Assembly (NCBI GenBank): GCA_034003955.1
Contig: JAVEXO010000012.1
Location: 337-64,336, forward strand
Source: Spirochaetia bacterium
Lineage (GTDB): Bacteria; Spirochaetota; Spirochaetia; Treponematales; UBA12059
Direction: 5' to 3'
Length of the DNA stretch: 64,000 bases
Of this stretch, positions 1 to 64,000 are shown in pieces (position 1 is the stretch's first letter; the number at the start of each line of letters is the position of its first letter). A program made the position numbers and the translations under genes. The notes beneath the pieces were generated by a model, which worked only from the letters and a program-made list of their open reading frames with translations, had not been told where the DNA came from and did not search any database.

Positions 1-830
1 TTACAGGCCAGAGCCCTGTTAAGATAGTCGTAGGCCGTGATACGCATACCCGGGCCCCCGCCCATGTTGTATGCCCGTCGCCAGAACTCTGAATCGGGCG
101 CCACATCCAGGCACTTAACCAGGCCGAAGCCCGCGTCGCGGCTTGTCACATTTTCCATGCACGAGGCAAGGGGCATGTGGAACATGATGGGATCCATGAG
201 GCTCATGTAGTCGGCATAGTCTATGGGCATGATGTATGTCATGCGGAGGCTTACCCAGTGCTTGATGCTTGACTCGAGCACGGCTCGTTCACCCGCTATC
301 TTGGTGGCGGCGTAGAAATCGTAGATTGAAGGCTTTAGTGGATCGCCAATGCGGCCCCAGTGTAGGGGCGGCATGCGGTCTCCTGTTTCGGCCACCGTAC
401 CGGTATAGGCCAACAGTATGTTGTCGATTCCGTTTGGTTCTTCCTCTATGGCCTTGACGATGTGGCGGATGCCTTCTGTATTGACCAGCCGTGCCTGTTC
501 TGGATGATAGTCGGCCTGGGGAGATATGAAGGCCATCGCATCGAGGACGGCGTCCACGCCTGCTATAGTCGCCTTGACATCATCGTACGAGCCAGCGTCT
601 CCCCATTGTATTGAAAGACCTGTGCCACTGGCCCGTCCGGGGCCTTTTGAGTCAGGAATCCCTGCCGCCCTGGCATAGGGAGCAAACAGCCTCCTGTTCT
701 TTTTTGACGGGCGTAGGAGGAGCACGATGTCAAACTCGGCGCGGCGTTCCCACAATGACTTGAAGGCCTCGAAACCCATGGTGCCGGAGCCGCCGAACAG
801 GGCGACTATGCGCTTGTGTGTAGCGCTCAT
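1..830 (-). CDS. NAD(P)-binding Rossmann-fold oxidoreductase (SDR/epimerase-like); C-terminus lies beyond the window edge
   Basis: An open minus-strand frame runs from ATG at 830-828 to the window edge. It is absent from the ORF track because it has no stop. The N-terminus MSATHKRIVALFGGSGTMGFEAF carries a GxxGxxG motif. ATGA start/stop overlap with the upstream gene at 827-830. Confidence 0.6.
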   Translation of the reverse strand, partial: MSATHKRIVALFGGSGTMGFEAFKSLWERRAEFDIVLLLRPSKKNRRLFAPYARAAGIPDSKGPGRASGTGLSIQWGDAGSYDDVKATIAGVDAVLDAMAFISPQADYHPEQARLVNTEGIRHIVKAIEEEPNGIDNILLAYTGTVAETGDRMPPLHWGRIGDPLKPSIYDFYAATKIAGERAVLESSIKHWVSLRMTYIMPIDYADYMSLMDPIMFHMPLASCMENVTSRDAGFGLVKCLDVAPDSEFWRRAYNMGGGPGMRITAYDYLNRALAC

Positions 831-1822
831 GTTGTGGCTCTCCGTTCAGGGCTGATGCATGCGGCGACCGTCTTGCGGATTGCGGCTCTGACGTCGTCGT
901 GGCCGTATCCTAGCGCCTGCATGGCGGGTTCTGGATCGATATAGGCGTCCCTGTACATGATCTCGGCCAAGGCTATGAGGTCAAGGCCGCCTTCCTTGCC
1001 ATGCCGTGCATGATCCATCGCTATGCTTAAGTTTCCAAGTTTATAAAGAATTTTTGGTATATGGATGACCCTGGCCTTTTGCCCCATCGCATCCAGTAAA
1101 AGGGGGATGAACTCTGACCAGGGCATGTTCACTCCGCCTATAGGATAGGATGTCCCGCCGACTCCACGTTCAAGGGCTCCTGCTGCGGCAGCGGCCACCT
1201 GCTCCACGGTAACCATGGCAGTTCCACCGTGCTTCTGTGGATACATGACCGTCTTACCCATGCCAGAAAGGATGTCTAGTAGGAAAGTCCACAGGGGTAT
1301 CCGCCCGGGCATGGTGCCGAAGATATAGGGTAGTTCAAGAACGACCGTTTCCATGCCGTGACCAGACTCGGCGAGTACCGCAGAGCGCTGTTCGTCTCGG
1401 CTTCTAATGTAGCAGTGCTTCTCTGTGAGCTTCAGTTCCGGCCAGAGCCTGTCGCAGTAAGTAAAGTAGGAGCCATAGACGACTATCTTCTTGACGCCGG
1501 CACTCCGCGCAAGGTGGACAAGCCTCATGCATTGGTCGACATTGGCCTCCCTGAACTTGGGGTAGGCTGGTTTGTCGACAAAGACCCTGTCGTCGAGCCC
1601 CGCGGCGTACATGAAGCCTTCCTTGCCTTCAAGCATTGCCATGATGTCCGTGTCCGATAGCTCGAATACATTGCCTAGGTGACATGGCACAGAATCGGGC
1701 AAGAGCTCCTTTTGAGGCATGGGTGGTAGAGCGATGGTAGAGACTGTGTGCCCCCGCTCGAGTAATGTGCGTATTGTGTAGTACCCTAAGAATCCAGTAC
1801 CCCCGACCATGAACGTGTTCAT
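827..1822 (-). CDS. NAD-dependent epimerase/dehydratase family protein
   Basis: 331-aa ORF. N-terminal MNTFMVGGTGFLGYYTIRTLLERGH is the GxxGxxG Rossmann motif of extended SDRs. Its stop overlaps the start of the next gene. Confidence 0.8.
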   Translation of the reverse strand: MNTFMVGGTGFLGYYTIRTLLERGHTVSTIALPPMPQKELLPDSVPCHLGNVFELSDTDIMAMLEGKEGFMYAAGLDDRVFVDKPAYPKFREANVDQCMRLVHLARSAGVKKIVVYGSYFTYCDRLWPELKLTEKHCYIRSRDEQRSAVLAESGHGMETVVLELPYIFGTMPGRIPLWTFLLDILSGMGKTVMYPQKHGGTAMVTVEQVAAAAAGALERGVGGTSYPIGGVNMPWSEFIPLLLDAMGQKARVIHIPKILYKLGNLSIAMDHARHGKEGGLDLIALAEIMYRDAYIDPEPAMQALGYGHDDVRAAIRKTVAACISPERRATT

Positions 1823-1975
1823 AGTACCCCCGCTTGGAGCTAGTAGTGATGAACCTCTGTTATAGGGCTCATGTATCTATAATCGCAAAACAATCATAGG
1901 GCCGTATCTGCGGGTGAGCAAGCACTCGTTTGGACCATCTTGCTGGCTCATTGCAATAATCGTATATTCTAGACC

Positions 1976-2674
1976 ATGAGCGATAGGCAGAAGCGACTAG
2001 TATCAATAATCGCATTTCCGGCTCTCTTGGGTACACTGGGCATCCTTGCATACATCTTTCGAGCAGACTTATTCGGGCTCTTCAGGTCTGCCGAGTCAAT
2101 ACGCGCATGGATAGCCGCCAGGGGATCCTTGGCTCCTCTGGCTTTCATTGGCCTTCAAATTCTGCAGGTAATAGTATTTGTGATTCCAGGCGAGGTCGTC
2201 CAGGTGGCTGGAGGATTTGCGTTTGGCCTCTGGCTGGGCACGCTCTGGTCGGTACTTGGCATACTTGCAGGCTCGCTCGTCAATTTTATGGTAGGGCGGC
2301 TCTTGGGCCGTCCCTTTGCCTTGGCTGTTCTGGGGAAAGATAAGATGGATAAAATAGAGGCGGCGACTAAGGGCGGCAGGGTAAGCGCAGGCTTTCTTCT
2401 GCTTTTTACCATACCCGGTATTCCAAAGGACGCGCTTACCTATGCGGCCGGCGCCAGCAGCCTGGGCTTTGGTACGTTCATAGCGGTTTCTACTCTAGGC
2501 CGCTTGCCAGGCATTGTAGGCAGCTCATTCATGGGTTCAGCCGTCTTTGACAAGGACTACATGCTTGTTATAGTCATATTGTCAATCGCCCTGGCCTTGT
2601 TGTTTATGGGCTTGTTCTTTCGCCAGCGTCTGCATAGCCTCGTAGAGCGAATACTGTCTAGGCGCGAGCGTTAG
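1976..2674 (+). CDS. TVP38/TMEM64 (DedA-related, SNARE-associated) membrane protein
   Basis: 232-aa multi-TM ORF with the family-typical segment VIPGEVVQVAGGFAFGLWLGTLWSVLGILAGSLVNFMVGRLLGRPF. Confidence 0.8.
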   Translation: MSDRQKRLVSIIAFPALLGTLGILAYIFRADLFGLFRSAESIRAWIAARGSLAPLAFIGLQILQVIVFVIPGEVVQVAGGFAFGLWLGTLWSVLGILAGSLVNFMVGRLLGRPFALAVLGKDKMDKIEAATKGGRVSAGFLLLFTIPGIPKDALTYAAGASSLGFGTFIAVSTLGRLPGIVGSSFMGSAVFDKDYMLVIVILSIALALLFMGLFFRQRLHSLVERILSRRER

Positions 2675-3818
2675 AAGCGATAGCCCGCTGTAGCCACCTG
2701 GTCTCGGCACCATCCACTATTTTGGTCTTCTTCCAGGGTAGAGAGGATTTCTGTCCCGGCTCTGAGCCGATGAGGCTACCGAATTCCTCCCTGTCTACGA
2801 CGAAGCACATGTCCCACTTAGCAAAACGCTTTGAGAACGCTCCGAGTGATGCATACAGGGCATCAGCCTCCGCCGGAGTTCCTAGTCGCTTGCCATAGGG
2901 AGGATCGGTGATTATGAAGCCTTTATCGGCGAAGGGTGCCGCTTCCTCGGCCTTGGCCTTGAAGAAACGGATCCTGTCGCCTACCTTTGCTAGGCCGGCG
3001 TTGGCAAGTGCCGAGTCAAGGACTGCCTGGCTGAGGTCAGAACCGGCTATAAGCACATCCCTGTCAAGATTGACGGCCGCTCTGGCCTTTTCCTTGGCTG
3101 CGGCTATAGCCATGGATCCACCATCAGGCATCATCTCCCAGGAGAAATTGCGGCCTAAGCCTGGTGCTATGTCGAAGGCATACAAGGCTGCCTCTATTGG
3201 TATGGTGCCTGAACCACAGAAGGGATCGTACAAGGCGAAGGATCGTCTCCAGCCCGACATGAAGAGTACGGCCGCCGCCAGGCTTTCCTTGAGCGGTGCC
3301 TCGGTTGGGTACTTGCGGTAGCCGCGTCTGGAAAGTGCTTCGCCACAGAGATCCAGCTCGACGGTGGCTATATTCTTGTCTATGCGAACCCGGGTAAGAA
3401 CGGTGTTTCCAGATTCTGGCATGCGGTTGACACCGTATTTTGAACAGAGGCGGTCGTAGGCCGCTTTTTGCCCTACAGACTGTATGGAACTCTGGGAGTC
3501 GAGTGTAGAATGAAGTGAGCGGGCCTTCTCTATGACGAGTCGATCATGAGGGCCAATCCAGCGTTCCCAGGGAATGGAGGCAAAGCCTTCAAATAACTGA
3601 TCAAAGTCTCCTGCCGGGAACATGCCAGCCTCAAGGAAGACACGGTCTACGGTGCGTAGGCCAACGAGGGCCTTACCCAGGCCCGCCGAGTCTGTCTCAA
3701 AGCCTACTCTTCCGGCTGAGCGGGCACCGGGGACGAGGCCTAGACGCTCCAGTTCGGCGGCTACCACCTTTTCTATGCCTACGGCGCATGAAGCCGAAAC
3801 TTTCATCGTTGTTTTCAT
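2658..3818 (-). CDS. THUMP-domain class I SAM-dependent RNA methyltransferase (RlmL/UPF0020-like)
   Basis: SAM fold with a DPPYG(K) catalytic motif (IITDPPYGKRLG) and GSGT(I) SAM loop, plus an N-terminal THUMP-like region. Start moved to MKTTMKV (3818). The 29 upstream codons in the track ORF look like read-through. Confidence 0.8.
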   Translation of the reverse strand: MKTTMKVSASCAVGIEKVVAAELERLGLVPGARSAGRVGFETDSAGLGKALVGLRTVDRVFLEAGMFPAGDFDQLFEGFASIPWERWIGPHDRLVIEKARSLHSTLDSQSSIQSVGQKAAYDRLCSKYGVNRMPESGNTVLTRVRIDKNIATVELDLCGEALSRRGYRKYPTEAPLKESLAAAVLFMSGWRRSFALYDPFCGSGTIPIEAALYAFDIAPGLGRNFSWEMMPDGGSMAIAAAKEKARAAVNLDRDVLIAGSDLSQAVLDSALANAGLAKVGDRIRFFKAKAEEAAPFADKGFIITDPPYGKRLGTPAEADALYASLGAFSKRFAKWDMCFVVDREEFGSLIGSEPGQKSSLPWKKTKIVDGAETRWLQRAIASNARA

Positions 3819-3898
3819 GCTTGCAGTATGCGTCGGAGGGTCGTCTCGGTGCAAGGTCTGGTGACTAGAAGGAAGGCTAAAAATACCCCTACGTCCGC

Positions 3899-3927
3899 TT
3901 GACACTCCCTCCCCATCTCGCTAAAAT
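3899..3927 (+). promoter_or_regulatory. sigma-70-type promoter for tRNA-Ala
   Basis: TTGACA (3899-3904), 17-nt spacer, TAAAAT (3922-3927). The tRNA 5' end is 13 nt downstream. Confidence 0.65.
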
Positions 3928-3939
3928 GCCACTCGCCTT

Positions 3940-4012
<73 letters not shown>

Positions 4013-4015
4013 CAT

Positions 4016-4059
4016 AGCAAAACAAAAGGACCGCCAGTAGGCGGTCCTTTTGTTTTGCT
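4016..4059. terminator. Perfect 20-bp hairpin (bidirectional intrinsic-terminator-like) after tRNA-Ala
   Basis: AGCAAAACAAAAGGACCGCC-AGTA-GGCGGTCCTTTTGTTTTGCT. A/T runs lie on both sides. Confidence 0.75.
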
Positions 4060-4454
4060 AACCAGAATGGAGTGAGGGGAATTGAACGGTACGAGCGCGC
4101 GCCGAGAGGCGCGAAAAGGCGCCAGGGATGGCGCCGAAAGCGAGTACCGCGGGCTGGAGGCTCGAGCCACGGGGGCGAGAGTCGGAAGCCAATTCCCTCG
4201 CCGGTATCCCCCGGCGAGTTTAGAACAAGCCTTATACCAGTTCGCCAGTAGGCGGTCCTTTTGTTTTGCTAACCAGAATGGAGTGAGGGGAATTGAACGG
4301 TACGAGCGCGCGCCGAGAGGCGCGAAAAGGCGCCAGGGATGGCGCCGAAAGCGAGTACCGCGGGCTGGAGGCTCGAGCCACGAGGGCGAGAGTCGGAAGC
4401 CAATTCCCTCGCCGGTATCCCCCGGCGAGCTTAGCACAGGCCTATAGTCGCCTA
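4033..4454. repeat. Tandem direct repeat, 2 x 211 bp, near-identical
   Basis: Copy 1 is 4033-4243 and copy 2 is 4244-4454, with only a few substitutions (for example ccacgGgggcg versus ccacgAgggcg). A partial third unit at about 4455-4480 has the hairpin loop inverted (GCCAGTAGGC versus GCCTACTGGC). Confidence 0.9.
4068..4218. ncRNA. Candidate structured RNA element, copy 1 (copy 2 at 4279-4429); class unknown
   Basis: Nested helices read off the sequence. P1: GAGGGGAATTG (4074-4084) with CAATTCCCTC (4190-4199). P2: GGTACGAGC (4088-4096) with GCGAGTACC (4140-4148), containing tandem G-A mismatches. Hairpin CGCGCC-GAGA-GGCGCG (4098-4113, GNRA loop). Hairpin GGCGCC-AGGGAT-GGCGCC (4118-4135). 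Hairpin CTCGCCGG-TATCCC-CCGGCGAG (4197-4218). Strand not determined. Confidence 0.35.
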
Positions 4455-4543
4455 CTGGCGGTCTTTTTTATTTGCTAATCCTGCAAGGAGTGTCGCACGA
4501 GTGCTTGCAGGGGAAATGAAGGGTTTATTCAGATATTGTTTGT

Positions 4544-5563
4544 TTGATTAAATCAAGTAATTCATTACACTTATATATAGAGGTATTTTGCTTGAAAGAT
4601 GATTACCATACCATTCTAGAGCTTGTGAACTCGTACAAGTCTATGCCGCTTGTGTATTCAGGATGTCAGCAGGTTCTATCCTCACGCATGCCGGCCGACA
4701 ACATGTATGTTAGTATCGCCGAGAAGGATGGGTTTCGTTTTCCCTTCTTCCTGGATAATTTTGAGCCCGAAGATCCCTTGTTGCTCTATCCCAAGGAGGG
4801 TTTAACCGCCTACGTGATGGACACAAAGGAAAAATACTGGATGTCTCAGGATCCAGAACCGCCTGTAAGGTATAGGGCCGTTGGGCCTTCTCCCCAGGAT
4901 TGGCTGGGCGTGCCGCTGATATCTCGCAATGGAGAGGCTATAGGAGTTCTAGGCGTCCAGACTTACGAGCCGGGAATGCTGTATACCCATGCAAACCTGG
5001 AGTTTCTTGAGTACACAGCCGATGCTCTTTCTCTGGCCATCCAGCTGTCCAGTCAGGACAGGGAAATAGCCATTCGCCGTATCGCAGCCTTGGTGGATGA
5101 AACGGTCGATATTGATGATCTGTACGCCAGTATCCATGAAATCATGCGGAGCGTCATACCGGCTTCAAAAAAGAACATCATCATTGCCAGGGTAGACGAA
5201 GAGGCGGGGCTATTCCGTCCCGTATACTGGAAGGATGAAAAAGACGATTTCGATGCCATGATCTGGCCGCTTGATCGTGGTTTTAGTGGGCATATTTATC
5301 GGGTGTCTCGATCTTCTTACATTCATGAGACTGGCACAACGCCTATGCCATCTGACGTCACCCCAATAGGCTGTCCCCCGTCTCATTGGCTAGGATCTCC
5401 ACTCTTTAGTGGCAATACTATCATAGGCATCGTCGTCATTCAGTCGTATGATCCTAACGAGATAATTACCAAGGAAGATGAGTACGCGCTCAAGGGTATA
5501 TGCCCATATATTGCGACAGCCATAGGGCAGACCGAGCTCTTTAGTCAGATGCTCAGACCTTAA
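4544..5563 (+). CDS. Tandem GAF-domain protein with no recognisable output domain
   Basis: Two GAF-like cores: WLGVPLISRNGEAIGVLGVQTYEP and WLGSPLFSGNTIIGIVVIQSYDP. The start is uncertain: TTG at 4544, TTG at 4592 (preceded by AGAGG) or ATG at 4643. Confidence 0.65.
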   Translation: MIKSSNSLHLYIEVFCLKDDYHTILELVNSYKSMPLVYSGCQQVLSSRMPADNMYVSIAEKDGFRFPFFLDNFEPEDPLLLYPKEGLTAYVMDTKEKYWMSQDPEPPVRYRAVGPSPQDWLGVPLISRNGEAIGVLGVQTYEPGMLYTHANLEFLEYTADALSLAIQLSSQDREIAIRRIAALVDETVDIDDLYASIHEIMRSVIPASKKNIIIARVDEEAGLFRPVYWKDEKDDFDAMIWPLDRGFSGHIYRVSRSSYIHETGTTPMPSDVTPIGCPPSHWLGSPLFSGNTIIGIVVIQSYDPNEIITKEDEYALKGICPYIATAIGQTELFSQMLRP

Positions 5564-5580
5564 GGTGTTTAGAGCTTTGT

Positions 5581-5609
5581 TTGCACAGTAAAGGTTCTTG
5601 TACTATACT
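5581..5609 (+). promoter_or_regulatory. sigma-70-type promoter upstream of the 552-aa orphan gene
   Basis: TTGCAC, 17-nt spacer, TATACT, about 55 nt upstream of ATG 5665. Confidence 0.5.
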
Positions 5610-5664
5610 CATGGTGACCAGTGAGTCCTAAGGAGAATCAAAAACCAATACTGGACGGTGCTAG

Positions 5665-7323
5665 ATGTCTGATGAGATAGATCCTGAGATTGCGGCCCTT
5701 CTGGGTGGCGACATAGAAACATATTCGTCAAAGCCTTCATCCCGTGCGGCAACGAACAGCCCTAGCTTTGAGGCCCTGTTCGGTGGCATGAGTGTTTCCG
5801 GAGATCTGGAAACCAAGGGTGAATTTGAGGTGGACCTTTCAAAGAAGGCATTCGAGCCGGTAGCCAATTTTGAGGCCGACCCACCCAACGTATTTTTTGA
5901 AGATGCTCAGTACTACCAGAAGGCCTTGGCTGGAGAGGGAGAACTATCCCAGCGTTTCCACGAGCTTTTAAAGAAGTATTTACAGGCTACCGACCCCAAG
6001 GATAGGGGCATGTATAGGCAGCAAGTCCTGACGGCCTACTGGCACATGGTTTCAAAAATGGTTCCACGGGTAGTAGCCAATGTGCCAGTCGTCCCTAAGC
6101 AGCTCATGGTTAGATTCGGGCTTGCCCTTCCAACGATGATATCGGCAGAGCAGCGCTCTCTATTTTCAAGGGTAATCTACAAGAAAGTAGGCACTGATCC
6201 GGTTTATTATTTAGACGAGTGGCTTAGGTGCGTGACCCTGGGGCAGGTAAACCCCAGTAGCACCGACGAGGTTGGCAGCGCCAAGAATGATGAGCGTACG
6301 CGGTTTAATACCCTCCTTGAGAAGGCTATGGGCAAGAGAGATACCGCAGAGGCATTGCTCAAGGCAAAATCAGAAGAGCGTAAGTCTCTGGAGGGCTCGC
6401 TCCGCGACAGGATAGACATTGTCTGCGAGCATGGTGGTTTGCCTGGATTCTACCAGGTGCCGGCTCCATACACAGAGAGCCAGAAGAAGACGATAGCGGA
6501 GCTTTCTGACATTTTGAGAAAGCTTAATGCCGCCGATAAGGAGCTGGTAACAAGTGTAGAGGCCTTCGAGGACGCTAGCAAGGACGTTCAGACAATCAAG
6601 GAAAAGGTTGGTGCCCTTGGAGAAGATACCAAGGCCAACCTGCAGGCCCTGTCACAGGAATTTGATACCACAAGGCAGATGCTCAAGATGTGTGTTGGGC
6701 GGCAGGGGAATCATTTTCCTCTCGTTACAAAGGAGTATTTTCATCTTAACCTCCGCGAGATGGGCACAAGGGAAAATGTTATTGACACCTTGGCATGGCT
6801 TGAGAGCATAGATTGCCAGGCCTACTGCCGACCCTATAAGAGTACGCTTAACCGTATAGAGCCATTCGTCATCCTGCTACCAAGCTACGGCGATCAGGGT
6901 GTTTGCTGGGAGCCATTCGATAAATTCAACAGGCACACGAGTCGTTCCAGGATAGCCATACCCATGTATCCAAAAAACTTGAAGGTAGCCATAGCAGTAG
7001 CCGTGGCTGACATGCGTTGGCAGGCGGCCAAGGAAAAGGCATCGTATTATTGGATGGAAGAGGGCATTACAGGCCAATACTATCAATGGTTCGTCAAGCA
7101 GAAGCTCAAGGGAGACGTAAAGGAGTTCTTCATCCAGGACTACATTACCTGGATAATGAAGGAAAGCGATGGCATCCAGAAGCTCGACAAGGATGTCCGT
7201 GGTATATTCTGGCGTCTTATGCCCTTTTCTCAGCCTATAAAGGATAAGTTGCGCGACAGGAGCTATGTCTACCAGGAACTATACCAGCGTGACGTAAATA
7301 AAACGCTGTCTGACGGGTATTAG
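5665..7323 (+). CDS. Hypothetical protein, 552 aa (acidic/disordered N-terminus, central coiled-coil-like region, Trp/Tyr-rich C-terminal domain)
   Basis: Long uninterrupted ORF with coding-like composition. I recognise no family motif. Confidence 0.7.
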   Translation: MSDEIDPEIAALLGGDIETYSSKPSSRAATNSPSFEALFGGMSVSGDLETKGEFEVDLSKKAFEPVANFEADPPNVFFEDAQYYQKALAGEGELSQRFHELLKKYLQATDPKDRGMYRQQVLTAYWHMVSKMVPRVVANVPVVPKQLMVRFGLALPTMISAEQRSLFSRVIYKKVGTDPVYYLDEWLRCVTLGQVNPSSTDEVGSAKNDERTRFNTLLEKAMGKRDTAEALLKAKSEERKSLEGSLRDRIDIVCEHGGLPGFYQVPAPYTESQKKTIAELSDILRKLNAADKELVTSVEAFEDASKDVQTIKEKVGALGEDTKANLQALSQEFDTTRQMLKMCVGRQGNHFPLVTKEYFHLNLREMGTRENVIDTLAWLESIDCQAYCRPYKSTLNRIEPFVILLPSYGDQGVCWEPFDKFNRHTSRSRIAIPMYPKNLKVAIAVAVADMRWQAAKEKASYYWMEEGITGQYYQWFVKQKLKGDVKEFFIQDYITWIMKESDGIQKLDKDVRGIFWRLMPFSQPIKDKLRDRSYVYQELYQRDVNKTLSDGY

Positions 7324-7334
7324 TAGTGCTCTTG

Positions 7335-8252
7335 TTAGACCGGTGGTCGAGGGCGTCTGCTTAGACCCTGGCGTCTTCCTTTTTTCCCCTTTGCTAGACT
7401 AGTCGTATATACGCCCCCTATGGCTATGAGCCCTCCCATCATCTGGATGAGGCTCAGTCGTTCTCCCAGTATGACGAATGATGAGGCTACAGAAACGACC
7501 GGTATGAGGTTAATAAATACACTGGAGACACCGGGCCCAAGGGAATCCAGGCTTATTATATAGAATAGGTAGCCTATGGCCGAGCAGAATATACCTAGGT
7601 ATAGCACGTTGGCAACAATCAGGGCAGACATGGCGGACCACGCTATATGCTCGAAGAAGGCGAAGGGCAAGAAGCCCAAGGCACCGAATGCACTCTGCCA
7701 AAATGTTATTTCCAGGCTGTCGTATTTTGCCAGGAGTGGTTTTGTCAAGAATACGTATCCCACCCATGACATGGCCGCCATGCCCATGAATAGGTATCCT
7801 AGGGGTGCCGGGCTCAGTCTGAGTGATTCTATCACTATGAGGGATACGCCTATGGCGGAAAGGCCTGCCCCTCCATATTGAGCCGCGGATATTTTCCCCC
7901 TCATGAATACCCGCTCAGTTATCATGGTAAGTACTGGTATTGTTCCAACAATGATGGAAGCCTCGGAGGCCGAGAGGAGAAGGATGCCGTTATTCTCGCC
8001 CATAAAATACAGGGTTACACCGACCAAGCCTGACCCGGCCATCAGTGGCAGGTCCTTGAGCGTTAGAAGGAAAGGCTTGCGCCTAGCGATGAATACGATG
8101 AATAGCACAATGCTAGCCACTATGAAACGAAACAATCCCAGGCTCATGGGTGGGACGACGGTTACGGCCGTCTTGATGCTGAGGAACGACATGCCCCAGA
8201 TGAAGGCAGTAGCCGTTGCCAGGATTATTGCTGTTTTTTTGCTTGTAGCCAT
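7335..8252 (-). CDS. EamA/DMT-family transporter
   Basis: 305 aa and about 10 TM segments in a duplicated EamA arrangement (N-terminal AIILATATAFIWGMSFLSIK). Confidence 0.85.
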   Translation of the reverse strand: MATSKKTAIILATATAFIWGMSFLSIKTAVTVVPPMSLGLFRFIVASIVLFIVFIARRKPFLLTLKDLPLMAGSGLVGVTLYFMGENNGILLLSASEASIIVGTIPVLTMITERVFMRGKISAAQYGGAGLSAIGVSLIVIESLRLSPAPLGYLFMGMAAMSWVGYVFLTKPLLAKYDSLEITFWQSAFGALGFLPFAFFEHIAWSAMSALIVANVLYLGIFCSAIGYLFYIISLDSLGPGVSSVFINLIPVVSVASSFVILGERLSLIQMMGGLIAIGGVYTTSLAKGKKGRRQGLSRRPRPPV

Positions 8253-8265
8253 ATAGTCGCGTCTC

Positions 8266-9234
8266 CTAGAAAGGTATGGATGCGTTTCCCTGCCATGCCT
8301 CTAAGGCACTGTGGAAACCACCCGCTACACTAAAAAGTTGATTGAGGCTCTCATAGTTGCCTGATAGGAAGGAAGCGCTCAGTGTGCACAGTGTCTGTCT
8401 GCCATAGGTTTTTAGTATCCAGACGGTGAATGCGTTGCAGGAGGAGTAGAATTCTGCAGATTTCTGAGGCATGTCATAGGTGGCCATGATGATCTCGGCC
8501 TCTCGCTTGAGTATATCAGAGTCAGGATCGGTATAGTGGCGTGTCGAGACGGTGGCAAAATCAGACCAAGCCTTATCAATGCTGCCTCCGTTCAGTACGG
8601 AAAGTGAATACATATCGCTGGCGAGCAGGGCGAATACCTCGTCTATGAATCTGAAGGCGAATCGTATGTCAGGATCGAATGATCCGTCATTACTGAATAT
8701 AATCGCCACCGAAGCAGGTGCGTTTACCGCCGCTATCGCATGGGTGTATGCGTGCAAGACAGATTTATGCCATTGCTCATCGGCGTTGACGAATACGTAT
8801 GAGCCATCCTGAGCCGTGACTGAGCTACTTACGAGCTCGTTGGCGTAGAAGTTGGTGCTGATCGATCTAAACAGGGTAAAATCGGATGATGGTCTATTCC
8901 GTAGGCGTTTCTTGACGAGTGGATCGTTGGCGCTTATGACGCCATAGTGTCTTTCTGCCATGAAATAAGCCGCCGGTCCCTTGTTTGGCCTAGTCTGTAT
9001 AAGGCCGGCTTTCAAGAGGAATCCAAGCGTGGCTGTGTCTATGTCTTTGACAATATCATCCCGTAGGTTCTTGCCTATGTACTTGTCTAAGAAAACAGGA
9101 GTCTCATCGATACGAGTCTCTATGAAGCGGCTCTGAACTCCGGGCGATGCAAGCATGACTATGGATAGTATCAGTGCTGAGCCTAGGCAGAGAATTATCA
9201 GCTTTTTAACAGTATCTATGAGTCTTGAATTCAC
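8266..9234 (-). CDS. Hypothetical membrane-anchored/secreted protein
   Basis: Start re-set to GTG 9234 (GAGG 8 nt upstream), giving MNSRLIDTVKKLIILCLGSALILSIVMLASP as signal/anchor. The longer track ORF (to 9483) would overlap the divergent gene. Confidence 0.55.
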   Translation of the reverse strand: MNSRLIDTVKKLIILCLGSALILSIVMLASPGVQSRFIETRIDETPVFLDKYIGKNLRDDIVKDIDTATLGFLLKAGLIQTRPNKGPAAYFMAERHYGVISANDPLVKKRLRNRPSSDFTLFRSISTNFYANELVSSSVTAQDGSYVFVNADEQWHKSVLHAYTHAIAAVNAPASVAIIFSNDGSFDPDIRFAFRFIDEVFALLASDMYSLSVLNGGSIDKAWSDFATVSTRHYTDPDSDILKREAEIIMATYDMPQKSAEFYSSCNAFTVWILKTYGRQTLCTLSASFLSGNYESLNQLFSVAGGFHSALEAWQGNASIPF

Positions 9235-9398
9235 CTTATAACCTCGCGGCGGAATAGTAGCCCTTGGCGCTCTGGATGCGCAAGAGTAGGCTAAGCGATA
9301 GCCTATCCGGATTTGACCATTATGCGTAATACTTGCATAATGGGCGGTCTCCGGAGTAGCGAAAGCTTCCGTGCTGCATGGAGAAAAAGGAGAACTGT

Positions 9399-10736
9399 AT
9401 GAATGATACCAAGAAACGATTGGCGTCCCTAGGCGTCGCCGTCCCTGAGGTGTATTTGCCCTCGGCAGGGACCGATTATGCAAAGTGGGCGGTTGTGGCT
9501 TGCGACCAGTATTCCAGCGAACGGGAATACTGGGATGAGGTAGCTACCCTCGTAGGGCAAGCTCCTAGCACGCTCAATCTTATATTCCCCGAGTGTTTCC
9601 TTGAAGATGACGACAAGGCCAGAAGGGTAGAGAGGATCAGGGCGGCTATGAAGTCGTACCTCGATGCCAAGGTGATGTCTCCCAGGGAGCCTGGATTCGT
9701 GCTTCTGGAGAGGATTACGCCGTTTGAGAAGCATCCCCGTAAGGGGCTCCTCATATCGGTAGACCTGGAGGCCTACCAGTACGGCAAGGGTGTGACGAGT
9801 AAGATTCGTCCTACAGAAGGCACCATCGTCGAGCGCCTGCCTCCTCGTATGGACATACGCCGCGGCGCCGCCCTCGAAGTGCCGCATATAATGCTCTTGA
9901 TAGACGATCCTGAGCGTAGTGTCATAGAACCGCTCTATGCCAAGTTTGAAACACTGCCTAAGCTTTATGACTTCAAGCTGATGAAGGACGCAGGCCATGT
10001 CCGTGGCGCCCATGTCACCGAAGAGAGCGATATAGCCGCAATTGCGACCGCACTAGAGGCCATAGCCGATAAGAAGGCTTATGAGGCCAAGTATGGCTCG
10101 CCTGACGTGCTTCTCTTTGCGGTGGGCGACGGTAACCATTCCCTGGCGACAGCCAAGGCTATTTGGGAGGAGACTAGGAAGGCCGGTGCTGCTGATCCGA
10201 CAATCATGGATCATCCGGCTCGCTACGCCCTTGTAGAACTAGTCAATATCTACGACGAAGGCCTGCCCTTCCATCCCATACATCGCGTGTTGTTCAAGGT
10301 TGACGAGAAGGTTCTTCTGTCGGAGCTGGAATCCGCCGGGGCAGTGATTGAGAAGATGAGCTGGAAGGATGCCGTGGCCAGGACGGATGAGGATGCGCCT
10401 GGGGAGCATCGCTTTGCCATCATATCTCAGGGGGGTGCAGCATTGATACGGTTCTCCCATCCCAAGGCCAACCTTGCGGCGGGTACCATCCAGGAGATAC
10501 TGGACGCCCACCTCAAGTCACACCCTGCCACCGTCATAGATTACATCCATGGCACCGATAGCCTGGAAGCCTTGGCCAAGAAGAGCGGCAACCTGGGTCT
10601 GTATCTGCCGCCTATAGACAAGTCAAGCTTCTTTGGCACGGTCATACGCGATGGTGCTATGCCGCGCAAGACATTCTCCATGGGTGAGGCTCCCGAGAAA
10701 CGCTTCTATATTGAGTCAAGGAAGATAATCCGCTAG
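9399..10736 (+). CDS. DUF1015-family protein
   Basis: About 445 aa. Recalled family hallmarks: WAVVACDQYSS and FAVGDGNHSLATAKAIWEE. AAGGAG lies 6 nt upstream of ATG 9399. Confidence 0.65.
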   Translation: MNDTKKRLASLGVAVPEVYLPSAGTDYAKWAVVACDQYSSEREYWDEVATLVGQAPSTLNLIFPECFLEDDDKARRVERIRAAMKSYLDAKVMSPREPGFVLLERITPFEKHPRKGLLISVDLEAYQYGKGVTSKIRPTEGTIVERLPPRMDIRRGAALEVPHIMLLIDDPERSVIEPLYAKFETLPKLYDFKLMKDAGHVRGAHVTEESDIAAIATALEAIADKKAYEAKYGSPDVLLFAVGDGNHSLATAKAIWEETRKAGAADPTIMDHPARYALVELVNIYDEGLPFHPIHRVLFKVDEKVLLSELESAGAVIEKMSWKDAVARTDEDAPGEHRFAIISQGGAALIRFSHPKANLAAGTIQEILDAHLKSHPATVIDYIHGTDSLEALAKKSGNLGLYLPPIDKSSFFGTVIRDGAMPRKTFSMGEAPEKRFYIESRKIIR

Positions 10737-10760
10737 ATATTTTTTTATGCCCAGGTTTTT

Positions 10761-10795
10761 AGGGAGGCGCTTGCGCCTCCCTGTTTTTATTTTTT
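10761..10795. terminator. Bidirectional intrinsic terminator between convergent genes
   Basis: AGGGAGGCG-CTTG-CGCCTCCCT followed by GTTTTTATTTTTT, with a T-run also upstream. Confidence 0.7.
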
Positions 10796-12406
10796 AAGGA
10801 GGCTAGCGAGCCAGGTTTGGCATGCTGGATCTCCAAGCTGGGCATCCAGGGTAGCCTTGAGGGCAGTATCTTCCTTGCCCAGGAGGAACACGACGTCGAG
10901 GGTGGTGGCAGACTCGAAGCACGGGACGATGTTGTCTGAGAAGTAGTGTTTTGTCAGGTATCGGCCTACCATGCTTTCTGTAAGGGCGCAGTCGGCCTTA
11001 TCCCATATAACGGCGGCAAAGGCTTCTATGTCGTTATCGGCCATGACGAGCCGGCAGGCATAGCCCGCGAGACAGTCAGCCGCATAGGAGCCTTTCTGGA
11101 CGGCGACACGCTTTCCGCGTATGTCATCGAACGAGCGGAGGCTAGAGGCGGCTGATCCCCTTGAGAAGACGGTAGGTCGGAAGGTGGCGAAGGGCAGGGA
11201 TGCTATGACGGGTTTGTTTGCCAGAAACACGTTAGGCCAGCCAACATTGGCTACGATGCGGACTCTGCCGGCTATGAGATCTTCCAATGCGTCTGCGAAC
11301 TGTAGCGGCCTGAACTCGGGGACTAAACCAGCTTCTGAGAATATATGCTTTACAGCGTCTATGGCGATACCCGCTGACTGGCCCTCATGGATGTATACCC
11401 ATGGCGGATACCCTGCGTCATGGGCAATGGCTATGGTATCAAGGCAGGCTTCGCTACTGAAGTTTGTAGAGAGCTCGATGCCTAGTTCGCTCATGGCAGA
11501 CTTTAATGACCGGGAGCTTCCCTGGACGGCTATGACCGAGGACTTCTGCCTCTCTATGTTGCTGTGAATCAAGACTGAATTTTCTGTCAATAATCTGGCA
11601 GATTCAGAAAGCTCATCCATGGATGCCGCTATGTCGCCCGAGCTCTTGGTCTGCGATAAAAGCGAGTCTCTAATGTCTTTCATGTTAGAAGCGGCTCCGG
11701 CTATTCCCGTGGAGCTGAGAGATAGGTCGGTCCTGGACTCGTCTATGCGTTTGCTTAGTTCTGTCTTGCGCTCGTCAATAGAAGCAAGCCCACCGGTAGC
11801 CTCGTCCATGCCGGTTCTCAGTTCTTTCAAGAGACCGGCTGCAATTTCTGTTAGGTCTTTGCTCTTGGCCGCCAGTGATTTTACTTCATTGGCAACAACC
11901 TTGAAACCTTTGCCATGGGCTCCTGCCCTGGCGGCCTCTATGGCGGCGTTGAGTGACAGAAGGTTAGTAAGCTCAGATATTTCTTCTATCGAACGGAGTG
12001 CGCTATCTATTTTATCTATACTGTCGGCTACGCGCCTGAATACGCCTACGAAGACAGAAAATCTTGAATCCATGGCGCCTAGAGCCTGAAATCCGGTTTC
12101 TATTGAATTTAGGGCTCTCAGGGCCGCTGAATCAGCCGCCCCGAGGCGCTCATCGATGACGCCCGCCGCCTCGGCTATGTCTTCTATACTACCCTTCAAG
12201 AAGCCAAGGCCCGAGTCTATGCTACGTATGGCTTCAAGGTTGGCAGCGTTTACGTCCAGGCTTGCCTCGAAGAAGTCGGTGGTTAAGTCAGACTCCATCG
12301 ATAGCGACCATATATGATCGGCAAGCTTTCTATAGCGTTCACGCAATACTGCGTTCATGGACATAAGCCTCTCGCCTGAATAAGGTGTAGGTGTTTTTTG
12401 TTCCAT
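10787..12406 (-). CDS. Cytoplasmic methyl-accepting chemotaxis protein with a C-terminal periplasmic-binding-protein type 2 (SBP_bac_3-like) domain
   Basis: Highly conserved MCP signalling hairpin [37 protein letters not shown] in the N-terminal half. No TM or HAMP segments. The C-terminal approx. 230 aa resemble amino-acid-binding proteins ([24 protein letters not shown]). Start chosen at MEQKT (GGAGG 5 nt upstream). Confidence 0.8.
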
Positions 12407-12513
12407 CCCGGCCTCCATGTGTACCATTACTCCGCTTAAACAGTGCATTGCGCTACCTGTTTCCTTATTGTAGCACTAATAAATATACCTTAGAAGCTTT
12501 TTAACCAAGGAAG

Positions 12514-12542
12514 AAAAAAACCGCCTGGAAAAGGCGGTTTTT
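12514..12542 (-). terminator. Intrinsic terminator of the opp operon
   Basis: AAACCGCC-loop-GGCGGTTT hairpin followed by a T7 run on the minus strand, 22 nt after the oppF stop. Confidence 0.75.
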
Positions 12543-12563
12543 ATAATCATATCTTACAGTAGC

Positions 12564-13577
12564 TTATTCAGGGTCATGGTACAGATAGCAGGCTACCTGA
12601 TGGCCAGAACCGGCATCCTTGAGCTTTGGAACGCTCTGGGCACACTTGTCCATTCTCTTGGAGCAGCGATCGTAGAAGTAGCATCCGGTCCTGAGTTTGT
12701 CTGGTGAGGGTACGTCTCCGGTGAGGATGATGCGCTGTCGCTTGCGTTCCACCTTGGGGTCTGGAATTGGCGCTGCGGAGAGCAGAGCCTGGGTATAGGG
12801 GTGGAGCGGCTTCTTGTATAGTTCTGCCGAATCAGACAACTCGACTATGACGCCGAGATACATGACTGCTATCTTGTTGGAGATATACTGGATGACAGCA
12901 AGGTCATGGGCAATGAACAGGTAGGTTAGGCCAAATTCTTCCTGCAGATCTTTAAAGAGGTTGAGAATCTGGGACTGGATCGACACGTCGAGAGCCGATA
13001 CCGGCTCATCGCAGAGCAAGAGATCCGGTTTGAGGGCCAGGGCCCGGGCGATGCCGATACGCTGCCGCTGGCCGCCGGAGAACTCATGCGGATAGCGGTT
13101 TTTAAAGAAGCGAGAGAGGCCAACGCGTTCCATAAGTTGCTCTACACGCTCGTCTATCTCTGTCTTGGACAGGCTTAGAAGCTTGGCCTTTGTAAAGATA
13201 CGCATAGACTCCGAGATGATGTCCCGGGTGGTCATGCGGGGGTTAAGCGAGGCGTAGGGATCCTGGAATACTATCTGCATGTCCTTGCGAGCCTTCATCA
13301 CCTCGGCCGGGCTGGCTTTGGTAAGATCTTTTCCCTTTAATAGGACGGTGCCGGTAGTGGGCTTGTACAGCTGGGCTATGGCGCGAAGCGTTGTAGACTT
13401 ACCACAGCCTGACTCACCTACCAGGCCGAGCGTCTCGCCCTTCTTGATTGAAAGATCTACGCCGTCTACGGCATAGATGAAGCCCTTCTTCTTTGTCCAC
13501 ATCGAGCCCGTGTTATACGGGAAGTGCATCTTGAGGTTTGTAACCTCAAGCAGGTTTTCATTGGTATTGGCGGACAT
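12564..13577 (-). CDS. oppF: Oligopeptide ABC transporter ATP-binding protein
   Basis: Walker A GESGCGKST, signature FSGGQRQR, C-terminal oligopeptide-type extension. Last gene of the oppABCDF order. Confidence 0.9.
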   Translation of the reverse strand: MSANTNENLLEVTNLKMHFPYNTGSMWTKKKGFIYAVDGVDLSIKKGETLGLVGESGCGKSTTLRAIAQLYKPTTGTVLLKGKDLTKASPAEVMKARKDMQIVFQDPYASLNPRMTTRDIISESMRIFTKAKLLSLSKTEIDERVEQLMERVGLSRFFKNRYPHEFSGGQRQRIGIARALALKPDLLLCDEPVSALDVSIQSQILNLFKDLQEEFGLTYLFIAHDLAVIQYISNKIAVMYLGVIVELSDSAELYKKPLHPYTQALLSAAPIPDPKVERKRQRIILTGDVPSPDKLRTGCYFYDRCSKRMDKCAQSVPKLKDAGSGHQVACYLYHDPE

Positions 13578-14561
13578 CTATTTCCCCTCCCCATACAGCC
13601 AGCATGCTACGTTCCGTTTTGGACCGAGTTCGGCCACCTTCGGGTACTTTGTCTTGCAAATATCCATCGCACGCTCGCAGCGTGGGAAGAACGGGCAGCA
13701 ATCGGGCAGGTCTATGACGTTTGGTGGCTGTCCTGGTATGGAGTACAAGCGTTGTTTAGTAACCCGGTCAAGACGAGGCACGCTCTTTATGAGGCCCTGT
13801 GTATATGGGTGTTTGGGATCGGCGAATATGTTATCTGCCGATCCACGCTCTACGATTCGTCCGGCGTACATGACGCATATATGGTCGCACATGCCGGCTA
13901 CTACACCCAAGGAGTGGGTGATGAGTATGACGGCCGTGCGCAGTCGTGCCGAAAGTTCCTTGATGAGTTCCAGGATCTGAGCCTGGATGGTGACATCCAG
14001 GGCCGTCGTCGGTTCATCGGCTATGAGGATTTCCGGTTCGCAGGACAGGGCCATGGCTATCATCACGCGCTGGCGCATACCACCAGAGAACTGGTGGGGA
14101 TACTGGTCTATGCGTTTCTCTGGAGCGGGAATTCCGGCCAGGTTGAGCATCTCTATGGCCTTCTCCTTGGCGGCCTTCTTGTCCAGGCCCTGGTGGAGCA
14201 TGAGTGTCTCCACCATCTGGGTGCTGATGCGGAGGAAGGGGTTGAGGCAGGTCATAGGGTCCTGGAATATCATGGATATCTTGTTGCCACGCAGCTTTCT
14301 GACCTCTTCATCGCTCATCTTGAAGATGTCCTTGCCGTTGAACAGGACCTCTCCGCCGGCGATCTTCCCCGGTGGGCTCGGTATGAGTTTCATGATGGCC
14401 AGGTTGGATACGCTCTTTCCAGAGCCAGACTCACCCACGATACCGAGGGTTTCGCCTTTGCTGACTTCGAAGCTCACGCCATCTACGGCCTTAAGGAGCC
14501 CCTCGTCAAGTTTGAAGTATGCCTTCAGGTCTTTGACCTGGAGTATGACGTCATCGGTCAT
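13578..14561 (-). CDS. oppD: Oligopeptide ABC transporter ATP-binding protein
   Basis: Walker A GESGSGKSV, signature FSGGMRQR, C-terminal Cys-containing extension. Confidence 0.9.
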   Translation of the reverse strand: MTDDVILQVKDLKAYFKLDEGLLKAVDGVSFEVSKGETLGIVGESGSGKSVSNLAIMKLIPSPPGKIAGGEVLFNGKDIFKMSDEEVRKLRGNKISMIFQDPMTCLNPFLRISTQMVETLMLHQGLDKKAAKEKAIEMLNLAGIPAPEKRIDQYPHQFSGGMRQRVMIAMALSCEPEILIADEPTTALDVTIQAQILELIKELSARLRTAVILITHSLGVVAGMCDHICVMYAGRIVERGSADNIFADPKHPYTQGLIKSVPRLDRVTKQRLYSIPGQPPNVIDLPDCCPFFPRCERAMDICKTKYPKVAELGPKRNVACWLYGEGK

Positions 14562-14573
14562 TCGATGGTCTCC

Positions 14574-15659
14574 TTATGATCTATTCTTGCTCTGAGGATC
14601 AAGAGCATCACGCAGTCCGTCTCCCAAGAAGTTTATGGCAAAGAGGAAGACGGTCATGGATATGGCCGGCACCAGGAGGCGCCATGGATAGAGCTGCATG
14701 CCCTGTACGCCTTCACTGACGAGCGTGCCCCAAGAGGCCATGGGTGCCGAGATGCCGAGACCCAGGAATGACAGGAAGCTCTCACTCATGATGAAGCTAG
14801 GGAACTGGAGGGTTGCGTAGATGATTATGATGCCAAGTGAGTTGGGTAGGAGGTGCTTGAAGATGATGCGACCCGAGCCGGCTCCCATCGACTTGGCAGC
14901 CTCGACGAATTCAGAGTTCTTGAGGCTTATAACCTGACCGCGGACGACACGCGATATTGTTAGCCAGGATATCATGGCTATGGCCAGGAACAGCACGAAG
15001 ATGCTGTTGGAACCAGTGGGTAGCATAGACATGATGATGATTACAAGGAGCATGTAGGGTAGGCTGTACATCAGGTCTACGAAGCGGCCTATGAGGTTAT
15101 CGAGCCAACCACCTATATAACCGCCGAGTGAACCCAGGAGTATGCCTATGAAGGCGGCGGTAATAGTTCCTATGAGGCCGATCATTATAGATATCTGACC
15201 GCCATAGATGGTGCGCGCCAGCATGTCACGTCCAAGGTAGTCGGTGCCAAAGATGTAGACACGTTTATGGATAGGGTCTGTGTCTATCTCGCCTTTGAGC
15301 TGTATTATCTCAGCCTGTATCCGCTCAAGGTCCTGCTTGAGGTCGGGTCTGCCGCTTTTAAGAATAGCGGTATTGAGTTCTACGACTCTCTTGTCAAGCT
15401 CAGAGAGGGCAACGACTCCTGCCGGTCTTGTGGAAGGCGGGAGGTTGATATGGAGCATCTCCTGCTCTGTGTAGCTCTTGAAAGGCAGCAGGGCTGCTCC
15501 GAAGGTTACTACGAGATAGATGCTTACTATCCACATGCCCAGTACTGCCATTTTGTTGCGCTTCAGGCGCTTCCAGGCGTCTGCCCAGAGCGAGACCGGT
15601 TTGACGTATTGGTTGAATTCATTGACGACTTTGTCGTTTGTCTTTTGGATTGACGGCAT
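14574..15659 (-). CDS. oppC: Oligopeptide ABC transporter permease
   Basis: BPD_transp_1-type permease with an OppC-type N-terminal extension. Operon position supports the call. Confidence 0.85.
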   Translation of the reverse strand: MPSIQKTNDKVVNEFNQYVKPVSLWADAWKRLKRNKMAVLGMWIVSIYLVVTFGAALLPFKSYTEQEMLHINLPPSTRPAGVVALSELDKRVVELNTAILKSGRPDLKQDLERIQAEIIQLKGEIDTDPIHKRVYIFGTDYLGRDMLARTIYGGQISIMIGLIGTITAAFIGILLGSLGGYIGGWLDNLIGRFVDLMYSLPYMLLVIIIMSMLPTGSNSIFVLFLAIAMISWLTISRVVRGQVISLKNSEFVEAAKSMGAGSGRIIFKHLLPNSLGIIIIYATLQFPSFIMSESFLSFLGLGISAPMASWGTLVSEGVQGMQLYPWRLLVPAISMTVFLFAINFLGDGLRDALDPQSKNRS

Positions 15660-15668
15660 GTCGGCTCC

Positions 15669-16598
15669 TTATTTATAGGAGATGCGGGGGTCGAGGAGGC
15701 CGTACAGGATATCCACGACGAAGTTGGCGGTGATGAGGATTATCGAATACACGATAACGTCACCCATGATGACCGTATAGTCGCGGTTGAGCGCAGACTG
15801 TACGAATATTCGTCCTATACCCGGTATTACGAAGATCTGCTCTACGACTACAGAACCGGTAATGATGCCGGAGAAGGCCGGACCCAGATAGGTTACGACT
15901 GGAAGCATGGCTCCTTTAAGCACATGCTTGCGTATGACGACACCTTCCTTAAGACCCTTGGCTCTGGCTGTCCTGACATAATCAGAGCGCAGCACCTCTA
16001 TGAGAGAGCCTCGAGACATGCGTGCTATGTATGCAAAGTATGGCAGCATCAGGGTGGCGACAGGCATGATCAACGTGAGGGCACCGGCTCGGCTGTTTAT
16101 CCAGCCAGAGGTAGGGAGCCACTTGAGGGTAAGTGCAAAGACAAGCATCAGTATGGGGCCTATTACGAACAGCGGTATAGAAATACCCAAGACGGCAACC
16201 GACATGGCCGCGTAGTCCTGCCACTTGTTCTGCTTTAGAGCCGACATGATGCCTACCGACGTACCAAGCATAAGGGCGACCGCCAATGCTATGGTTCCTA
16301 GCATTATGGATACGGGGAATGCATTACCAATCAGGTCGTTGACTGTCTGGTCCTTGTAGCGATACGAAGGGCCAAGATCGAATTTGAGTACGTTGCCGAG
16401 GTATCGGAAGTACTGGTTCAAGAGAGGCTCATCCATGTGGTACTTGTGCATGATGTTAGCCATGATCTCCGGCGGAAGTTTCTTCTCGCTGGAGAACGGC
16501 CCGCCTGGGGCAAGCCTGATAAGAAAGAAGCTGAACGTCACGATGATAAACAACGTTGGGATGACGCTCAAGAATCTGCGGACGATGAATCTCGACAT
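15669..16598 (-). CDS. oppB: Oligopeptide ABC transporter permease
   Basis: N-terminus MSRFIVRRFLSVIPTLFIIVTFSFFLIRLAPGGPF is typical of OppB/DppB. Confidence 0.9.
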   Translation of the reverse strand: MSRFIVRRFLSVIPTLFIIVTFSFFLIRLAPGGPFSSEKKLPPEIMANIMHKYHMDEPLLNQYFRYLGNVLKFDLGPSYRYKDQTVNDLIGNAFPVSIMLGTIALAVALMLGTSVGIMSALKQNKWQDYAAMSVAVLGISIPLFVIGPILMLVFALTLKWLPTSGWINSRAGALTLIMPVATLMLPYFAYIARMSRGSLIEVLRSDYVRTARAKGLKEGVVIRKHVLKGAMLPVVTYLGPAFSGIITGSVVVEQIFVIPGIGRIFVQSALNRDYTVIMGDVIVYSIILITANFVVDILYGLLDPRISYK

Positions 16599-16791
16599 CG
16601 TTGCCTCGCTTATTAAGGGTACGGGCCTACCTTAGGAAGAGTAGATCCCCTCGTGGTGAAGCATCCCGGAGGACGGCCACGAGTTTGAAAGTATATACCT
16701 GAAGACTGATTTGCGCTATAGGAAACACTCTCAGGATTGTAAAAATGAAACAACATTTTGATTTGTAAAATAAAAATTTATGATGGTGCCT

Positions 16792-16819
16792 AAAAAAGCC
16801 CGGCGCAAAAGCGCCGGGC
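16792..16819 (-). terminator. Hairpin plus T-run between oppA and oppB (attenuator/partial terminator)
   Basis: On the minus strand, GCCCGGCGC-TTTT-GCGCCGGGC is followed by TTTTTT, 17 nt after the oppA stop. Confidence 0.7.
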
Positions 16820-16835
16820 CAGAAGCTTACGCTTA

Positions 16836-18416
16836 CTACTTAAGCTTGATGCCCTTCCAGGGATGGGTACCAAGAGGATTGGCAAACCAGCCATCCCACT
16901 TGTTAATATCAATCATATCCTGCTCCACATAGTGGTAGAAGGGGATGACTGCCTGATCCTTGGTGATCAGGAAGGATTCGGCCTGCTGCAGTACTGCCAT
17001 GCGCTCAGGGCCGGCCTTCATCGTGGCGGCCTTCTTTACGAGGGCGTCATACTCCGGATTGGCGTACAGACCATCGTTGTTGCCTGAACCTATGATAAAC
17101 ATATCGAGGAAGGTGTTGGGGTCGAGGTAGTCGCCTACCCAGCCGGCGCGCGCGATATCAAAATCGTGGGCGTTTGAGCGGGTGTCGAGGAAGGTCTTCC
17201 ATTCCTGGTTGACCAGGGTTACTTCGATGCCAAGGTTCTTCTTCCAGTTCTCCTGCACCCACTCGGCGATCTTCTTGTGACCGTCGCTGGTGTTATAGAT
17301 GATAGGAGTCTTGGGGAAGCCCTTGCCGTCAGGATAACCGGCTTCTGCCAGAAGCTTGCGGGCTTCTTCAACATTAAACATAGGGCCCTTGGCAGGCGTA
17401 TAGCCGGCCATGGTGGGAACCATAGAGGTGGTGGCGAGCTGTCCGCCCTTTGTTACCTTGTCTACCAGTTCCTGCATGTTGAGACCCATCGTCAGAGCCC
17501 TGCGGACGCGGAGGTCTGTGAAGGGGGCGCGGGTCATGTTGAAGACGTAGTAGTAGGTGGCGACCTGGGGTGCAACCTGATAGTCCGGGCGGAGCTTGAT
17601 CTCGTCGATCAAGTCGAGGGGAATACCATGGGCCCAGTCAATTTCGCCGGCCTTGAACTTGTTGTAGGCGGTTAGGTTGTCGTCGATAGGCAGGAATGTC
17701 ACCCTTGAAAGATGTACGTTCTTGGGATCCCAGTACTTGGCGTTGGGAACGACTGACAAAGACTCCTGGGGCTTCCAGGACTCCAAGGTGAAGGGACCGT
17801 TTCCTACGAAATTCTCTACCTTGATCCAGTCATCGCCCTTGGCGTTGATCACGTGCATCGGAAGAATGGCGAAGGAGTAGTGGGACATCATGTCCACGGC
17901 GTAGGGCATCGGGCCGAGGAGATCACACTGGAAGGTGTAATCGTCAAGCGCGCGAATCTGTACGGCTTCCTTGCCGGCCTTGCCACCGTTGAATTCATCG
18001 GCACCCTTTATAACCATGCCAACCATGTATGCATACTCAGAGGCGGTGGCGGGATCGAGGGTACGAATCCAGCTGTCGACCACGGTCTGCGCGGTGATCT
18101 TGGTGCCGTCTGACCAGGTGGTCTTGCGGAGCTTGTAGGTGATCTGCTTTCCGTCTTCACTGATTGTCCAGCTCTCGGCTACGCCGGGGACGGCGAGTGA
18201 GGTCTTGGGGTCAGATCCTACGAGACCTTCGAACAAGGCCATGTAAATTTTGTGCTCGGGAACGCCCTGGATCTTTGAGGGATCGAGCGTCTGGGGCTCT
18301 GCGCCGTTGTTCATTATGAACTCGACGCCCTTTGCGGCACCTGCTTTGCCGCCGCAGGAGACGGCGAGAGTCAACGCTAAGGCGATGATCATCAGGCCTG
18401 AGAGTACACGTTTCAT
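16836..18416 (-). CDS. oppA: Peptide ABC transporter substrate-binding lipoprotein (family 5 SBP)
   Basis: 526 aa. Signal peptide with lipobox LAVSC. SBP_bac_5-like body. First gene of the opp operon. Confidence 0.9.
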   Translation of the reverse strand: MKRVLSGLMIIALALTLAVSCGGKAGAAKGVEFIMNNGAEPQTLDPSKIQGVPEHKIYMALFEGLVGSDPKTSLAVPGVAESWTISEDGKQITYKLRKTTWSDGTKITAQTVVDSWIRTLDPATASEYAYMVGMVIKGADEFNGGKAGKEAVQIRALDDYTFQCDLLGPMPYAVDMMSHYSFAILPMHVINAKGDDWIKVENFVGNGPFTLESWKPQESLSVVPNAKYWDPKNVHLSRVTFLPIDDNLTAYNKFKAGEIDWAHGIPLDLIDEIKLRPDYQVAPQVATYYYVFNMTRAPFTDLRVRRALTMGLNMQELVDKVTKGGQLATTSMVPTMAGYTPAKGPMFNVEEARKLLAEAGYPDGKGFPKTPIIYNTSDGHKKIAEWVQENWKKNLGIEVTLVNQEWKTFLDTRSNAHDFDIARAGWVGDYLDPNTFLDMFIIGSGNNDGLYANPEYDALVKKAATMKAGPERMAVLQQAESFLITKDQAVIPFYHYVEQDMIDINKWDGWFANPLGTHPWKGIKLK

Positions 18417-18447
18417 GGTTCCTCCTTAAATGGAACTTTGTGTGAGC

Positions 18448-18476
18448 ATTGTATGCTCCAGATTCCAAGAAAGCAA
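18448..18476 (-). promoter_or_regulatory. sigma-70-type promoter of oppA
   Basis: On the minus strand, TTGCTT, 17 nt, TACAAT, about 30 nt upstream of the AAGGAGG RBS. Confidence 0.55.
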
Positions 18477-18541
18477 GTATTGATTTCTTTTTAGCGTGAC
18501 TCGATGGGGATATAAACCGGTTTAATGTTTCTATATGTAAT

Positions 18542-18579
18542 AAAAAGAGACGATCCGCCTGGTATGGCGAATCGTCTCT
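18542..18579 (-). terminator. Intrinsic terminator of hsp20
   Basis: GAGACGAT...ATCGTCTC stem with an inner CGCC/GGCG extension, followed on the minus strand by TTTTT. Confidence 0.7.
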
Positions 18580-18606
18580 CTTGTATGCGGACACGTGCAG
18601 GGAGGC

Positions 18607-19050
18607 TTATCCGCGGGTAATTGCTACGGTCTTTTCCCTTGCTTCAGGGCGCTTTGGAAGAATGACGGACAGGAGACCGTCTTTGAAAGTAGCCTTGATG
18701 CCGTCCAGGTCTACATCGCGGGGCATGCTGAATGAACGGCGGAAGGTTCTTACCCCACGCTCACGGATGAGCCAGACTTTCTCGCCATTGGCCTTCTTTT
18801 CCTCTTCCTTGGAGGAAGCAATGGTCAGGATTCTGTCATTGACCTTGATGTCTACATCCTTCTCTGCAAAACCAGGTAGCTCTGCTTCTAGTATGTAGTG
18901 CTCCTTCTCATCGCGGATATCTACCACTGGATACCCCATGGTGGCTGCGCTACTCGGATAGTCCCTGTCAAAGAAGCTGTCTATCATCTTGTCCCAATCG
19001 CCCAAGGCAGACAGAACCGAGTTAGGGTTGTAGGTGATTACGCTCTTCAT
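18607..19050 (-). CDS. Small heat-shock protein (Hsp20/alpha-crystallin family)
   Basis: Alpha-crystallin core (YPVVDIRDEKEHYILEAELPGFAEKDVDIKV ... FRRSFSMPRDVDLDGIKATFKDGLLSVILPK). Start at MKSVITY, preceded by AGGAGG. The upstream part of the track ORF is 5' UTR. Confidence 0.9.
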   Translation of the reverse strand: MKSVITYNPNSVLSALGDWDKMIDSFFDRDYPSSAATMGYPVVDIRDEKEHYILEAELPGFAEKDVDIKVNDRILTIASSKEEEKKANGEKVWLIRERGVRTFRRSFSMPRDVDLDGIKATFKDGLLSVILPKRPEAREKTVAITRG

Positions 19051-19135
19051 TATAAACCTCCTAGTAAAGGTGTGATATAAAATCTTGGCGCGGCGCTGTG
19101 TGCCTACGGCCAATCGACGCGTCCACTTATATATA

Positions 19136-19151
19136 TGCAGATACCGTGCCA
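19136..19151 (-). promoter_or_regulatory. sigma-54 (-24/-12) promoter upstream of hsp20
   Basis: The minus strand reads TGGCACG-GTAT-CTGCA against the consensus TGGCACG-N4-TTGCW. GG and GC are correctly spaced. It lies about 86 nt upstream of ATG 19050. Confidence 0.6.
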
Positions 19152-19453
19152 AGTACCTGATTTGTGCCATAAGGACAATGCTGCGCTAAATTAGTGTTAC
19201 GAAGCTTGTGGATACTCAAGCGAAAGGCCTACTTTTCCCTGTTATTCTTACAAACCTGGCTTGTAGTGCCTTTTTGTGTGCGTTAATGCTGGGTCAGATT
19301 GTCATCACTAAGGTTCGTAACACGAGAGTAGGCTTGATTGTTGCTGTGGTCGGTATGAGAGTGTGTTATAATGAAACATTTGGGTGGTCGTAATGATACG
19401 CGTGGGTGTATAAAAAAGAAACACAATATGGTATCTTGTCGCGTTACTGTTCC

Positions 19454-19855
19454 TCAGGAGCGCTGATTCTGTGATTTTCTTATATACAGGGGCACCGAGG
19501 CCCGTTCCTGACCGTCTATAGACAGGATTAAACGCCAGGAGCCTTCCTTCTCTATGCGCAGGTTTGAGACGTTAAGGGCCAGATTGGCACAGGCCGAGTC
19601 TCCACCTATGCCGTTGACGTTCATCGCTCCATCGAGAGCAGGAGCCAGTCTGTCACCAGAGGCATCTACGAGTTCCATCCTCACTACATGAGAGCCAAGT
19701 TCGTATACCTGGAAGCGAATACGGGCCGCGACACACATGAGGGGATGCACCGAGGGGAACTCACGCACGGTTATGGCGTCGAAACACCCGATGATGTTGA
19801 GCTTACCCATCACGTCCTGGGCAAAGTCGCACAAGGCCAGAATTTCTACCTGCAT
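19454..19855 (-). CDS. Hypothetical protein, 133 aa
   Basis: Start re-set to MQVEILALCDFAQD. The longer track ORF overlaps the divergent HD gene. No motif recognised. Confidence 0.5.
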   Translation of the reverse strand: MQVEILALCDFAQDVMGKLNIIGCFDAITVREFPSVHPLMCVAARIRFQVYELGSHVVRMELVDASGDRLAPALDGAMNVNGIGGDSACANLALNVSNLRIEKEGSWRLILSIDGQERASVPLYIRKSQNQRS

Positions 19856-19907
19856 ATCCTTTGTATAACGACTTGCGGCCGTATCCGCAAGCGGGTATCG
19901 TAGGTTC

Positions 19908-20570
19908 ATGCACAAAGAGGATGCCATATTACTGGAAACCAGGGCTTTCGCCGAGGCGAGCCACAAGGGTACAGCCCCCTGCCATGATTTTTCACATGTA
20001 CAGCGAGTCTTGGCCACGGCCATGCGTCTTGCCGCAGAGGAAGGCGCCGATGCCTTCATCGTGGAGGTGGCCAGCCTGCTCCATGACATAGGCAGGGGCT
20101 TGGAGGCGCGCTCAGGACCCGAACCGGACAGGCACGAAGAGTTGTCTGTAGAGCTGGCCAGACCATTCCTCTATTCGCAAGGACTTGCGTCAGACACCGT
20201 GAACCGCATACTCGACGCCATACTGGAACACCGCCACAGGCGTGGTAGATCTCCTGGTAGCCTTGAGGCGCGATGCCTCTACGATGCCGACAAGCTAGAC
20301 TCCCTGGGAGCCGTAGGGGTGGCTCGCGCCTACCTGTGGCTGGGAGAACATGGTCGATCTGTCTACTATTCGGCAGAGAGCTGGGCCGGAGTCGATCCTG
20401 CCAACAACGCCACGGAAAATGACTCGTTCCAGCGCGAATGGGAAATAAAGCTGTGCCGGCTCAAGGATGGGATGTACACGGAGAGTGGACGCGCCATGGC
20501 CGCTCGTCGCCATGCCCGCATGGAGCGCTTCCTTCTTGACATGAGCCTGGAGGTAGCGGGCAAGGCTTAA
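19908..20570 (+). CDS. HD-domain metal-dependent phosphohydrolase
   Basis: H...HD motif (HDFSHVQRV ... SLLHDIGR) and a downstream D (YDADKLD). Confidence 0.8.
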   Translation: MHKEDAILLETRAFAEASHKGTAPCHDFSHVQRVLATAMRLAAEEGADAFIVEVASLLHDIGRGLEARSGPEPDRHEELSVELARPFLYSQGLASDTVNRILDAILEHRHRRGRSPGSLEARCLYDADKLDSLGAVGVARAYLWLGEHGRSVYYSAESWAGVDPANNATENDSFQREWEIKLCRLKDGMYTESGRAMAARRHARMERFLLDMSLEVAGKA

Positions 20571-20582
20571 GGCAGGATGACG

Positions 20583-21029
20583 CTAGTTGATGACGCGGAA
20601 CTCGGAGAAGTACAACTCGTCTATCCGCCCAAGCGACAACAGTGCGTTGAGGGTATCGCGCAGGCCTGCCTTGACTGCGGCCTCTCCCGATGGATGCAGC
20701 TCGGAGGCACGTTTGCCCGACAGAAACGAGCCGGCCGCTTCTCTGAGGTCTCCTCGCTTGCGGGAAAGCTCCTCGCTGAACTGACGGTCTGAGGCATCGT
20801 ATGGAAAGGCAATGTCGACGACTATGACGGCAGGCACATCGTCGGCCGACTTGGCCCGTATGCGCCCCAGGCCATCGAACACGCCGTTGTCTGAGGCGGC
20901 AAGAGGCACCGTGGCTCGGGCCAGCTTCCTGGTCCTGGATTCGGTAATGCCCGCATAGGCGGTTCCGGCTATGATGACGATTAAGAGTACCGCCCCTACA
21001 GCTATCAGTATCCGTTCCAGCCTAGTCAT
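20583..21029 (-). CDS. fliL: Flagellar basal-body-associated protein FliL-like
   Basis: Single N-terminal TM (ILIAVGAVLLIVIIAGTAYAG). FliL-like C-terminal region ending LYFSEFRVIN. GGAGGG RBS before ATG 21029. Confidence 0.6.
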   Translation of the reverse strand: MTRLERILIAVGAVLLIVIIAGTAYAGITESRTRKLARATVPLAASDNGVFDGLGRIRAKSADDVPAVIVVDIAFPYDASDRQFSEELSRKRGDLREAAGSFLSGKRASELHPSGEAAVKAGLRDTLNALLSLGRIDELYFSEFRVIN

Positions 21030-21153
21030 TGCGCCCTCCGATACCATCGGCTCCTCCGCAGCGCCGTATCGAGTCTGCCAGGGCGACGCCTATGGCAGCC
21101 AGTATAGCGCCGATGACGAAAAAAGCCGAGAGGGGGTGCGGCAAGCGTCATAA

Positions 21154-21187
21154 ACAAACGGCAGCAGGATTCCCCGCTGCCGTTTGT
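21154..21187 (-). terminator. 12-bp stem hairpin downstream of the PEGA gene
   Basis: ACAAACGGCAGC-loop-GCTGCCGTTTGT. The T-tract on the minus strand is weak. Confidence 0.45.
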
Positions 21188-21221
21188 CAAGTTCAAACCG
21201 ACACCTTGTGCTTATACGTGC

Positions 21222-22172
21222 CTATTGCTTGAGGTTGAGCCCCATGAACGGTTCTATGGTGTACATTCCGCCGGCCTGGATATCGTAGAAACCCTCTACC
21301 TGCAGACCACCTGAAGCGATCTTTATGAGGTGCCTACCAGGGGCTAGTTGTATCATCTGGCCCTTCACCTGGTTGCCATCTATCCAGATGCCAATCTGGT
21401 TCCAGTGGTTTCCACCCAGGCTCGTATTGATACTGGCCGCCGGCAACACGACAGAGACCGTGCCCATCGCTGGCTGGAGGGTCACGTTTATGCTCTTGGG
21501 ACCCGTGAAGGTGAAGCTCTCTACATAGGACACGAAGCCAGGCGCCTGTACCGTAACGGTGTATGTTCCGGGAGACAGCTGGCTGTTGAAGGGGGCGTTG
21601 CCTGCCATGGAGCCATTGAGCAGGACCTGTGCGCCCTTGACGTTTGTAGCGTTGACAGACAAGAGGAAGGTGGCGCTCTGGAGGCTTACGTCGATGCTCT
21701 TAGCGCCTGTAAGCGTGAAACTCTCGTTATAGCCCAGGAAGCCAGGAGCCTGCACCGTAATGGTGTATGTTCCTGGGCTTAGCTGGGTTGCGAAAGGCGT
21801 ATTGCCTATTGACTTGCCGTTTATAAGAACCTGTGCGCCCTTTACGTTGTTTGCGTTTACAGACAGCTGGAAGGTTGCGGGGCTCATGGTAATAGGCAGG
21901 TTCATGGTGCCAGATACCGAGACCGTGGTTGAGAAGTCAACATAGCCCTTGGCACGGGTCATGACCGTGTGGTTGCCAGCACTTACCGTGGCCACATTGC
22001 CTTTTATCCGGCCGCCGTCTATAAAAATTTCGGCGTTGGAGGGGTTTACGCTTATTGTAAGCTGAAAGGCGGTGGGGGCGGATGACTTCTTGCCTCCACT
22101 TGCCGATGATTGGGCGAATACCGAGCCGCCCATAAAAAGCGCGACGATCAGTATGGCAATAAATTTCTTCAT
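21222..22172 (-). CDS. Secreted PEGA-domain repeat protein
   Basis: Signal peptide MKKFIAILIVALFMGGSVFA. At least three PEGA-like modules (GAQVLINGKSIGNTPF...SPGTYTITVQAPGF). Confidence 0.8.
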   Translation of the reverse strand: MKKFIAILIVALFMGGSVFAQSSASGGKKSSAPTAFQLTISVNPSNAEIFIDGGRIKGNVATVSAGNHTVMTRAKGYVDFSTTVSVSGTMNLPITMSPATFQLSVNANNVKGAQVLINGKSIGNTPFATQLSPGTYTITVQAPGFLGYNESFTLTGAKSIDVSLQSATFLLSVNATNVKGAQVLLNGSMAGNAPFNSQLSPGTYTVTVQAPGFVSYVESFTFTGPKSINVTLQPAMGTVSVVLPAASINTSLGGNHWNQIGIWIDGNQVKGQMIQLAPGRHLIKIASGGLQVEGFYDIQAGGMYTIEPFMGLNLKQ

Positions 22173-22214
22173 GGTAGCTCCTTAAAAAGACTAGACGCAC
22201 TGTCTCCTACGAAT

Positions 22215-22239
22215 AAACAGGCGGCCAGGCCGCCTGTTT
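22215..22239 (-). terminator. Intrinsic terminator after the frameshifted lipoprotein gene
   Basis: AAACAGGCGGC-CAG-GCCGCCTGTTT, followed by TTTATT on the minus strand. Confidence 0.6.
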
Positions 22240-22262
22240 ATAACAATCGATTACAGAAAAGA

Positions 22263-23290
22263 TTACTTGGAGCCGGATATGACGAAGGTTGTATCACTGG
22301 GGATGCCACCCAAAGACCTTATGGCAGCACCATTGTTTTCAACCAGCCTATAGTCGGGCATGAATACCATGTAGTATACGCTCCCATCAGAGTTGTTGAA
22401 CAATTGGACTCGGAACAGGCTTATTGTCTTCTGGGGCATGTTGGATGGCAGGGTGAAGATACCCTTGATTGCACTGCCCTGGGTGATGACCACCCGTACA
22501 TTCTGGTTATCAAGGGTAGGGTTAAGGGGGGCATCCAGGTAGTATTCTCCTGAGCCCATCCAGTTATAGTTTCCTGTTGTTAAGACTGATCCAATGAATG
22601 GTGAAGTGGATTGAATGAAGGTAGGGGACCCACCTGAAGGATCGCAACTTTGGCTGCCAAGGAGGGTAATAGTCTCGGGGCCACCACCGTCCTCATCGTC
22701 TACATCGAGGTATGCAAAATCACCGGTGCCTTTTGGATTATCATAGAAGACATGAGCCCTGCCGGCAGGGAGGTCGGCATAGGCATTTGGAGCTGTCCAT
22801 GCTGTAGCAGGCATTGTTACATTGTCGAATTCGATCGGGTAGGTGAAGTGCGCGTCAAAATCTTGATTGTTCTCCGCCCAGGTAAGGAAGATGGAAACGG
22901 CATTGGGATCGCTACCCTTGCTTGTCGTAACACCGAACAGCTTGCCGAGGTCCTTGCTCCAGCCGGCCACGGTCGCCTCGAAGGGTATGAACACGTATCC
23001 GCTGCGTGCAGCGCTTACTGTATACGTGCCATAGGGTACCTGGTCGTCAAAGACGACGCTTCCACTAGAGCTGCTTGTTGTAGTAAAGGCTGTTGTCGAA
23101 CCGTCTTCCGTGATAATGGGTGTCAGGGTGTCAGGGTGACGGTGGCGTTGGGTATGCCCGTGCCCGTGCGTGCGTCAACGACGGTCATGGTTGGTGATAT
23201 CATCCATAAAAGTACGTCTACACACGAACTAAGGCCGAGTATCGCGAAGGCCATCAATGCTACGGTGTAAACTCTAGATGACTTGTTCAT
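22263..23290 (-). pseudogene. Lipoprotein with an N-terminal carboxypeptidase-regulatory-like (Ig-like) domain, interrupted by a +8 frameshift
   Basis: ATG 23290 (AAGGAGG RBS) gives MNKSSRVYTVALMAFAILGLSSC (lipobox) ...ATVTLTP, then TGA at 23125-23123. The 243-aa ORF 22263-22994 is in another frame. Deleting one copy of the 8-bp tandem unit at 23118-23133 joins both frames into one 339-aa ORF (checked by coordinate arithmetic). Confidence 0.75.
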
Positions 23291-23569
23291 GGGTCCTCCT
23301 TAAAACAGTTGCAGAGACAGGGCTGCAAGACGTGCTACCTGTCCTCATAATTCACGAAGACAAGTATACCGACAAATACTACAGAAAACACAATCACCAG
23401 GCGATTAGTTGCACTACTAAAAAATCCAGCGATTATGACGAGTCTAGGTGCAATCGAGCGACCCGTTATTAGAGTCTTTTCTGTGCTGCCGCCAGCGGAT
23501 TGCTGGCTGTATACCGCTCCTTTCAAGGCTATAACAACTTCGAGCGCAACTACGTTACTTTTACCTTAC

Positions 23570-23598
23570 TTGACGATTCTGGCTTATAGGCCTATAAA
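23570..23598 (+). promoter_or_regulatory. sigma-70-type promoter of the lysine-fermentation operon
   Basis: TTGACG, 17 nt, TATAAA. Predicts an approx. 165-nt leader before kdd. Confidence 0.6.
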
Positions 23599-23645
23599 GG
23601 ATAGTCATCAAAAACCATTCTGAAAAGGCTCATTCAATAGAATAA

Positions 23646-23750
23646 ACGAGGAGAATAAGAGAATACGAGGCAAGAAAGAGGGGATTTGAAGGATAATTCC
23701 GTAAAAAGCCTTCTCTTTTAAGTCTCTTTATCTCTTGTACTCTTTGTTAT
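23646..23750 (+). repeat. Purine-arm/pyrimidine-arm element in the kdd leader (family member 1)
   Basis: GA-rich arm ACGAGGAGAATAAGAGAATACGAGGCAAGAAAGAGGGG (23646-23685) and CT-rich arm CCTTCTCTTTTAAGTCTCTTTATCTCTTGTACTCTTTGTT (23709-23750). The arms are imperfect reverse complements and end 12 nt before the SD GAGGAGG. Confidence 0.7.
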
Positions 23751-23772
23751 TATTATTTCACGAGGAGGTACT

Positions 23773-24813
23773 ATGGCTAAAGGATGCAAGTACGGCACCC
23801 ACCGCGTCATCGAACCGGTGGGAGCCATGCCACAGACGGCGCAGCGCCTGGACAATGACATGTCTAAGGTCTACGACAACGAGATTCTGTTGGACGTGAT
23901 CGCGCTCAACGTCGATTCTGCCAGCTTCACCCAGATAGAGGAAGAAGCGGGGCACGATGTAGACAAGATTGGCAAGAAGATCATGGAGATCGTGGGTGCC
24001 AGGGGCAAGCAGCAGAATCCGGTAACCGGCTCTGGCGGCATGTTCATAGGCAAGGTGGTCAGGATAGGATCGGACCTCAAGGACAGAGACCTCAAGGTGG
24101 GCGACAAGATTGCCAGCCTCGTGTCCCTCTCTCTTACCCCCCTCAAGATCAACAAGATAGTAAAGGTGATGCCAGAGGTTGACCGCGTGCTCATAGACGG
24201 GCAGGCCATACTCTTTGAATCAGGCATCTATGCCAAGCTGCCAGACGACATGGACGAGGGTCTTGCACTCGCCGCCCTCGATGTGGCCGGAGCACCCGCG
24301 CAGACAGCCAAGCTTGTAAAGCCAGGCGACAGCGTGCTTATTCTGGGTGCCGGTGGTAAATCAGGGCTCATGTGCTGCTACGAGGCGATGAAGAGGGTAG
24401 GTCCCACAGGCCGCGTCATAGCCAACATCCGTAGCGAGAAGTACGTAAAGCCACTCACAGAGATGCATCTGTGCCATGAGATAGTGTTTGCCGACGCCGG
24501 CAAGCCCGTCGACATGCTCAATGCGGTGCTCAAGGCCAACAACGGTAAGGAAGTGGACATAGTCATAAACTGCGTCAACATCCAGGGTACCGAGATGTCG
24601 AGCATCCTGCCTGTGCGTGATAACGGCATAGTCTATTTCTTCAGCATGGCTACCAGTTTTACCCGCGCCGCATTAGGAGCCGAAGGTATTGGCAAGGACG
24701 TGCTCATGATTATAGGCAACGGCTATACCAAGGACCACGCCGAGATAACCCTGTGGGAGCTCAGAGAGAACGCTCAGCTTCGCAAGTACTTTGAAGAGCA
24801 GTACGTAAAGTAA
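23773..24813 (+). CDS. kdd: L-erythro-3,5-diaminohexanoate dehydrogenase
   Basis: 346 aa. N-terminus MAKGCKYGTHRVIEPVGAMPQTAQRLDN and a GAGGKSG nucleotide loop, as I recall for Kdd. Context with kce/kamA/kamDE. Confidence 0.85.
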   Translation: MAKGCKYGTHRVIEPVGAMPQTAQRLDNDMSKVYDNEILLDVIALNVDSASFTQIEEEAGHDVDKIGKKIMEIVGARGKQQNPVTGSGGMFIGKVVRIGSDLKDRDLKVGDKIASLVSLSLTPLKINKIVKVMPEVDRVLIDGQAILFESGIYAKLPDDMDEGLALAALDVAGAPAQTAKLVKPGDSVLILGAGGKSGLMCCYEAMKRVGPTGRVIANIRSEKYVKPLTEMHLCHEIVFADAGKPVDMLNAVLKANNGKEVDIVINCVNIQGTEMSSILPVRDNGIVYFFSMATSFTRAALGAEGIGKDVLMIIGNGYTKDHAEITLWELRENAQLRKYFEEQYVK

Positions 24814-24851
24814 CAAGACATCGTGTAGAGTTGGGAGAGTAGCGAGGCGAT

Positions 24852-25248
24852 GGGAGGACGGCAAGCCGGGTTGCGCAAGCGCGCGATTGGCCGGCGGGGG
24901 CAGTCCGTCTCCCGGTAATTATGCGGCGTTCTGCCGGTAAGGATCAGGCCTACGCATACAAAACGTGAGAAGACGGTTAGCCGTCTCTCGCCCCGGGGGC
25001 TCCCCGTCCCCGGCGCGGCGAGCGTAAACGGCGTAGGATATGCCTGCGACGAGTTGACGCTTGCCGGAACGTATCGGCAGCCACCCCATAAGGGGTTGGA
25101 GGATGGACGAGACCATCCATACCGATCTTATGTTTTCCATTGTTTCTGTTTGTTTTGATTGTTGACCGAGGAACGAAGACTGGGGCGACAGGGTTTTAAA
25201 GGTTACGTTGAGTGGCACTCTGCGTGTCCCTTAAAACCCTGTCGCCCC
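24852..25248 (+). other. Non-coding, highly structured GC-rich spacer between kdd and kce (candidate cis-regulatory or processed RNA)
   Basis: No ORF of 60 aa or more on the operon strand. Helices: GGGAGGACGG/CCGTCTCCC (24852-24913); CAGGCCTACGC/GCGTAGG..GCCTG (24945-25046) enclosing GAGAAGACGG-TTAG-CCGTCTCTC and CTCGCC...GGCGAG; CCACCCC-ATAA-GGGGTTGG (25081-25099); GGATGG-ACGAGA-CCATCC (25101-25118); perfect 18-bp stem 25182-25199/25231-25248. Confidence 0.4.
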
Positions 25249-25287
25249 GCCATCGATCGTTACCTACCTACTTTAAGGAGGGCATAC

Positions 25288-26115
25288 ATGGCTCTTGACG
25301 GCAAGATAGTGATAACATGCGCGTGTACCGGCGCAGAGACGACGGTAGCCCAGAACCCGGCGCTTCCAATAACCCCTGATCAGGTGGCCAGGACGGCGGA
25401 AGAGTGCAGGGCTGCGGGTGCCGCCATCCTGCATCTGCATGTGAGGGACGATAAGGGCATGGCTACCCAGAGCGTAGCCAGGTTCAAGGAGGCCATAGAG
25501 GCCATCCGCAAGAAGACAGATATCGTCATTGAGATAACAACAGGTGGAGCCGTCGGCGACACGGCAGAGGAACGCCTGCGTCCAGTCAAGGAACTGCAGC
25601 CAGAGATGGCATCGCTCGACTGTGGCACCGTTAACTTCGGTGACGAGTACATAGTCAACGATCTGCCAACGATGCGGGCATTTGCAGCAGAGTTCAAGCG
25701 GCTCAAGGTTAGGGCCACGCTTGAATGTTTTGACCTGGGACATGTCTACGCAAGCCATTACCTCCTAAAGGAAGGCCTCATAGAGGCTCCATTACACTAT
25801 GGCTTCGTACTCAATGTGCCTGGTGCCGTACCGTACAGCGTCGAGAACCTGTCGGCCTTCATCAAGGCCATACCTGCTGGAGCCGATTTTACCGTGATGG
25901 GCATAGGCCGCTCGTCGCTTCCTGCCCAGTTTGGGGCCATAGCCAACTCTGGGTGGATTCGCGTTGGCTTTGAGGACAACGTATTCTTTAGCAAGGGAGT
26001 GCTTGCCAAGAGCAACGCCGAGTTAGTAGAGCGGGCCGTGCGCATATCCCACGAAGCCGGCTTAAAACCAGCCACGCCCGATGATGTCCGAAGCTACCTG
26101 AGACTAAGAGGCTGA
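25288..26115 (+). CDS. kce: 3-keto-5-aminohexanoate cleavage enzyme (BKACE/DUF849 family)
   Basis: Start at MALDGKIVITCACTGAETT (AAGGAGG RBS). TIM-barrel BKACE hallmarks (ILHLHVRD, EITTGG). Operon context. Confidence 0.85.
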   Translation: MALDGKIVITCACTGAETTVAQNPALPITPDQVARTAEECRAAGAAILHLHVRDDKGMATQSVARFKEAIEAIRKKTDIVIEITTGGAVGDTAEERLRPVKELQPEMASLDCGTVNFGDEYIVNDLPTMRAFAAEFKRLKVRATLECFDLGHVYASHYLLKEGLIEAPLHYGFVLNVPGAVPYSVENLSAFIKAIPAGADFTVMGIGRSSLPAQFGAIANSGWIRVGFEDNVFFSKGVLAKSNAELVERAVRISHEAGLKPATPDDVRSYLRLRG

Positions 26116-26372
26116 TAGAGGAAGACTTAAGGAAGAGGATAAGAGAAGAAGAGTAAAGAAAGAGGGAAGAGGGAGATGAGGAGCAGTGATTATGATCTGC
26201 TCTGTCCGGGCTCTTGTCCTCTTGTTCTCTTTGTCGATTTATTAGATGAGGTTTGGTTTAGGAAGACTGATGTAGATGTAGAAATTAGAGTTAAGAGTTC
26301 ATCAAGAGAAGGCCTGCTGAGAGATTCCTCTCGTTCCTTTCTCTTGTCCTCTTATTCTCTTTGTTAATCTTT
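26114..26372 (+). repeat. Intercistronic purine-arm/pyrimidine-arm element, copy A (two modules)
   Basis: GA arm 26114-26185 (GATAGAGGAAGACTTAAGGAAGAGGATAAGAG...), CT arm 26197-26236 (CTGCTCTGTCCGGGCTCTTGTCCTCTTGTTCTCTTTGTCG), second GA part 26236-26328, second CT arm 26329-26372. Long identical blocks are shared with copy B. Confidence 0.85.
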
Positions 26373-26387
26373 TATAGGAGGCTTACT

Positions 26388-27683
26388 ATGCATACTTATC
26401 CGTCTTACGATTACAAGCGCATTCCGCTGTATAAAGATGTGACGCCCGAGCAGTGGAACGACTGGCACTGGCAGATGAAGAACAACATCAAGGACGTAGA
26501 GACGCTGGCAAAGGTCGTCCCTCTGACACAGAAGGACAAGGACGGCGTGATAGAGGTGCTCAAGGTGTTCCGCATGGCCATAACGCCATACTACGCCTCG
26601 CTGATAGACCCGGAGAATCCAGGCTGCCCGGTCAGGCTTCAGGCTGTCCCGCGCCTGCCTGAGACGCATTTCGACGAGAGCGACCAGGACGATCCGCTTC
26701 ATGAAGACTCAGACAGCCCGGTTCCAGGCCTTACACACCGCTACCCAGACAGGGTGCTGCTCTTGGTCACCCATATATGCTCCATGAACTGCCGTCACTG
26801 TACACGCAGGCGCATCGTTGGTGAAGAAGACGCCAACATGAACGAAGAGTATATTGACGCCGCCATAGAGTATATAAAGAAGACACCAATAGTCAGGGAC
26901 GTGCTCATATCCGGTGGAGACCCCCTTGTACTGTCAGATGAGAAGCTAGAGAGCATCATAAAGAAGATACGTGCCATACCACACGTGGAGATAATCCGCA
27001 TAGGAACGCGCACGCCAGTGGTCATGCCCCAGCGTATAACAGACAAGCTTGTTACCATGCTCAAGCAGTACCACCCCATCTATGTCAACACGCACTTCAA
27101 CCATCCCAAGGAGATTACAGCCGAGTCTCGCGAGGCTTGCCGCAAGCTAGCCGACGCTGGCATACCACTTGGAAACCAGAGCGTGCTCCTGCGCGATGTA
27201 AACGATTGCCCGGTTCTTATGAAGAAGCTCGTGCAGAAGCTACTGACCATACGCGTAAAGCCGTACTACATCTACCAGTGTGACCTGTCACTTGGCATCA
27301 GCCACTTCCGCACTACCGTCTCCAAGGGCATAGAGATAATAGAGAACCTGCGTGGCCACACCTCTGGCATGGCAGTACCCACATTCGTCATAGACGCGCC
27401 GGGAGGCGGCGGCAAGACGCCAGTGATGCCAGACTACATGATATCAAGTAACGACAAGCGTGTGATACTGCGCAACTATGAGGGCGTTATCACCACATAC
27501 GATGAACCTACCGGTTATCACGAGGACTGTGGCAAATGCCGTATATGCTTCGACGAACCTCAGCTCAACGCCACCTGTGGCGTAGCAAGGCTTCTATCTG
27601 GTGACGAGAAGACCCTGGAACCAAAAAACCTGGTCAGAGCCGCCCGTGGCACCAACGCCTTCTCCCCAAGAAAGAAGAAGTAA
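26388..27683 (+). CDS. kamA: L-lysine 2,3-aminomutase (radical SAM, PLP)
   Basis: CxxxCxxC cluster motif CSMNCRHCTRR and conserved KamA blocks (ITPYYASLIDPENP, LISGGDPL). Start at MHTYPSYDY after AGGAGG. Confidence 0.95.
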   Translation: MHTYPSYDYKRIPLYKDVTPEQWNDWHWQMKNNIKDVETLAKVVPLTQKDKDGVIEVLKVFRMAITPYYASLIDPENPGCPVRLQAVPRLPETHFDESDQDDPLHEDSDSPVPGLTHRYPDRVLLLVTHICSMNCRHCTRRRIVGEEDANMNEEYIDAAIEYIKKTPIVRDVLISGGDPLVLSDEKLESIIKKIRAIPHVEIIRIGTRTPVVMPQRITDKLVTMLKQYHPIYVNTHFNHPKEITAESREACRKLADAGIPLGNQSVLLRDVNDCPVLMKKLVQKLLTIRVKPYYIYQCDLSLGISHFRTTVSKGIEIIENLRGHTSGMAVPTFVIDAPGGGGKTPVMPDYMISSNDKRVILRNYEGVITTYDEPTGYHEDCGKCRICFDEPQLNATCGVARLLSGDEKTLEPKNLVRAARGTNAFSPRKKK

Positions 27684-27699
27684 TACTAGTAAAGATAAC

Positions 27700-28296
27700 G
27701 AACAGGAGAGGGCTGATAGAGGAAGACTAAGGAAGAGGATTAGGGACAGTGTTTTGTATTGCTCTGTCCGGGCTCTTGTCCTCTTGTTCTCTTTGTTGAT
27801 TTATTGGAAGAAGCTTAGTTTAGGAAGATTAACGAAGAGGGTGGAAAGAGTGGAGAGGGATAGTTTGAGCGATCGAATAATTGGATGCGCTATCGCCGTA
27901 CACCGAGAACTTGGACCCGGGCTCTTAGAGTCTATATACGAGGAAGCTTTATGTCTGGAATTATCGGACAATGGGTTATCCTATAATAGGCAGCTAGAAC
28001 TTCCTGTTTCCTATAAAGGGATATGCCTTAATGGTTCTTTCAGGATCGATATGCTGGTAGAAGGATCTATCGTACTCGAGCTCAAATGCGTCGAGGCTCT
28101 CTTGCCGGTACACAAGGCTCAGTTGCGTTCTTGTTTACTCTTGGGTGGCTGGAATACTGGTCTGCTTCTTAATTTCAAAACCGCCATCCTCAAGAACGGT
28201 ATATACAGGATATCTATATGATGCACATGGCTCATCTTAAGTTATTTTTAGTGATTCCCTCTTTCTCGGCTCTTATTCTCTTATTCTCTTTGTTCA
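27700..28296 (+). repeat. Intercistronic purine-arm/pyrimidine-arm element, copy B, split by an inserted ORF
   Basis: 27716-27745 matches 26113-26143. 27760-27825 matches 26197-26262 (TGCTCTGTCCGGGCTCTTGTCCTCTTGTTCTCTTTGT-GATTTATT...TTTAGGAAGA). The terminal CT arm 28255-28296 matches 26323-26368. The GxxExxY ORF lies between them. Confidence 0.85.
27841..28221 (+). CDS. GxxExxY-family protein (PD-(D/E)XK nuclease-like fold)
   Basis: Diagnostic motif GPGLLESIYEEAL and family-typical length of about 125 aa (SDRIIGCAIAVHRELGPGLLESIYEEALCLEL...). Start is ambiguous: GTG 27841, GTG 27850 or TTG 27865. The upstream part of track ORF 27601 is the C-terminus of kamA plus repeat read-through. Confidence 0.75.
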   Translation: MERVERDSLSDRIIGCAIAVHRELGPGLLESIYEEALCLELSDNGLSYNRQLELPVSYKGICLNGSFRIDMLVEGSIVLELKCVEALLPVHKAQLRSCLLLGGWNTGLLLNFKTAILKNGIYRISI

Positions 28297-28317
28297 TCCC
28301 TGCTAAAAGGCTTTGCT

Positions 28318-29217
28318 ATGTTGGATAGTGCTGCTGATTTCCTGGGCAGGGTTACGTTTGTGACAGGCCCGGAGAAGCACTGCGGAAAGACAACATTCAT
28401 GAATCGAGCCGCACAGCTTGCCAGACGTGGAGCCAGGATGGCGGGTCTTGGTGGCCCGGCCCTCCTCACGGTTGGGTACGATGGAGAGGCTCGTGACTTC
28501 TTGTCCGGGGCAAGAAAGCCTGCCGTTCCCGTGTCGCCAGGCGATATAGTCGTCACGACGGAACGTTTCGCCCGGTCCTGTTTGCCAGAGATACTCGATG
28601 TACTGCCTGGCTCGGGTGCCATGGGGCGGCTCTGCATAGCCCGCGCGCACAGGTCTGCCACCGTGGCTCTGGTGGGGCCGGAAGGGAATTCACTGGTGGC
28701 GTGGGCCATCAAGAGGATAGTCAAGGAAGGTTTAAGCGGCACCGTGCTTGTAGACGGGGCCATAAACAGGATAACGCAGGCCGCGTCTCTTCATGGGTCA
28801 CGCTTCGTCTATGCACTGAGGGTAGACGGCGCTAACCTGGAACGTTCATTGGCGCGGGTCAGGCGCATGGCCACACTTGTCGGTCTGCCGCTTGCCTCTG
28901 ACATTGGGGTGGAAGGCAAGCCCGAACCGTATAGACTGCAGGATGCCCTGACCGCCGAAAGCGTGGCACGTCTACCCAAAAATGCCCGCGTCGTTGTGGT
29001 AGATGACTTTACAAAAATATTCCTCAGTGACTCGGAGCTGGCATCCTTTATGAGCGAGAAAGAACTGTATGTCGAGCGGAGCATCGATTTTGGCGGATTC
29101 GTCGTCATGTGTCGTGGTGTAAAGGATGAAGAATTCGAAAAGCGGCTAGATGATGTCGGTATCGCGGCAATGGTGGCCTACAATCCGTACGAGGCAAGAG
29201 CGGAGGGTGTAGCGTGA
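28318..29217 (+). CDS. P-loop-like protein of the lysine-fermentation cluster (possible aminomutase reactivase component)
   Basis: 299 aa. N-terminal Walker-A-like FVTGPEKHCGKTTF. GTGA overlap with the next gene. I recognise no other family. Confidence 0.55.
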   Translation: MLDSAADFLGRVTFVTGPEKHCGKTTFMNRAAQLARRGARMAGLGGPALLTVGYDGEARDFLSGARKPAVPVSPGDIVVTTERFARSCLPEILDVLPGSGAMGRLCIARAHRSATVALVGPEGNSLVAWAIKRIVKEGLSGTVLVDGAINRITQAASLHGSRFVYALRVDGANLERSLARVRRMATLVGLPLASDIGVEGKPEPYRLQDALTAESVARLPKNARVVVVDDFTKIFLSDSELASFMSEKELYVERSIDFGGFVVMCRGVKDEEFEKRLDDVGIAAMVAYNPYEARAEGVA

Positions 29218-30896
29218 GTCATACACGAGCTGGTGCAGAGGCCTGGGATTTTGCAGGCCTGGACGATTTCTGGAAAAGCTATGAGCCGCTGACGCCCTGG
29301 GGCAAGGACGAGGCACAGGCCAGGACGGTACTGTCTGATAGGAAGCTCATAGAGACTCGGTACGACGACATAGAGGCGGCCATGTCTTTCATGAGGCAGA
29401 AGGCCGATGAGGCATCGGTTCTTGACCGTGTTAGTTATCATCTACGGCGTATGCCGCGCCTGAGCCTTGAAGCAAAAACGTCATATGAGCTGCTGGAGTT
29501 GTTTCAGATAAAGAAATTCATGGCTAACTACAGAGGCCTTGTATCGGTTCTGGGCGAGGATGTTGCCGGGCGATTCGGTCTTGCACGATTGGCCCCGGGT
29601 TCGGCTTCATCTGTCCTGGCTGGCGAGCTGGACCGGGGAGGCTCAGACCCCGAGACGTTCTATCTGGCAGACGTGTATGACCAGGGCCTGGCCGAAGCCA
29701 GAGCCGGTGTCGTGGCAGCCGATGCCGTCGTGGCAAACGAGCGTATAAAATCCGAGGCTGAGGCCAGGCTATCGTTTGGAGTCAGCTTCGATGGCAGGGA
29801 GTTTATAGTCGTTCCAAAGGCTACGGCACGCACGATGATGAGCGCCTGCGGCTCTGCAGCGCTCGGCTTTGCCGTCGAGCCATACGATAATGAACGCTAC
29901 ATAGTGCGTATCCTACCCACGTCATCGGCTCTGGACGCGATGTCGGAGCGGGAGCGCTGGCTTGGGCTAGAGCGGGTGGCAGAGGCCAGGGTCCTGATGC
30001 GCATATCGGCTCTTGCCTCCGATGCCATGCCTGAGTTGAGGCTTGCGGTAGCCGCTACGACACGTTGGGACAGGGCCAGGGCTGGAGCAGATCTGGCCAT
30101 TACACAGGACATGTGTAGGCCTATGCTTGCATCAGGCTCAATGAGCTTGGTACAGGCTCGCTACATTCCATGTGCCGATGAGTGTGAGAGGATGGGGCTG
30201 ACGTATGCGCCACTTACTGCAGATTTTTCGGCTGGAGCGGTCGTGCTGTTCGGCTCCAACATGGGCGGCAAGACCGTCGTCTTAAAGAGCCTTCTCTTCT
30301 TTCAGTTGCTGGCCCAGGTTGGCCTCTTCGTGCCTGCCCTGCGTTTCGAGACGCGGGTGTACGAGCGCATACAGTACGTAGGTGAGCTGTCGGGAGAACG
30401 GTTCGCGGGGCTGTCTGGCTTTGGGCTGGAGTTGTGGCGACTGATAGCTACCAGGGCCTCCGGCTGTGTCGGGGGCACACTGGTGGCATTCGACGAGTTG
30501 GCCCGCACGACAGGATCGCATGAGGCGTCGGCCTTGCTATCCGCCGTGGTCGAGGCGTATTCTGGTCCTGAGTCATTGCGTACGGGTGACAGGGCGTTTT
30601 TTGCGACCCATTTCCATGGCGTGGCCAGGGTGCCAGGAGCCGAATACAGAAGGATGAAGGGCCTGGACAGACAGGCGGCTACGGCTGCCTTGGACACTAT
30701 TTCCGGTGACGCATCCTTGGCTGGCGCGGCACTTGCAGAAAGGCTGGCTGGAATAAACAGATACATGCGCTACGAAATCGTCGATGACGATGGCTCTAGT
30801 GCAGAGAGCGACGCGCTCGCCATAGCGTCATTCCTGGGGCTTGATTCTAGAATAATAGAACGAGCTCGATTCTACCTAACGAAGGATGGAGTATGA
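29214..30896 (+). CDS. MutS-domain-V (MutS2-like) ATPase without a mismatch-recognition domain
   Basis: Walker A FGSNMGGKTVVLKSL, Walker B LVAFDELARTTG, MutS-type spacing. ATGA overlap with kamD. Confidence 0.75.
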   Translation: MSHTRAGAEAWDFAGLDDFWKSYEPLTPWGKDEAQARTVLSDRKLIETRYDDIEAAMSFMRQKADEASVLDRVSYHLRRMPRLSLEAKTSYELLELFQIKKFMANYRGLVSVLGEDVAGRFGLARLAPGSASSVLAGELDRGGSDPETFYLADVYDQGLAEARAGVVAADAVVANERIKSEAEARLSFGVSFDGREFIVVPKATARTMMSACGSAALGFAVEPYDNERYIVRILPTSSALDAMSERERWLGLERVAEARVLMRISALASDAMPELRLAVAATTRWDRARAGADLAITQDMCRPMLASGSMSLVQARYIPCADECERMGLTYAPLTADFSAGAVVLFGSNMGGKTVVLKSLLFFQLLAQVGLFVPALRFETRVYERIQYVGELSGERFAGLSGFGLELWRLIATRASGCVGGTLVAFDELARTTGSHEASALLSAVVEAYSGPESLRTGDRAFFATHFHGVARVPGAEYRRMKGLDRQAATAALDTISGDASLAGAALAERLAGINRYMRYEIVDDDGSSAESDALAIASFLGLDSRIIERARFYLTKDGV

Positions 30897-32464
30897 ATAA
30901 CAAGCTTAATTTGCCGGCAGATCGCGTCGCGTACGCTAGAACCCTGGCCGAACGTATAAGCGAACCGGTTCAGGATTTTATAGATGGGCATAGCTCGGTT
31001 ACGGTGGAGCGAGCCACCCTGAGGCTGGCAGGAGCCGATGGGGCCAATAGCGTCGGGGTTCCTGTGCCAAACCTTGTTGTAGACAGGATACGCGCCTCCG
31101 ATCCGGTCGCCTTGGAGGATGGTGCAACAGTACGCTATGTCAATGCTCTCTTAAAGTTTGGAGGCAGTGTACAGGCGCTCAATGACAAGATAGCCGAAGG
31201 CTTCGACGTGATGAGCATCCCCTTGGGCGACCGCAAGAGCATAGAAGCAAAGGCCTCTGAGCTGGTCGACGGGAGCATAAGGCGAATAAAGGACAACCGT
31301 GCCTTCCGCGAGGGCAAGCTAGAGGAATGGAAGGGCAGAAACAATAGCCCTCTTCTGTATCTAATTGTAGCTACAGGAAATATTTACGAAGACGTCAACC
31401 AGGCCACGGCGGCTGCCGAGCAGGGGGCAGACGTCATAGCCGTCATACGGACTACGGCTCAGAGCCTTCTTGATTACGTGCCATACGGGGCGACAACCGA
31501 GGGCTTTGGCGGGACATACGCCACGCAGGAGAATTTCCGCATCATGCGGGCCGCCCTCGACGTGGTAGGTGAGAAGCAGCAACGCTACATACGTCTGACA
31601 AATTACGCCTCGGGGCTCTGCATGCCAGAGATTGCAGCCATGGGTGCGCTTGAACGCCTGGACATGATGCTCAACGACTCAATGTACGGCATACTCTTCC
31701 GCGACATCAACATGTACCGTACCTTCGTAGACCAGAAGTTCAGCCGCATGATAAACGCCTGCGCCGGCATCATGATAAACACCGGTGAAGACAACTACCT
31801 GACGACGAGTGACGGCTTTGAGAAGGCCTATACCGTGCTTGCGAGCCAGCTTTTAAACGAGCGCTTCGCCTTCCACGCGGGACTAGAGGCCAAGTTCCAG
31901 GGGCTTGGTCATGCCTTCGAGATGGATCCTACCATAAAGAACGGTTTCCTCTTCGAGCTTGCACAGGCTCAGATGGCCCGTGAAATATTCCCGGATCATC
32001 CGCTCAAGTACATGCCGCCTACCAAGTACAGCTCTGGAGACATCTTCAAGGGCGTGGCTATGAACACCCTGTTCAACTTCGTCTCAAAGGCGACCAATCA
32101 GGGTGTACATCTCCTTGGTATGCTCACCGAGGCCATTCACACGCCGTTCATGATGGATCGTTTCCTGGCCGTGGATAATGCCCGTTATGTGATGAACAAC
32201 ATGGACGGTTTCTATGAAGACATAGAGTTCAAGAAAGACGGCATCGTCGTTTCAAGGGCTCATCAGGTGCTCAGGGAGACAATAGATTTTATGGAGGAAG
32301 TGGAGAAAGTAGGGATGTTCGACTCCATAGAACGGGGGCTTTTTGCCGAGGTAAAACGACCCAAGGACGGTGGCAAGGGCTTTGAGGGTCTCGTCAAGAA
32401 GGGCCCGGCCTATTATAACCCATTTGAGTCGGGCCTGAAGCGCTCACTCGGGCTCTCACGATAA
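30893..32464 (+). CDS. kamD: Beta-lysine (D-lysine) 5,6-aminomutase alpha subunit
   Basis: 523-aa TIM-barrel subunit. Conserved order with kamE directly downstream. Confidence 0.85.
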   Translation: MNNKLNLPADRVAYARTLAERISEPVQDFIDGHSSVTVERATLRLAGADGANSVGVPVPNLVVDRIRASDPVALEDGATVRYVNALLKFGGSVQALNDKIAEGFDVMSIPLGDRKSIEAKASELVDGSIRRIKDNRAFREGKLEEWKGRNNSPLLYLIVATGNIYEDVNQATAAAEQGADVIAVIRTTAQSLLDYVPYGATTEGFGGTYATQENFRIMRAALDVVGEKQQRYIRLTNYASGLCMPEIAAMGALERLDMMLNDSMYGILFRDINMYRTFVDQKFSRMINACAGIMINTGEDNYLTTSDGFEKAYTVLASQLLNERFAFHAGLEAKFQGLGHAFEMDPTIKNGFLFELAQAQMAREIFPDHPLKYMPPTKYSSGDIFKGVAMNTLFNFVSKATNQGVHLLGMLTEAIHTPFMMDRFLAVDNARYVMNNMDGFYEDIEFKKDGIVVSRAHQVLRETIDFMEEVEKVGMFDSIERGLFAEVKRPKDGGKGFEGLVKKGPAYYNPFESGLKRSLGLSR

Positions 32465-32475
32465 GGAAGGACGAT

Positions 32476-33207
32476 ATGAAGGTAGTAAGGCCATACGGCG
32501 ATACCATGGACGACGGCAAGGTGCAGTTGTCCTTTACGCTTCCGGTTCCTGATGGAGCCAAGGGCAGGGAAGCCGCGCGCAAGCTCGTACTCTCCTGGGG
32601 TTTCAAGGAATGTGAAGTCGTGCATTCCACGGCTCTGTCAGCCGAGTATTCTATGTATGTGGCGTATGGAAAGACAGAATCATCGATAGATTACGATTCT
32701 GTCGTGGCCGACGAGGCTTCTGCCGAGGCGTCCATGGATATGGACGCTGTCAACGAGTACATACGGCAGAACATAGGCCGCAAGGTTGTCCTCGTTGGCG
32801 CCTGTACGGGATTCGACGCTCATACGGTTGGCATAGATGCCATAATCAACATGAAGGGCTTTAATCACCACTACGGTCTTGAGCGATATCCGGAGATGGA
32901 GACGTACAACCTCGGTGCACAGGTGCCCAACGAGAGGCTCATAGAGTTTGCCATCAAGGTCAAGGCTGATGCCATACTCATAAGCCAGGTCGTTACACAG
33001 AAGGATACCCACATCCACAACCTTACTGAGTTTATAGAACTCCTCGAGGCTAAGGGTCTCCGTGATAAATTCATCTGTGTTGCCGGTGGCCCGCGCATCG
33101 GCAATAAGCTGGCCGTGGAGCTGGGCTACGACGTTGGCTTCGGCCGCGGCGCGTACGCCGACGATGTAGCCACCTATATCGTAAAGAAGATGGCCGAGAA
33201 AAATTAG
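32476..33207 (+). CDS. kamE: Beta-lysine 5,6-aminomutase beta subunit (B12- and PLP-binding)
   Basis: Cobalamin-binding DxHxxG motif (FDAHTVGIDAI) in a Rossmann-like domain. 243 aa. Confidence 0.85.
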   Translation: MKVVRPYGDTMDDGKVQLSFTLPVPDGAKGREAARKLVLSWGFKECEVVHSTALSAEYSMYVAYGKTESSIDYDSVVADEASAEASMDMDAVNEYIRQNIGRKVVLVGACTGFDAHTVGIDAIINMKGFNHHYGLERYPEMETYNLGAQVPNERLIEFAIKVKADAILISQVVTQKDTHIHNLTEFIELLEAKGLRDKFICVAGGPRIGNKLAVELGYDVGFGRGAYADDVATYIVKKMAEKN

Positions 33208-33319
33208 AAGCATTAAAACCGCTTTCTGTGTGCCTGGATAAAAAACATTGCGCTTTTAGCGTTTTGGGTGCAATCTGGATGCACAAAGTTAGGTTCCATC
33301 ATTAAGGAGGCATCTGATC

Positions 33320-34963
33320 ATGGAACAATTACACTTCGGCTTACTTTCAATCTTGCCGCCCCTCTTGACGATTGTATTAGCAGTCGTCACGAAGGACGTC
33401 ATCGTCTCACTGTTCGTTGGCATATTGTCCGGTACGCTTATAGCGGCCGGAGGTAATCCGTATTACGCACTGGTTCGCCTGTCTGACCTGTTGGCAGATA
33501 CGCTTGCCGACGGTTGGAACATCCGTATCATGATGTTCACCGTTCTTCTTGGCCTTCTGGTAGGCATGTTGTCCAGGACAGGCGCCGCATACTCGCTTGG
33601 CGACTGGGCCTCGAAGCGGATCAAGACAAAGACCGGCGCCCTGCTCTTTACCTGGGTGTTTGGCCTCCTTATCTTCTTTGACGACTACTTCAATTCCCTG
33701 ACGATCGGCACCTGTATGAGGCCGCTCTGTGACGCCAAGAAGATATCGCGCGCCAAGTTGGCCTATATCCTCGATTCCACGGCGGCACCGGTGGCTATCA
33801 TGGCACCTATATCTACCTGGGTCGTCTATGTCATAGGCACCTACAAGGATATACCCGAATTCCAGTCCCTTGGCCTGGGTGAAATGTCGTTCTTTGTAAG
33901 AACCATTCCTTACAACCTCTACGCCATCTTTGCTGTGCTCATGGTGCTCTTCATAACGCTGACACACAAGGATTTCGGACCGATGGCTCGTTCCGAGGCG
34001 CGTGCCCAGAAGGGTCTTGGCCTCTATGACGAGGAAAAATTCGGCGCCGTTTCCAGCCAGGTAGAGTCAAAGGCAATGACCAATAACGCCAAGCCATTTG
34101 ACTTTCTCATTCCTATAGCCGCCCTCATCGTCATGGCCCTTTTCTTCTTCCCTATGACCACCTGGATGAACGCCATAGATGGAGAAGAGATAACCAGCAT
34201 CGGCCAGGCAATGGCCGCTATTCCGTTTGGCACGGCATTCAATGACACCGATTCATCGATGGCACTGATGTATGCCGCCGTCTTTGCCAACGTGTTCGCC
34301 TACATTTACTATGTAGCCCGCAAGCTCCTCAACATCAAGAATGCCGCAGACGCCTTGATGGATGGCTTCCGAGCCATGGTGCCGGCTGTGATGATTCTGA
34401 CCCTGGCTTGGTCAATCGGTACCATCATCAAGTCTGACCGCCCTGACGGTGGTGTAGGACTCGCCGCGTATGTCTCAGAGATAGTGATCAATGGCAACTT
34501 CCCCATGTGGCTCTTGCCATTAGTCGTCTATATCTTCTCTTGCCTTATTTCCTTTGCGGCCGGCACGAGCTGGGGCACCATGGGTATCATGATCCCCATA
34601 GCCGTTCCCGTTATGATACAGCTGGCACGTAATGGTGGCCTCGATCCTAACCAGGTCATCAACGCTACGGCGCTGACTATTGGAGCGGTCATGGGAGGCT
34701 CTGTATTCGGGGATCATTGTTCTCCAATATCGGATACGACGGTTCTGTCGTCTACCGGTGCTGCCGTTCCTCACCTTGAACACGTTGCCACCCAGCTTCC
34801 GTATGCGGTGTTTGTAGCCTTCTGCGTAATGGTAGGCACCATAGTTTCGGGCTTGACCTGGAACCCCATACCCGGCCTCATTGCTACTGCTATATTATTT
34901 GTGGCTGGCACTTTCCTGTTGTCTAAAACCTTTGGTGAAAATAAATACGATCTTAGTAAGTAA
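33320..34963 (+). CDS. NhaC-family Na+/H+ antiporter-like transporter (candidate lysine or product transporter)
   Basis: 547 aa and about 12 TM. N-terminus FGLLSILPPLLTIVLAVVTKDVIVSLFVGI is typical of the NhaC family. Confidence 0.75.
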   Translation: MEQLHFGLLSILPPLLTIVLAVVTKDVIVSLFVGILSGTLIAAGGNPYYALVRLSDLLADTLADGWNIRIMMFTVLLGLLVGMLSRTGAAYSLGDWASKRIKTKTGALLFTWVFGLLIFFDDYFNSLTIGTCMRPLCDAKKISRAKLAYILDSTAAPVAIMAPISTWVVYVIGTYKDIPEFQSLGLGEMSFFVRTIPYNLYAIFAVLMVLFITLTHKDFGPMARSEARAQKGLGLYDEEKFGAVSSQVESKAMTNNAKPFDFLIPIAALIVMALFFFPMTTWMNAIDGEEITSIGQAMAAIPFGTAFNDTDSSMALMYAAVFANVFAYIYYVARKLLNIKNAADALMDGFRAMVPAVMILTLAWSIGTIIKSDRPDGGVGLAAYVSEIVINGNFPMWLLPLVVYIFSCLISFAAGTSWGTMGIMIPIAVPVMIQLARNGGLDPNQVINATALTIGAVMGGSVFGDHCSPISDTTVLSSTGAAVPHLEHVATQLPYAVFVAFCVMVGTIVSGLTWNPIPGLIATAILFVAGTFLLSKTFGENKYDLSK

Positions 34964-34984
34964 CTAAACTTCGTGTTTGCAAAG

Positions 34985-35017
34985 CGGCCTGTCGCCTGTG
35001 CGGCGGGCCGTTTTTTT
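34985..35017 (+). terminator. Intrinsic terminator after the transporter gene
   Basis: CGGCCTGTC...GGCGGGCCG stem (with G-U pairs) followed by T7. Confidence 0.65.
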
Positions 35018-35079
35018 GGTGCTAACACGTGCTAGCGGGCTTACAGTTTGGCCCGTCGATTCTTAGGGGGAGGTCTTTT

Positions 35080-35754
35080 GTGATTAAGAAACCTGTAATA
35101 AGTGCCGCAGAGGCCGCGGCCAAGGTCAAGACAGGGGATGTGGTTCAGCTTGGTGGTTTCCTGGGCTGTGGATGCCCGGACGGCATCGTCAAGGCCCTCG
35201 TCGATGCCGGCACGCATGGCCTGACGCTCGTAGCCAACGATACCGGCATATACAACGAGGCCAAGGGCATATCCAATGGCCCCGCGCCGCTAGTCAAAGC
35301 CAAGGCTGTAAAAACAATCATCGTGTCGCATATAGGCACCAATCCAGAGGCTCAGAGGCAGATGAATACCGGAGAATCAGAGGTGCTGCTCGTACCACAG
35401 GGCACCCTTGCCGAACGCATAAGAGCGGCTGGCAATGGGCTTGGAGGCGTTCTGACTCCAACCGGTGTAGGCACAGAGGTGGAGGATGGCAAACAGAAGA
35501 TAAGACTCAAGGGCAAGGATTACCTCCTTGAAGAAGCCCTGCCTGGTAACGTAGCGCTTATAAAGGCAAAGAAGGCCGACAAGGCCGGCAATCTCGTCTT
35601 TGCCAAGACGGCCCGTAACTTCAATCCCCTGATGGCCACTGCCTGTGAGCTTGTCATAGTCGAGGCAGAGGAGATAGTCGAAATAGGAGCCATAGACCCG
35701 GATCAGGTCCATACGGCGAGCATCTTTGTCGACTTCATTGTACAGGCCGAGTAG
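35080..35754 (+). CDS. atoD: 3-oxoacid/acetoacetate CoA-transferase subunit A
   Basis: GTG start after GGGGGAGG. VIKKPVISAAEAAAKVKTGDVVQLGGF and the SHIGTN block are typical of the family. Confidence 0.85.
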   Translation: MIKKPVISAAEAAAKVKTGDVVQLGGFLGCGCPDGIVKALVDAGTHGLTLVANDTGIYNEAKGISNGPAPLVKAKAVKTIIVSHIGTNPEAQRQMNTGESEVLLVPQGTLAERIRAAGNGLGGVLTPTGVGTEVEDGKQKIRLKGKDYLLEEALPGNVALIKAKKADKAGNLVFAKTARNFNPLMATACELVIVEAEEIVEIGAIDPDQVHTASIFVDFIVQAE

Positions 35755-35766
35755 GGGGTAGCGGAC

Positions 35767-36429
35767 ATGATTGAATACGTAGAAAACAAGGAAATAATTG
35801 CGCGCAGGATAGCGCGCTTCTTCTCATCAGGCGATGTCGTCAACCTGGGCATAGGTCTTCCCACTATGGTTGGAAACTTCGTGCCGGAAGATGTTACCGT
35901 CATACTGCAGTCAGAGAACGGCCTTATGGGGCTAGGACCGGCCCCTGAAAAGGGCAAGGAAGACAAGGATCTGACCAACGCCGGTGGCATGCCGGTAACA
36001 ATACTGGAAGGCGGGTGCTTCTTTGACTCGGCCACCAGTTTTGGCATCATTCGCGGTGGTCATGTAGACTACACGGTGCTCGGTGTTCTTGAGGTAGACC
36101 AGGAAGGCAATCTGGCCAATTACACGATACCAGGCAAGATGGTTCCAGGCATGGGAGGCGCCATGGACCTGGTCGCCGGCTCCAAGAAGGTCATAACGGC
36201 TACCACCCACCTTGAAAAGACGGGTGGCTCCAAGCTTAAACGGCGTTGCTCCCTGCCGCTGACCGCAGCCGCAGAGGTGGACATTGTTGTCACCGATGTT
36301 GGCTACTTTACCGTCAAGGGTGGGAAGTTCCATCTACAGGAGTACTTTGCGCCGTATACCCCTGAATGGATAGTAGAGCATACCGATGCCGATATAGTAC
36401 TTGAGAAGGATTGCAAGGAGTTTAGGTAA
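35767..36429 (+). CDS. atoA: 3-oxoacid/acetoacetate CoA-transferase subunit B
   Basis: Catalytic glutamate motif context ILQSENGLMG, and GMGGAMDL. Confidence 0.85.
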   Translation: MIEYVENKEIIARRIARFFSSGDVVNLGIGLPTMVGNFVPEDVTVILQSENGLMGLGPAPEKGKEDKDLTNAGGMPVTILEGGCFFDSATSFGIIRGGHVDYTVLGVLEVDQEGNLANYTIPGKMVPGMGGAMDLVAGSKKVITATTHLEKTGGSKLKRRCSLPLTAAAEVDIVVTDVGYFTVKGGKFHLQEYFAPYTPEWIVEHTDADIVLEKDCKEFR

Positions 36430-36452
36430 AAGGCGCCTCTTATGCAAAAGAG

Positions 36453-36479
36453 GGCCCGCTCCCCAACAGGGGGCGGGCC
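36453..36479 (-). terminator. Hairpin between convergent atoA and pepT
   Basis: GGCCCGC(T)CCCC-AACA-GGGGGCGGGCC. The minus strand follows with CTCTTTTGC. Confidence 0.55.
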
Positions 36480-36503
36480 TTGCCATGGGTGTGCCTGTTA
36501 GTT

Positions 36504-37760
36504 CTACCTGGCCCAGAGTTTGATCAGCTCAAGTGTTGTGTCTACGCCAAGGACCATCTCCGAGGCACTGGCCCACTCGAAACGGCCATGGAAGTTGTGC
36601 ATGCCGGCGAAGATGTTAGGCGTTGGAATGCCCATTTCTGTCAGGCGGGCACCATCGGTGCCGCCTCGTATTGGCTTGGAGAATGGCTCGGCTCCGGCCA
36701 TGCCCGCGGCCTCATACAGGAGCTCTATGACCTTGGGATTCTCGTCGAGCTTCTTCTTCATGTTGAGGTACTGTTTGCGGAAGCTCAAGGCTACCTTGCC
36801 GCCGGGGAACTGAGCCTCTACGGTGGCCGCTATGCTCTTGAGTGTCTCCTGCCTGCGTGCCATGCCCTCGTCTGTAAAGTCGCGGAGGAGTACGTCGACG
36901 TTGGAAGATTCAAGCCCACCGTGTATCTCATGGGCATAATAGTAGCCATACCAGGCGTCGGTGGCTTCGGGGCTCTCACTGCGTGGCAGCATTGATACGA
37001 AGCTTGCGGCCATGGCGACGGCATTGGCCATCACGCCGCGTGCATAGCCAGGATGTGACGATTTACCCGTAATGACGGCCTTGGCCTCGTAGGCGTTGAA
37101 ACACTCTGTCTCAAGCTCGCCTCCGCGTCCACCATCGAAGGTGTAGCAGGCATCCATCTTTACCTTGCCGAGCGGGAAGCCGTCCATGCCCTTGCCCGTC
37201 TCCTCGTCAGGAGAGAAGATGATACAGAGCGGGCCATGGTGTAGATTGGGATTCTTCATGACGGCGGCCATGGCCGTCATCACTATCGCAATGCCGCTCT
37301 TGTCATCGGCGCCCAGGAGGGTCGTGCCGTCGGTGACTATGATGGTGTCTCCGACATAGTCATTGAGCTGGGCAAACTCGGCAGGATCCAGGATCCAGCC
37401 TGGTGAAAGCTCCACCGCCTTGCCGTCATAGTTTGTGATTACCCGTGGTTTTACGTTGGCGCCAGAGACCTCGCTTGATGTGTCCAGGTGGGCCATCAGC
37501 CCTATCGTAGGCTTCTGTTCGTAGCCGGGGCTTGCCGGTACATGGGCTATGACGAAGCACTGCTCGTCAAGCGTCACATCCGCTATGCCCAGGCCCTTGA
37601 GCTCGGAGAGGAGGATCCGTGCTAGATCCCATTGCGAGGGGGTGGAAGGGATGACATTCACGTGTCTGTCGCTTGTCGTCTCTATCTTGGCGTAGCGGAC
37701 AAGCCGCTCTATGGTTTCGTCTGTATGGGGTCTCGCCAGTATGGCTGCGTAGTCTTTCAT
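36504..37760 (-). CDS. pepT: Peptidase T (tripeptide aminopeptidase, M20B)
   Basis: 418 aa. ERLVRYAKIETTSD N-terminus and M20 metal ligands (MAHLDT, GADDKSG). Confidence 0.85.
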   Translation of the reverse strand: MKDYAAILARPHTDETIERLVRYAKIETTSDRHVNVIPSTPSQWDLARILLSELKGLGIADVTLDEQCFVIAHVPASPGYEQKPTIGLMAHLDTSSEVSGANVKPRVITNYDGKAVELSPGWILDPAEFAQLNDYVGDTIIVTDGTTLLGADDKSGIAIVMTAMAAVMKNPNLHHGPLCIIFSPDEETGKGMDGFPLGKVKMDACYTFDGGRGGELETECFNAYEAKAVITGKSSHPGYARGVMANAVAMAASFVSMLPRSESPEATDAWYGYYYAHEIHGGLESSNVDVLLRDFTDEGMARRQETLKSIAATVEAQFPGGKVALSFRKQYLNMKKKLDENPKVIELLYEAAGMAGAEPFSKPIRGGTDGARLTEMGIPTPNIFAGMHNFHGRFEWASASEMVLGVDTTLELIKLWAR

Positions 37761-37826
37761 GGCTACGGAGTATGAGCCTGGGGGAGAAGATTTTCAAGAC
37801 TCTATACTGTTTCTTCTAGTAGATGG

Positions 37827-40232
37827 TCATACGGGCGATCGTTGCTGGCAAGGAGCCAGGAGCTGATCGGCTAGCCCCTGGCTCCTGAAGGCTGTGGCTA
37901 TCTGGGTAAGAGCCTCAAGATGTATCTGGGGGCCGGATTGGTAGGGAGAGACTATGGCAATGAGTATCCTGACCGGTGATGACAGGGCCACCAGAGGCCA
38001 GCCTGATGGCCTGGCGCCTATGGCAAGGGTAGGGAGGCTGACTCCCCTGGCATGGGCATGGAGCAGGAGGACTCCTTCTGACAGCTCTATGGGCGTCTTG
38101 CGGGCTATACTTGAGAACAGTGAGGCTAGTCTGCCTGAGGCGACGCGATCGTCGTTCATGATCGCGTCGGTTAGTTTTCGTATGGCGTCTACGAGTGCCT
38201 CCTCACGCATGTCTGTCAGTATTCTCCCCGAGTCGAAGGCCGAGGCTATGATTGGCGGCATCCTCTGCCTGGCCGAAACCGCATCGAAGCGCTCTGTGCT
38301 TGTCACGGGCTCCCCATCGCCGTCTGCCGTCTCGCTGACAAGGCCGGCTTCTATATGCTGTGTTGCGGGTTTAGGAAGGAACCAGAGGATTATTGTTGAG
38401 TCGGAGAAGGCAGTGTCCAGCACGACAGGCAGACGCTCGTGGCCAGGGTTCCATGTGCTGTCTCCGGGACGAGAGGAGAATACAACGAAGGATGTGCTTG
38501 CACTGACCCGGCCTGTAAGAGCCGAGGGCACATCTCTCCACGTCTGTACCGATGTGACCGACCGTTCCTCTAGCATGCCATCGCTAGCCTCCACTAGGGC
38601 CGAGGCAGTACCCCCAATCATGAAGGCTTCCATGGCTCCTATGGGTCGACCCCATGCCCTCGCGCTTGCCTCCAAGGCTGTCTTGAAGCCTGTAGATGTC
38701 TCGACTCCTGCCACGGCCATCGCTATGAGGCGCCTGGATGTCCTGAATGCTTCTGCCCTCTGTATGGCTACGACCGCTCCGGGGAAGGCTACGAGGAGGC
38801 CCTCGAGTGCCGAATTGATCTCACCTTCGACGAGTGGCATGCCTTCGCCAAGGCCTATCAGCACGGCGTCGGCATGGCGTTCCAGGGCGGCTCGGGCGAG
38901 GCCGTCGGGGACGCTGGCCGATACAATGACGCTGGGGAGCACCCTGATGTCGGCTGATGTTCCGGTAGCAACGCAGCGGACCAAGGCTTCTTCTGCCTCC
39001 GTAGTGCTGACACCAGAGCCCCGCTTGATTGAGGCCACGCAGACGGCCCTAATTGGATCTGCCCTTGCCCCAAGAGAGGCGGCAAAGGACAGTACGCCGT
39101 AGGTGGCTCCCTTGGTCGAGACGCCAACGAGGGCCTTGATGGGTGTCGATGCTTGTCCAGCGCCCGGCATGTCTCTGGAGCCTCGCTTGAGCGGAATGGC
39201 TATAAGGTAGGCCAGTGCCACTCCGGCCATCAGTGCGTCGCCTGCCAGACCGGTCTTCCTGGCCACGAGCAGGGCCGCGAAGGCAAGGGCCTGGTTGGGA
39301 AGGTAACTCGTCCGCTTGCCCGCAATGAGGCTTTGAAGAAAGGCGCTAAGTAGCATAGAGCCGCCTATGATGCCTATGGCGAGGGCATTGGCTGATGCTA
39401 GCTTTAGATTCATGCCGTATCCGGCTATGAAGGCAAGGCTGTAGTATGCCTCGCCTGTTGCCAGTTTCCAGAGCCCTGAAGCCTTCCGCACGTCGCTTCT
39501 GGAGGTTCCATCATCGAAGTTGGCCCGGACCAGAGCCAGGCTCAGGCCGGCGGCAAGCCCTGCGGCTGGCCAGGGTAGACCAAGTGCCTTAAGCGACCAG
39601 GCGAGGCCAAGAGCGAGGGCTGGAAAAGCCAATGCTATAAATGAGACCAGGCCAGGGCTTGTCTTGCCAAATCCAGCGGCCATGGCAAGAATGGCTGCTA
39701 GTATGGTCGTAGCCAGGGCGGCGCCTGCCGCTCCAGTGCTTAATGTGGAGGCCAGGGCAAGAGCCAGGCCAGAGGCCAGCAATCCTGGGCCACTCATGCG
39801 ACCCAGCCAGATGGCTGCAGCCAGGATGGCGGCCACCCTGATGATGTCAGAGTGTTCAGATCCGTTGACGATGCCAAAACCTATGGCAAGGGATAAGCCC
39901 GTCGCCAGCGGCACTAATCCCGCTAGCACGCAACGCCAGCGTCTGTGCAAATTCTGTTCGAGTACAGCGAGATTTTGCGATAGTCTAACGCTGTAGCCGG
40001 CTGCCATCATGGCAACCATGCTCACAGCATCGGCGGCAATCCAATAGAGGCCAGTCGGTGCATGGTTTGTAGCGACAAGGGAGTAGAAAGTCGCTGAAGC
40101 GGCGCCCAGAATGACGAGCAGACCGGTAGCACTACCTGATAAGCGCTTTTCTACCAAGACGGCTATGGCCCTGGAGGCGAGGAAGGCCAGAAGCGGCACC
40201 AAGAGTGACTGATACTCTAATTGGGCTAGCAT
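37827..40232 (-). CDS. Large polytopic membrane protein with cytoplasmic Usp-like modules and a C-terminal PTS-EIIA type-2-like domain
   Basis: 801 aa. The Ala/Gly/Leu-rich N-terminal approx. 400 aa has at least 10 TM segments. The C-terminal approx. 140 aa resemble PTS_EIIA_2 (EGVLLLHAHARGV...VRILIAIVSP...HLEALTQIA). Confidence 0.6.
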   Translation of the reverse strand: MLAQLEYQSLLVPLLAFLASRAIAVLVEKRLSGSATGLLVILGAASATFYSLVATNHAPTGLYWIAADAVSMVAMMAAGYSVRLSQNLAVLEQNLHRRWRCVLAGLVPLATGLSLAIGFGIVNGSEHSDIIRVAAILAAAIWLGRMSGPGLLASGLALALASTLSTGAAGAALATTILAAILAMAAGFGKTSPGLVSFIALAFPALALGLAWSLKALGLPWPAAGLAAGLSLALVRANFDDGTSRSDVRKASGLWKLATGEAYYSLAFIAGYGMNLKLASANALAIGIIGGSMLLSAFLQSLIAGKRTSYLPNQALAFAALLVARKTGLAGDALMAGVALAYLIAIPLKRGSRDMPGAGQASTPIKALVGVSTKGATYGVLSFAASLGARADPIRAVCVASIKRGSGVSTTEAEEALVRCVATGTSADIRVLPSVIVSASVPDGLARAALERHADAVLIGLGEGMPLVEGEINSALEGLLVAFPGAVVAIQRAEAFRTSRRLIAMAVAGVETSTGFKTALEASARAWGRPIGAMEAFMIGGTASALVEASDGMLEERSVTSVQTWRDVPSALTGRVSASTSFVVFSSRPGDSTWNPGHERLPVVLDTAFSDSTIILWFLPKPATQHIEAGLVSETADGDGEPVTSTERFDAVSARQRMPPIIASAFDSGRILTDMREEALVDAIRKLTDAIMNDDRVASGRLASLFSSIARKTPIELSEGVLLLHAHARGVSLPTLAIGARPSGWPLVALSSPVRILIAIVSPYQSGPQIHLEALTQIATAFRSQGLADQLLAPCQQRSPV

Positions 40233-40341
40233 GTTGGTGTTTTAAAAATAGACGAGCAGGCGCTCGCGCGCAAGGCCGTGCCTGACACAAAAGATGGTGT
40301 TTCAAGGGGCATGCCGAGGAGCGTCCATGCTGGTGGCAGGC

Positions 40342-41283
40342 TTAGAACTCTCCCAGCATGACCACTTCAGTCTCAAGCTCAATGTCGTAGGCCAAGCGCG
40401 CCGCCGTCTTGGCCTCCCCTATGAGGGCTAGCATGTCGGCTGCGCTCGCACGGCCTGCGTTTACGAAGATGTTGGCATGCTTGAGGCTTACCATGGCATC
40501 ACCCACACGCCTGCCGCGGAAACCCAGTTCGTCGAGTATGCGTCCAGTCGGTCTACCAAAATCATGATTGTTCTTAAAGAGGCTGCCGGCGCATGGTAGA
40601 TCGAAATGACCCTTCTTGGCTCTGTCGGCCTCAAGCTCTGCCATCCTTGCGGTAATCTCCCTGGGTTCACCTGGTGTAAGTTCAAGGCTGGCTCCCGTGA
40701 CAATTGCTCCGTACAGATTGCCTCCAGGCATGAACGGCGTGCGCTTGTATGACCACTGCCCGCGTTCTATGCCCAAGGATGATGGGAGCCACGTTCCTGC
40801 TTGAAGGTAGTCTACGCGCGTAAGGAGGTCGGCGAACTCCTTTTCGTAGCAGCGGGCGTTCATATACACCGTCCCGCCTAGCGATCCCGGCAGACCCGCG
40901 GCAAATTCCAGGCCACTCAGGCCATGCTGCAAGGCCAGGCTCACCAGGTCGACGACGGGCAGGCCAGCATCCGCGTATAGGGTGCTGCCTGCTTCATTGT
41001 CTGTCAAGAGCCGCGAGGTTCGCAAAAGTTCTGTAGAGACGACAATGCCACGTACTCCCTGGTCGGCAACCAGGAGGTTGGCGCCTCCTCCCACGACTGC
41101 TATGGGTATGCCCTCGGCATGGGCTGCAGTTAGCAAGGTCGACAAGGCTACCGTAGATCGCGGCCTGACGAAGGCGTCGGCCGGGCCGCCTATCCTGAAT
41201 GTCGTGTGAGCCGACATTGGCTCGTCGAATGCAATAAGCGCGTCTATATTGCTTTTATCGATGAATTTACGTAGTGTGTTCAT
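40342..41283 (-). CDS. murB: UDP-N-acetylenolpyruvoylglucosamine reductase
   Basis: FAD-binding N-terminus (TTFRIGGPADAFVRP; VVGGGANLLV) and MurB C-terminal domain. Confidence 0.9.
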   Translation of the reverse strand: MNTLRKFIDKSNIDALIAFDEPMSAHTTFRIGGPADAFVRPRSTVALSTLLTAAHAEGIPIAVVGGGANLLVADQGVRGIVVSTELLRTSRLLTDNEAGSTLYADAGLPVVDLVSLALQHGLSGLEFAAGLPGSLGGTVYMNARCYEKEFADLLTRVDYLQAGTWLPSSLGIERGQWSYKRTPFMPGGNLYGAIVTGASLELTPGEPREITARMAELEADRAKKGHFDLPCAGSLFKNNHDFGRPTGRILDELGFRGRRVGDAMVSLKHANIFVNAGRASAADMLALIGEAKTAARLAYDIELETEVVMLGEF

Positions 41284-41334
41284 ACTCGATCCATGCTATA
41301 GCAACTTGGACGAATTGTTAATATGGAGGTTGGC

Positions 41335-42834
41335 ATGGCTTTACGATTATATAACACGCTAGGACGCTCGCTACAGCCCTTCGAACCATTGAAGCCGGGC
41401 TCGGTGGGTTTCTACGGATGCGGACCTACCGTATATAACTTCGCGCACATTGGCAATCTCAGGGCCTATGTCGTAGACGACGTGATAGCCCGTTCTCTTC
41501 GTTACTTAGGCTATGACGTGACGCATGTGATGAATATCACCGATGTGGGCCACCTGTCCGGTGACGACGACTCCGGTGAAGACAAGATGGTGAAGTCGGC
41601 CGTCGAGCGCGGCAAGAGCGTGCTCGAGGTGGCCCGATACTACACCGATGCCTTCTTTGCCGACAGCAGCGCGCTCAATATTCAGCGTCCCAGTGTCGTC
41701 TGCAAGGCAACCGACCATATCGACGACATGATAGCGCTCATAAAGCGTATAGAAGTCAATGGCTTTACCTACGCCTCTGGTGGCAATCTGTACTTCGATG
41801 TATCAAAGTTCCCCAGCTACGGTGATCTTGCCATGCTCAGGATGGATGAGCAGCAGTCTGGAGCCCGTATAGAGATAGACGCCAACAAGCGCAACCCACA
41901 GGACTTCGTGCTGTGGTTTACCAAGAGCAAGTTCGAGGATCAGGCTCTCCAGTGGGATAGCCCCTGGGGTAGAGGCTACCCCGGTTGGCACGTCGAGTGC
42001 TCCGCCATGAGCATGAAGTACCTTGGTGACAGCTTCGATATCCATGCCGGCGGTATAGACCACATCCCCGTGCATCATACAAACGAGATTGCCCAGAGCG
42101 AGGCCGCCACAGGAAAGAAGTGGGTCAAGTACTGGCTGCACAACGAGTTCCTTATAATGGGAGCAGGCAAGATGAGTAAGAGCAAGGGCGGATTTCTGAC
42201 GCTCAAGACGCTCGTCGATGCCGGATACGACCCTCTTGACTTTCGCTTCTTTCTCCTTGGTGGGCATTACCGTTCCCAGCTCCAGTTCTCCTACGACGCC
42301 CTCGACTCGGCCAGGGCATCCCGAGCCTCGCTTGTCGAGCGCGTCCTGGCCCTCCGCGAGAAGGTGCCCGCAGGCACGCCTCAAGGCACGCCTCAAGGCG
42401 GCTCCGGGCCGACTTTAGTCTCTGCACTCTGCGCCCCTGCCGCGTCCAGGCTCAAGGCCTTCCGCGAGGCCATAGAGGATGACTTTTCAACACCGCGAGC
42501 CATGGCCGAGCTGTGGGGTGTGCTCAAGGAGCAGGGAGTTCCCGCGGCAGACGCCTTAGGCGCAGCCTTTGATATGGACAGGGTGCTTGGCCTGGGATTG
42601 TCTGACCTCGTTCGGGCTCAGGCGGCTCCTGTAGACCCCGAGCTGGCTAGCGAGGTGGCCTCGCTCATAGCCCAGAGGCTGGCAGCCAAGAACGACAAGG
42701 ACTTTGCCACGGCTGACGGTATTAGAAATGGGCTCAAGGCGCGTGGCATCGTTCTGGAGGATGGGCCATCGGGTACGACATGGAAGATGGGCCCTGAATC
42801 TACCGTGTCGCAGGTAAAAAAGCCTACGGCGTAA
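41335..42834 (+). CDS. cysS: Cysteine--tRNA ligase
   Basis: HIGN (HIGNLRAY) and KMSKS motifs, and MALRLYNTLGRS N-terminus. Confidence 0.95.
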   Translation: MALRLYNTLGRSLQPFEPLKPGSVGFYGCGPTVYNFAHIGNLRAYVVDDVIARSLRYLGYDVTHVMNITDVGHLSGDDDSGEDKMVKSAVERGKSVLEVARYYTDAFFADSSALNIQRPSVVCKATDHIDDMIALIKRIEVNGFTYASGGNLYFDVSKFPSYGDLAMLRMDEQQSGARIEIDANKRNPQDFVLWFTKSKFEDQALQWDSPWGRGYPGWHVECSAMSMKYLGDSFDIHAGGIDHIPVHHTNEIAQSEAATGKKWVKYWLHNEFLIMGAGKMSKSKGGFLTLKTLVDAGYDPLDFRFFLLGGHYRSQLQFSYDALDSARASRASLVERVLALREKVPAGTPQGTPQGGSGPTLVSALCAPAASRLKAFREAIEDDFSTPRAMAELWGVLKEQGVPAADALGAAFDMDRVLGLGLSDLVRAQAAPVDPELASEVASLIAQRLAAKNDKDFATADGIRNGLKARGIVLEDGPSGTTWKMGPESTVSQVKKPTA

Positions 42835-42851
42835 CGGACGGGGGACGAGGA

Positions 42852-43391
42852 TTGTTTAACAACAGTAGTGGCGCCGACGATCCGGCGTTCAAGGCTTTGT
42901 ACGACGAGACATTCACGATGCTCTGGAGGGTAGCCCGCAGGATAACCAATTCCGACGAAGCCGCCGAGGACGTCGTGCATGACTCGTATATAAAGGTCGT
43001 GGAACGCTGGAGCATGTTCCCAACAAGGAATGATGCCAAGTACTGGCTCATCCGCGTCGTCAAGAACAACGCGCTCAACTGGATAAAAAGAAAAGGACGC
43101 GAGCAGAAGGTGTACCAGCGCTACCTCAAGGAATTGGATGATACATCGGAATCACCCGAAGACCAGGCCTTGAAGGCCGAGGCAAGCGACAGTATGCGTC
43201 GAAATCTTGATAGGCTGCCTGAAAAATTCAGGATGGTACTGGTGCTCAAGGAGTATGGACTGCTCAACTACAAGGAAATAGGGCGTGTCATGGGAATAGC
43301 AGAAGGTAACGTCAAGATTAGAGTATTCAGGGCTCGAGAAGCCCTGGCTGCAATGATGCGGGAGGATGGTAACGATGTGTCCCGACCGTGA
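42852..43391 (+). CDS. ECF-type RNA polymerase sigma factor
   Basis: Region 2 (AEDVVHDSYIKVVERW) and region 4 (YKEIGRVMGIAEGNVKIRVFRAREAL). TTG start inferred. Confidence 0.85.
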   Translation: MFNNSSGADDPAFKALYDETFTMLWRVARRITNSDEAAEDVVHDSYIKVVERWSMFPTRNDAKYWLIRVVKNNALNWIKRKGREQKVYQRYLKELDDTSESPEDQALKAEASDSMRRNLDRLPEKFRMVLVLKEYGLLNYKEIGRVMGIAEGNVKIRVFRAREALAAMMREDGNDVSRP

Positions 43392-43959
43392 GCTTTTATC
43401 CGCATGGGTTGATGGTGAGATACCATCACCGTGGAGCGATAGCATTGATCGCCATGTAGCTGCGTGTTCATCATGCACAACCGTCGTGGCCGCCATGCGG
43501 GAGACGCAAACGCTGTTCTCATCCGATAGAGCCTCCATGGATGAGGCTTCTTTAGTCGCCAAGAGTAGAATCCAGAATCGCCTGGTATCGACACTCCCCA
43601 CAGGGCAGTCTATACGCTCGGCACTGAGCAGATCAGGATCGAGAGCGCTCTGGTCGCATAAATTCATGGTGCCTCTTCCTGCCATAGCCGCCGCCGCCTT
43701 GGTCCTGGCCGTCCTGGGCTTCTCTCTGGCCGTCAGCGGCCGGCGCAATGCAGAGCTCGAGGTGGCAGTACGCAGGGCCTTCGAGGCGACTCCGGTGGCG
43801 ACATCGGGCATGGGCATAGAGTCTATAATAGAGTTTGTTTCGAGTCAGAATGCTCCGGTCAGCATCAATATAAACCTTCCTGCGGAGGCCTTCGCCGGTT
43901 CCGCAGGGGAACCCTTCATTGTTCGTGAGGCTGACTATAAGCCGGGGAGTCGCAAGTGA
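43375..43959 (+). CDS. Anti-sigma factor (zf-HC2-like N-terminus, single TM)
   Basis: CPDRELLSAWVDGE...HVAACSSC motif and a TM at VPLPAIAAAALVLAVLGFSLAV. Overlaps the end of the sigma gene. Confidence 0.7.
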   Translation: MCPDRELLSAWVDGEIPSPWSDSIDRHVAACSSCTTVVAAMRETQTLFSSDRASMDEASLVAKSRIQNRLVSTLPTGQSIRSALSRSGSRALWSHKFMVPLPAIAAAALVLAVLGFSLAVSGRRNAELEVAVRRAFEATPVATSGMGIESIIEFVSSQNAPVSININLPAEAFAGSAGEPFIVREADYKPGSRK

Positions 43960-44522
43960 GGCATAGTCTGCTTGCAGGCACGGCTTTGCTAGCCACCATG
44001 CTGGCGGCCGTATCCTCCTGGGCTCAACAGCCTGCGCAAGGCTTGGAGTCCGGATCCTTGTCATCGATTCCCTCTGCCCTGCTTGGTGACGCCCTGAGCG
44101 TCTCCATATTGGCGTCTTTGGGTAAGCCCGCAGAGGCTCCCAGCTGGGAAGCCCGGGATGTTAAATACACCATCCCCGGCACGCCGGTGTCTATAAAGAT
44201 GGTAGGCGCAGAGGCCGTCATAGTCATCACCCTGACCCCATACAAGAACGCTGGCGGAGGCTTGCTACTCGTAGCACAGGGGCAGGTGTGGTACAAGGAT
44301 GGTGACGCGGGGCTCAGTTACAGGACGACGGTAGATACGTTGATGGTAGGTTTCGGCGAGCGTGTGCTCTTCTATCCCTTCGGAGCCAATCCTGAGCTCG
44401 GCTCCCCCTTGCGCGTAGAACTCATACTGTCAAAGTATTCAGCCGACGAGCTGGGGCCAGATGCCTCTAAGGTACCGACAGAGGCTGGGCCGCCATCCGT
44501 CAAGGAAAAAACCAAGCCATGA
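43956..44522 (+). CDS. Secreted hypothetical protein
   Basis: GTG start overlapping the previous stop (GTGA). Signal peptide MRHSLLAGTALLATMLAAVSSWA. Confidence 0.6.
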   Translation: MRHSLLAGTALLATMLAAVSSWAQQPAQGLESGSLSSIPSALLGDALSVSILASLGKPAEAPSWEARDVKYTIPGTPVSIKMVGAEAVIVITLTPYKNAGGGLLLVAQGQVWYKDGDAGLSYRTTVDTLMVGFGERVLFYPFGANPELGSPLRVELILSKYSADELGPDASKVPTEAGPPSVKEKTKP

Positions 44523-46207
44523 GGGTCGGTTTATCGCCACCACACTCCAAAAGACGGGGCAGACGCCCGGTGGTTCTGTATGTGGTTTTGGCCTTGGTCG
44601 TAATAGCCGCAGCCATAGCCCTACCTATAGTGAGAGCCAGGGCAGGTCGGCCCCTTGTCATGTCCATAGAACCCTCTATTGGTGAGCCGGGAAGCCTGCT
44701 TCTTATAACAGGCAAACACTTCGGCTCGGAGCGTGGAGAGGGCAGAGTAGAGTTTGACAGGGCAGCCCCAACAACATCATCGTATCTTTCCTGGAGCGAC
44801 GAGAAGATAGAGTTGCGTATCCCCCTGTATGCCGAGTCTAACCTGGTACACGTGGTCACCGAACGCGGCCGTTCAAACGCCAAGATGTTCATGAGTCGTG
44901 CCCTCCTGCCAAGCGCGCCTGTAGGATCAAGCCTGAGGACACTCGGCCCATCGATAGAGTCATTGTCGTCTGATTCTGGGGTCATAGGAGCCCTTGTAAC
45001 CATCAAAGGGCTTAATTTTGGGGCAAACAGGGGCGATTCTTCGGTACTCTTTACCTGGATGGGTGAATCTGGCATACAGGTACAGAATGATGAATCAGGC
45101 AGAGGCTATGTGAGCCCCCAAGACTCCTCAGGCGAATATGAGAGCTGGTCAGACAAAGAAATACGAGTTAGAATACCGGACGGAGCCATAACAGGCGGCA
45201 TAGCGGTCAAGACGACCAAGGGCTCCAGCCCCGTACGCTACTTTCAGGTGCTCAATGCCCCCGGTACCAAGATATATGGTGGCCGAAGGACCTATGCACT
45301 CTCCTCCTTCGTTACTATTTCGCGGGTACAGCAGACTGGTCCCAACTCCCTCTATGTATGGATGCCTTTTCCGGCAGAGACACCATCGCAGCGTGGGGTC
45401 AAGGCTCTTGGGAGGTCTACAGAGCCACTCTTGCCCGATTATCATGGCTTGTCCGCATACCGGCTCGTCGATCTTGTGGCCGATAAGCTGACGACGGTGG
45501 AACAGGATCATCTAGTACAGGTATACGGAGTACAGACGGACGTCAAGGTCGACAAGATACAGGCTCCCCCGGCTCCTGCTCCGCGTCTATACACCACAAT
45601 GGTGCAGGCCGATACCCTCGTTCCCTCCGACGATCCAGCGATTGTAGCCTTGGCCAAGAAGGCGGCGGGTCGTGAGAAGAATCATTACAAGATAGCCCAG
45701 GCTTCCCTTGTCACCCTGGCATCGTCTGTCAGCTATGATGCCGGCTCTGTCTCTGACTCAGCGGCCAAGGCACTGAGTGGAGGCAAGGTAGATGCATGGG
45801 ACATGGCCATCATATACGCCGCCATGCTCAGGGCGTCAGGTATACCCGCATTGCCGGTAGCCGGAGTGCTCGTAGACGATTCACGCCGCGCCTGGCGTCA
45901 TGTCTGGGCGGAATTCTATATCTATGGCTTTGGCTGGATACCGGTAGATCCAGTCCTGGCTACGGGCGGAGACATAGGCCAGTTTAAACCGGCCTTCGAT
46001 GACAGGTCTCGGTACTTTGGCAATCTTGACGACAGACACATTGCCTTCTCGCGTGGTCTTACAATCGTTGACAGGATAAGCCCTGATGGCAGAACCGTTG
46101 CAGCCTCAAGACGCTACTCCTTCCAGAACATCTTCGAGGAGGCGACTGGGGCAATAGCTGCGTACACGTCTTTCTGGAGCGATGTGGAGATTACCGGCGT
46201 GTATTAG
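44519..46207 (+). CDS. Membrane-anchored protein with two IPT/TIG-like domains and a C-terminal transglutaminase-like core
   Basis: N-terminal TM. Two GxxLxIxGxxFG repeats (GSLLLITGKHFG, GALVTIKGLNFG). The C-terminus AAMLRASGIPALPVAG...RHVWAEFYIYGFGWIPVDP matches the transglutaminase-core pattern. Confidence 0.7.
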   Translation: MRVGLSPPHSKRRGRRPVVLYVVLALVVIAAAIALPIVRARAGRPLVMSIEPSIGEPGSLLLITGKHFGSERGEGRVEFDRAAPTTSSYLSWSDEKIELRIPLYAESNLVHVVTERGRSNAKMFMSRALLPSAPVGSSLRTLGPSIESLSSDSGVIGALVTIKGLNFGANRGDSSVLFTWMGESGIQVQNDESGRGYVSPQDSSGEYESWSDKEIRVRIPDGAITGGIAVKTTKGSSPVRYFQVLNAPGTKIYGGRRTYALSSFVTISRVQQTGPNSLYVWMPFPAETPSQRGVKALGRSTEPLLPDYHGLSAYRLVDLVADKLTTVEQDHLVQVYGVQTDVKVDKIQAPPAPAPRLYTTMVQADTLVPSDDPAIVALAKKAAGREKNHYKIAQASLVTLASSVSYDAGSVSDSAAKALSGGKVDAWDMAIIYAAMLRASGIPALPVAGVLVDDSRRAWRHVWAEFYIYGFGWIPVDPVLATGGDIGQFKPAFDDRSRYFGNLDDRHIAFSRGLTIVDRISPDGRTVAASRRYSFQNIFEEATGAIAAYTSFWSDVEITGVY

Positions 46208-46272
46208 TCTAAGGATCCTTTCGCATATCGCTCTTGCGTGCTATGCTTAAGACGTGCTTCAAGGAGGTAGTC

Positions 46273-47565
46273 ATGTCATACATGGAGAAGGCAGATCCAG
46301 AACTTTTCAAGGCCATGGGGCTTGAGGAGAGTCGTCAGCGTAACAATCTTGAACTGATTGCCAGCGAGAATTACGCTTCCCATGCCGTCATGGAGGCCGC
46401 TGGATCGGTTCTGACCAATAAATATGCAGAAGGCTATCCGGCCAAGCGATATTACGGTGGCTGCGAGTTTGTAGACGTCGCCGAAAACCTGGCTCGAGAC
46501 AGGGCCAAGGAGCTGTTTGGTGCGGAATTCGTCAACGTTCAGCCCCACTCTGGCTCACAGGCTAACATGGCCGTGTATTTCGCTGCACTCAAGCCTGGTG
46601 ACACCCTTCTTGGCATGGATCTGGCTCACGGTGGGCACCTGACCCACGGGGCCCCTGTTTCTTTCTCTGGCAAGCTGTATAACGTCGTCCGTTACGGCGT
46701 CCAGCGCGAGACAGAGACGATAGACTACGATGCATTGGAGAAGCTGGCCCGCGAGAACAAGCCCAAGATGATAGTGGCCGGTGCCAGTGCCTATCCCAGG
46801 GTCATAGATTTCCAGCGTTTCAGGAAGATAGCCGATGATGTTGGCGCCTTGTTCCTGGTAGACATGGCCCACATAGCCGGCCTTGTAGCCGCTGGAGCCC
46901 ACCCCAGTCCCATCCAGATAGCAGACTTTACGACTACTACGACGCACAAGACCCTGCGTGGCCCGCGCGGTGGCGCCATATTCATAGGCAAGGACAAGGA
47001 AAACACCATAGGCGTGACCACACCCAAGGGTGATCGCGTGAAGATGTGGTCTGAACTCATAGACGGATCTATTTTCCCTGGCATACAGGGCGGACCGCTC
47101 TGCCATATAATCGCCGCCAAGGCCGTAGCCTTCAAGGAGGCCCTGACTCCGGCGTACAAGGCCTACATACAGCAGGTCGTGGTCAATGCCAAGGTTCTGG
47201 CACAGGCCCTGGCAGACGGAGGAGCACGTATCGTTTCTGGCGGTACCGATAACCACCTGATGCTCGTAGATCTGACCCCTCTGGGTATCAGCGGCAAGGA
47301 AGCCGAGAAATGGCTTGACGAGGCGGGCATAACCGTCAACAAGAACGGCATCCCCTTCGACCAGAAAAGCCCATTCATAACATCAGGCATACGAATAGGA
47401 ACACCAGCCGTTACGACCCGCGGCATGAAAGAGCCAGAGATGGCTCAGATTTCTGGTTTCATCATGGATGTGCTCCGCTCCAAGGGTGAACCCGCCGTGA
47501 CATCACGGGTGAGGGCAGAGGTTCAAAAACTGACTGGACGATTCGGCCTCATGGCCGATCTGTAA
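46273..47565 (+). CDS. glyA: Serine hydroxymethyltransferase
   Basis: PLP-lysine motif [14 protein letters not shown]. Start at [12 protein letters not shown] after AAGGAGG. Confidence 0.95.
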
Positions 47566-47620
47566 CTTCAATGTAACGTAGGTTTCCCTGGAGTATGCCA
47601 TCTTTGTGGTGCTACATAGA

Positions 47621-47649
47621 TTGACAACCTCCGGGGGCGTACCTATACT
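47621..47649 (+). promoter_or_regulatory. sigma-70-type promoter
   Basis: TTGACA, 17 nt, TATACT, 37 nt upstream of ATG 47686. Confidence 0.6.
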
Positions 47650-47685
47650 TCTATCGAGCTTTCCGACGGGAGAAATGGTATAGGC

Positions 47686-48918
47686 ATGGATAATCCGCTC
47701 CAGCTGACTTTCGTCAATTTTAAAAGAGACTCATACATAATTGTAGAAGGTAAGCAGAATGCCGACCGTTTCTTCATCATAAAGGCCGGTAAGGTTCGTA
47801 TATCCAAGGAGATAGAGGTCGTCGAAGAAGAAGGCGGCAACATCTATTCTCCCGGTGATTTCTTCGGTGTCGTATCAACCATGTCAAGCCACAGCCATAT
47901 AGAAACGGCTCAGGCGCTTACCGATGTAACGCTTATAAGCGTCCAGCGTGAGCAGTACGGCATGCTGATAGAGAAGAACACTCCCGTCGCCATGAAGATT
48001 ATCATGGGTTTTTCAAAGCGCATGCGCTTCCTGGACGAGGCCTTGACCCGTATAACCCTCAAGAAGAGCGCCGACATAGACCCATCGCATCTGTACAAGG
48101 TGGCCGAGTGCTACGCAAGACAGAGCCAGTTCAACCAGGCCTACTACGCCTACTATCAGTACCTCAAGTTCTGCCCCAATGGCCAGCATGCCTCTGTCGT
48201 CAAGGAGCGCCTGGCCAAGATAAAGCCATATTCCAAGGCCGTGTATCTTGAAGGCTCCACAGAGGAATTCAATCGCTACTATCCTAAGGACACCATGGTG
48301 TTCTCTGAGGGCATGCCCGGTAGTGAGCTGTATATAATCCAGAAGGGCTCCGTCAAGATAACAAAGATAGTAGACAACACCGAGGTGCTCCTGGCCGTTC
48401 TCAAGGCCGGCGACATATTCGGCGAGATGGCCCTTCTTGAGAACAAGCCCCGTTCTGCAAGTGCCATTGCCTACGAAGACGCCTATCTTCTAGCCGTAAA
48501 CAAACAGAATTTTGAGCGCATGGTTCAGGCACAGCCCCAGATAGTAACAAGGTTGACACAGTTGCTGGCAGAGCGTATTTGGTTTATATATAAGCAATTG
48601 GCAAACACGCTTATATCTGATCCATTAGGCAGAATGTATGATGCATTGCATATACAGCTTGAGAAGAACCGTGTCCCCATAAAGAACGGCGCGACCCATG
48701 CCTTTGATTTTGGCCCTAAGGAACTGGTCAACATGGTAGGACTGCCTATCAACGAAGGCAACATAGTCGTACAACAGCTTCTTTCAAACAAGCTGTTCCG
48801 CCTGATAGACAACAAGATTGTTGTCCAGGACATGAGCGAGATTGTCAAACAGGCCGAGTACTATCGCAAGATGCAGAAGATAGAGAAGTCCCGTAAAGAG
48901 GCCCAGGCGGCCCGTTGA
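47686..48918 (+). CDS. Protein with two cyclic-nucleotide-binding (CAP_ED) domains
   Basis: Two cNMP-binding cores (FFIIKAGKVRISKE...GDFFGV; LYIIQKGSVKITK...GDIFGEMALLENKPRSASA). Confidence 0.8.
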   Translation: MDNPLQLTFVNFKRDSYIIVEGKQNADRFFIIKAGKVRISKEIEVVEEEGGNIYSPGDFFGVVSTMSSHSHIETAQALTDVTLISVQREQYGMLIEKNTPVAMKIIMGFSKRMRFLDEALTRITLKKSADIDPSHLYKVAECYARQSQFNQAYYAYYQYLKFCPNGQHASVVKERLAKIKPYSKAVYLEGSTEEFNRYYPKDTMVFSEGMPGSELYIIQKGSVKITKIVDNTEVLLAVLKAGDIFGEMALLENKPRSASAIAYEDAYLLAVNKQNFERMVQAQPQIVTRLTQLLAERIWFIYKQLANTLISDPLGRMYDALHIQLEKNRVPIKNGATHAFDFGPKELVNMVGLPINEGNIVVQQLLSNKLFRLIDNKIVVQDMSEIVKQAEYYRKMQKIEKSRKEAQAAR

Positions 48919-49904
48919 CCCCCGAATCTTGCCATGACGCCATAACACAAAGCTTCGTAACACTGGGCTTGCCTGCTTTTTCTATAGTTGGTCGAGCCGT
49001 GATCGATGACATCGCCAGTATAGCCGATCCTGAGGCTCTCAGACGCTACGGTTTCCGTGATTCGGCCGGAGCCGTCGTCGTTGTCTTTCCATACGATCCC
49101 AGGCCAGATGTCCAGCCTTCTTCCCTCGATGCTCTTAACAGTGAGGCAGCTAAAGGCCCTCCGCCGTATATACGAGTAGGCGCCTTCGCCGCCTGGAACC
49201 ATTATGCGGCTCTATCGCGCCTTCTACAGAAGGCCGGACGCATGCTGGCCGCATCTTCCGGGTTGGCACCTTCAGGCTTCAGGGTCATAGTCAATTCCCG
49301 CCTCCCTGAGAAACCCCTGGCCCTGGCCGCCGGGCTTGGCTTCATAGGCCGATCGAGCCTGCTTGTGAGCCATGCGTATGGGCCTGCATGCCTCATCGCT
49401 GCCTTGCTGCTGCCGGCGGAGTATGAGCTTGGGGTCAATGGTGGCCTTGGGGTCAACAACGACATTGCTGGCGGTGGCTGTGGTACTTGCCGTGCCTGCC
49501 TGGAGGCTTGCCCGACAGGAGCCATACTGCCCGATCATGGTGTGGAGCTTGAACGCTGTATACAGTACTGGACGACGAAGCCAGGCATGCCTCCAGCCGT
49601 GGTGAGAGCCGCCTGGGCTGATCGTCTCTATGGTTGCGATGCCTGTGTGGCCGCCTGCCCGCACTCGGCTCGCGCCACCGTGCTGGGTCCTGACGGCACG
49701 AGCCCGGTGTCGCGAGCGCGAGCCCTGATGCTTAGGTCAGAACAACGTCCGGGATCTTTTGTATCGGCTTCCTTCATCTTCGCCGCGAGCGATGAACAAC
49801 TACGCTTGTTTTTTAAGAAAACAGCACTAGGGCTATCCTGGGTAGGCTTGGAAGAAGTACGCAGGAACGCAGAGTTGGCAAGTCCCTCCCATAGTTTGAC
49901 GTGA
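48915..49904 (+). CDS. queG: Epoxyqueuosine reductase-like 4Fe-4S protein
   Basis: Two ferredoxin-type clusters (CGTCRACLEACP; CDACVAACP) in a QueG-like arrangement. Shorter than canonical QueG. Confidence 0.6.
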   Translation: MTPESCHDAITQSFVTLGLPAFSIVGRAVIDDIASIADPEALRRYGFRDSAGAVVVVFPYDPRPDVQPSSLDALNSEAAKGPPPYIRVGAFAAWNHYAALSRLLQKAGRMLAASSGLAPSGFRVIVNSRLPEKPLALAAGLGFIGRSSLLVSHAYGPACLIAALLLPAEYELGVNGGLGVNNDIAGGGCGTCRACLEACPTGAILPDHGVELERCIQYWTTKPGMPPAVVRAAWADRLYGCDACVAACPHSARATVLGPDGTSPVSRARALMLRSEQRPGSFVSASFIFAASDEQLRLFFKKTALGLSWVGLEEVRRNAELASPSHSLT

Positions 49905-49951
49905 GGCCTTTTGGGTAGTACAGTTGACAGTGAAGACAGGAGAGATACACG

Positions 49952-50464
49952 ATGCAAGAAAGCCCCGTCAATCAATACTTAAGTTTCACACTCAAGGATG
50001 AGCTCTATGCTATTTCCATAGCCATGGTTCGCGAGGTGCTGGAATATACCAAGATAACAAGGCTCCCTAAAACGGCTAATTTCATGAAAGGTATCATCAA
50101 CCTGCGGGGCCAAGGCGTTCCCGTCATAGACTTAGCGATTAAATTCGGCATGGAAGAGACGGCCATAGACAAGGACACGGCTATCATAGTCATGGACGTG
50201 GAAACTGATGACGGTATCGTCATAGTAGGAGTACTCGCCGATACCGTTCATGAAGTCATTGATTTGCCTGCTAGCAAGGTGGAGCCGGCACCGCGCTTCG
50301 GTACCAGCCTGGCTGCAGATTTTATTCAGGGAGTTGGTACCTTGGATGATGGCTTCGTCATCATACTTGATATAGGTCATATCTTTAGCAGTGACGAAGT
50401 ATTTATGCTCAAGACAGGGGCCGTAGAAGGCAGCGCAAAGCAAAAACAGGAGCGTGATGTATGA
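49952..50464 (+). CDS. cheW: Chemotaxis coupling protein CheW
   Basis: 170 aa. QYLSFTLKDELYAISIAMVREV...INLRGQGVPVIDL is a typical CheW domain. Confidence 0.9.
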   Translation: MQESPVNQYLSFTLKDELYAISIAMVREVLEYTKITRLPKTANFMKGIINLRGQGVPVIDLAIKFGMEETAIDKDTAIIVMDVETDDGIVIVGVLADTVHEVIDLPASKVEPAPRFGTSLAADFIQGVGTLDDGFVIILDIGHIFSSDEVFMLKTGAVEGSAKQKQERDV

Positions 50465-50640
50465 AGAATGTTGATATGAAGCTTTCGGGCACAATCTTGA
50501 CAATAACTGTCGATATTGCCAAGGAGTTTGGCTTGTCAAGCTCGGGAAAGAGCAAAATAATTGCCTCTACCGAGGGCAATGTGTCTATTCCCGACAAGGA
50601 AGAGATCAAGATAGGCCTCAATATCTATCGCAAGCCCTGA
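50461..50640 (+). CDS. Small hypothetical protein, 59 aa (below the ORF-track cutoff)
   Basis: ATG 50461 overlaps the cheW stop (GTATGA). Translation is MKNVDMKLSGTILTITVDIAKEFGLSSSGKSKIIASTEGNVSIPDKEEIKIGLNIYRKP with TGA at 50638-50640. Composition is coding-like. Confidence 0.5.
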   Translation: MKNVDMKLSGTILTITVDIAKEFGLSSSGKSKIIASTEGNVSIPDKEEIKIGLNIYRKP

Positions 50641-50723
50641 TTCCGGGAATGACCCGAGCCTTGGCGTAAGCCGAGACTTGGCATTGCCCAAGCGCTCATG
50701 CAAGGCGTACTATACTAACAACC

Positions 50724-51920
50724 ATGAACCCACTCGATATTTACGTAAACAAAGCAGTACCATTCAAATTCAAGGGTGTCGACCTGTCATTCGACCTGTC
50801 GCATGCCCTGTTCAGCTCCTTTGATATAGACGCAGGATCCCGCCTCCTCTTGAAGGCGATAGCCCAGAATGTTGAACAAGCCAGCGTAGGCTCAATAGTC
50901 GACATAGGTTCTGGCGTGGGAGTGCTCGGCATAGCCTGTGCAAAGGCCTATCCGGACTCGAGCCTGCTTATGCGAGACCGCGACGCCCTGGCATCTGCCT
51001 TTAGCGAGCGGAACGCCAGACGCAACAGGATTGCCTCGGTATCAATCGATACGCGCCTGTTCCTGGAAGGCATAGAGGCGGAACGCTATGACCTTGTGCT
51101 GTGCAACGTGCCGGCCAAGGCCGGTCCTCCCGTGCTTGACCGCTTCCTTAAAGATATCCCTGGCATCCTCACCGAGCGCGGCACAGGCGCCATCGTCGTC
51201 GTTGAGACAATAGCCGAAGCCGCCTTAGCATCGCTGCGCGCATCAGGCGCTGAGATCTACCGCACGGAGCGCGGGCCGGGTCATAGTGCCTTCCTCTTCA
51301 GGCGTGGCAGCGCCGCGGCCGTTGAGCCAGGAGCGTTCTGGGGCGTCATGGAACGTTCTGAGCAGAGACTGCGCGCCGGCAAGATATTGTATCGACTCAA
51401 AGGATATTGGGGACTCCAGGAATTCGATACACCCTCGTTCTCAAGCGAATTGTCGATGAACATGGCAGAGAACGCCATGGCCGGTCTCCACACCAGGAGG
51501 GTCGCCCTTATCAACCCCGGGGTCGGGCGTGTAGCCTGTTACATTGGAGCACGCGCCAGAGGCGCGACGATAGACCTGTGCGGACGCGACTCGCTATCGC
51601 TCGCCGTAAGCGCCAGGAACCTGGCGCTTAACGCCAAGGCTGATACACCGGCGGGCGAGTCATACTCTTTCGCATCCAAGCTTCCTGACAGTGCCTACGA
51701 CCTCCTGGTCGAGACAGTCGATCCTATTCCCCGCGTCGATACACTAGACGATTCATGGGCCTCGGCTCTCAGGATCTTGAAGCGGGGGGGCTCCTACATA
51801 GCCACCATGCCATCTGCCGTCATGGACCGCTTCGAGAAACGAAAGCCAAAGGGAATGGTCAAGATATCGGGAAAAAAGAAGAAGGGCTTTGCCTGTGCCT
51901 CCTGGCGCCTTGAAGCTTGA
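50724..51920 (+). CDS. Class I SAM-dependent methyltransferase (RsmC/RlmG-like small-domain family)
   Basis: SAM motif I VDIGSGVGVLGI and motif IV-like LCNVPAK. Apparent two-lobe architecture. Confidence 0.65.
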   Translation: MNPLDIYVNKAVPFKFKGVDLSFDLSHALFSSFDIDAGSRLLLKAIAQNVEQASVGSIVDIGSGVGVLGIACAKAYPDSSLLMRDRDALASAFSERNARRNRIASVSIDTRLFLEGIEAERYDLVLCNVPAKAGPPVLDRFLKDIPGILTERGTGAIVVVETIAEAALASLRASGAEIYRTERGPGHSAFLFRRGSAAAVEPGAFWGVMERSEQRLRAGKILYRLKGYWGLQEFDTPSFSSELSMNMAENAMAGLHTRRVALINPGVGRVACYIGARARGATIDLCGRDSLSLAVSARNLALNAKADTPAGESYSFASKLPDSAYDLLVETVDPIPRVDTLDDSWASALRILKRGGSYIATMPSAVMDRFEKRKPKGMVKISGKKKKGFACASWRLEA

Positions 51921-51939
51921 GGGCCATTCTAGTCGGCTA

Positions 51940-51987
51940 GCCTGATTGCAGGCTCGCCTGATTACAGGCTCGCCTGATTACAGGCGG
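51940..51987. repeat. Tandem 16-bp palindromic array (3 units)
   Basis: GCCTGATTGCAGGCTC GCCTGATTACAGGCTC GCCTGATTACAGGCGG. It consists of alternating inverted repeats CAGGC-TC-GCCTG and GCCTG-ATTA-CAGGC. Confidence 0.9.
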
Positions 51988-52092
51988 CCATTTTAACTTG
52001 TGCAGTGACCGTTTTAGGTATAGAACTGTTGCCTGTGGAGTAGCCATTATCAAAAGATGCCGCTCCGAGCACATACAAGGAGAGCTCACGAT

Positions 52093-53904
52093 ATGAACAT
52101 CGATAGCATACGGCACCCCAGGCTTAGAGAATGGATAGACGAGCAGGTTGCAATGTGCATGCCAGACGACGTCTACGTCTGTGATGGTGGACAGGAAGAA
52201 GCCGACAGGCTGGCCGAGCGTATGCTACGCTCAGGGAGCTTCAAGCAACTCGACAAGAAACCAAACTCTTTTTATGTACGCAGCGACCCCGGTGACGTGG
52301 CCAGGGTGGAGAACAATACATTCATCTGCTCACGTTTCCGAGAGGAGGCCGGCCCCACCAATAACTGGCGTGACCCCGAGGAGATGAAGGGTGAACTCAG
52401 GCAGCGCTTCTTTGGATGCATGCGCGGCCGCACCATGTATGTCATACCATTCTCAATGGGGCCCATAGGTGGCCCGCTCTCGCAGATTGGCATAGAGCTT
52501 ACAGACAGCCTCTATGTCGTGCTCAACATGCGTATCATGACGAGGATGGGTACGGCAGTCTTAGCGGAACTTGACAGGGACAAGCCATTCGTAAAATGCC
52601 TTCATTCTGTGGGCTATCCCTTGACCCTAGGCCGCCGCGAACTGGCATGGCCCTGCGATTCAAACAACAAGTATATTGTCCATTTTCCCGAAGAACGATC
52701 CATCTGGTCCTATGGTTCGGGCTACGGTGGCAATGCCCTTCTAGGCAAGAAGTGCTATGCCCTGAGGATAGCCAGCGTCATGGCCCGCGATCAGGGCTGG
52801 CTGGCTGAACACATGCTCATCCTGGGGTTAACAAATCCAGAAGGACAGAAGAAATACATCGTGGCGGCATTCCCCTCTGCCTGTGGCAAGACTAACCTGG
52901 CCATGCTTGTGCCCAGCATCCCCGGCTGGAAGGTTGAGACGGTTGGAGACGACATAGCATGGCTTCGATGGGGCAAGGATGGTAGGCTCTACGCCATCAA
53001 TCCAGAGGCCGGCTTCTTCGGTGTTGCTCCTGGCACCAGCATGAAGTCTAACCCCAATGCCATGTTGTCTGCTCAGAAGAACAGCATTTTTACAAACGTA
53101 GCATTAACCCCCGACGGCGATGTGTGGTGGGAGGGCATTGGTACGCCACCACCGGAGGGACTCATAGACTGGCTCGGCGAAAGCTATGATCCGTCAAACG
53201 ACAAACCGGCCGCTCATCCTAACAGCCGTTTTACGGCTCCGGCCAGTCAGTGCCCTGTGATAGACCCAGAATGGGAGAACCCCGAGGGTGTGCCTATAAG
53301 TGCCATCCTGTTTGGTGGCCGCCGCGTCGGCACGGTTCCCTTGGTGCACGAGGCATTGGATTGGGAGCATGGCGTGTTCATGGGTTCTATAGTTTCTAGC
53401 GAGACGACCGCCGCCGCCGCAGGAGCCGTCGGCAAGTTGCGGCGCGACCCCTTTGCCATGCTGCCATTCTGCGGCTACAACATGGGAGATTACTTCCACC
53501 ATTGGCTTAGGATGGGAGAACGCTCGGGCGTGGTCCACCCACGGGTGTACTACGTCAACTGGTTCCGGAAGGGAGAGGACGGAGCCTTCCTCTGGCCAGG
53601 CTTTGGAGACAACGCGAGGGTCCTCAAGTGGATATTCGAGCGATGCGACGGCGTAGGCAAGGCCGTCGAAACGGCCATAGGCTATGTTCCTGCGCCAGGG
53701 GCCCTGGACATTGACGGCCTCGATATGACGCCAGAAGCCATGCAGGCTCTTCTGGCGGTACGTGAAGAGGAATGGCTGGCCGATATACCAGGGATCAGAG
53801 CCTTCTATGGCAGCTTTCATGACGGGTTTCCTGAACCATTACTGGCTCGTCTTGCCTGGCTTGAGCGCCGGCTTCAAGGTGGCGCCGCCGGCATCAAGGG
53901 CTAA
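52093..53904 (+). CDS. pckG: Phosphoenolpyruvate carboxykinase (GTP)
   Basis: GTP-PEPCK motifs ([12 protein letters not shown] kinase-1a; [14 protein letters not shown]). Start at [11 protein letters not shown] after AAGGAG. Confidence 0.95.
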
Positions 53905-53907
53905 GGT

Positions 53908-53979
53908 TGCCTGATCGAGCCCTGCAGGCTTGCAGGCTTGCAGGCTCGCCTGGTTACAGGCTCGCCTGGTTACAGGCGG
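53908..53979. repeat. Tandem 8-bp/16-bp palindromic array related to 51940-51987
   Basis: ...CTGCAGGCTT GCAGGCTT GCAGGCTC GCCTGGTTACAGGCTC GCCTGGTTACAGGCGG. The unit differs from the upstream array only by A to G. It overlaps the last codons of zur. Confidence 0.9.
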
Positions 53980-54337
53980 CACAGAGGCCAGAGAGGTACA
54001 TGGTATGGCGAGTGACCGACAGACCAAGATCGCTTTCGAACTCAGAGACGAGGCCGTCCATGCGGCATTCGCCCAGATCTATAAAGCGGTGGCATGACTC
54101 GCAATGGAACCAGTGTCGATGAGCCGAGTGGCAGGATGCGTAATAGCGTTCTATGCCATGCTCGGAACAGTAGAGCACGAATGATTCGGCAAGACCCGCC
54201 TCTTCCAGATGGTGGAGCGACCTATAGACAGTCGCCTGGTCGCAGCTTCCCTCTATGGCCTCCATGACGCCTGAGGCAGACAGCGGCTGTCCTGCCTGTA
54301 CCAGGACGTCCATGACGGCTGACCTGGCCTTTGTCAT
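53954..54337 (-). CDS. zur: Fur-family metalloregulator (Zur-like)
   Basis: 127 aa. Winged-helix N-terminus (VMDVLVQAGQPLSA...TVYRSLHHLEEAGL), HxH and CxxC pairs (HCESCH; CAAC). Last gene of the znu operon. Confidence 0.8.
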   Translation of the reverse strand: MTKARSAVMDVLVQAGQPLSASGVMEAIEGSCDQATVYRSLHHLEEAGLAESFVLYCSEHGIERYYASCHSAHRHWFHCESCHRFIDLGECRMDGLVSEFESDLGLSVTRHTMYLSGLCAACNQASL

Positions 54338-55185
54338 CGCCGTCGCCCCGCTCGTAGCGCGCTGACAGCCGATACCAATAGGAACAGGGCCCCTGAAATT
54401 ACGACGACGACCGCGCCGGCCGGCATATCGAGTGCCCAGCTGGCTACAAGGCCCAGGCTTATGAGTATGGCGGACAGGATGGCTCCACCGAGCATCATAG
54501 CCGCCAAATTCTTGGCTATGAAACCCGCGGTTCCAGAAGGCAGGGTCAGCATGGCTATGACCATCACGATGCCTACGAATGTCTGGAGCAATACCACGGC
54601 TACGGCTGTGACAGCCAGTGTTACCAGGAACACCGTCTCTGTTGGCACGCCCCTGACACGGGCGAACTCCTCATCGAAGGCGCTGGCCTCTATCTGGGGG
54701 TAGTAGCGCCAGGCCAGGAGTACGACGATGACGTCGAGGGCGGCGAGCATCACCAGGTCGATGGTCGACACAAGGAGGATGTTGCCAAACAGGTAGCTCA
54801 TAGGGTCTGCGTAGCCCGGCGTCTTGGCTATGAAGAGGACACCTATACTCATGCCTATGGCCCAGACAGCGTTGATTACGGTGTCCTCCCTCTGTTTTGC
54901 GCGCAGCGATACATAGCCTATGACGGCAGCGGCAAGCAGGGCAAAGATGAGGGCGCCTACTATGGGAGGAAGGCCGGGAACAAGGCCCTTGGCAGACAGG
55001 AACAAGGCCATGCCTATGCCTCCCAAAACGGCATGGGATATGGCTCCAGCCAGGCCTGCTATGCGCTTGACGGTGACGACGGCTCCGAGGGTGCCAAAAA
55101 GAACGGCAGACAAGAGGCCTGCTACCAGGGCGTTGCGAACGAAGGGCATGGTGGGGTCAAGGAGGGCGCTCAGGTAGGAACTCAT
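54334..55185 (-). CDS. znuB: Metal (Zn/Mn) ABC transporter permease (ABC-3 family)
   Basis: 283-aa polytopic protein of the ABC-3 family. 4-nt overlaps on both sides. Confidence 0.85.
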   Translation of the reverse strand: MSSYLSALLDPTMPFVRNALVAGLLSAVLFGTLGAVVTVKRIAGLAGAISHAVLGGIGMALFLSAKGLVPGLPPIVGALIFALLAAAVIGYVSLRAKQREDTVINAVWAIGMSIGVLFIAKTPGYADPMSYLFGNILLVSTIDLVMLAALDVIVVLLAWRYYPQIEASAFDEEFARVRGVPTETVFLVTLAVTAVAVVLLQTFVGIVMVIAMLTLPSGTAGFIAKNLAAMMLGGAILSAILISLGLVASWALDMPAGAVVVVISGALFLLVSAVSALRAGRRR

Positions 55186-55991
55186 GCGTCACCTTTCTGG
55201 CCGCAACAGGCATCGTCTGGCAGCTCGGTGTCATGGAGCACCTGGAGGGCGGCACCCCCGTATTGGTCGCTTGAGACATGCAAGGCGGGCTTGGCCTGGT
55301 GACGAATGACGCTTCGACCGTGCCCACGCTCGCCTACGCAGAAGACGGAGTCTGTCAGGGCCGTGACGAAGCCCGTATCGTGGGTCACCACGAGGATGGT
55401 CGTGTCGCCCTTGAGACCGCCGAGTGTCTTGAAGAGCCTCGCCTCGCTCTCGGCATCCATATTGGCCGTTGGTTCATCAAGCACGAGGATCTCTGGCTCG
55501 GCTGCAAGTGCCCTGGCCACGAGGACTCTCCTGCGTTGACCCCCTGAGAGGGCCGAGTATGGGCGTTCTGCTAGAGCCTCGACATCGGCCATCTCCAGAG
55601 CCCTTGAAACAGCCGTATCGTCGCGTGATCCGTAGCTTCTGGTCGATCCTAGAAGCCTGCCCATCCTGACGACCTCCCGCACCGATATTGGAAAGGCTGG
55701 GTCATAGGAGGCATGCTGAGGCACGTAGCCTATTGAACTTCTAGTCAGCTCGGGGGATCGCCCAAGAACGCTGACGCTGCCCGAGCTTGGTTTGATCAGG
55801 CCTAGAAGCAACTTCAAGACAGTGGTCTTGCCTGATCCGTTTGGCCCGACTATGGCAGCAAACTCGCCTGCGTGAATATGAAAGCGCGCTCCGTCGAGGA
55901 CCGCTAGGTCTCCGTATGAAAATGAAACATCGTCGAAACGTATGGCCACGGTTTTGATAGTAGTCGCTTTGGCCGATCTGGAGCCGCTCAC
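55182..55991 (-). CDS. znuC: Metal ABC transporter ATP-binding protein
   Basis: Walker A GPNGSGKTT, signature LSGGQRRR, Walker B ILVLDEP. Confidence 0.9.
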   Translation of the reverse strand: MSGSRSAKATTIKTVAIRFDDVSFSYGDLAVLDGARFHIHAGEFAAIVGPNGSGKTTVLKLLLGLIKPSSGSVSVLGRSPELTRSSIGYVPQHASYDPAFPISVREVVRMGRLLGSTRSYGSRDDTAVSRALEMADVEALAERPYSALSGGQRRRVLVARALAAEPEILVLDEPTANMDAESEARLFKTLGGLKGDTTILVVTHDTGFVTALTDSVFCVGERGHGRSVIRHQAKPALHVSSDQYGGAALQVLHDTELPDDACCGQKGDA

Positions 55992-56866
55992 CGTGACGCT
56001 CGCTTCAATGACGAACCTATGCGCCGTAGGTTATCAAGCCAGTCTCTTGCCAGGGGGTCTATGCTTATGACCGTTCCTCCTATGGCATCTGCTACGACCT
56101 TGGCCGCGCTGGCAGGGAATTGCGCCTGGACAAATATGACCTTGGCCCCATCCGCCCGAGCCTCGGCTATCAGGGCCGCTATTGTCTTCTGGGTAGGTTC
56201 CTTGCCACCTGTTTCTACTGCCTCCTGTCGTATGCCTAGATCGTCGAGCAGGTAGCCAAAGGCTGGGTGATAGACGAAGACAGGCTTGCCTTTAAGGGGG
56301 GCAAGCTCGGCTGACAGTTCATCATACACAGAGTCTATGTCGAGTATGAGTGATTCATACCGTGCCTCGAAGGTCGTCTTCCCGGCAGGATCGGCATTGG
56401 AAAGGGCCGCAAGCATGTTTGCGGCTATCGATTTAGAGGCCTGCCTTCCAAGCCAGACGTGGGGGTCGAGACCGGATTCTCCATGGTCGTCTCCATCAGG
56501 CCCTTCATCATGGCTATGGGCCTCGAGGCTTCTGTACCGTATTCCAAGTGTCGTATCGACTATAGGCAGGCTGGGGTAGAGAGCCGCTATTCTTGGCTTA
56601 AGAGCGTTCTCAAATTCTGAACCTATGGTGAACCACAGAGTGGCCTTGGACAAATCAGCCATCTGCCTGGGGCTGGGTTCATAGGCGTGAGGGCTTTGGC
56701 CTGCTCCAACAAGAACGAGCGGCTTGAAGCTATCGCCGGCGATTCGTTCTACGAAGTATGCCTGTGGCAGTATACTAACGACCGCAACCTTGGCAGGTGC
56801 TGCGTAAAGCGGAACAGAAAGGGTAGCTATAAGCACGGCGCTTGCGACTATGCTGCCTGGTTTCAT
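55988..56866 (-). CDS. znuA: Metal ABC transporter substrate-binding protein (ZnuA/TroA cluster 9) with a His/Asp-rich loop
   Basis: Signal peptide. Acidic/His loop HSHDEGPDGDDHGESGLDPHVW, typical of zinc-specific ZnuA. Confidence 0.85.
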   Translation of the reverse strand: MKPGSIVASAVLIATLSVPLYAAPAKVAVVSILPQAYFVERIAGDSFKPLVLVGAGQSPHAYEPSPRQMADLSKATLWFTIGSEFENALKPRIAALYPSLPIVDTTLGIRYRSLEAHSHDEGPDGDDHGESGLDPHVWLGRQASKSIAANMLAALSNADPAGKTTFEARYESLILDIDSVYDELSAELAPLKGKPVFVYHPAFGYLLDDLGIRQEAVETGGKEPTQKTIAALIAEARADGAKVIFVQAQFPASAAKVVADAIGGTVISIDPLARDWLDNLRRIGSSLKRASR

Positions 56867-56891
56867 GATATCTCCTTAAGTGATGCTATTC

Positions 56892-56912
56892 TTTTGCGAA
56901 TGATTCGCAAAA
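56892..56912. promoter_or_regulatory. Candidate Zur/Fur-type operator
   Basis: Perfect 10-1-10 palindrome TTTTGCGAAT-G-ATTCGCAAAA, 26 bp upstream of the znuA start codon. Confidence 0.6.
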
Positions 56913-57041
56913 AATACTGCAGACTGATGCTGTCGGCAAGTGCTAAAGAGCTATATTGTGTTCTTGTTTACGAGCCTGTCACGGTTTATACTCTGTCGCG
57001 GCGTACCAGCGCCAATATGAGCAACACGCCATGTTTGGAGG

Positions 57042-59120
<2,079 letters not shown>

Positions 59121-59124
59121 TACT

Positions 59125-59910
59125 ATGGCTGACGACAAGCGCCTGTATCTAGTCATGCATCCTAACCACGCGTTGATAGCGAGCCAGCTCGATCCCGCGC
59201 GGTTCGCCAAACACTATACCCAGGGTTCCACCCGGTATTTTGAAGGGCGGCTGATATTTGTGGAGATCGATCCTTCATTCCGTCATCCTTACTTTAAGAT
59301 AGATCAGGCCTTTGCTGATCTCAAACCGCACGAGGATGGCCGGCCTAAGGCTACCAAATTCATATCGAGCTACCGCACCTTTGAGCACATGGATTTTGAC
59401 GCCTTTGGCAAGTTGTACTATTGCAACTCGCTGGGTGATTTTGTGGAACACGAGTCGGCAGACTATGATCCCAAGATGCGGGGCGACGAGATGCGCATTG
59501 TACTCGAGGCCAACCCCATCAAGATGATGGTGCTCACTAAGTACAACTTCATAGACTACGCCAAGTTTATAACGGACCCTGATATGCCAAAGGGCGCTCC
59601 TGTCATGTTCTACTCCCAGCTGGAATTTAACGTCGACGACTTCCTCAAGGAGTTCCAGGATAATCCCTTCATTCGATGCTTCGTACCCGGTATCCATCCG
59701 GCCCGCCTGCGTGAGGCTATCTTCGAGGTGCGTGCCAAGCCAGGCAAGAACACCAAGGGTCTGTCACTGGACTGCCCGGTGGACCGCATTTCATACAAAT
59801 TCTTGAGGCACGGATTCATGTTTGCCTCTGCTAAACAGACAAAGTTCTATCCTCTCATGCCACTGGAAGAGGTAGAGCGCAAGCACTACAAATTCTGGAA
59901 AAATATGTAA
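59125..59910 (+). CDS. Hypothetical protein, 261 aa
   Basis: ORF starts 4 nt after the hppA stop. Composition is coding-like. No family recognised. Confidence 0.6.
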   Translation: MADDKRLYLVMHPNHALIASQLDPARFAKHYTQGSTRYFEGRLIFVEIDPSFRHPYFKIDQAFADLKPHEDGRPKATKFISSYRTFEHMDFDAFGKLYYCNSLGDFVEHESADYDPKMRGDEMRIVLEANPIKMMVLTKYNFIDYAKFITDPDMPKGAPVMFYSQLEFNVDDFLKEFQDNPFIRCFVPGIHPARLREAIFEVRAKPGKNTKGLSLDCPVDRISYKFLRHGFMFASAKQTKFYPLMPLEEVERKHYKFWKNM

Positions 59911-60065
59911 GGCAGTGAGCCCTACACACGCGCGCTACAGAGACGACGGGCCTGCAAGGCTAAACTTGCAGGTTATACGTTTCTATGGCGCGCGTTTTTT
60001 TTATGCCATGGCACCTTGTTACAGAATTTCATGCGTGCCGTGATTTTCTAGGAAAGTGAGCCACT

Positions 60066-61475
60066 ATGAAGCCCATCACAGACGCCGAATCTATATTCCG
60101 AGCGGCCGTAGCTAGGGTCGATCCTGTGCCGATGATACAGAAGGCACTGCGGATAGTCGTCGATTCACCGGGAAGCCATTCACCGGGACGACGCAGGCCA
60201 GAGCGGCTTGTGGTGCTTTCAGGCGTGAGCGATGAAACCAGCTACGATCTTAATGCCTATGACAGGATTTTTGTGACAGGCATGGGCAAGGCTTCCGCTC
60301 GCATGGCCTTAGGGCTGGAGAACGTCCTCGGTTCCAGGCTGTCGGGAGGCCTCGTCGCCGTCAAGGAAGGGCATGTAGAGAAGCTTGCGCGCGTCAGGCT
60401 CATTGAATCGAGCCACCCGGTACCCGATGGCAGGTCTGTAGTAGCGGCTCGCTCCATACTGGAGCTTGGTGCCTCACTGGGTACTACCCTGGGTGACAGA
60501 GACCTTGTCATAGTGCTTGTTTCTGGCGGCGGTTCGTCCCTCCTGTGCGCGCCTGCACCAGGCATAAGCCTCGAGGACAAGATTGCCGTGACGAGACTCC
60601 TCTTATCCTGCGGAGCGACGATTCATGAGATGAACTGCGTGAGGAAGCACCTGTCTGCCGTAAAAGGCGGCCAGCTGGCCGCGGCTCTCGCTCCTGCTAC
60701 GGTGCTGGCTCTCGTTCTGTCTGATGTGATAGGGGATGATCTTGATACCATAGCCTCGGGACCTACCGTGCCTGATTCAAGCAGCTTTGCCGATGCCTTA
60801 CACATAGTCAGGCGTTACGGCATAGAGGAAAAGCTACCTGTTTCAGTGGCTTCTCGCTTGCGTTCTGGCGCTGCCGGGGGGTCAGGATCCCCCAGCGAGA
60901 CGCCAAAACCGGGAGACCCTCTCTTTGAGAGGGTTAGAACCGTGCTTGTGGGCACCAACAGGCTTGCCTTGGAGGCGGCTAGAACCGAGGCTCAAGGTCT
61001 TGGCTACGACACACTGGTATTGAGTTCCCGTCTGACAGGAGAAGCCAGGGAGCTTGCATTGACATTCCTTGGAATAGGACAGGATATAGCGGCATCGGGT
61101 TTTCCTCTCAGGGCGCCAGCCTGTGTGATTGCAGGCGGAGAGACAACCGTTACCATCCGTGGTAAGGGGAGAGGAGGTCGTAACCAGGAGATGGCCTTGG
61201 CCTTCCTTGCGGCCTTGGGGCGTTCCGGCAAGGCTAGCGATCGCCTGACATTCCTGTCTGGAGGAACCGATGGCAACGATGGCCCTACCGATGCGGCTGG
61301 AGCCGTCGTACATGCCGGGCTGTATGAGTCAGCAAAGACCTTGGGTCTCGATATCGATGCCGCCCTCGATACCAACGATTCGTACACATACTTCAAGCAG
61401 GCAGGGGGCCTTCTTATGACAGGACCTACAAACACCAACGTGTGCGACGTGCAGGTGCTACTCGTCAATGATTAG
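60066..61475 (+). CDS. Glycerate 2-kinase / hydroxypyruvate-reductase-like protein (DUF4147 + MOFRL)
   Basis: 469 aa. VLVSGGGSSLL, LSDVIGDD and GGETTV blocks are typical of MOFRL-family glycerate kinases. Confidence 0.75.
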   Translation: MKPITDAESIFRAAVARVDPVPMIQKALRIVVDSPGSHSPGRRRPERLVVLSGVSDETSYDLNAYDRIFVTGMGKASARMALGLENVLGSRLSGGLVAVKEGHVEKLARVRLIESSHPVPDGRSVVAARSILELGASLGTTLGDRDLVIVLVSGGGSSLLCAPAPGISLEDKIAVTRLLLSCGATIHEMNCVRKHLSAVKGGQLAAALAPATVLALVLSDVIGDDLDTIASGPTVPDSSSFADALHIVRRYGIEEKLPVSVASRLRSGAAGGSGSPSETPKPGDPLFERVRTVLVGTNRLALEAARTEAQGLGYDTLVLSSRLTGEARELALTFLGIGQDIAASGFPLRAPACVIAGGETTVTIRGKGRGGRNQEMALAFLAALGRSGKASDRLTFLSGGTDGNDGPTDAAGAVVHAGLYESAKTLGLDIDAALDTNDSYTYFKQAGGLLMTGPTNTNVCDVQVLLVND

Positions 61476-61588
61476 TGTTACGAAGCTTGGTGATGCTTGC
61501 CTGGAGGAGTTTAAGATCGTATGATACTAAACAGGCGCGATGAACAGCGCTCTGGTATTTGCAACTAATAATAGTAATGGAGGTGTGT

Positions 61589-62086
61589 ATGCTTGATAAT
61601 GAGGTGCTCGCGGCTATAAAGAGCGGTATGAAGGGCGAACTTGATTCAATAACCGTCTACGAGGATGCCGCAGCGGCATCTGTGGGGGAGGTCAAGGACT
61701 TCTTTACGGAGCGAGCTGCCGCAGAAAAAGAACATTTTAATTACCTATTGGGGTATTACAAGACACATACGGTAAACCTGACGCCAGAGCGCAATGCCGC
61801 GGCTGAACTGGGTGGGTCATGGAAGTCTGCAATAATAAGCAAGCCCTTCCTCACTCAGATTGCATCATCTCGTCACCTGACGGCTGCCATATCGGCCGCG
61901 CTCCACCTGGAGTTAGATGCCGTCAAGCTCTATAGGGATTGGGCCACGCGTGCCAAGGCGCCCGAGCTTAAGAGCCTCCTGGAACGCTTAACGGTTTGGG
62001 AGCAACAGCATTACGATGATCTCTTGAGCATACAGGAAGAGCTTGAACAACATTACTTTGATATAAACAATTTTAAACCGTTCTAG
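61589..62086 (+). CDS. Ferritin-like (rubrerythrin-type four-helix-bundle) domain protein
   Basis: Start at MLDNEVL after GGAGG. Two E..H-like half-sites (AAEKEHF; WEQQHYDD). Confidence 0.6.
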   Translation: MLDNEVLAAIKSGMKGELDSITVYEDAAAASVGEVKDFFTERAAAEKEHFNYLLGYYKTHTVNLTPERNAAAELGGSWKSAIISKPFLTQIASSRHLTAAISAALHLELDAVKLYRDWATRAKAPELKSLLERLTVWEQQHYDDLLSIQEELEQHYFDINNFKPF

Positions 62087-62169
62087 ATGTCTATGGAGAG
62101 CCTGGCTGCCAGGCAAGGCTCTCCGTGCATAACCTTCCGTCTCAGTAGGCAAAGGCCTCTGTTATACTT

Positions 62170-63207
62170 TTACCAATAATTAAGCACGTCTTCAGCAAAA
62201 CCCAGGAATTTGTTTAGCTTGATCTTCTTCCCGTCGTCTAATACGACGGCTCCTGTAAATTCTCCAAAAACCTGATGCTGTACCGATTGTATGGGGCCCA
62301 TGGACGTGACCGAATTTCTGTCTACAAGCGGTTTAAAGTCCATCTCGAAGCGGCCGTCTGAACTTGAGAAACGCCAGGGCTGTGTATAGTCACTCTCGTC
62401 TAGATGAAAGCTAACCTCTGCCAGCTTGTGAATCTTTCCCCCGTAGAACAAGACGTTTTCACTGGCTGGTGTTCGGTCTGAGAAGCCATAGCCTATGTTC
62501 CATCCGAATGGAATGGAGCCTAGGTAGCCAGAGGCCGAGCCCCAGTACCAGCGATTCTTATAGGTCCAGCGACCACGGCCCCAGTCGAGTGCCCCAAAGT
62601 CACGGCCGGGGTCGAATTCATAGCGACTCTTGCCTATCGTGAAGCCACCCGAGGCCTGCATGCAGTTTATCTTACGGTTGTAATAGAAGGCCCGGCGGTT
62701 TTCTGCCCACGACGTGGCTATGTTCATGCTTTCAAGCTCTGGGCTCTGGGCCAGGATGATGGCGCCTTCAAGCCCCATTTCACCGGCGGCATTCTTGAGG
62801 CCAGGAGCCTTGAATGACAGGGTGCGGATACCACCGGCGTATACAAAAGCCATGGAGAGCCGCTTGTCTCCGAATGATACATGGCCTTCATCCGAGCCCG
62901 ATGGAAAACCTGTCTTTCCGAGCGGCAAGAGGCTCAGGGTATCTACCTGGTGCGAGCTTCCGTTTTTTAAGTCTATGAAACACAGGGCGAAGAGGCCTGC
63001 ATAGCCTAGGTCGCTCATGGTCAGGGTCAGGGCGAAGCGTCCCTTGTTAGACAGCACAGAGAAATAATCCCATTCCTTTATCCTCAGTGGGCTGGCTTTG
63101 ATGGCTGATCTGTCGTATCGCCAGTAGGGGTGTCGTGCCCAGCCTTCCTTGCTTATCTTGCCTGAGTCGTCGAGCAGGTCGATGGGAGATAGGATTTCTT
63201 TCTGCAT
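62170..63207 (-). CDS. DUF2804-family protein
   Basis: 345-aa soluble protein. N-terminal PYWRYDRSAIKASPLRIKEWDYFSV resembles what I recall of DUF2804. Confidence 0.5.
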   Translation of the reverse strand: MQKEILSPIDLLDDSGKISKEGWARHPYWRYDRSAIKASPLRIKEWDYFSVLSNKGRFALTLTMSDLGYAGLFALCFIDLKNGSSHQVDTLSLLPLGKTGFPSGSDEGHVSFGDKRLSMAFVYAGGIRTLSFKAPGLKNAAGEMGLEGAIILAQSPELESMNIATSWAENRRAFYYNRKINCMQASGGFTIGKSRYEFDPGRDFGALDWGRGRWTYKNRWYWGSASGYLGSIPFGWNIGYGFSDRTPASENVLFYGGKIHKLAEVSFHLDESDYTQPWRFSSSDGRFEMDFKPLVDRNSVTSMGPIQSVQHQVFGEFTGAVVLDDGKKIKLNKFLGFAEDVLNYW

Positions 63208-63365
63208 GCGTGCCTCCGCCGTCTATACGATACTATACGCTCTGAATCCACGCTTTGCCAGCTGTTAATGCTGGCGTACGATGCTACAGCTGGCATATAG
63301 TCAAGGAGCATTGCTAGACTGCGCTTAGTGCCGCCACATTGGATGAGCGCCGGCAAGGAGAGAAC

Positions 63366-63632
63366 ATGGCCGATACTGAGACTCTTGATCCCCTCCATGG
63401 CGTTACCCTGGCTACGATGCTGGAGCAGCTGGAGGAGAGGATGGGCTGGGACGGGCTTGCACTGAAGATACCTGTTAATTGTTTTCAGAGCGAACCTAGC
63501 CTCTCGTCGAGCCTTAAATTCCTGCGCCGCACGCCCTGGGCCAGGCAGAAGGTTGAACTTCTATACTTGTACACCTTTTACCCCAAGAAGGCTGGAGAGC
63601 TTGCCAAAAGAAGACGGGGTATTGACGTTTGA
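63366..63632 (+). CDS. VF530/DUF2132-family small DNA-binding-like protein
   Basis: LHGVTLATMLEQLEERMGWDGLALKIPVNCF...SSLKFLRRTPWARQKVE matches the DUF2132 pattern as recalled. Start at MADTETL. Confidence 0.6.
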   Translation: MADTETLDPLHGVTLATMLEQLEERMGWDGLALKIPVNCFQSEPSLSSSLKFLRRTPWARQKVELLYLYTFYPKKAGELAKRRRGIDV

Positions 63633-63743
63633 TTTTAATGTACGTCGTTAAAAGCCTGTGCTATTCTGTTATCCAACCATCGGGCAACGCCATGATGCGT
63701 ACATATCCCGGGATAGATGCATGAAAACTTTGAGGAGGCTACT

Positions 63744-64000
63744 ATGAAGAAGTCACTGGCGGTCCTGTTCGTATTGCTCGCTCTCGGAGCTAGCGTGTTT
63801 GCGGCTCCCAAGAGCAAGGTCAAGATTGCGCTGATCATAGAATCGACTATCGACGACAAGGGTTGGGGTCAGGCTATGAGTGATGCAATCCTGGATATTC
63901 AGAAAAAATACGGCTCCTCTCTCATCGAATACAACTATAGTGAGAAGATGAAGCCAGTGGATGCAGGATCTGCAGCAAGGCAGTACGCCTCACGTGGCTT
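63744..64000 (+). CDS. BMP-family (PnrA-like) ABC transporter substrate-binding protein; C-terminus lies beyond the window edge
   Basis: GAGGAGG RBS. Signal peptide MKKSLAVLFVLLALGASVFA. KIALIIESTIDDKGWGQA is typical of the BMP family. Confidence 0.7.
   Translation, partial: MKKSLAVLFVLLALGASVFAAPKSKVKIALIIESTIDDKGWGQAMSDAILDIQKKYGSSLIEYNYSEKMKPVDAGSAARQYASRG

What the first reader, a model, noticed from the sequence alone, without database searches (positions are those of the whole stretch)
27799..28296. GxxExxY (PD-(D/E)XK-like) ORF nested in the loop of one intercistronic hairpin element
Seen in sequence:
- Copy B of the intercistronic element matches copy A up to about 27825 and again from about 28250. 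At the position where copy A has only about 60 nt of loop sequence (26262-26322), copy B contains an approx. 126-codon ORF.
- That ORF carries the GPGLLESIYEEAL signature of the GxxExxY family.
- The ORF uses a non-ATG start buried in the purine arm. It has a different local composition and a low-GC tail (28200-28255).

Established knowledge: GxxExxY genes, like the unrelated four-helix-bundle ORFs of 23S rRNA intervening sequences, occur sporadically, often as solitary small genes in odd intergenic or stem-loop contexts. Their function is unknown.

Inference: this is an insertion of a selfish or hitch-hiking gene into a hairpin loop within an essential catabolic operon. Alternatively, copy A is the empty-site derivative. 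Having a filled and an empty site side by side in one window gives an unusually clean view of the insertion boundaries.
Basis: partly seen in the sequence, partly recalled or inferred. Interest (0 to 1): 0.6.

Follow-up and report, generated by a model that had tools for sequence, protein, structure and literature searches.

The report
Nuclease gene inside its own hairpin element
The small nuclease gene was not dropped into an operon hairpin: gene and hairpin arms form one inserted unit, built like the intervening sequences of ribosomal RNA, and this layout is shared by GxxExxY genes in many bacterial phyla.

Summary
A 123-codon GxxExxY (PF13366/TIGR04256) ORF at 27850-28221 lies between a purine-rich arm and a pyrimidine-rich arm. 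ORF-less copies of the same hairpin lie at 26116-26387 and 27705-27796.

The interpretation needs revising:
- **The arms belong to the element, not to the operon.** In 40 of 73 GxxExxY loci from many phyla the ORF is tightly enclosed by a 20-55 bp inverted repeat. The repeat is built of about 8-nt units, (A)CCACAGAG-type upstream and CTCTGTGGT-type downstream, and the loop is about as long as the ORF.
- **True empty sites have no hairpin.** Related lysine-fermentation operons (kamA 79-92% identical) have 6-27 nt between kamA and the next gene.
- **Copy A is not an empty site.** It is an ORF-less paralogue of the element.
- **The ORF is a selected, long-term resident.** It holds the same spacer in six sampled spirochaete lineages and another spacer of the same operon in three more. 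dN/dS is 0.04-0.09. Its history conflicts with the flanking genes in one lineage. Its GC3 is 0.2-0.4 below its neighbours in every lineage.

The closest known analogue is the 23S rRNA intervening sequence: a terminal stem with tandem heptamers, an ORF in the loop, and RNase III excision. RNase III processing and nuclease-driven spread are inferred here, not shown.

The parts
27850..28221 (+). GxxExxY / PDDEXK_3 nuclease ORF, 123 codons, GTG start. It forms the loop of hairpin B2.
   Evidence: Pfam and NCBIfam matches. The start is homologous to the ATG of L003. Invariant E27, D67, E77 and K79 are present. AF2 pLDDT is 93.9, with Cas4 and lambda exonuclease as the best structural matches. dN/dS is 0.04-0.09.
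27822..27861 (+). Purine-rich 5' arm of the ORF-enclosing hairpin B2. It covers the Shine-Dalgarno-like AGAGGGTGG, the GTG start and the first codons.
   Evidence: RNAduplex of the arms gives -36.7 kcal/mol on the sense strand and -24.1 on the antisense strand. Inverted repeat I6. Homologous arms occur in L003, L093, L087 and L090.
28259..28300 (+). Pyrimidine-rich 3' arm of hairpin B2 (CTCTTATTCTCTTATTCTCTTTGTT). It ends about 17 nt before the start of the next gene.
   Evidence: (D3).
27705..27796 (+). ORF-less hairpin B1. The purine arm is about 27705-27737 and the pyrimidine arm about 27762-27796.
   Evidence: MFE is -31.8 kcal/mol on the sense strand and -17.9 on the antisense strand. Motif hit at 27773. 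Present in the 98%-identical strain L001 but absent from L003, L093, L087 and L090.
26130..26236 (+). ORF-less hairpin A1 in the kce-kamA spacer. The arms are about 26130-26154 and 26210-26236.
   Evidence: MFE is -37.0 kcal/mol on the sense strand and -24.3 on the antisense strand. Motif hit at 26211. 87% identical to B1 and its 3' flank (D5).
26287..26364 (+). ORF-less hairpin A2. The arms are about 26287-26312 and 26335-26364, and it ends about 24 nt before the kamA start. An alternative fold pairs 26120-26147 with 26341-26367.
   Evidence: (I1). Motif hit at 26341. An ORF-less hairpin occupies this spacer in every element-bearing lineage.
26388..27683 (+). kamA (lysine 2,3-aminomutase), the upstream host gene whose transcript presumably carries the element.
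   Evidence: ORF list. Pfam domains of the orthologues are Radical_SAM and LAM_C. No promoter-like or terminator-like site lies in the spacers on the + strand, apart from one weak terminator-like site inside A2.
28318..29217 (+). The downstream host gene (299 aa, P-loop, no Pfam match). In element-free relatives it abuts kamA.

Best explanation
The locus holds an intervening-sequence-like hairpin element. It is one inserted unit with three parts: a purine-rich 5' arm, a 123-codon Cas4/RecB-like PD-(D/E)XK nuclease gene as the loop, and a complementary pyrimidine-rich 3' arm. Three ORF-less miniature copies of the same hairpin accompany it in two spacers of a spirochaete lysine-fermentation operon.

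**Shown**
- The arms are a family-wide property of GxxExxY genes.
- Related operons have clean empty sites with neither hairpin nor ORF.
- The ORF is under strong purifying selection.
- All hairpins within one genome share the same repeat-unit variant.
- The history of the element conflicts with the history of the flanking genes in one lineage.

**Inferred**
- The element has no promoter of its own and is transcribed with the operon, because it is co-oriented with its neighbours.
- In the RNA the arms pair into a stem of 25 bp or more that buries the Shine-Dalgarno site and start codon of the nuclease gene. Translation would then be possible only briefly, before the 3' arm is transcribed.
- As with 23S rRNA intervening sequences, this stem is a likely RNase III substrate. 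Cleavage would excise or process the insert while leaving the flanking cistrons usable.
- The nuclease most likely serves spread or retention of the element at the DNA level, by homing-type cleavage or hairpin-end processing. The ORF-less hairpins would be non-autonomous derivatives.
For: **Arms across the family**
- In 73 GxxExxY loci from Proteobacteria, Planctomycetota, Acidobacteriota, Bacteroidota, Chlamydiota, Chloroflexota and others, I scored the best stem between the 120 nt upstream and the 120 nt downstream of the ORF.
- 40 loci exceed the 99th percentile of 384 shifted windows from the same loci, and 29 exceed the control maximum (Mann-Whitney p=6.6e-19).
- Loop lengths cluster at 365-420 nt, which is the ORF length, and many stems reach the start and stop codons.
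- The termini share the consensus (T)TCACCAC...GTGGTGA(A), with units such as CACAGAGG, CACGGAG, CACGAAG and CGCAGAG.
- On 35 anchored arm pairs, 95.1% of cells pair and 17 of 22 pairs change on both sides. There are 160 compensatory cells against 48.8 +/- 5.4 in shuffles, and slid controls pair at 30-57%.

**Orientation**
- The 5' arm is purine-rich in 31 stems and pyrimidine-rich in 6 of 40.
- The ORF is co-directional with both neighbours in 32 loci and antisense to both in 4.

**The same architecture carries another cargo**
- L047 4739-5217 encloses a 23S_rRNA_IVP four-helix-bundle ORF (E=2.9e-39).

**Empty sites**
- L094, L095-L099, L101 and L139.

**Residency and movement**
- Same spacer in L001, L003, L087, L090, L093 and L174.
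- A different spacer of the same operon in L100, L102 and L178.

**Link between window-type and canonical arms**
- L087 and L090 have CACAGAGACACAGAG/CTCTGTGTCTCTGTG at the orthologous position. L102 has both arm types nested.

**Concerted arm types within genomes**.

**Incongruence**
- For L090 versus L093, synonymous difference (pS) is 0.34 for kamA but 0.75 for the GxxExxY gene. The L090 ORF is 87% identical to L087, against 72% to L093.

**Selection and composition**
- dN/dS is 0.04-0.09. GC3 is 0.2-0.4 below the neighbours in seven lineages.

**Protein fold**
- AF2 pLDDT is 93.9. The best Foldseek hits are Cas4 SSO0001 (TM 0.57) and lambda exonuclease.

**Strand asymmetry**
- Sense-strand folds in the window are 7-25 kcal/mol more stable than antisense folds.

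**Analogue from the literature**
- The Coxiella 23S intervening sequence has a 28-bp terminal stem, tandem GACAGAT heptamers before the ORF start, and excision by RNase III (PMC4990558).
Against: - No experiment or transcript data were available. RNase III cleavage, translation of the ORF and nuclease activity are all untested.
- Across the family, G-U pairs do not significantly outnumber A-C mismatches in the stems when both are scored alike (53 versus 40, p=0.21). RNA-level pairing is therefore not demonstrated.
- The sense-strand bias in the window could come from transcription-associated C-to-T mutation rather than selection.
- All eight sampled closest homologues (98% down to 63% identity) sit in the same operon. 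That speaks for mostly vertical inheritance and against frequent transposition.
- No target-site duplication could be defined.
- The protein is rare on plasmids (7 of 72,556 records) and absent from 50,697 phage records.
- ORF-less hairpins with other tandem-heptamer arms occur in distant lysine operons with no GxxExxY gene within 2.5 kb (L110, L114, L129). The hairpin may therefore be the primary unit and the ORF an optional cargo.
- The stems used were chosen for complementarity, which inflates the paired percentage.
Confidence: 0.65

Rival explanations
1. The purine/pyrimidine hairpins are native regulatory or stabilising structures of the operon, and a free-standing selfish GxxExxY gene later inserted into the loop of one of them. 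Copy A would show the unoccupied state.
For: Copies A and B are homologous on both sides of the ORF. ORF-less hairpins with tandem-heptamer arms exist in other lysine operons with no GxxExxY gene nearby (L110, L114, L129).
Against: The same arm design encloses GxxExxY ORFs in unrelated loci across many phyla. Close relatives without the ORF have no hairpin at either spacer. No orthologous hairpin-only state was seen at the kamA-to-next-gene site. Arm type and ORF type change together (L087/L090 versus the window, L003 and L093).
Confidence: 0.08
2. A domesticated operon component. The hairpins act as intercistronic RNA processing or stability elements that set the relative expression of the lysine-fermentation genes, as REP sequences or RNase III sites do. 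The GxxExxY protein would be kept because it benefits the host, for example as an endonuclease acting on these RNA stems.
For: The same operon has been occupied across lineages whose synonymous sites are saturated, with dN/dS of 0.04-0.09, comparable to kamA. All eight sampled closest homologues are operon residents. Sense-strand folding is stronger in the older, degenerate copies. Every hairpin ends 15-35 nt before the next start codon, leaving room for a Shine-Dalgarno site. Splicing endonucleases appear among the weak structural matches.
Against: A relative with host genes as similar as those of the element-bearing lineages lacks all the hairpins (L094). The family occurs in unrelated contexts, so no link to lysine metabolism is general. 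The best structural relatives are DNA nucleases. The persistently foreign GC3 and the incongruent history of the ORF fit repeated re-introduction better than a host gene.
Confidence: 0.2
3. A purely DNA-level element. The arms are transposon-type terminal inverted repeats, or single-strand DNA hairpins, recognised by the nuclease in the way REP/RAYT or IS200/IS605 ends are recognised. RNA pairing would be an irrelevant by-product.
For: Young copies have near-perfect Watson-Crick arms. There is no family-wide excess of G-U over A-C. The fold resembles Cas4 and lambda exonuclease. The ACCAC...GTGGT termini are conserved. ORF-less satellites share arms with the resident ORF copy.
Against: ORF orientation is strongly coupled to arm polarity (31 versus 6) and to the direction of host transcription (32 versus 4). 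A symmetric DNA repeat would not need either. A loop of about 370 nt makes cruciform extrusion in duplex DNA implausible. The well-characterised analogue acts at the RNA level. No target-site duplication and no recent dispersed copies were seen.
Confidence: 0.2

Closest known systems
23S rRNA intervening sequences with an ORF (Coxiella burnetii, Leptospira; the S23p / 23S_rRNA_IVP family)
   Same: An element of about 0.4-0.5 kb bounded by terminal inverted repeats that form a stem of about 28 bp. Tandem purine-rich 7-8-nt repeats and an AG-rich Shine-Dalgarno-like tract lie just before the ORF start. A single ORF of about 125 codons forms the loop. The element is sporadically distributed and regarded as selfish (PMC4990558). 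A 23S_rRNA_IVP ORF enclosed by the same kind of arms, outside rRNA, was found in L047.
   Different: Here the host is a protein-coding operon spacer, not helix 25 or 45 of 23S rRNA. The cargo is a PD-(D/E)XK nuclease, not a four-helix bundle. The ORF is under strong purifying selection, whereas the Coxiella ORF is decaying. RNase III excision has not been tested here.
MITE-like intergenic hairpin repeats transcribed within operons (ERIC/IRU, the Neisseria Correia element, REP/BIME)
   Same: ORF-less imperfect palindromes of about 80-130 nt sit in intercistronic spacers and are co-transcribed. They can be RNase III substrates or mRNA stabilisers (my own knowledge, not checked here). Several copies with the same arms occur within one genome.
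   Different: The arms here are built of tandem 8-nt units with strict purine/pyrimidine polarity. The putative full-length partner encodes a 123-aa PD-(D/E)XK nuclease, not a DDE or HUH transposase. No target-site duplication could be defined.
REP sequences with RAYT (REP-associated tyrosine transposase) genes
   Same: A small gene is flanked on both sides by inverted copies of the genome's own short palindromic repeat, and gene-less copies are dispersed elsewhere.
   Different: RAYTs are HUH/Y1 enzymes. This protein has a PD-(D/E)XK fold. The repeats here pair with each other across the gene, rather than each forming its own small hairpin.
Homing endonuclease genes, including the PD-(D/E)XK type such as I-Ssp6803I
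   Same: A small nuclease gene shows presence/absence polymorphism at one defined site among related genomes. Its phylogeny conflicts with that of the host genes, and its composition looks foreign.
   Different: The gene is not inside an intron or intein. No cleavage site is known. The element also occurs at a second site in the same operon and has ORF-less satellites.
Cas4 / RecB-family nuclease domain
   Same: These are the best structural matches (4ic1 at TM 0.57, and lambda exonuclease). A published RT-classification pipeline (myRT) labelled a cas4 gene as a GxxExxY domain (PMC8934634).
   Different: About 123 aa, compared with about 200 aa. No CRISPR context is present. No match was found in the PDB by sequence.

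Membership tests
GxxExxY protein family (TIGR04256 / Pfam PF13366 PDDEXK_3) | Full-length HMM match above the curated cut-off | tested here: met
   PF13366 scores 129.4 bits (cut-off 22) over profile positions 2-117 of 117. TIGR04256 scores 132.6 bits (cut-off 35).
GxxExxY protein family (TIGR04256 / Pfam PF13366 PDDEXK_3) | GxxExxY motif and the D...ExK catalytic residues of PD-(D/E)XK nucleases | tested here: met
   G24-L-L-E27-S-I-Y30, D67, E77 and K79 are present in the window protein and invariant in 23 aligned members.
GxxExxY protein family (TIGR04256 / Pfam PF13366 PDDEXK_3) | PD-(D/E)XK alpha/beta fold | tested here: met
   The AF2 model has pLDDT 93.9 and helix and strand elements in the order alpha-alpha-beta-beta-beta-alpha-beta. 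The top Foldseek PDB hits are Cas4 SSO0001 and lambda exonuclease, with probability 1.0 but E only about 1e-3.
23S rRNA intervening sequence (IVS) | Located inside a 23S rRNA gene (helix 25 or 45) | tested here: not met
   The element lies between kamA and a protein-coding gene. No rRNA match was found in 22000-34000.
23S rRNA intervening sequence (IVS) | Terminal inverted repeats that form a long stem enclosing the whole insert, with tandem short purine-rich repeats next to the ORF start | tested here: met
   Compared with the Coxiella description.
23S rRNA intervening sequence (IVS) | Loop ORF of the S23p / 23S_rRNA_IVP four-helix-bundle family | tested here: not met
   The loop ORF is PF13366. 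No four-helix-bundle gene is in the window.
23S rRNA intervening sequence (IVS) | Excision from the transcript by RNase III | not testable with these tools
   Only stem length and predicted stability are available.
MITE plus autonomous transposon pair | Terminal inverted repeats shared between ORF-bearing and ORF-less copies | tested here: met
   Four hairpins with the same pyrimidine motif occur in the window. The same pattern is seen in L087, L090, L174, L178, L100 and L102.
MITE plus autonomous transposon pair | Target-site duplication | tested here: inconclusive
   The flanks of 37 elements show recurrent tGA|ACCAC ... GTGGT|GAa but no consistent direct repeat.
MITE plus autonomous transposon pair | An encoded transposase of a known family | tested here: not met
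   The only ORF is a 123-aa PD-(D/E)XK protein.
MITE plus autonomous transposon pair | Many dispersed, near-identical copies within a genome | not testable with these tools
   Only this 64-kb window of the source genome is available, and its copies are confined to two spacers of one operon.
Homing endonuclease gene | Occupied and empty alleles of the same site among related genomes, with a gene history different from that of the flanks | tested here: met
   Empty sites: L094 and others. L090 versus L093: synonymous difference (pS) 0.34 for kamA against 0.75 for the ORF. Identity matrices.
Homing endonuclease gene | Site-specific cleavage of the empty allele | not testable with these tools
   This needs a biochemical assay.
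Known anti-phage defence proteins (PADLOC) | Match to a defence-system model | tested here: not met
   No PADLOC hit at E <= 1.

The most novel reading that the evidence does not exclude
GxxExxY genes with their octamer-repeat arms form a widespread and so far undescribed class of autonomous hairpin elements. In this reading the small PD-(D/E)XK nuclease specifically recognises the periodic ACCAC(NGAGNCAC)n arms of its own element. It would use them to copy or maintain the element at defined intergenic sites, and would act in trans on ORF-less hairpins, which would explain why all hairpins in one genome share one unit variant. The class would join 23S rRNA intervening sequences, orphan four-helix-bundle 'IVS protein' genes and tandem-heptamer intergenic hairpins into one superfamily of transcript-embedded mobile elements.
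Probability: 0.3. Interest if true: 0.8.

Novelty: new variant of a known kind. Interest (0 to 1): 0.62.

Why it matters
PF13366/TIGR04256 is a large family: about 4,000 clusters were hit from this one query, across most bacterial phyla. It has no assigned function and almost no literature.

Showing that its members are the loops of a conserved hairpin element gives the family a concrete genomic identity and testable substrates, namely its own arms. The arms are built like those of rRNA intervening sequences, and the element has ORF-less satellites.

This also suggests that rRNA intervening sequences are one special case of a broader class of elements that tolerate insertion into transcripts by folding themselves out of the way.

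For annotation, the long GA-rich and CT-rich spacers in these operons should be read as element arms, not as operon regulators.

Tried and rejected
- **Rfam.** The spacers gave only sub-threshold noise with E-value thresholds. Gathering thresholds on ten GxxExxY loci and on 22000-34000 found only a tRNA.
- **Literature.** Searches for GxxExxY, PF13366, TIGR04256, TIGR02436 and PF05635, for six literal arm sequences, and for STRR or heptanucleotide hairpins found no description of the arms.
- **First statistic, discarded.** RNAduplex energies of 150-nt flanks against flanks from other loci were confounded by genome GC content. I replaced it with ungapped stem scores against shifted windows from the same locus.
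- **RNA versus DNA test.** With G-U and A-C scored alike, the family-wide count was not significant (53 versus 40). The earlier 80 versus 30 was an artefact of scoring G-U favourably.
- **Whole-spacer fold z-scores.** These are not informative (z -0.4 and -0.3), because shuffled purine and pyrimidine tracts also fold.
- **Linkage to four-helix-bundle genes.** Only 1 of 80 loci has one nearby.
- **Plasmid or phage carriage.** 7 of 72,556 plasmid records and 0 of 50,697 phage records.
- **Over-strong claim withdrawn.** I first held that ORF-less hairpins occur only in operons with a GxxExxY gene. Other tandem-heptamer hairpins turned up in L110, L114 and L129.
- **Other dead ends.** The exact-sequence look-up of P0001 found nothing on record. 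The apparent disruption of kamD in L001 is a set of frameshifts, not an insertion.
Full report
**1. The observation**

The window belongs to a Spirochaetia genome assembled from a metagenome; the nearest database proteins are named that way. The region is a lysine-fermentation operon, laid out as follows:

| Gene | Coordinates |
|---|---|
| kdd | 23773-24813 |
| kce | 25288-26115 |
| kamA | 26388-27683 |
| small ORF | 27850-28221 |
| 299-aa P-loop gene | 28318-29217 |
| MutS-like gene | 29214-30896 |
| kamD | 30893-32464 |
| kamE | 32476-33207 |

- The small ORF matches PF13366 (E=1.1e-37) and TIGR04256 (E=8.2e-39), both over their full length.
- The pyrimidine motif CTCTTGTCCTCTTRTTCTCTTTGT occurs exactly four times in 64 kb, and never in shuffles. 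All four copies lie in the two spacers that flank kamA, and each is preceded by a GA-rich tract able to pair with it.
- Each spacer therefore holds two hairpins. I call them A1 and A2 in the kce-kamA spacer and B1 and B2 in the spacer after kamA.
- B2 has the ORF as its loop. Copy A aligns with copy B on both sides of the ORF.
- The ORF starts at GTG 27850, which is homologous to the ATG of an orthologue.
- Its GC content is 0.449 and its GC3 is 0.47. The neighbouring genes have 0.54-0.58 and 0.60-0.67.

**2. The arms belong to the gene family, not to this operon**

I fetched 80 loci encoding relatives of the protein (48-59% identity) from species-representative genomes of many phyla.

- *Examples.* In many loci the ORF is bracketed by a nearly perfect inverted repeat. 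One case is accacgaaggacacgaagagcacgaag-[ORF]-cttcgtgctcttcgtgtccttcgtggt; another is accacagaggcacagaggcacagaggg-[ORF]-ccctctgtgcctctgtggctctgtggt.
- *Statistic.* I scored the best ungapped stem between the 120 nt on each side of the ORF and compared it with 384 shifted window pairs from the same loci.
  - 40 of 73 loci exceed the control 99th percentile.
  - 29 exceed the control maximum (p=6.6e-19).
- *Geometry.* Loop lengths cluster at 365-420 nt, the length of the ORF. The stems often include the start and stop codons.
- *Termini.* They share the consensus (T)TCACCAC...GTGGTGA(A). The arms are tandem units of about 8 nt of the form CAC-N-GAG-N.
- *Covariation.* Across 35 anchored arm pairs:
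  - 95% of cells pair, and 17 of 22 positions show changes on both sides.
  - There are 160 compensatory cells against 49 +/- 5 in shuffles.
  - Slid registers pair at only 30-57%.
  - These stems were chosen for complementarity, so the paired percentage is inflated.
- *Polarity.* The purine arm is upstream of the ORF in 31 of 40 stems and the pyrimidine arm in 6. In the exceptions the ORF lies between two complete hairpins (for example L022, L080, L040).
- *Orientation.* The ORF runs with both neighbours in 32 loci and against both in only 4.

**3. The GA-rich and CT-rich arms of the window are a derived form of the canonical arms**

At the orthologous position, L087 and L090 carry tttgcacagagacacagag...ctctgtgtctctgtg. 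L003 and L093 carry gataacgaagaggataagag...ctcttattctcttattctcttcgtt, as the window does. L102 has a canonical outer stem and a GA/CT inner stem in a single element. Both arms therefore changed together while pairing was kept.

**4. True empty sites**

A scan with KamA returned 80 operons whose KamA is 59-92% identical to that of the window.

- In L094 (92%) kamA is followed by 6 nt and then the start of the 299-aa gene homologue. Its kce-kamA spacer is 42 nt. There is no hairpin anywhere.
- L095-L099, L101 and L139 are the same, with spacers of at most 27 nt.
- Relative to these, the whole 634-nt spacer of the window is an insertion. Nowhere did I find the hairpin alone at this site.
- Copy A is a paralogous ORF-less hairpin in a different spacer, not an empty site.

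**5. A long-term, selected, but not simply vertical resident**

Eight of the closest homologues, from 98% down to 63% identity, were looked up. All eight lie in this operon.

- Six lie between kamA and the 299-aa gene: L001, L003, L093, L087, L090 and L174.
- Two (L102 and L178), plus L100 found through the KamA scan, lie between an aminotransferase gene and kce.
- Each of these operons also has an ORF-less hairpin in the kce-kamA spacer. L178 has a third hairpin in the spacer between kdd and the aminotransferase gene.
- Within each genome all hairpins share the same unit variant: GAUAAGAG in the window, L003 and L093; CACGGAG in L174; CACAGAG in L087 and L178.
- dN/dS of the ORF is 0.04-0.09, comparable to 0.03-0.13 for kamA.
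- The histories conflict.
  - By kce, kamA and the 299-aa gene, L090 groups with L093, L003 and the window.
  - By its ORF (87% versus 72% identity) and by its arms, it groups with L087.
  - Between L090 and L093, the proportion of synonymous sites that differ (pS) is 0.34 for kamA and 0.75 for the adjacent ORF.
- By host-gene identity, the element-free L094 is as close to the window as the element-bearing L087 and L093 are.
- The GC3 of the ORF is 0.2-0.4 below that of its neighbours in all seven lineages examined.
- The window lineage, together with its 98%-identical relative L001, has gained one extra hairpin unit in each spacer compared with L003 and L093.

Taken together, this is a pattern of gain, loss, replacement at the same site, and local duplication. 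It is not a recent single insertion, and it is not a fixed host gene.

**6. The protein**

- E27, D67, E77 and K79 are invariant in the alignment.
- The AlphaFold model is confident (pLDDT 93.9).
- Its best solved relatives are Cas4 SSO0001 (TM 0.57) and the lambda exonuclease family. Splicing endonucleases and a homing endonuclease domain appear only among weak hits.
- There is no sequence match in the PDB and no PADLOC defence model.
- The protein is found on 7 of 72,556 plasmid records and on no phage record.

**7. Level of action**

- In the window, every hairpin folds better as sense RNA than as antisense RNA: -37.0 versus -24.3, -33.3 versus -26.0, -31.8 versus -17.9 and -36.7 versus -24.1 kcal/mol.
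- Across relatives, the sense strand is favoured in 10 of 14 comparisons. The difference is near zero in young, near-perfect copies.
- This fits maintenance of RNA pairing through G-U pairs. It could equally come from C-to-T bias on the non-template strand.
- Family-wide, with G-U and A-C scored alike, G-U pairs (53) do not significantly exceed A-C mismatches (40).
- There are no promoter-like sites on the + strand in the spacers and no convincing terminators.

The RNA-level role is therefore an inference. It rests on orientation coupling, on burial of the start codon in the stem, and on analogy.

**8. Comparison with what is known**

- *Closest described system.* The closest is the ORF-bearing 23S rRNA intervening sequence. 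The Coxiella element is 428 nt long.
  - An AG-rich tract and tandem GACAGAT heptamers lie just before the ORF start.
  - It has a loop ORF of about 125 codons, and RNase III excises it (PMC4990558).
- *Same architecture outside rRNA.* I found it around a 23S_rRNA_IVP gene in L047, and in L010 around a DUF2513 gene together with a GxxExxY gene.
- *Membership.* The present element fails two defining features of an rRNA intervening sequence, the rRNA location and the four-helix-bundle cargo. I describe it as working like one, not as a member.
- *Prior description.* It is not in Rfam. I found no description of the arms in the searchable literature. Database family comments that I could not read may mention it.

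**9. Verdict**

- The best explanation is an intervening-sequence-like hairpin element carrying a Cas4-like nuclease, accompanied by ORF-less satellites and embedded in the operon transcript.
- RNase III processing, limited translation, and nuclease-dependent spread or retention are inferred steps.
- Novelty: a new variant of a known kind.
- Interest is moderate to high, because the layout generalises to a large orphan protein family and gives direct experiments to run.

Noticed in passing
window 25181-25249: A 33-bp near-perfect hairpin with a 3-nt loop (tggggcgacagggttttaaaggttacgttgagt / actctgcgtgtcccttaaaaccctgtcgccccg) lies about 40 nt upstream of the kce start, inside a GC-rich 474-nt kdd-kce spacer. 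It has no Rfam match. It is not of the purine/pyrimidine octamer type.
   Followed up: partly
window 4015-4477: A 201-nt direct repeat is present twice at 98% identity (4032-4232 and 4243-4443). Each copy contains the terminator-like palindrome tagcaaaacaaaaggaccgcc/ggcggtccttttgttttgcta.
   Followed up: no
window 51919-52004 and 53911-53996: Three tandem copies of a 16-nt unit (GGCTCGCCTGATTACA) occur at two sites 1.96 kb apart, possibly as paired flanking repeats (family D1).
   Followed up: no
window 21474-21879: Internal 204-nt periodic repeats at 74-78% identity lie within the minus-strand ORF 21222-22172, a repeat-domain lipoprotein-like protein.
   Followed up: no
L047 4739-5217: A 23S_rRNA_IVP four-helix-bundle ORF lies outside any rRNA gene and is enclosed by its own purine/pyrimidine periodic arms (agtgacgagggacaaggggcgagtgacgagggacaa). 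It is 1.4 kb from a GxxExxY element whose arms are different.
   Followed up: partly
L110 and L114, spacer upstream of kamA: ORF-less hairpins in distant lysine operons have arms made of tandem heptamers, (TTCACAA)n paired with (TTGTGAA)n. No GxxExxY gene lies within 2.5 kb. L129 has isolated CACGAAG-type arms.
   Followed up: partly
L102 40-290: Four tandem copies of a roughly 47-nt unit (ggcggtaggacacagaggcacagaggaagag...) precede a long GA tract upstream of the GxxExxY start. This gives a compound stem of about 117 Watson-Crick pairs.
   Followed up: no
L019, L037, L043, L061, L075 (coordinates): The same genomes carry other short-loop hairpins whose arms are tandem 7-8-nt units of unrelated sequence (GGGGAAC, GGTATCG, CAGTTAT, CACGGAAT, AAGTCAGA). 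This suggests a wider class of tandem-unit hairpins.
   Followed up: no
L001 3510-5119: In the 98%-identical strain the kamD gene is split into three called pieces by frameshifts, and there is no inserted sequence. This is likely assembly error or pseudogenisation.
   Followed up: partly
L010 2479-3500: One pair of canonical arms encloses two ORFs, a DUF2513 gene (E=1.9e-27) followed by a GxxExxY gene, with a second inner pair of arms.
   Followed up: partly
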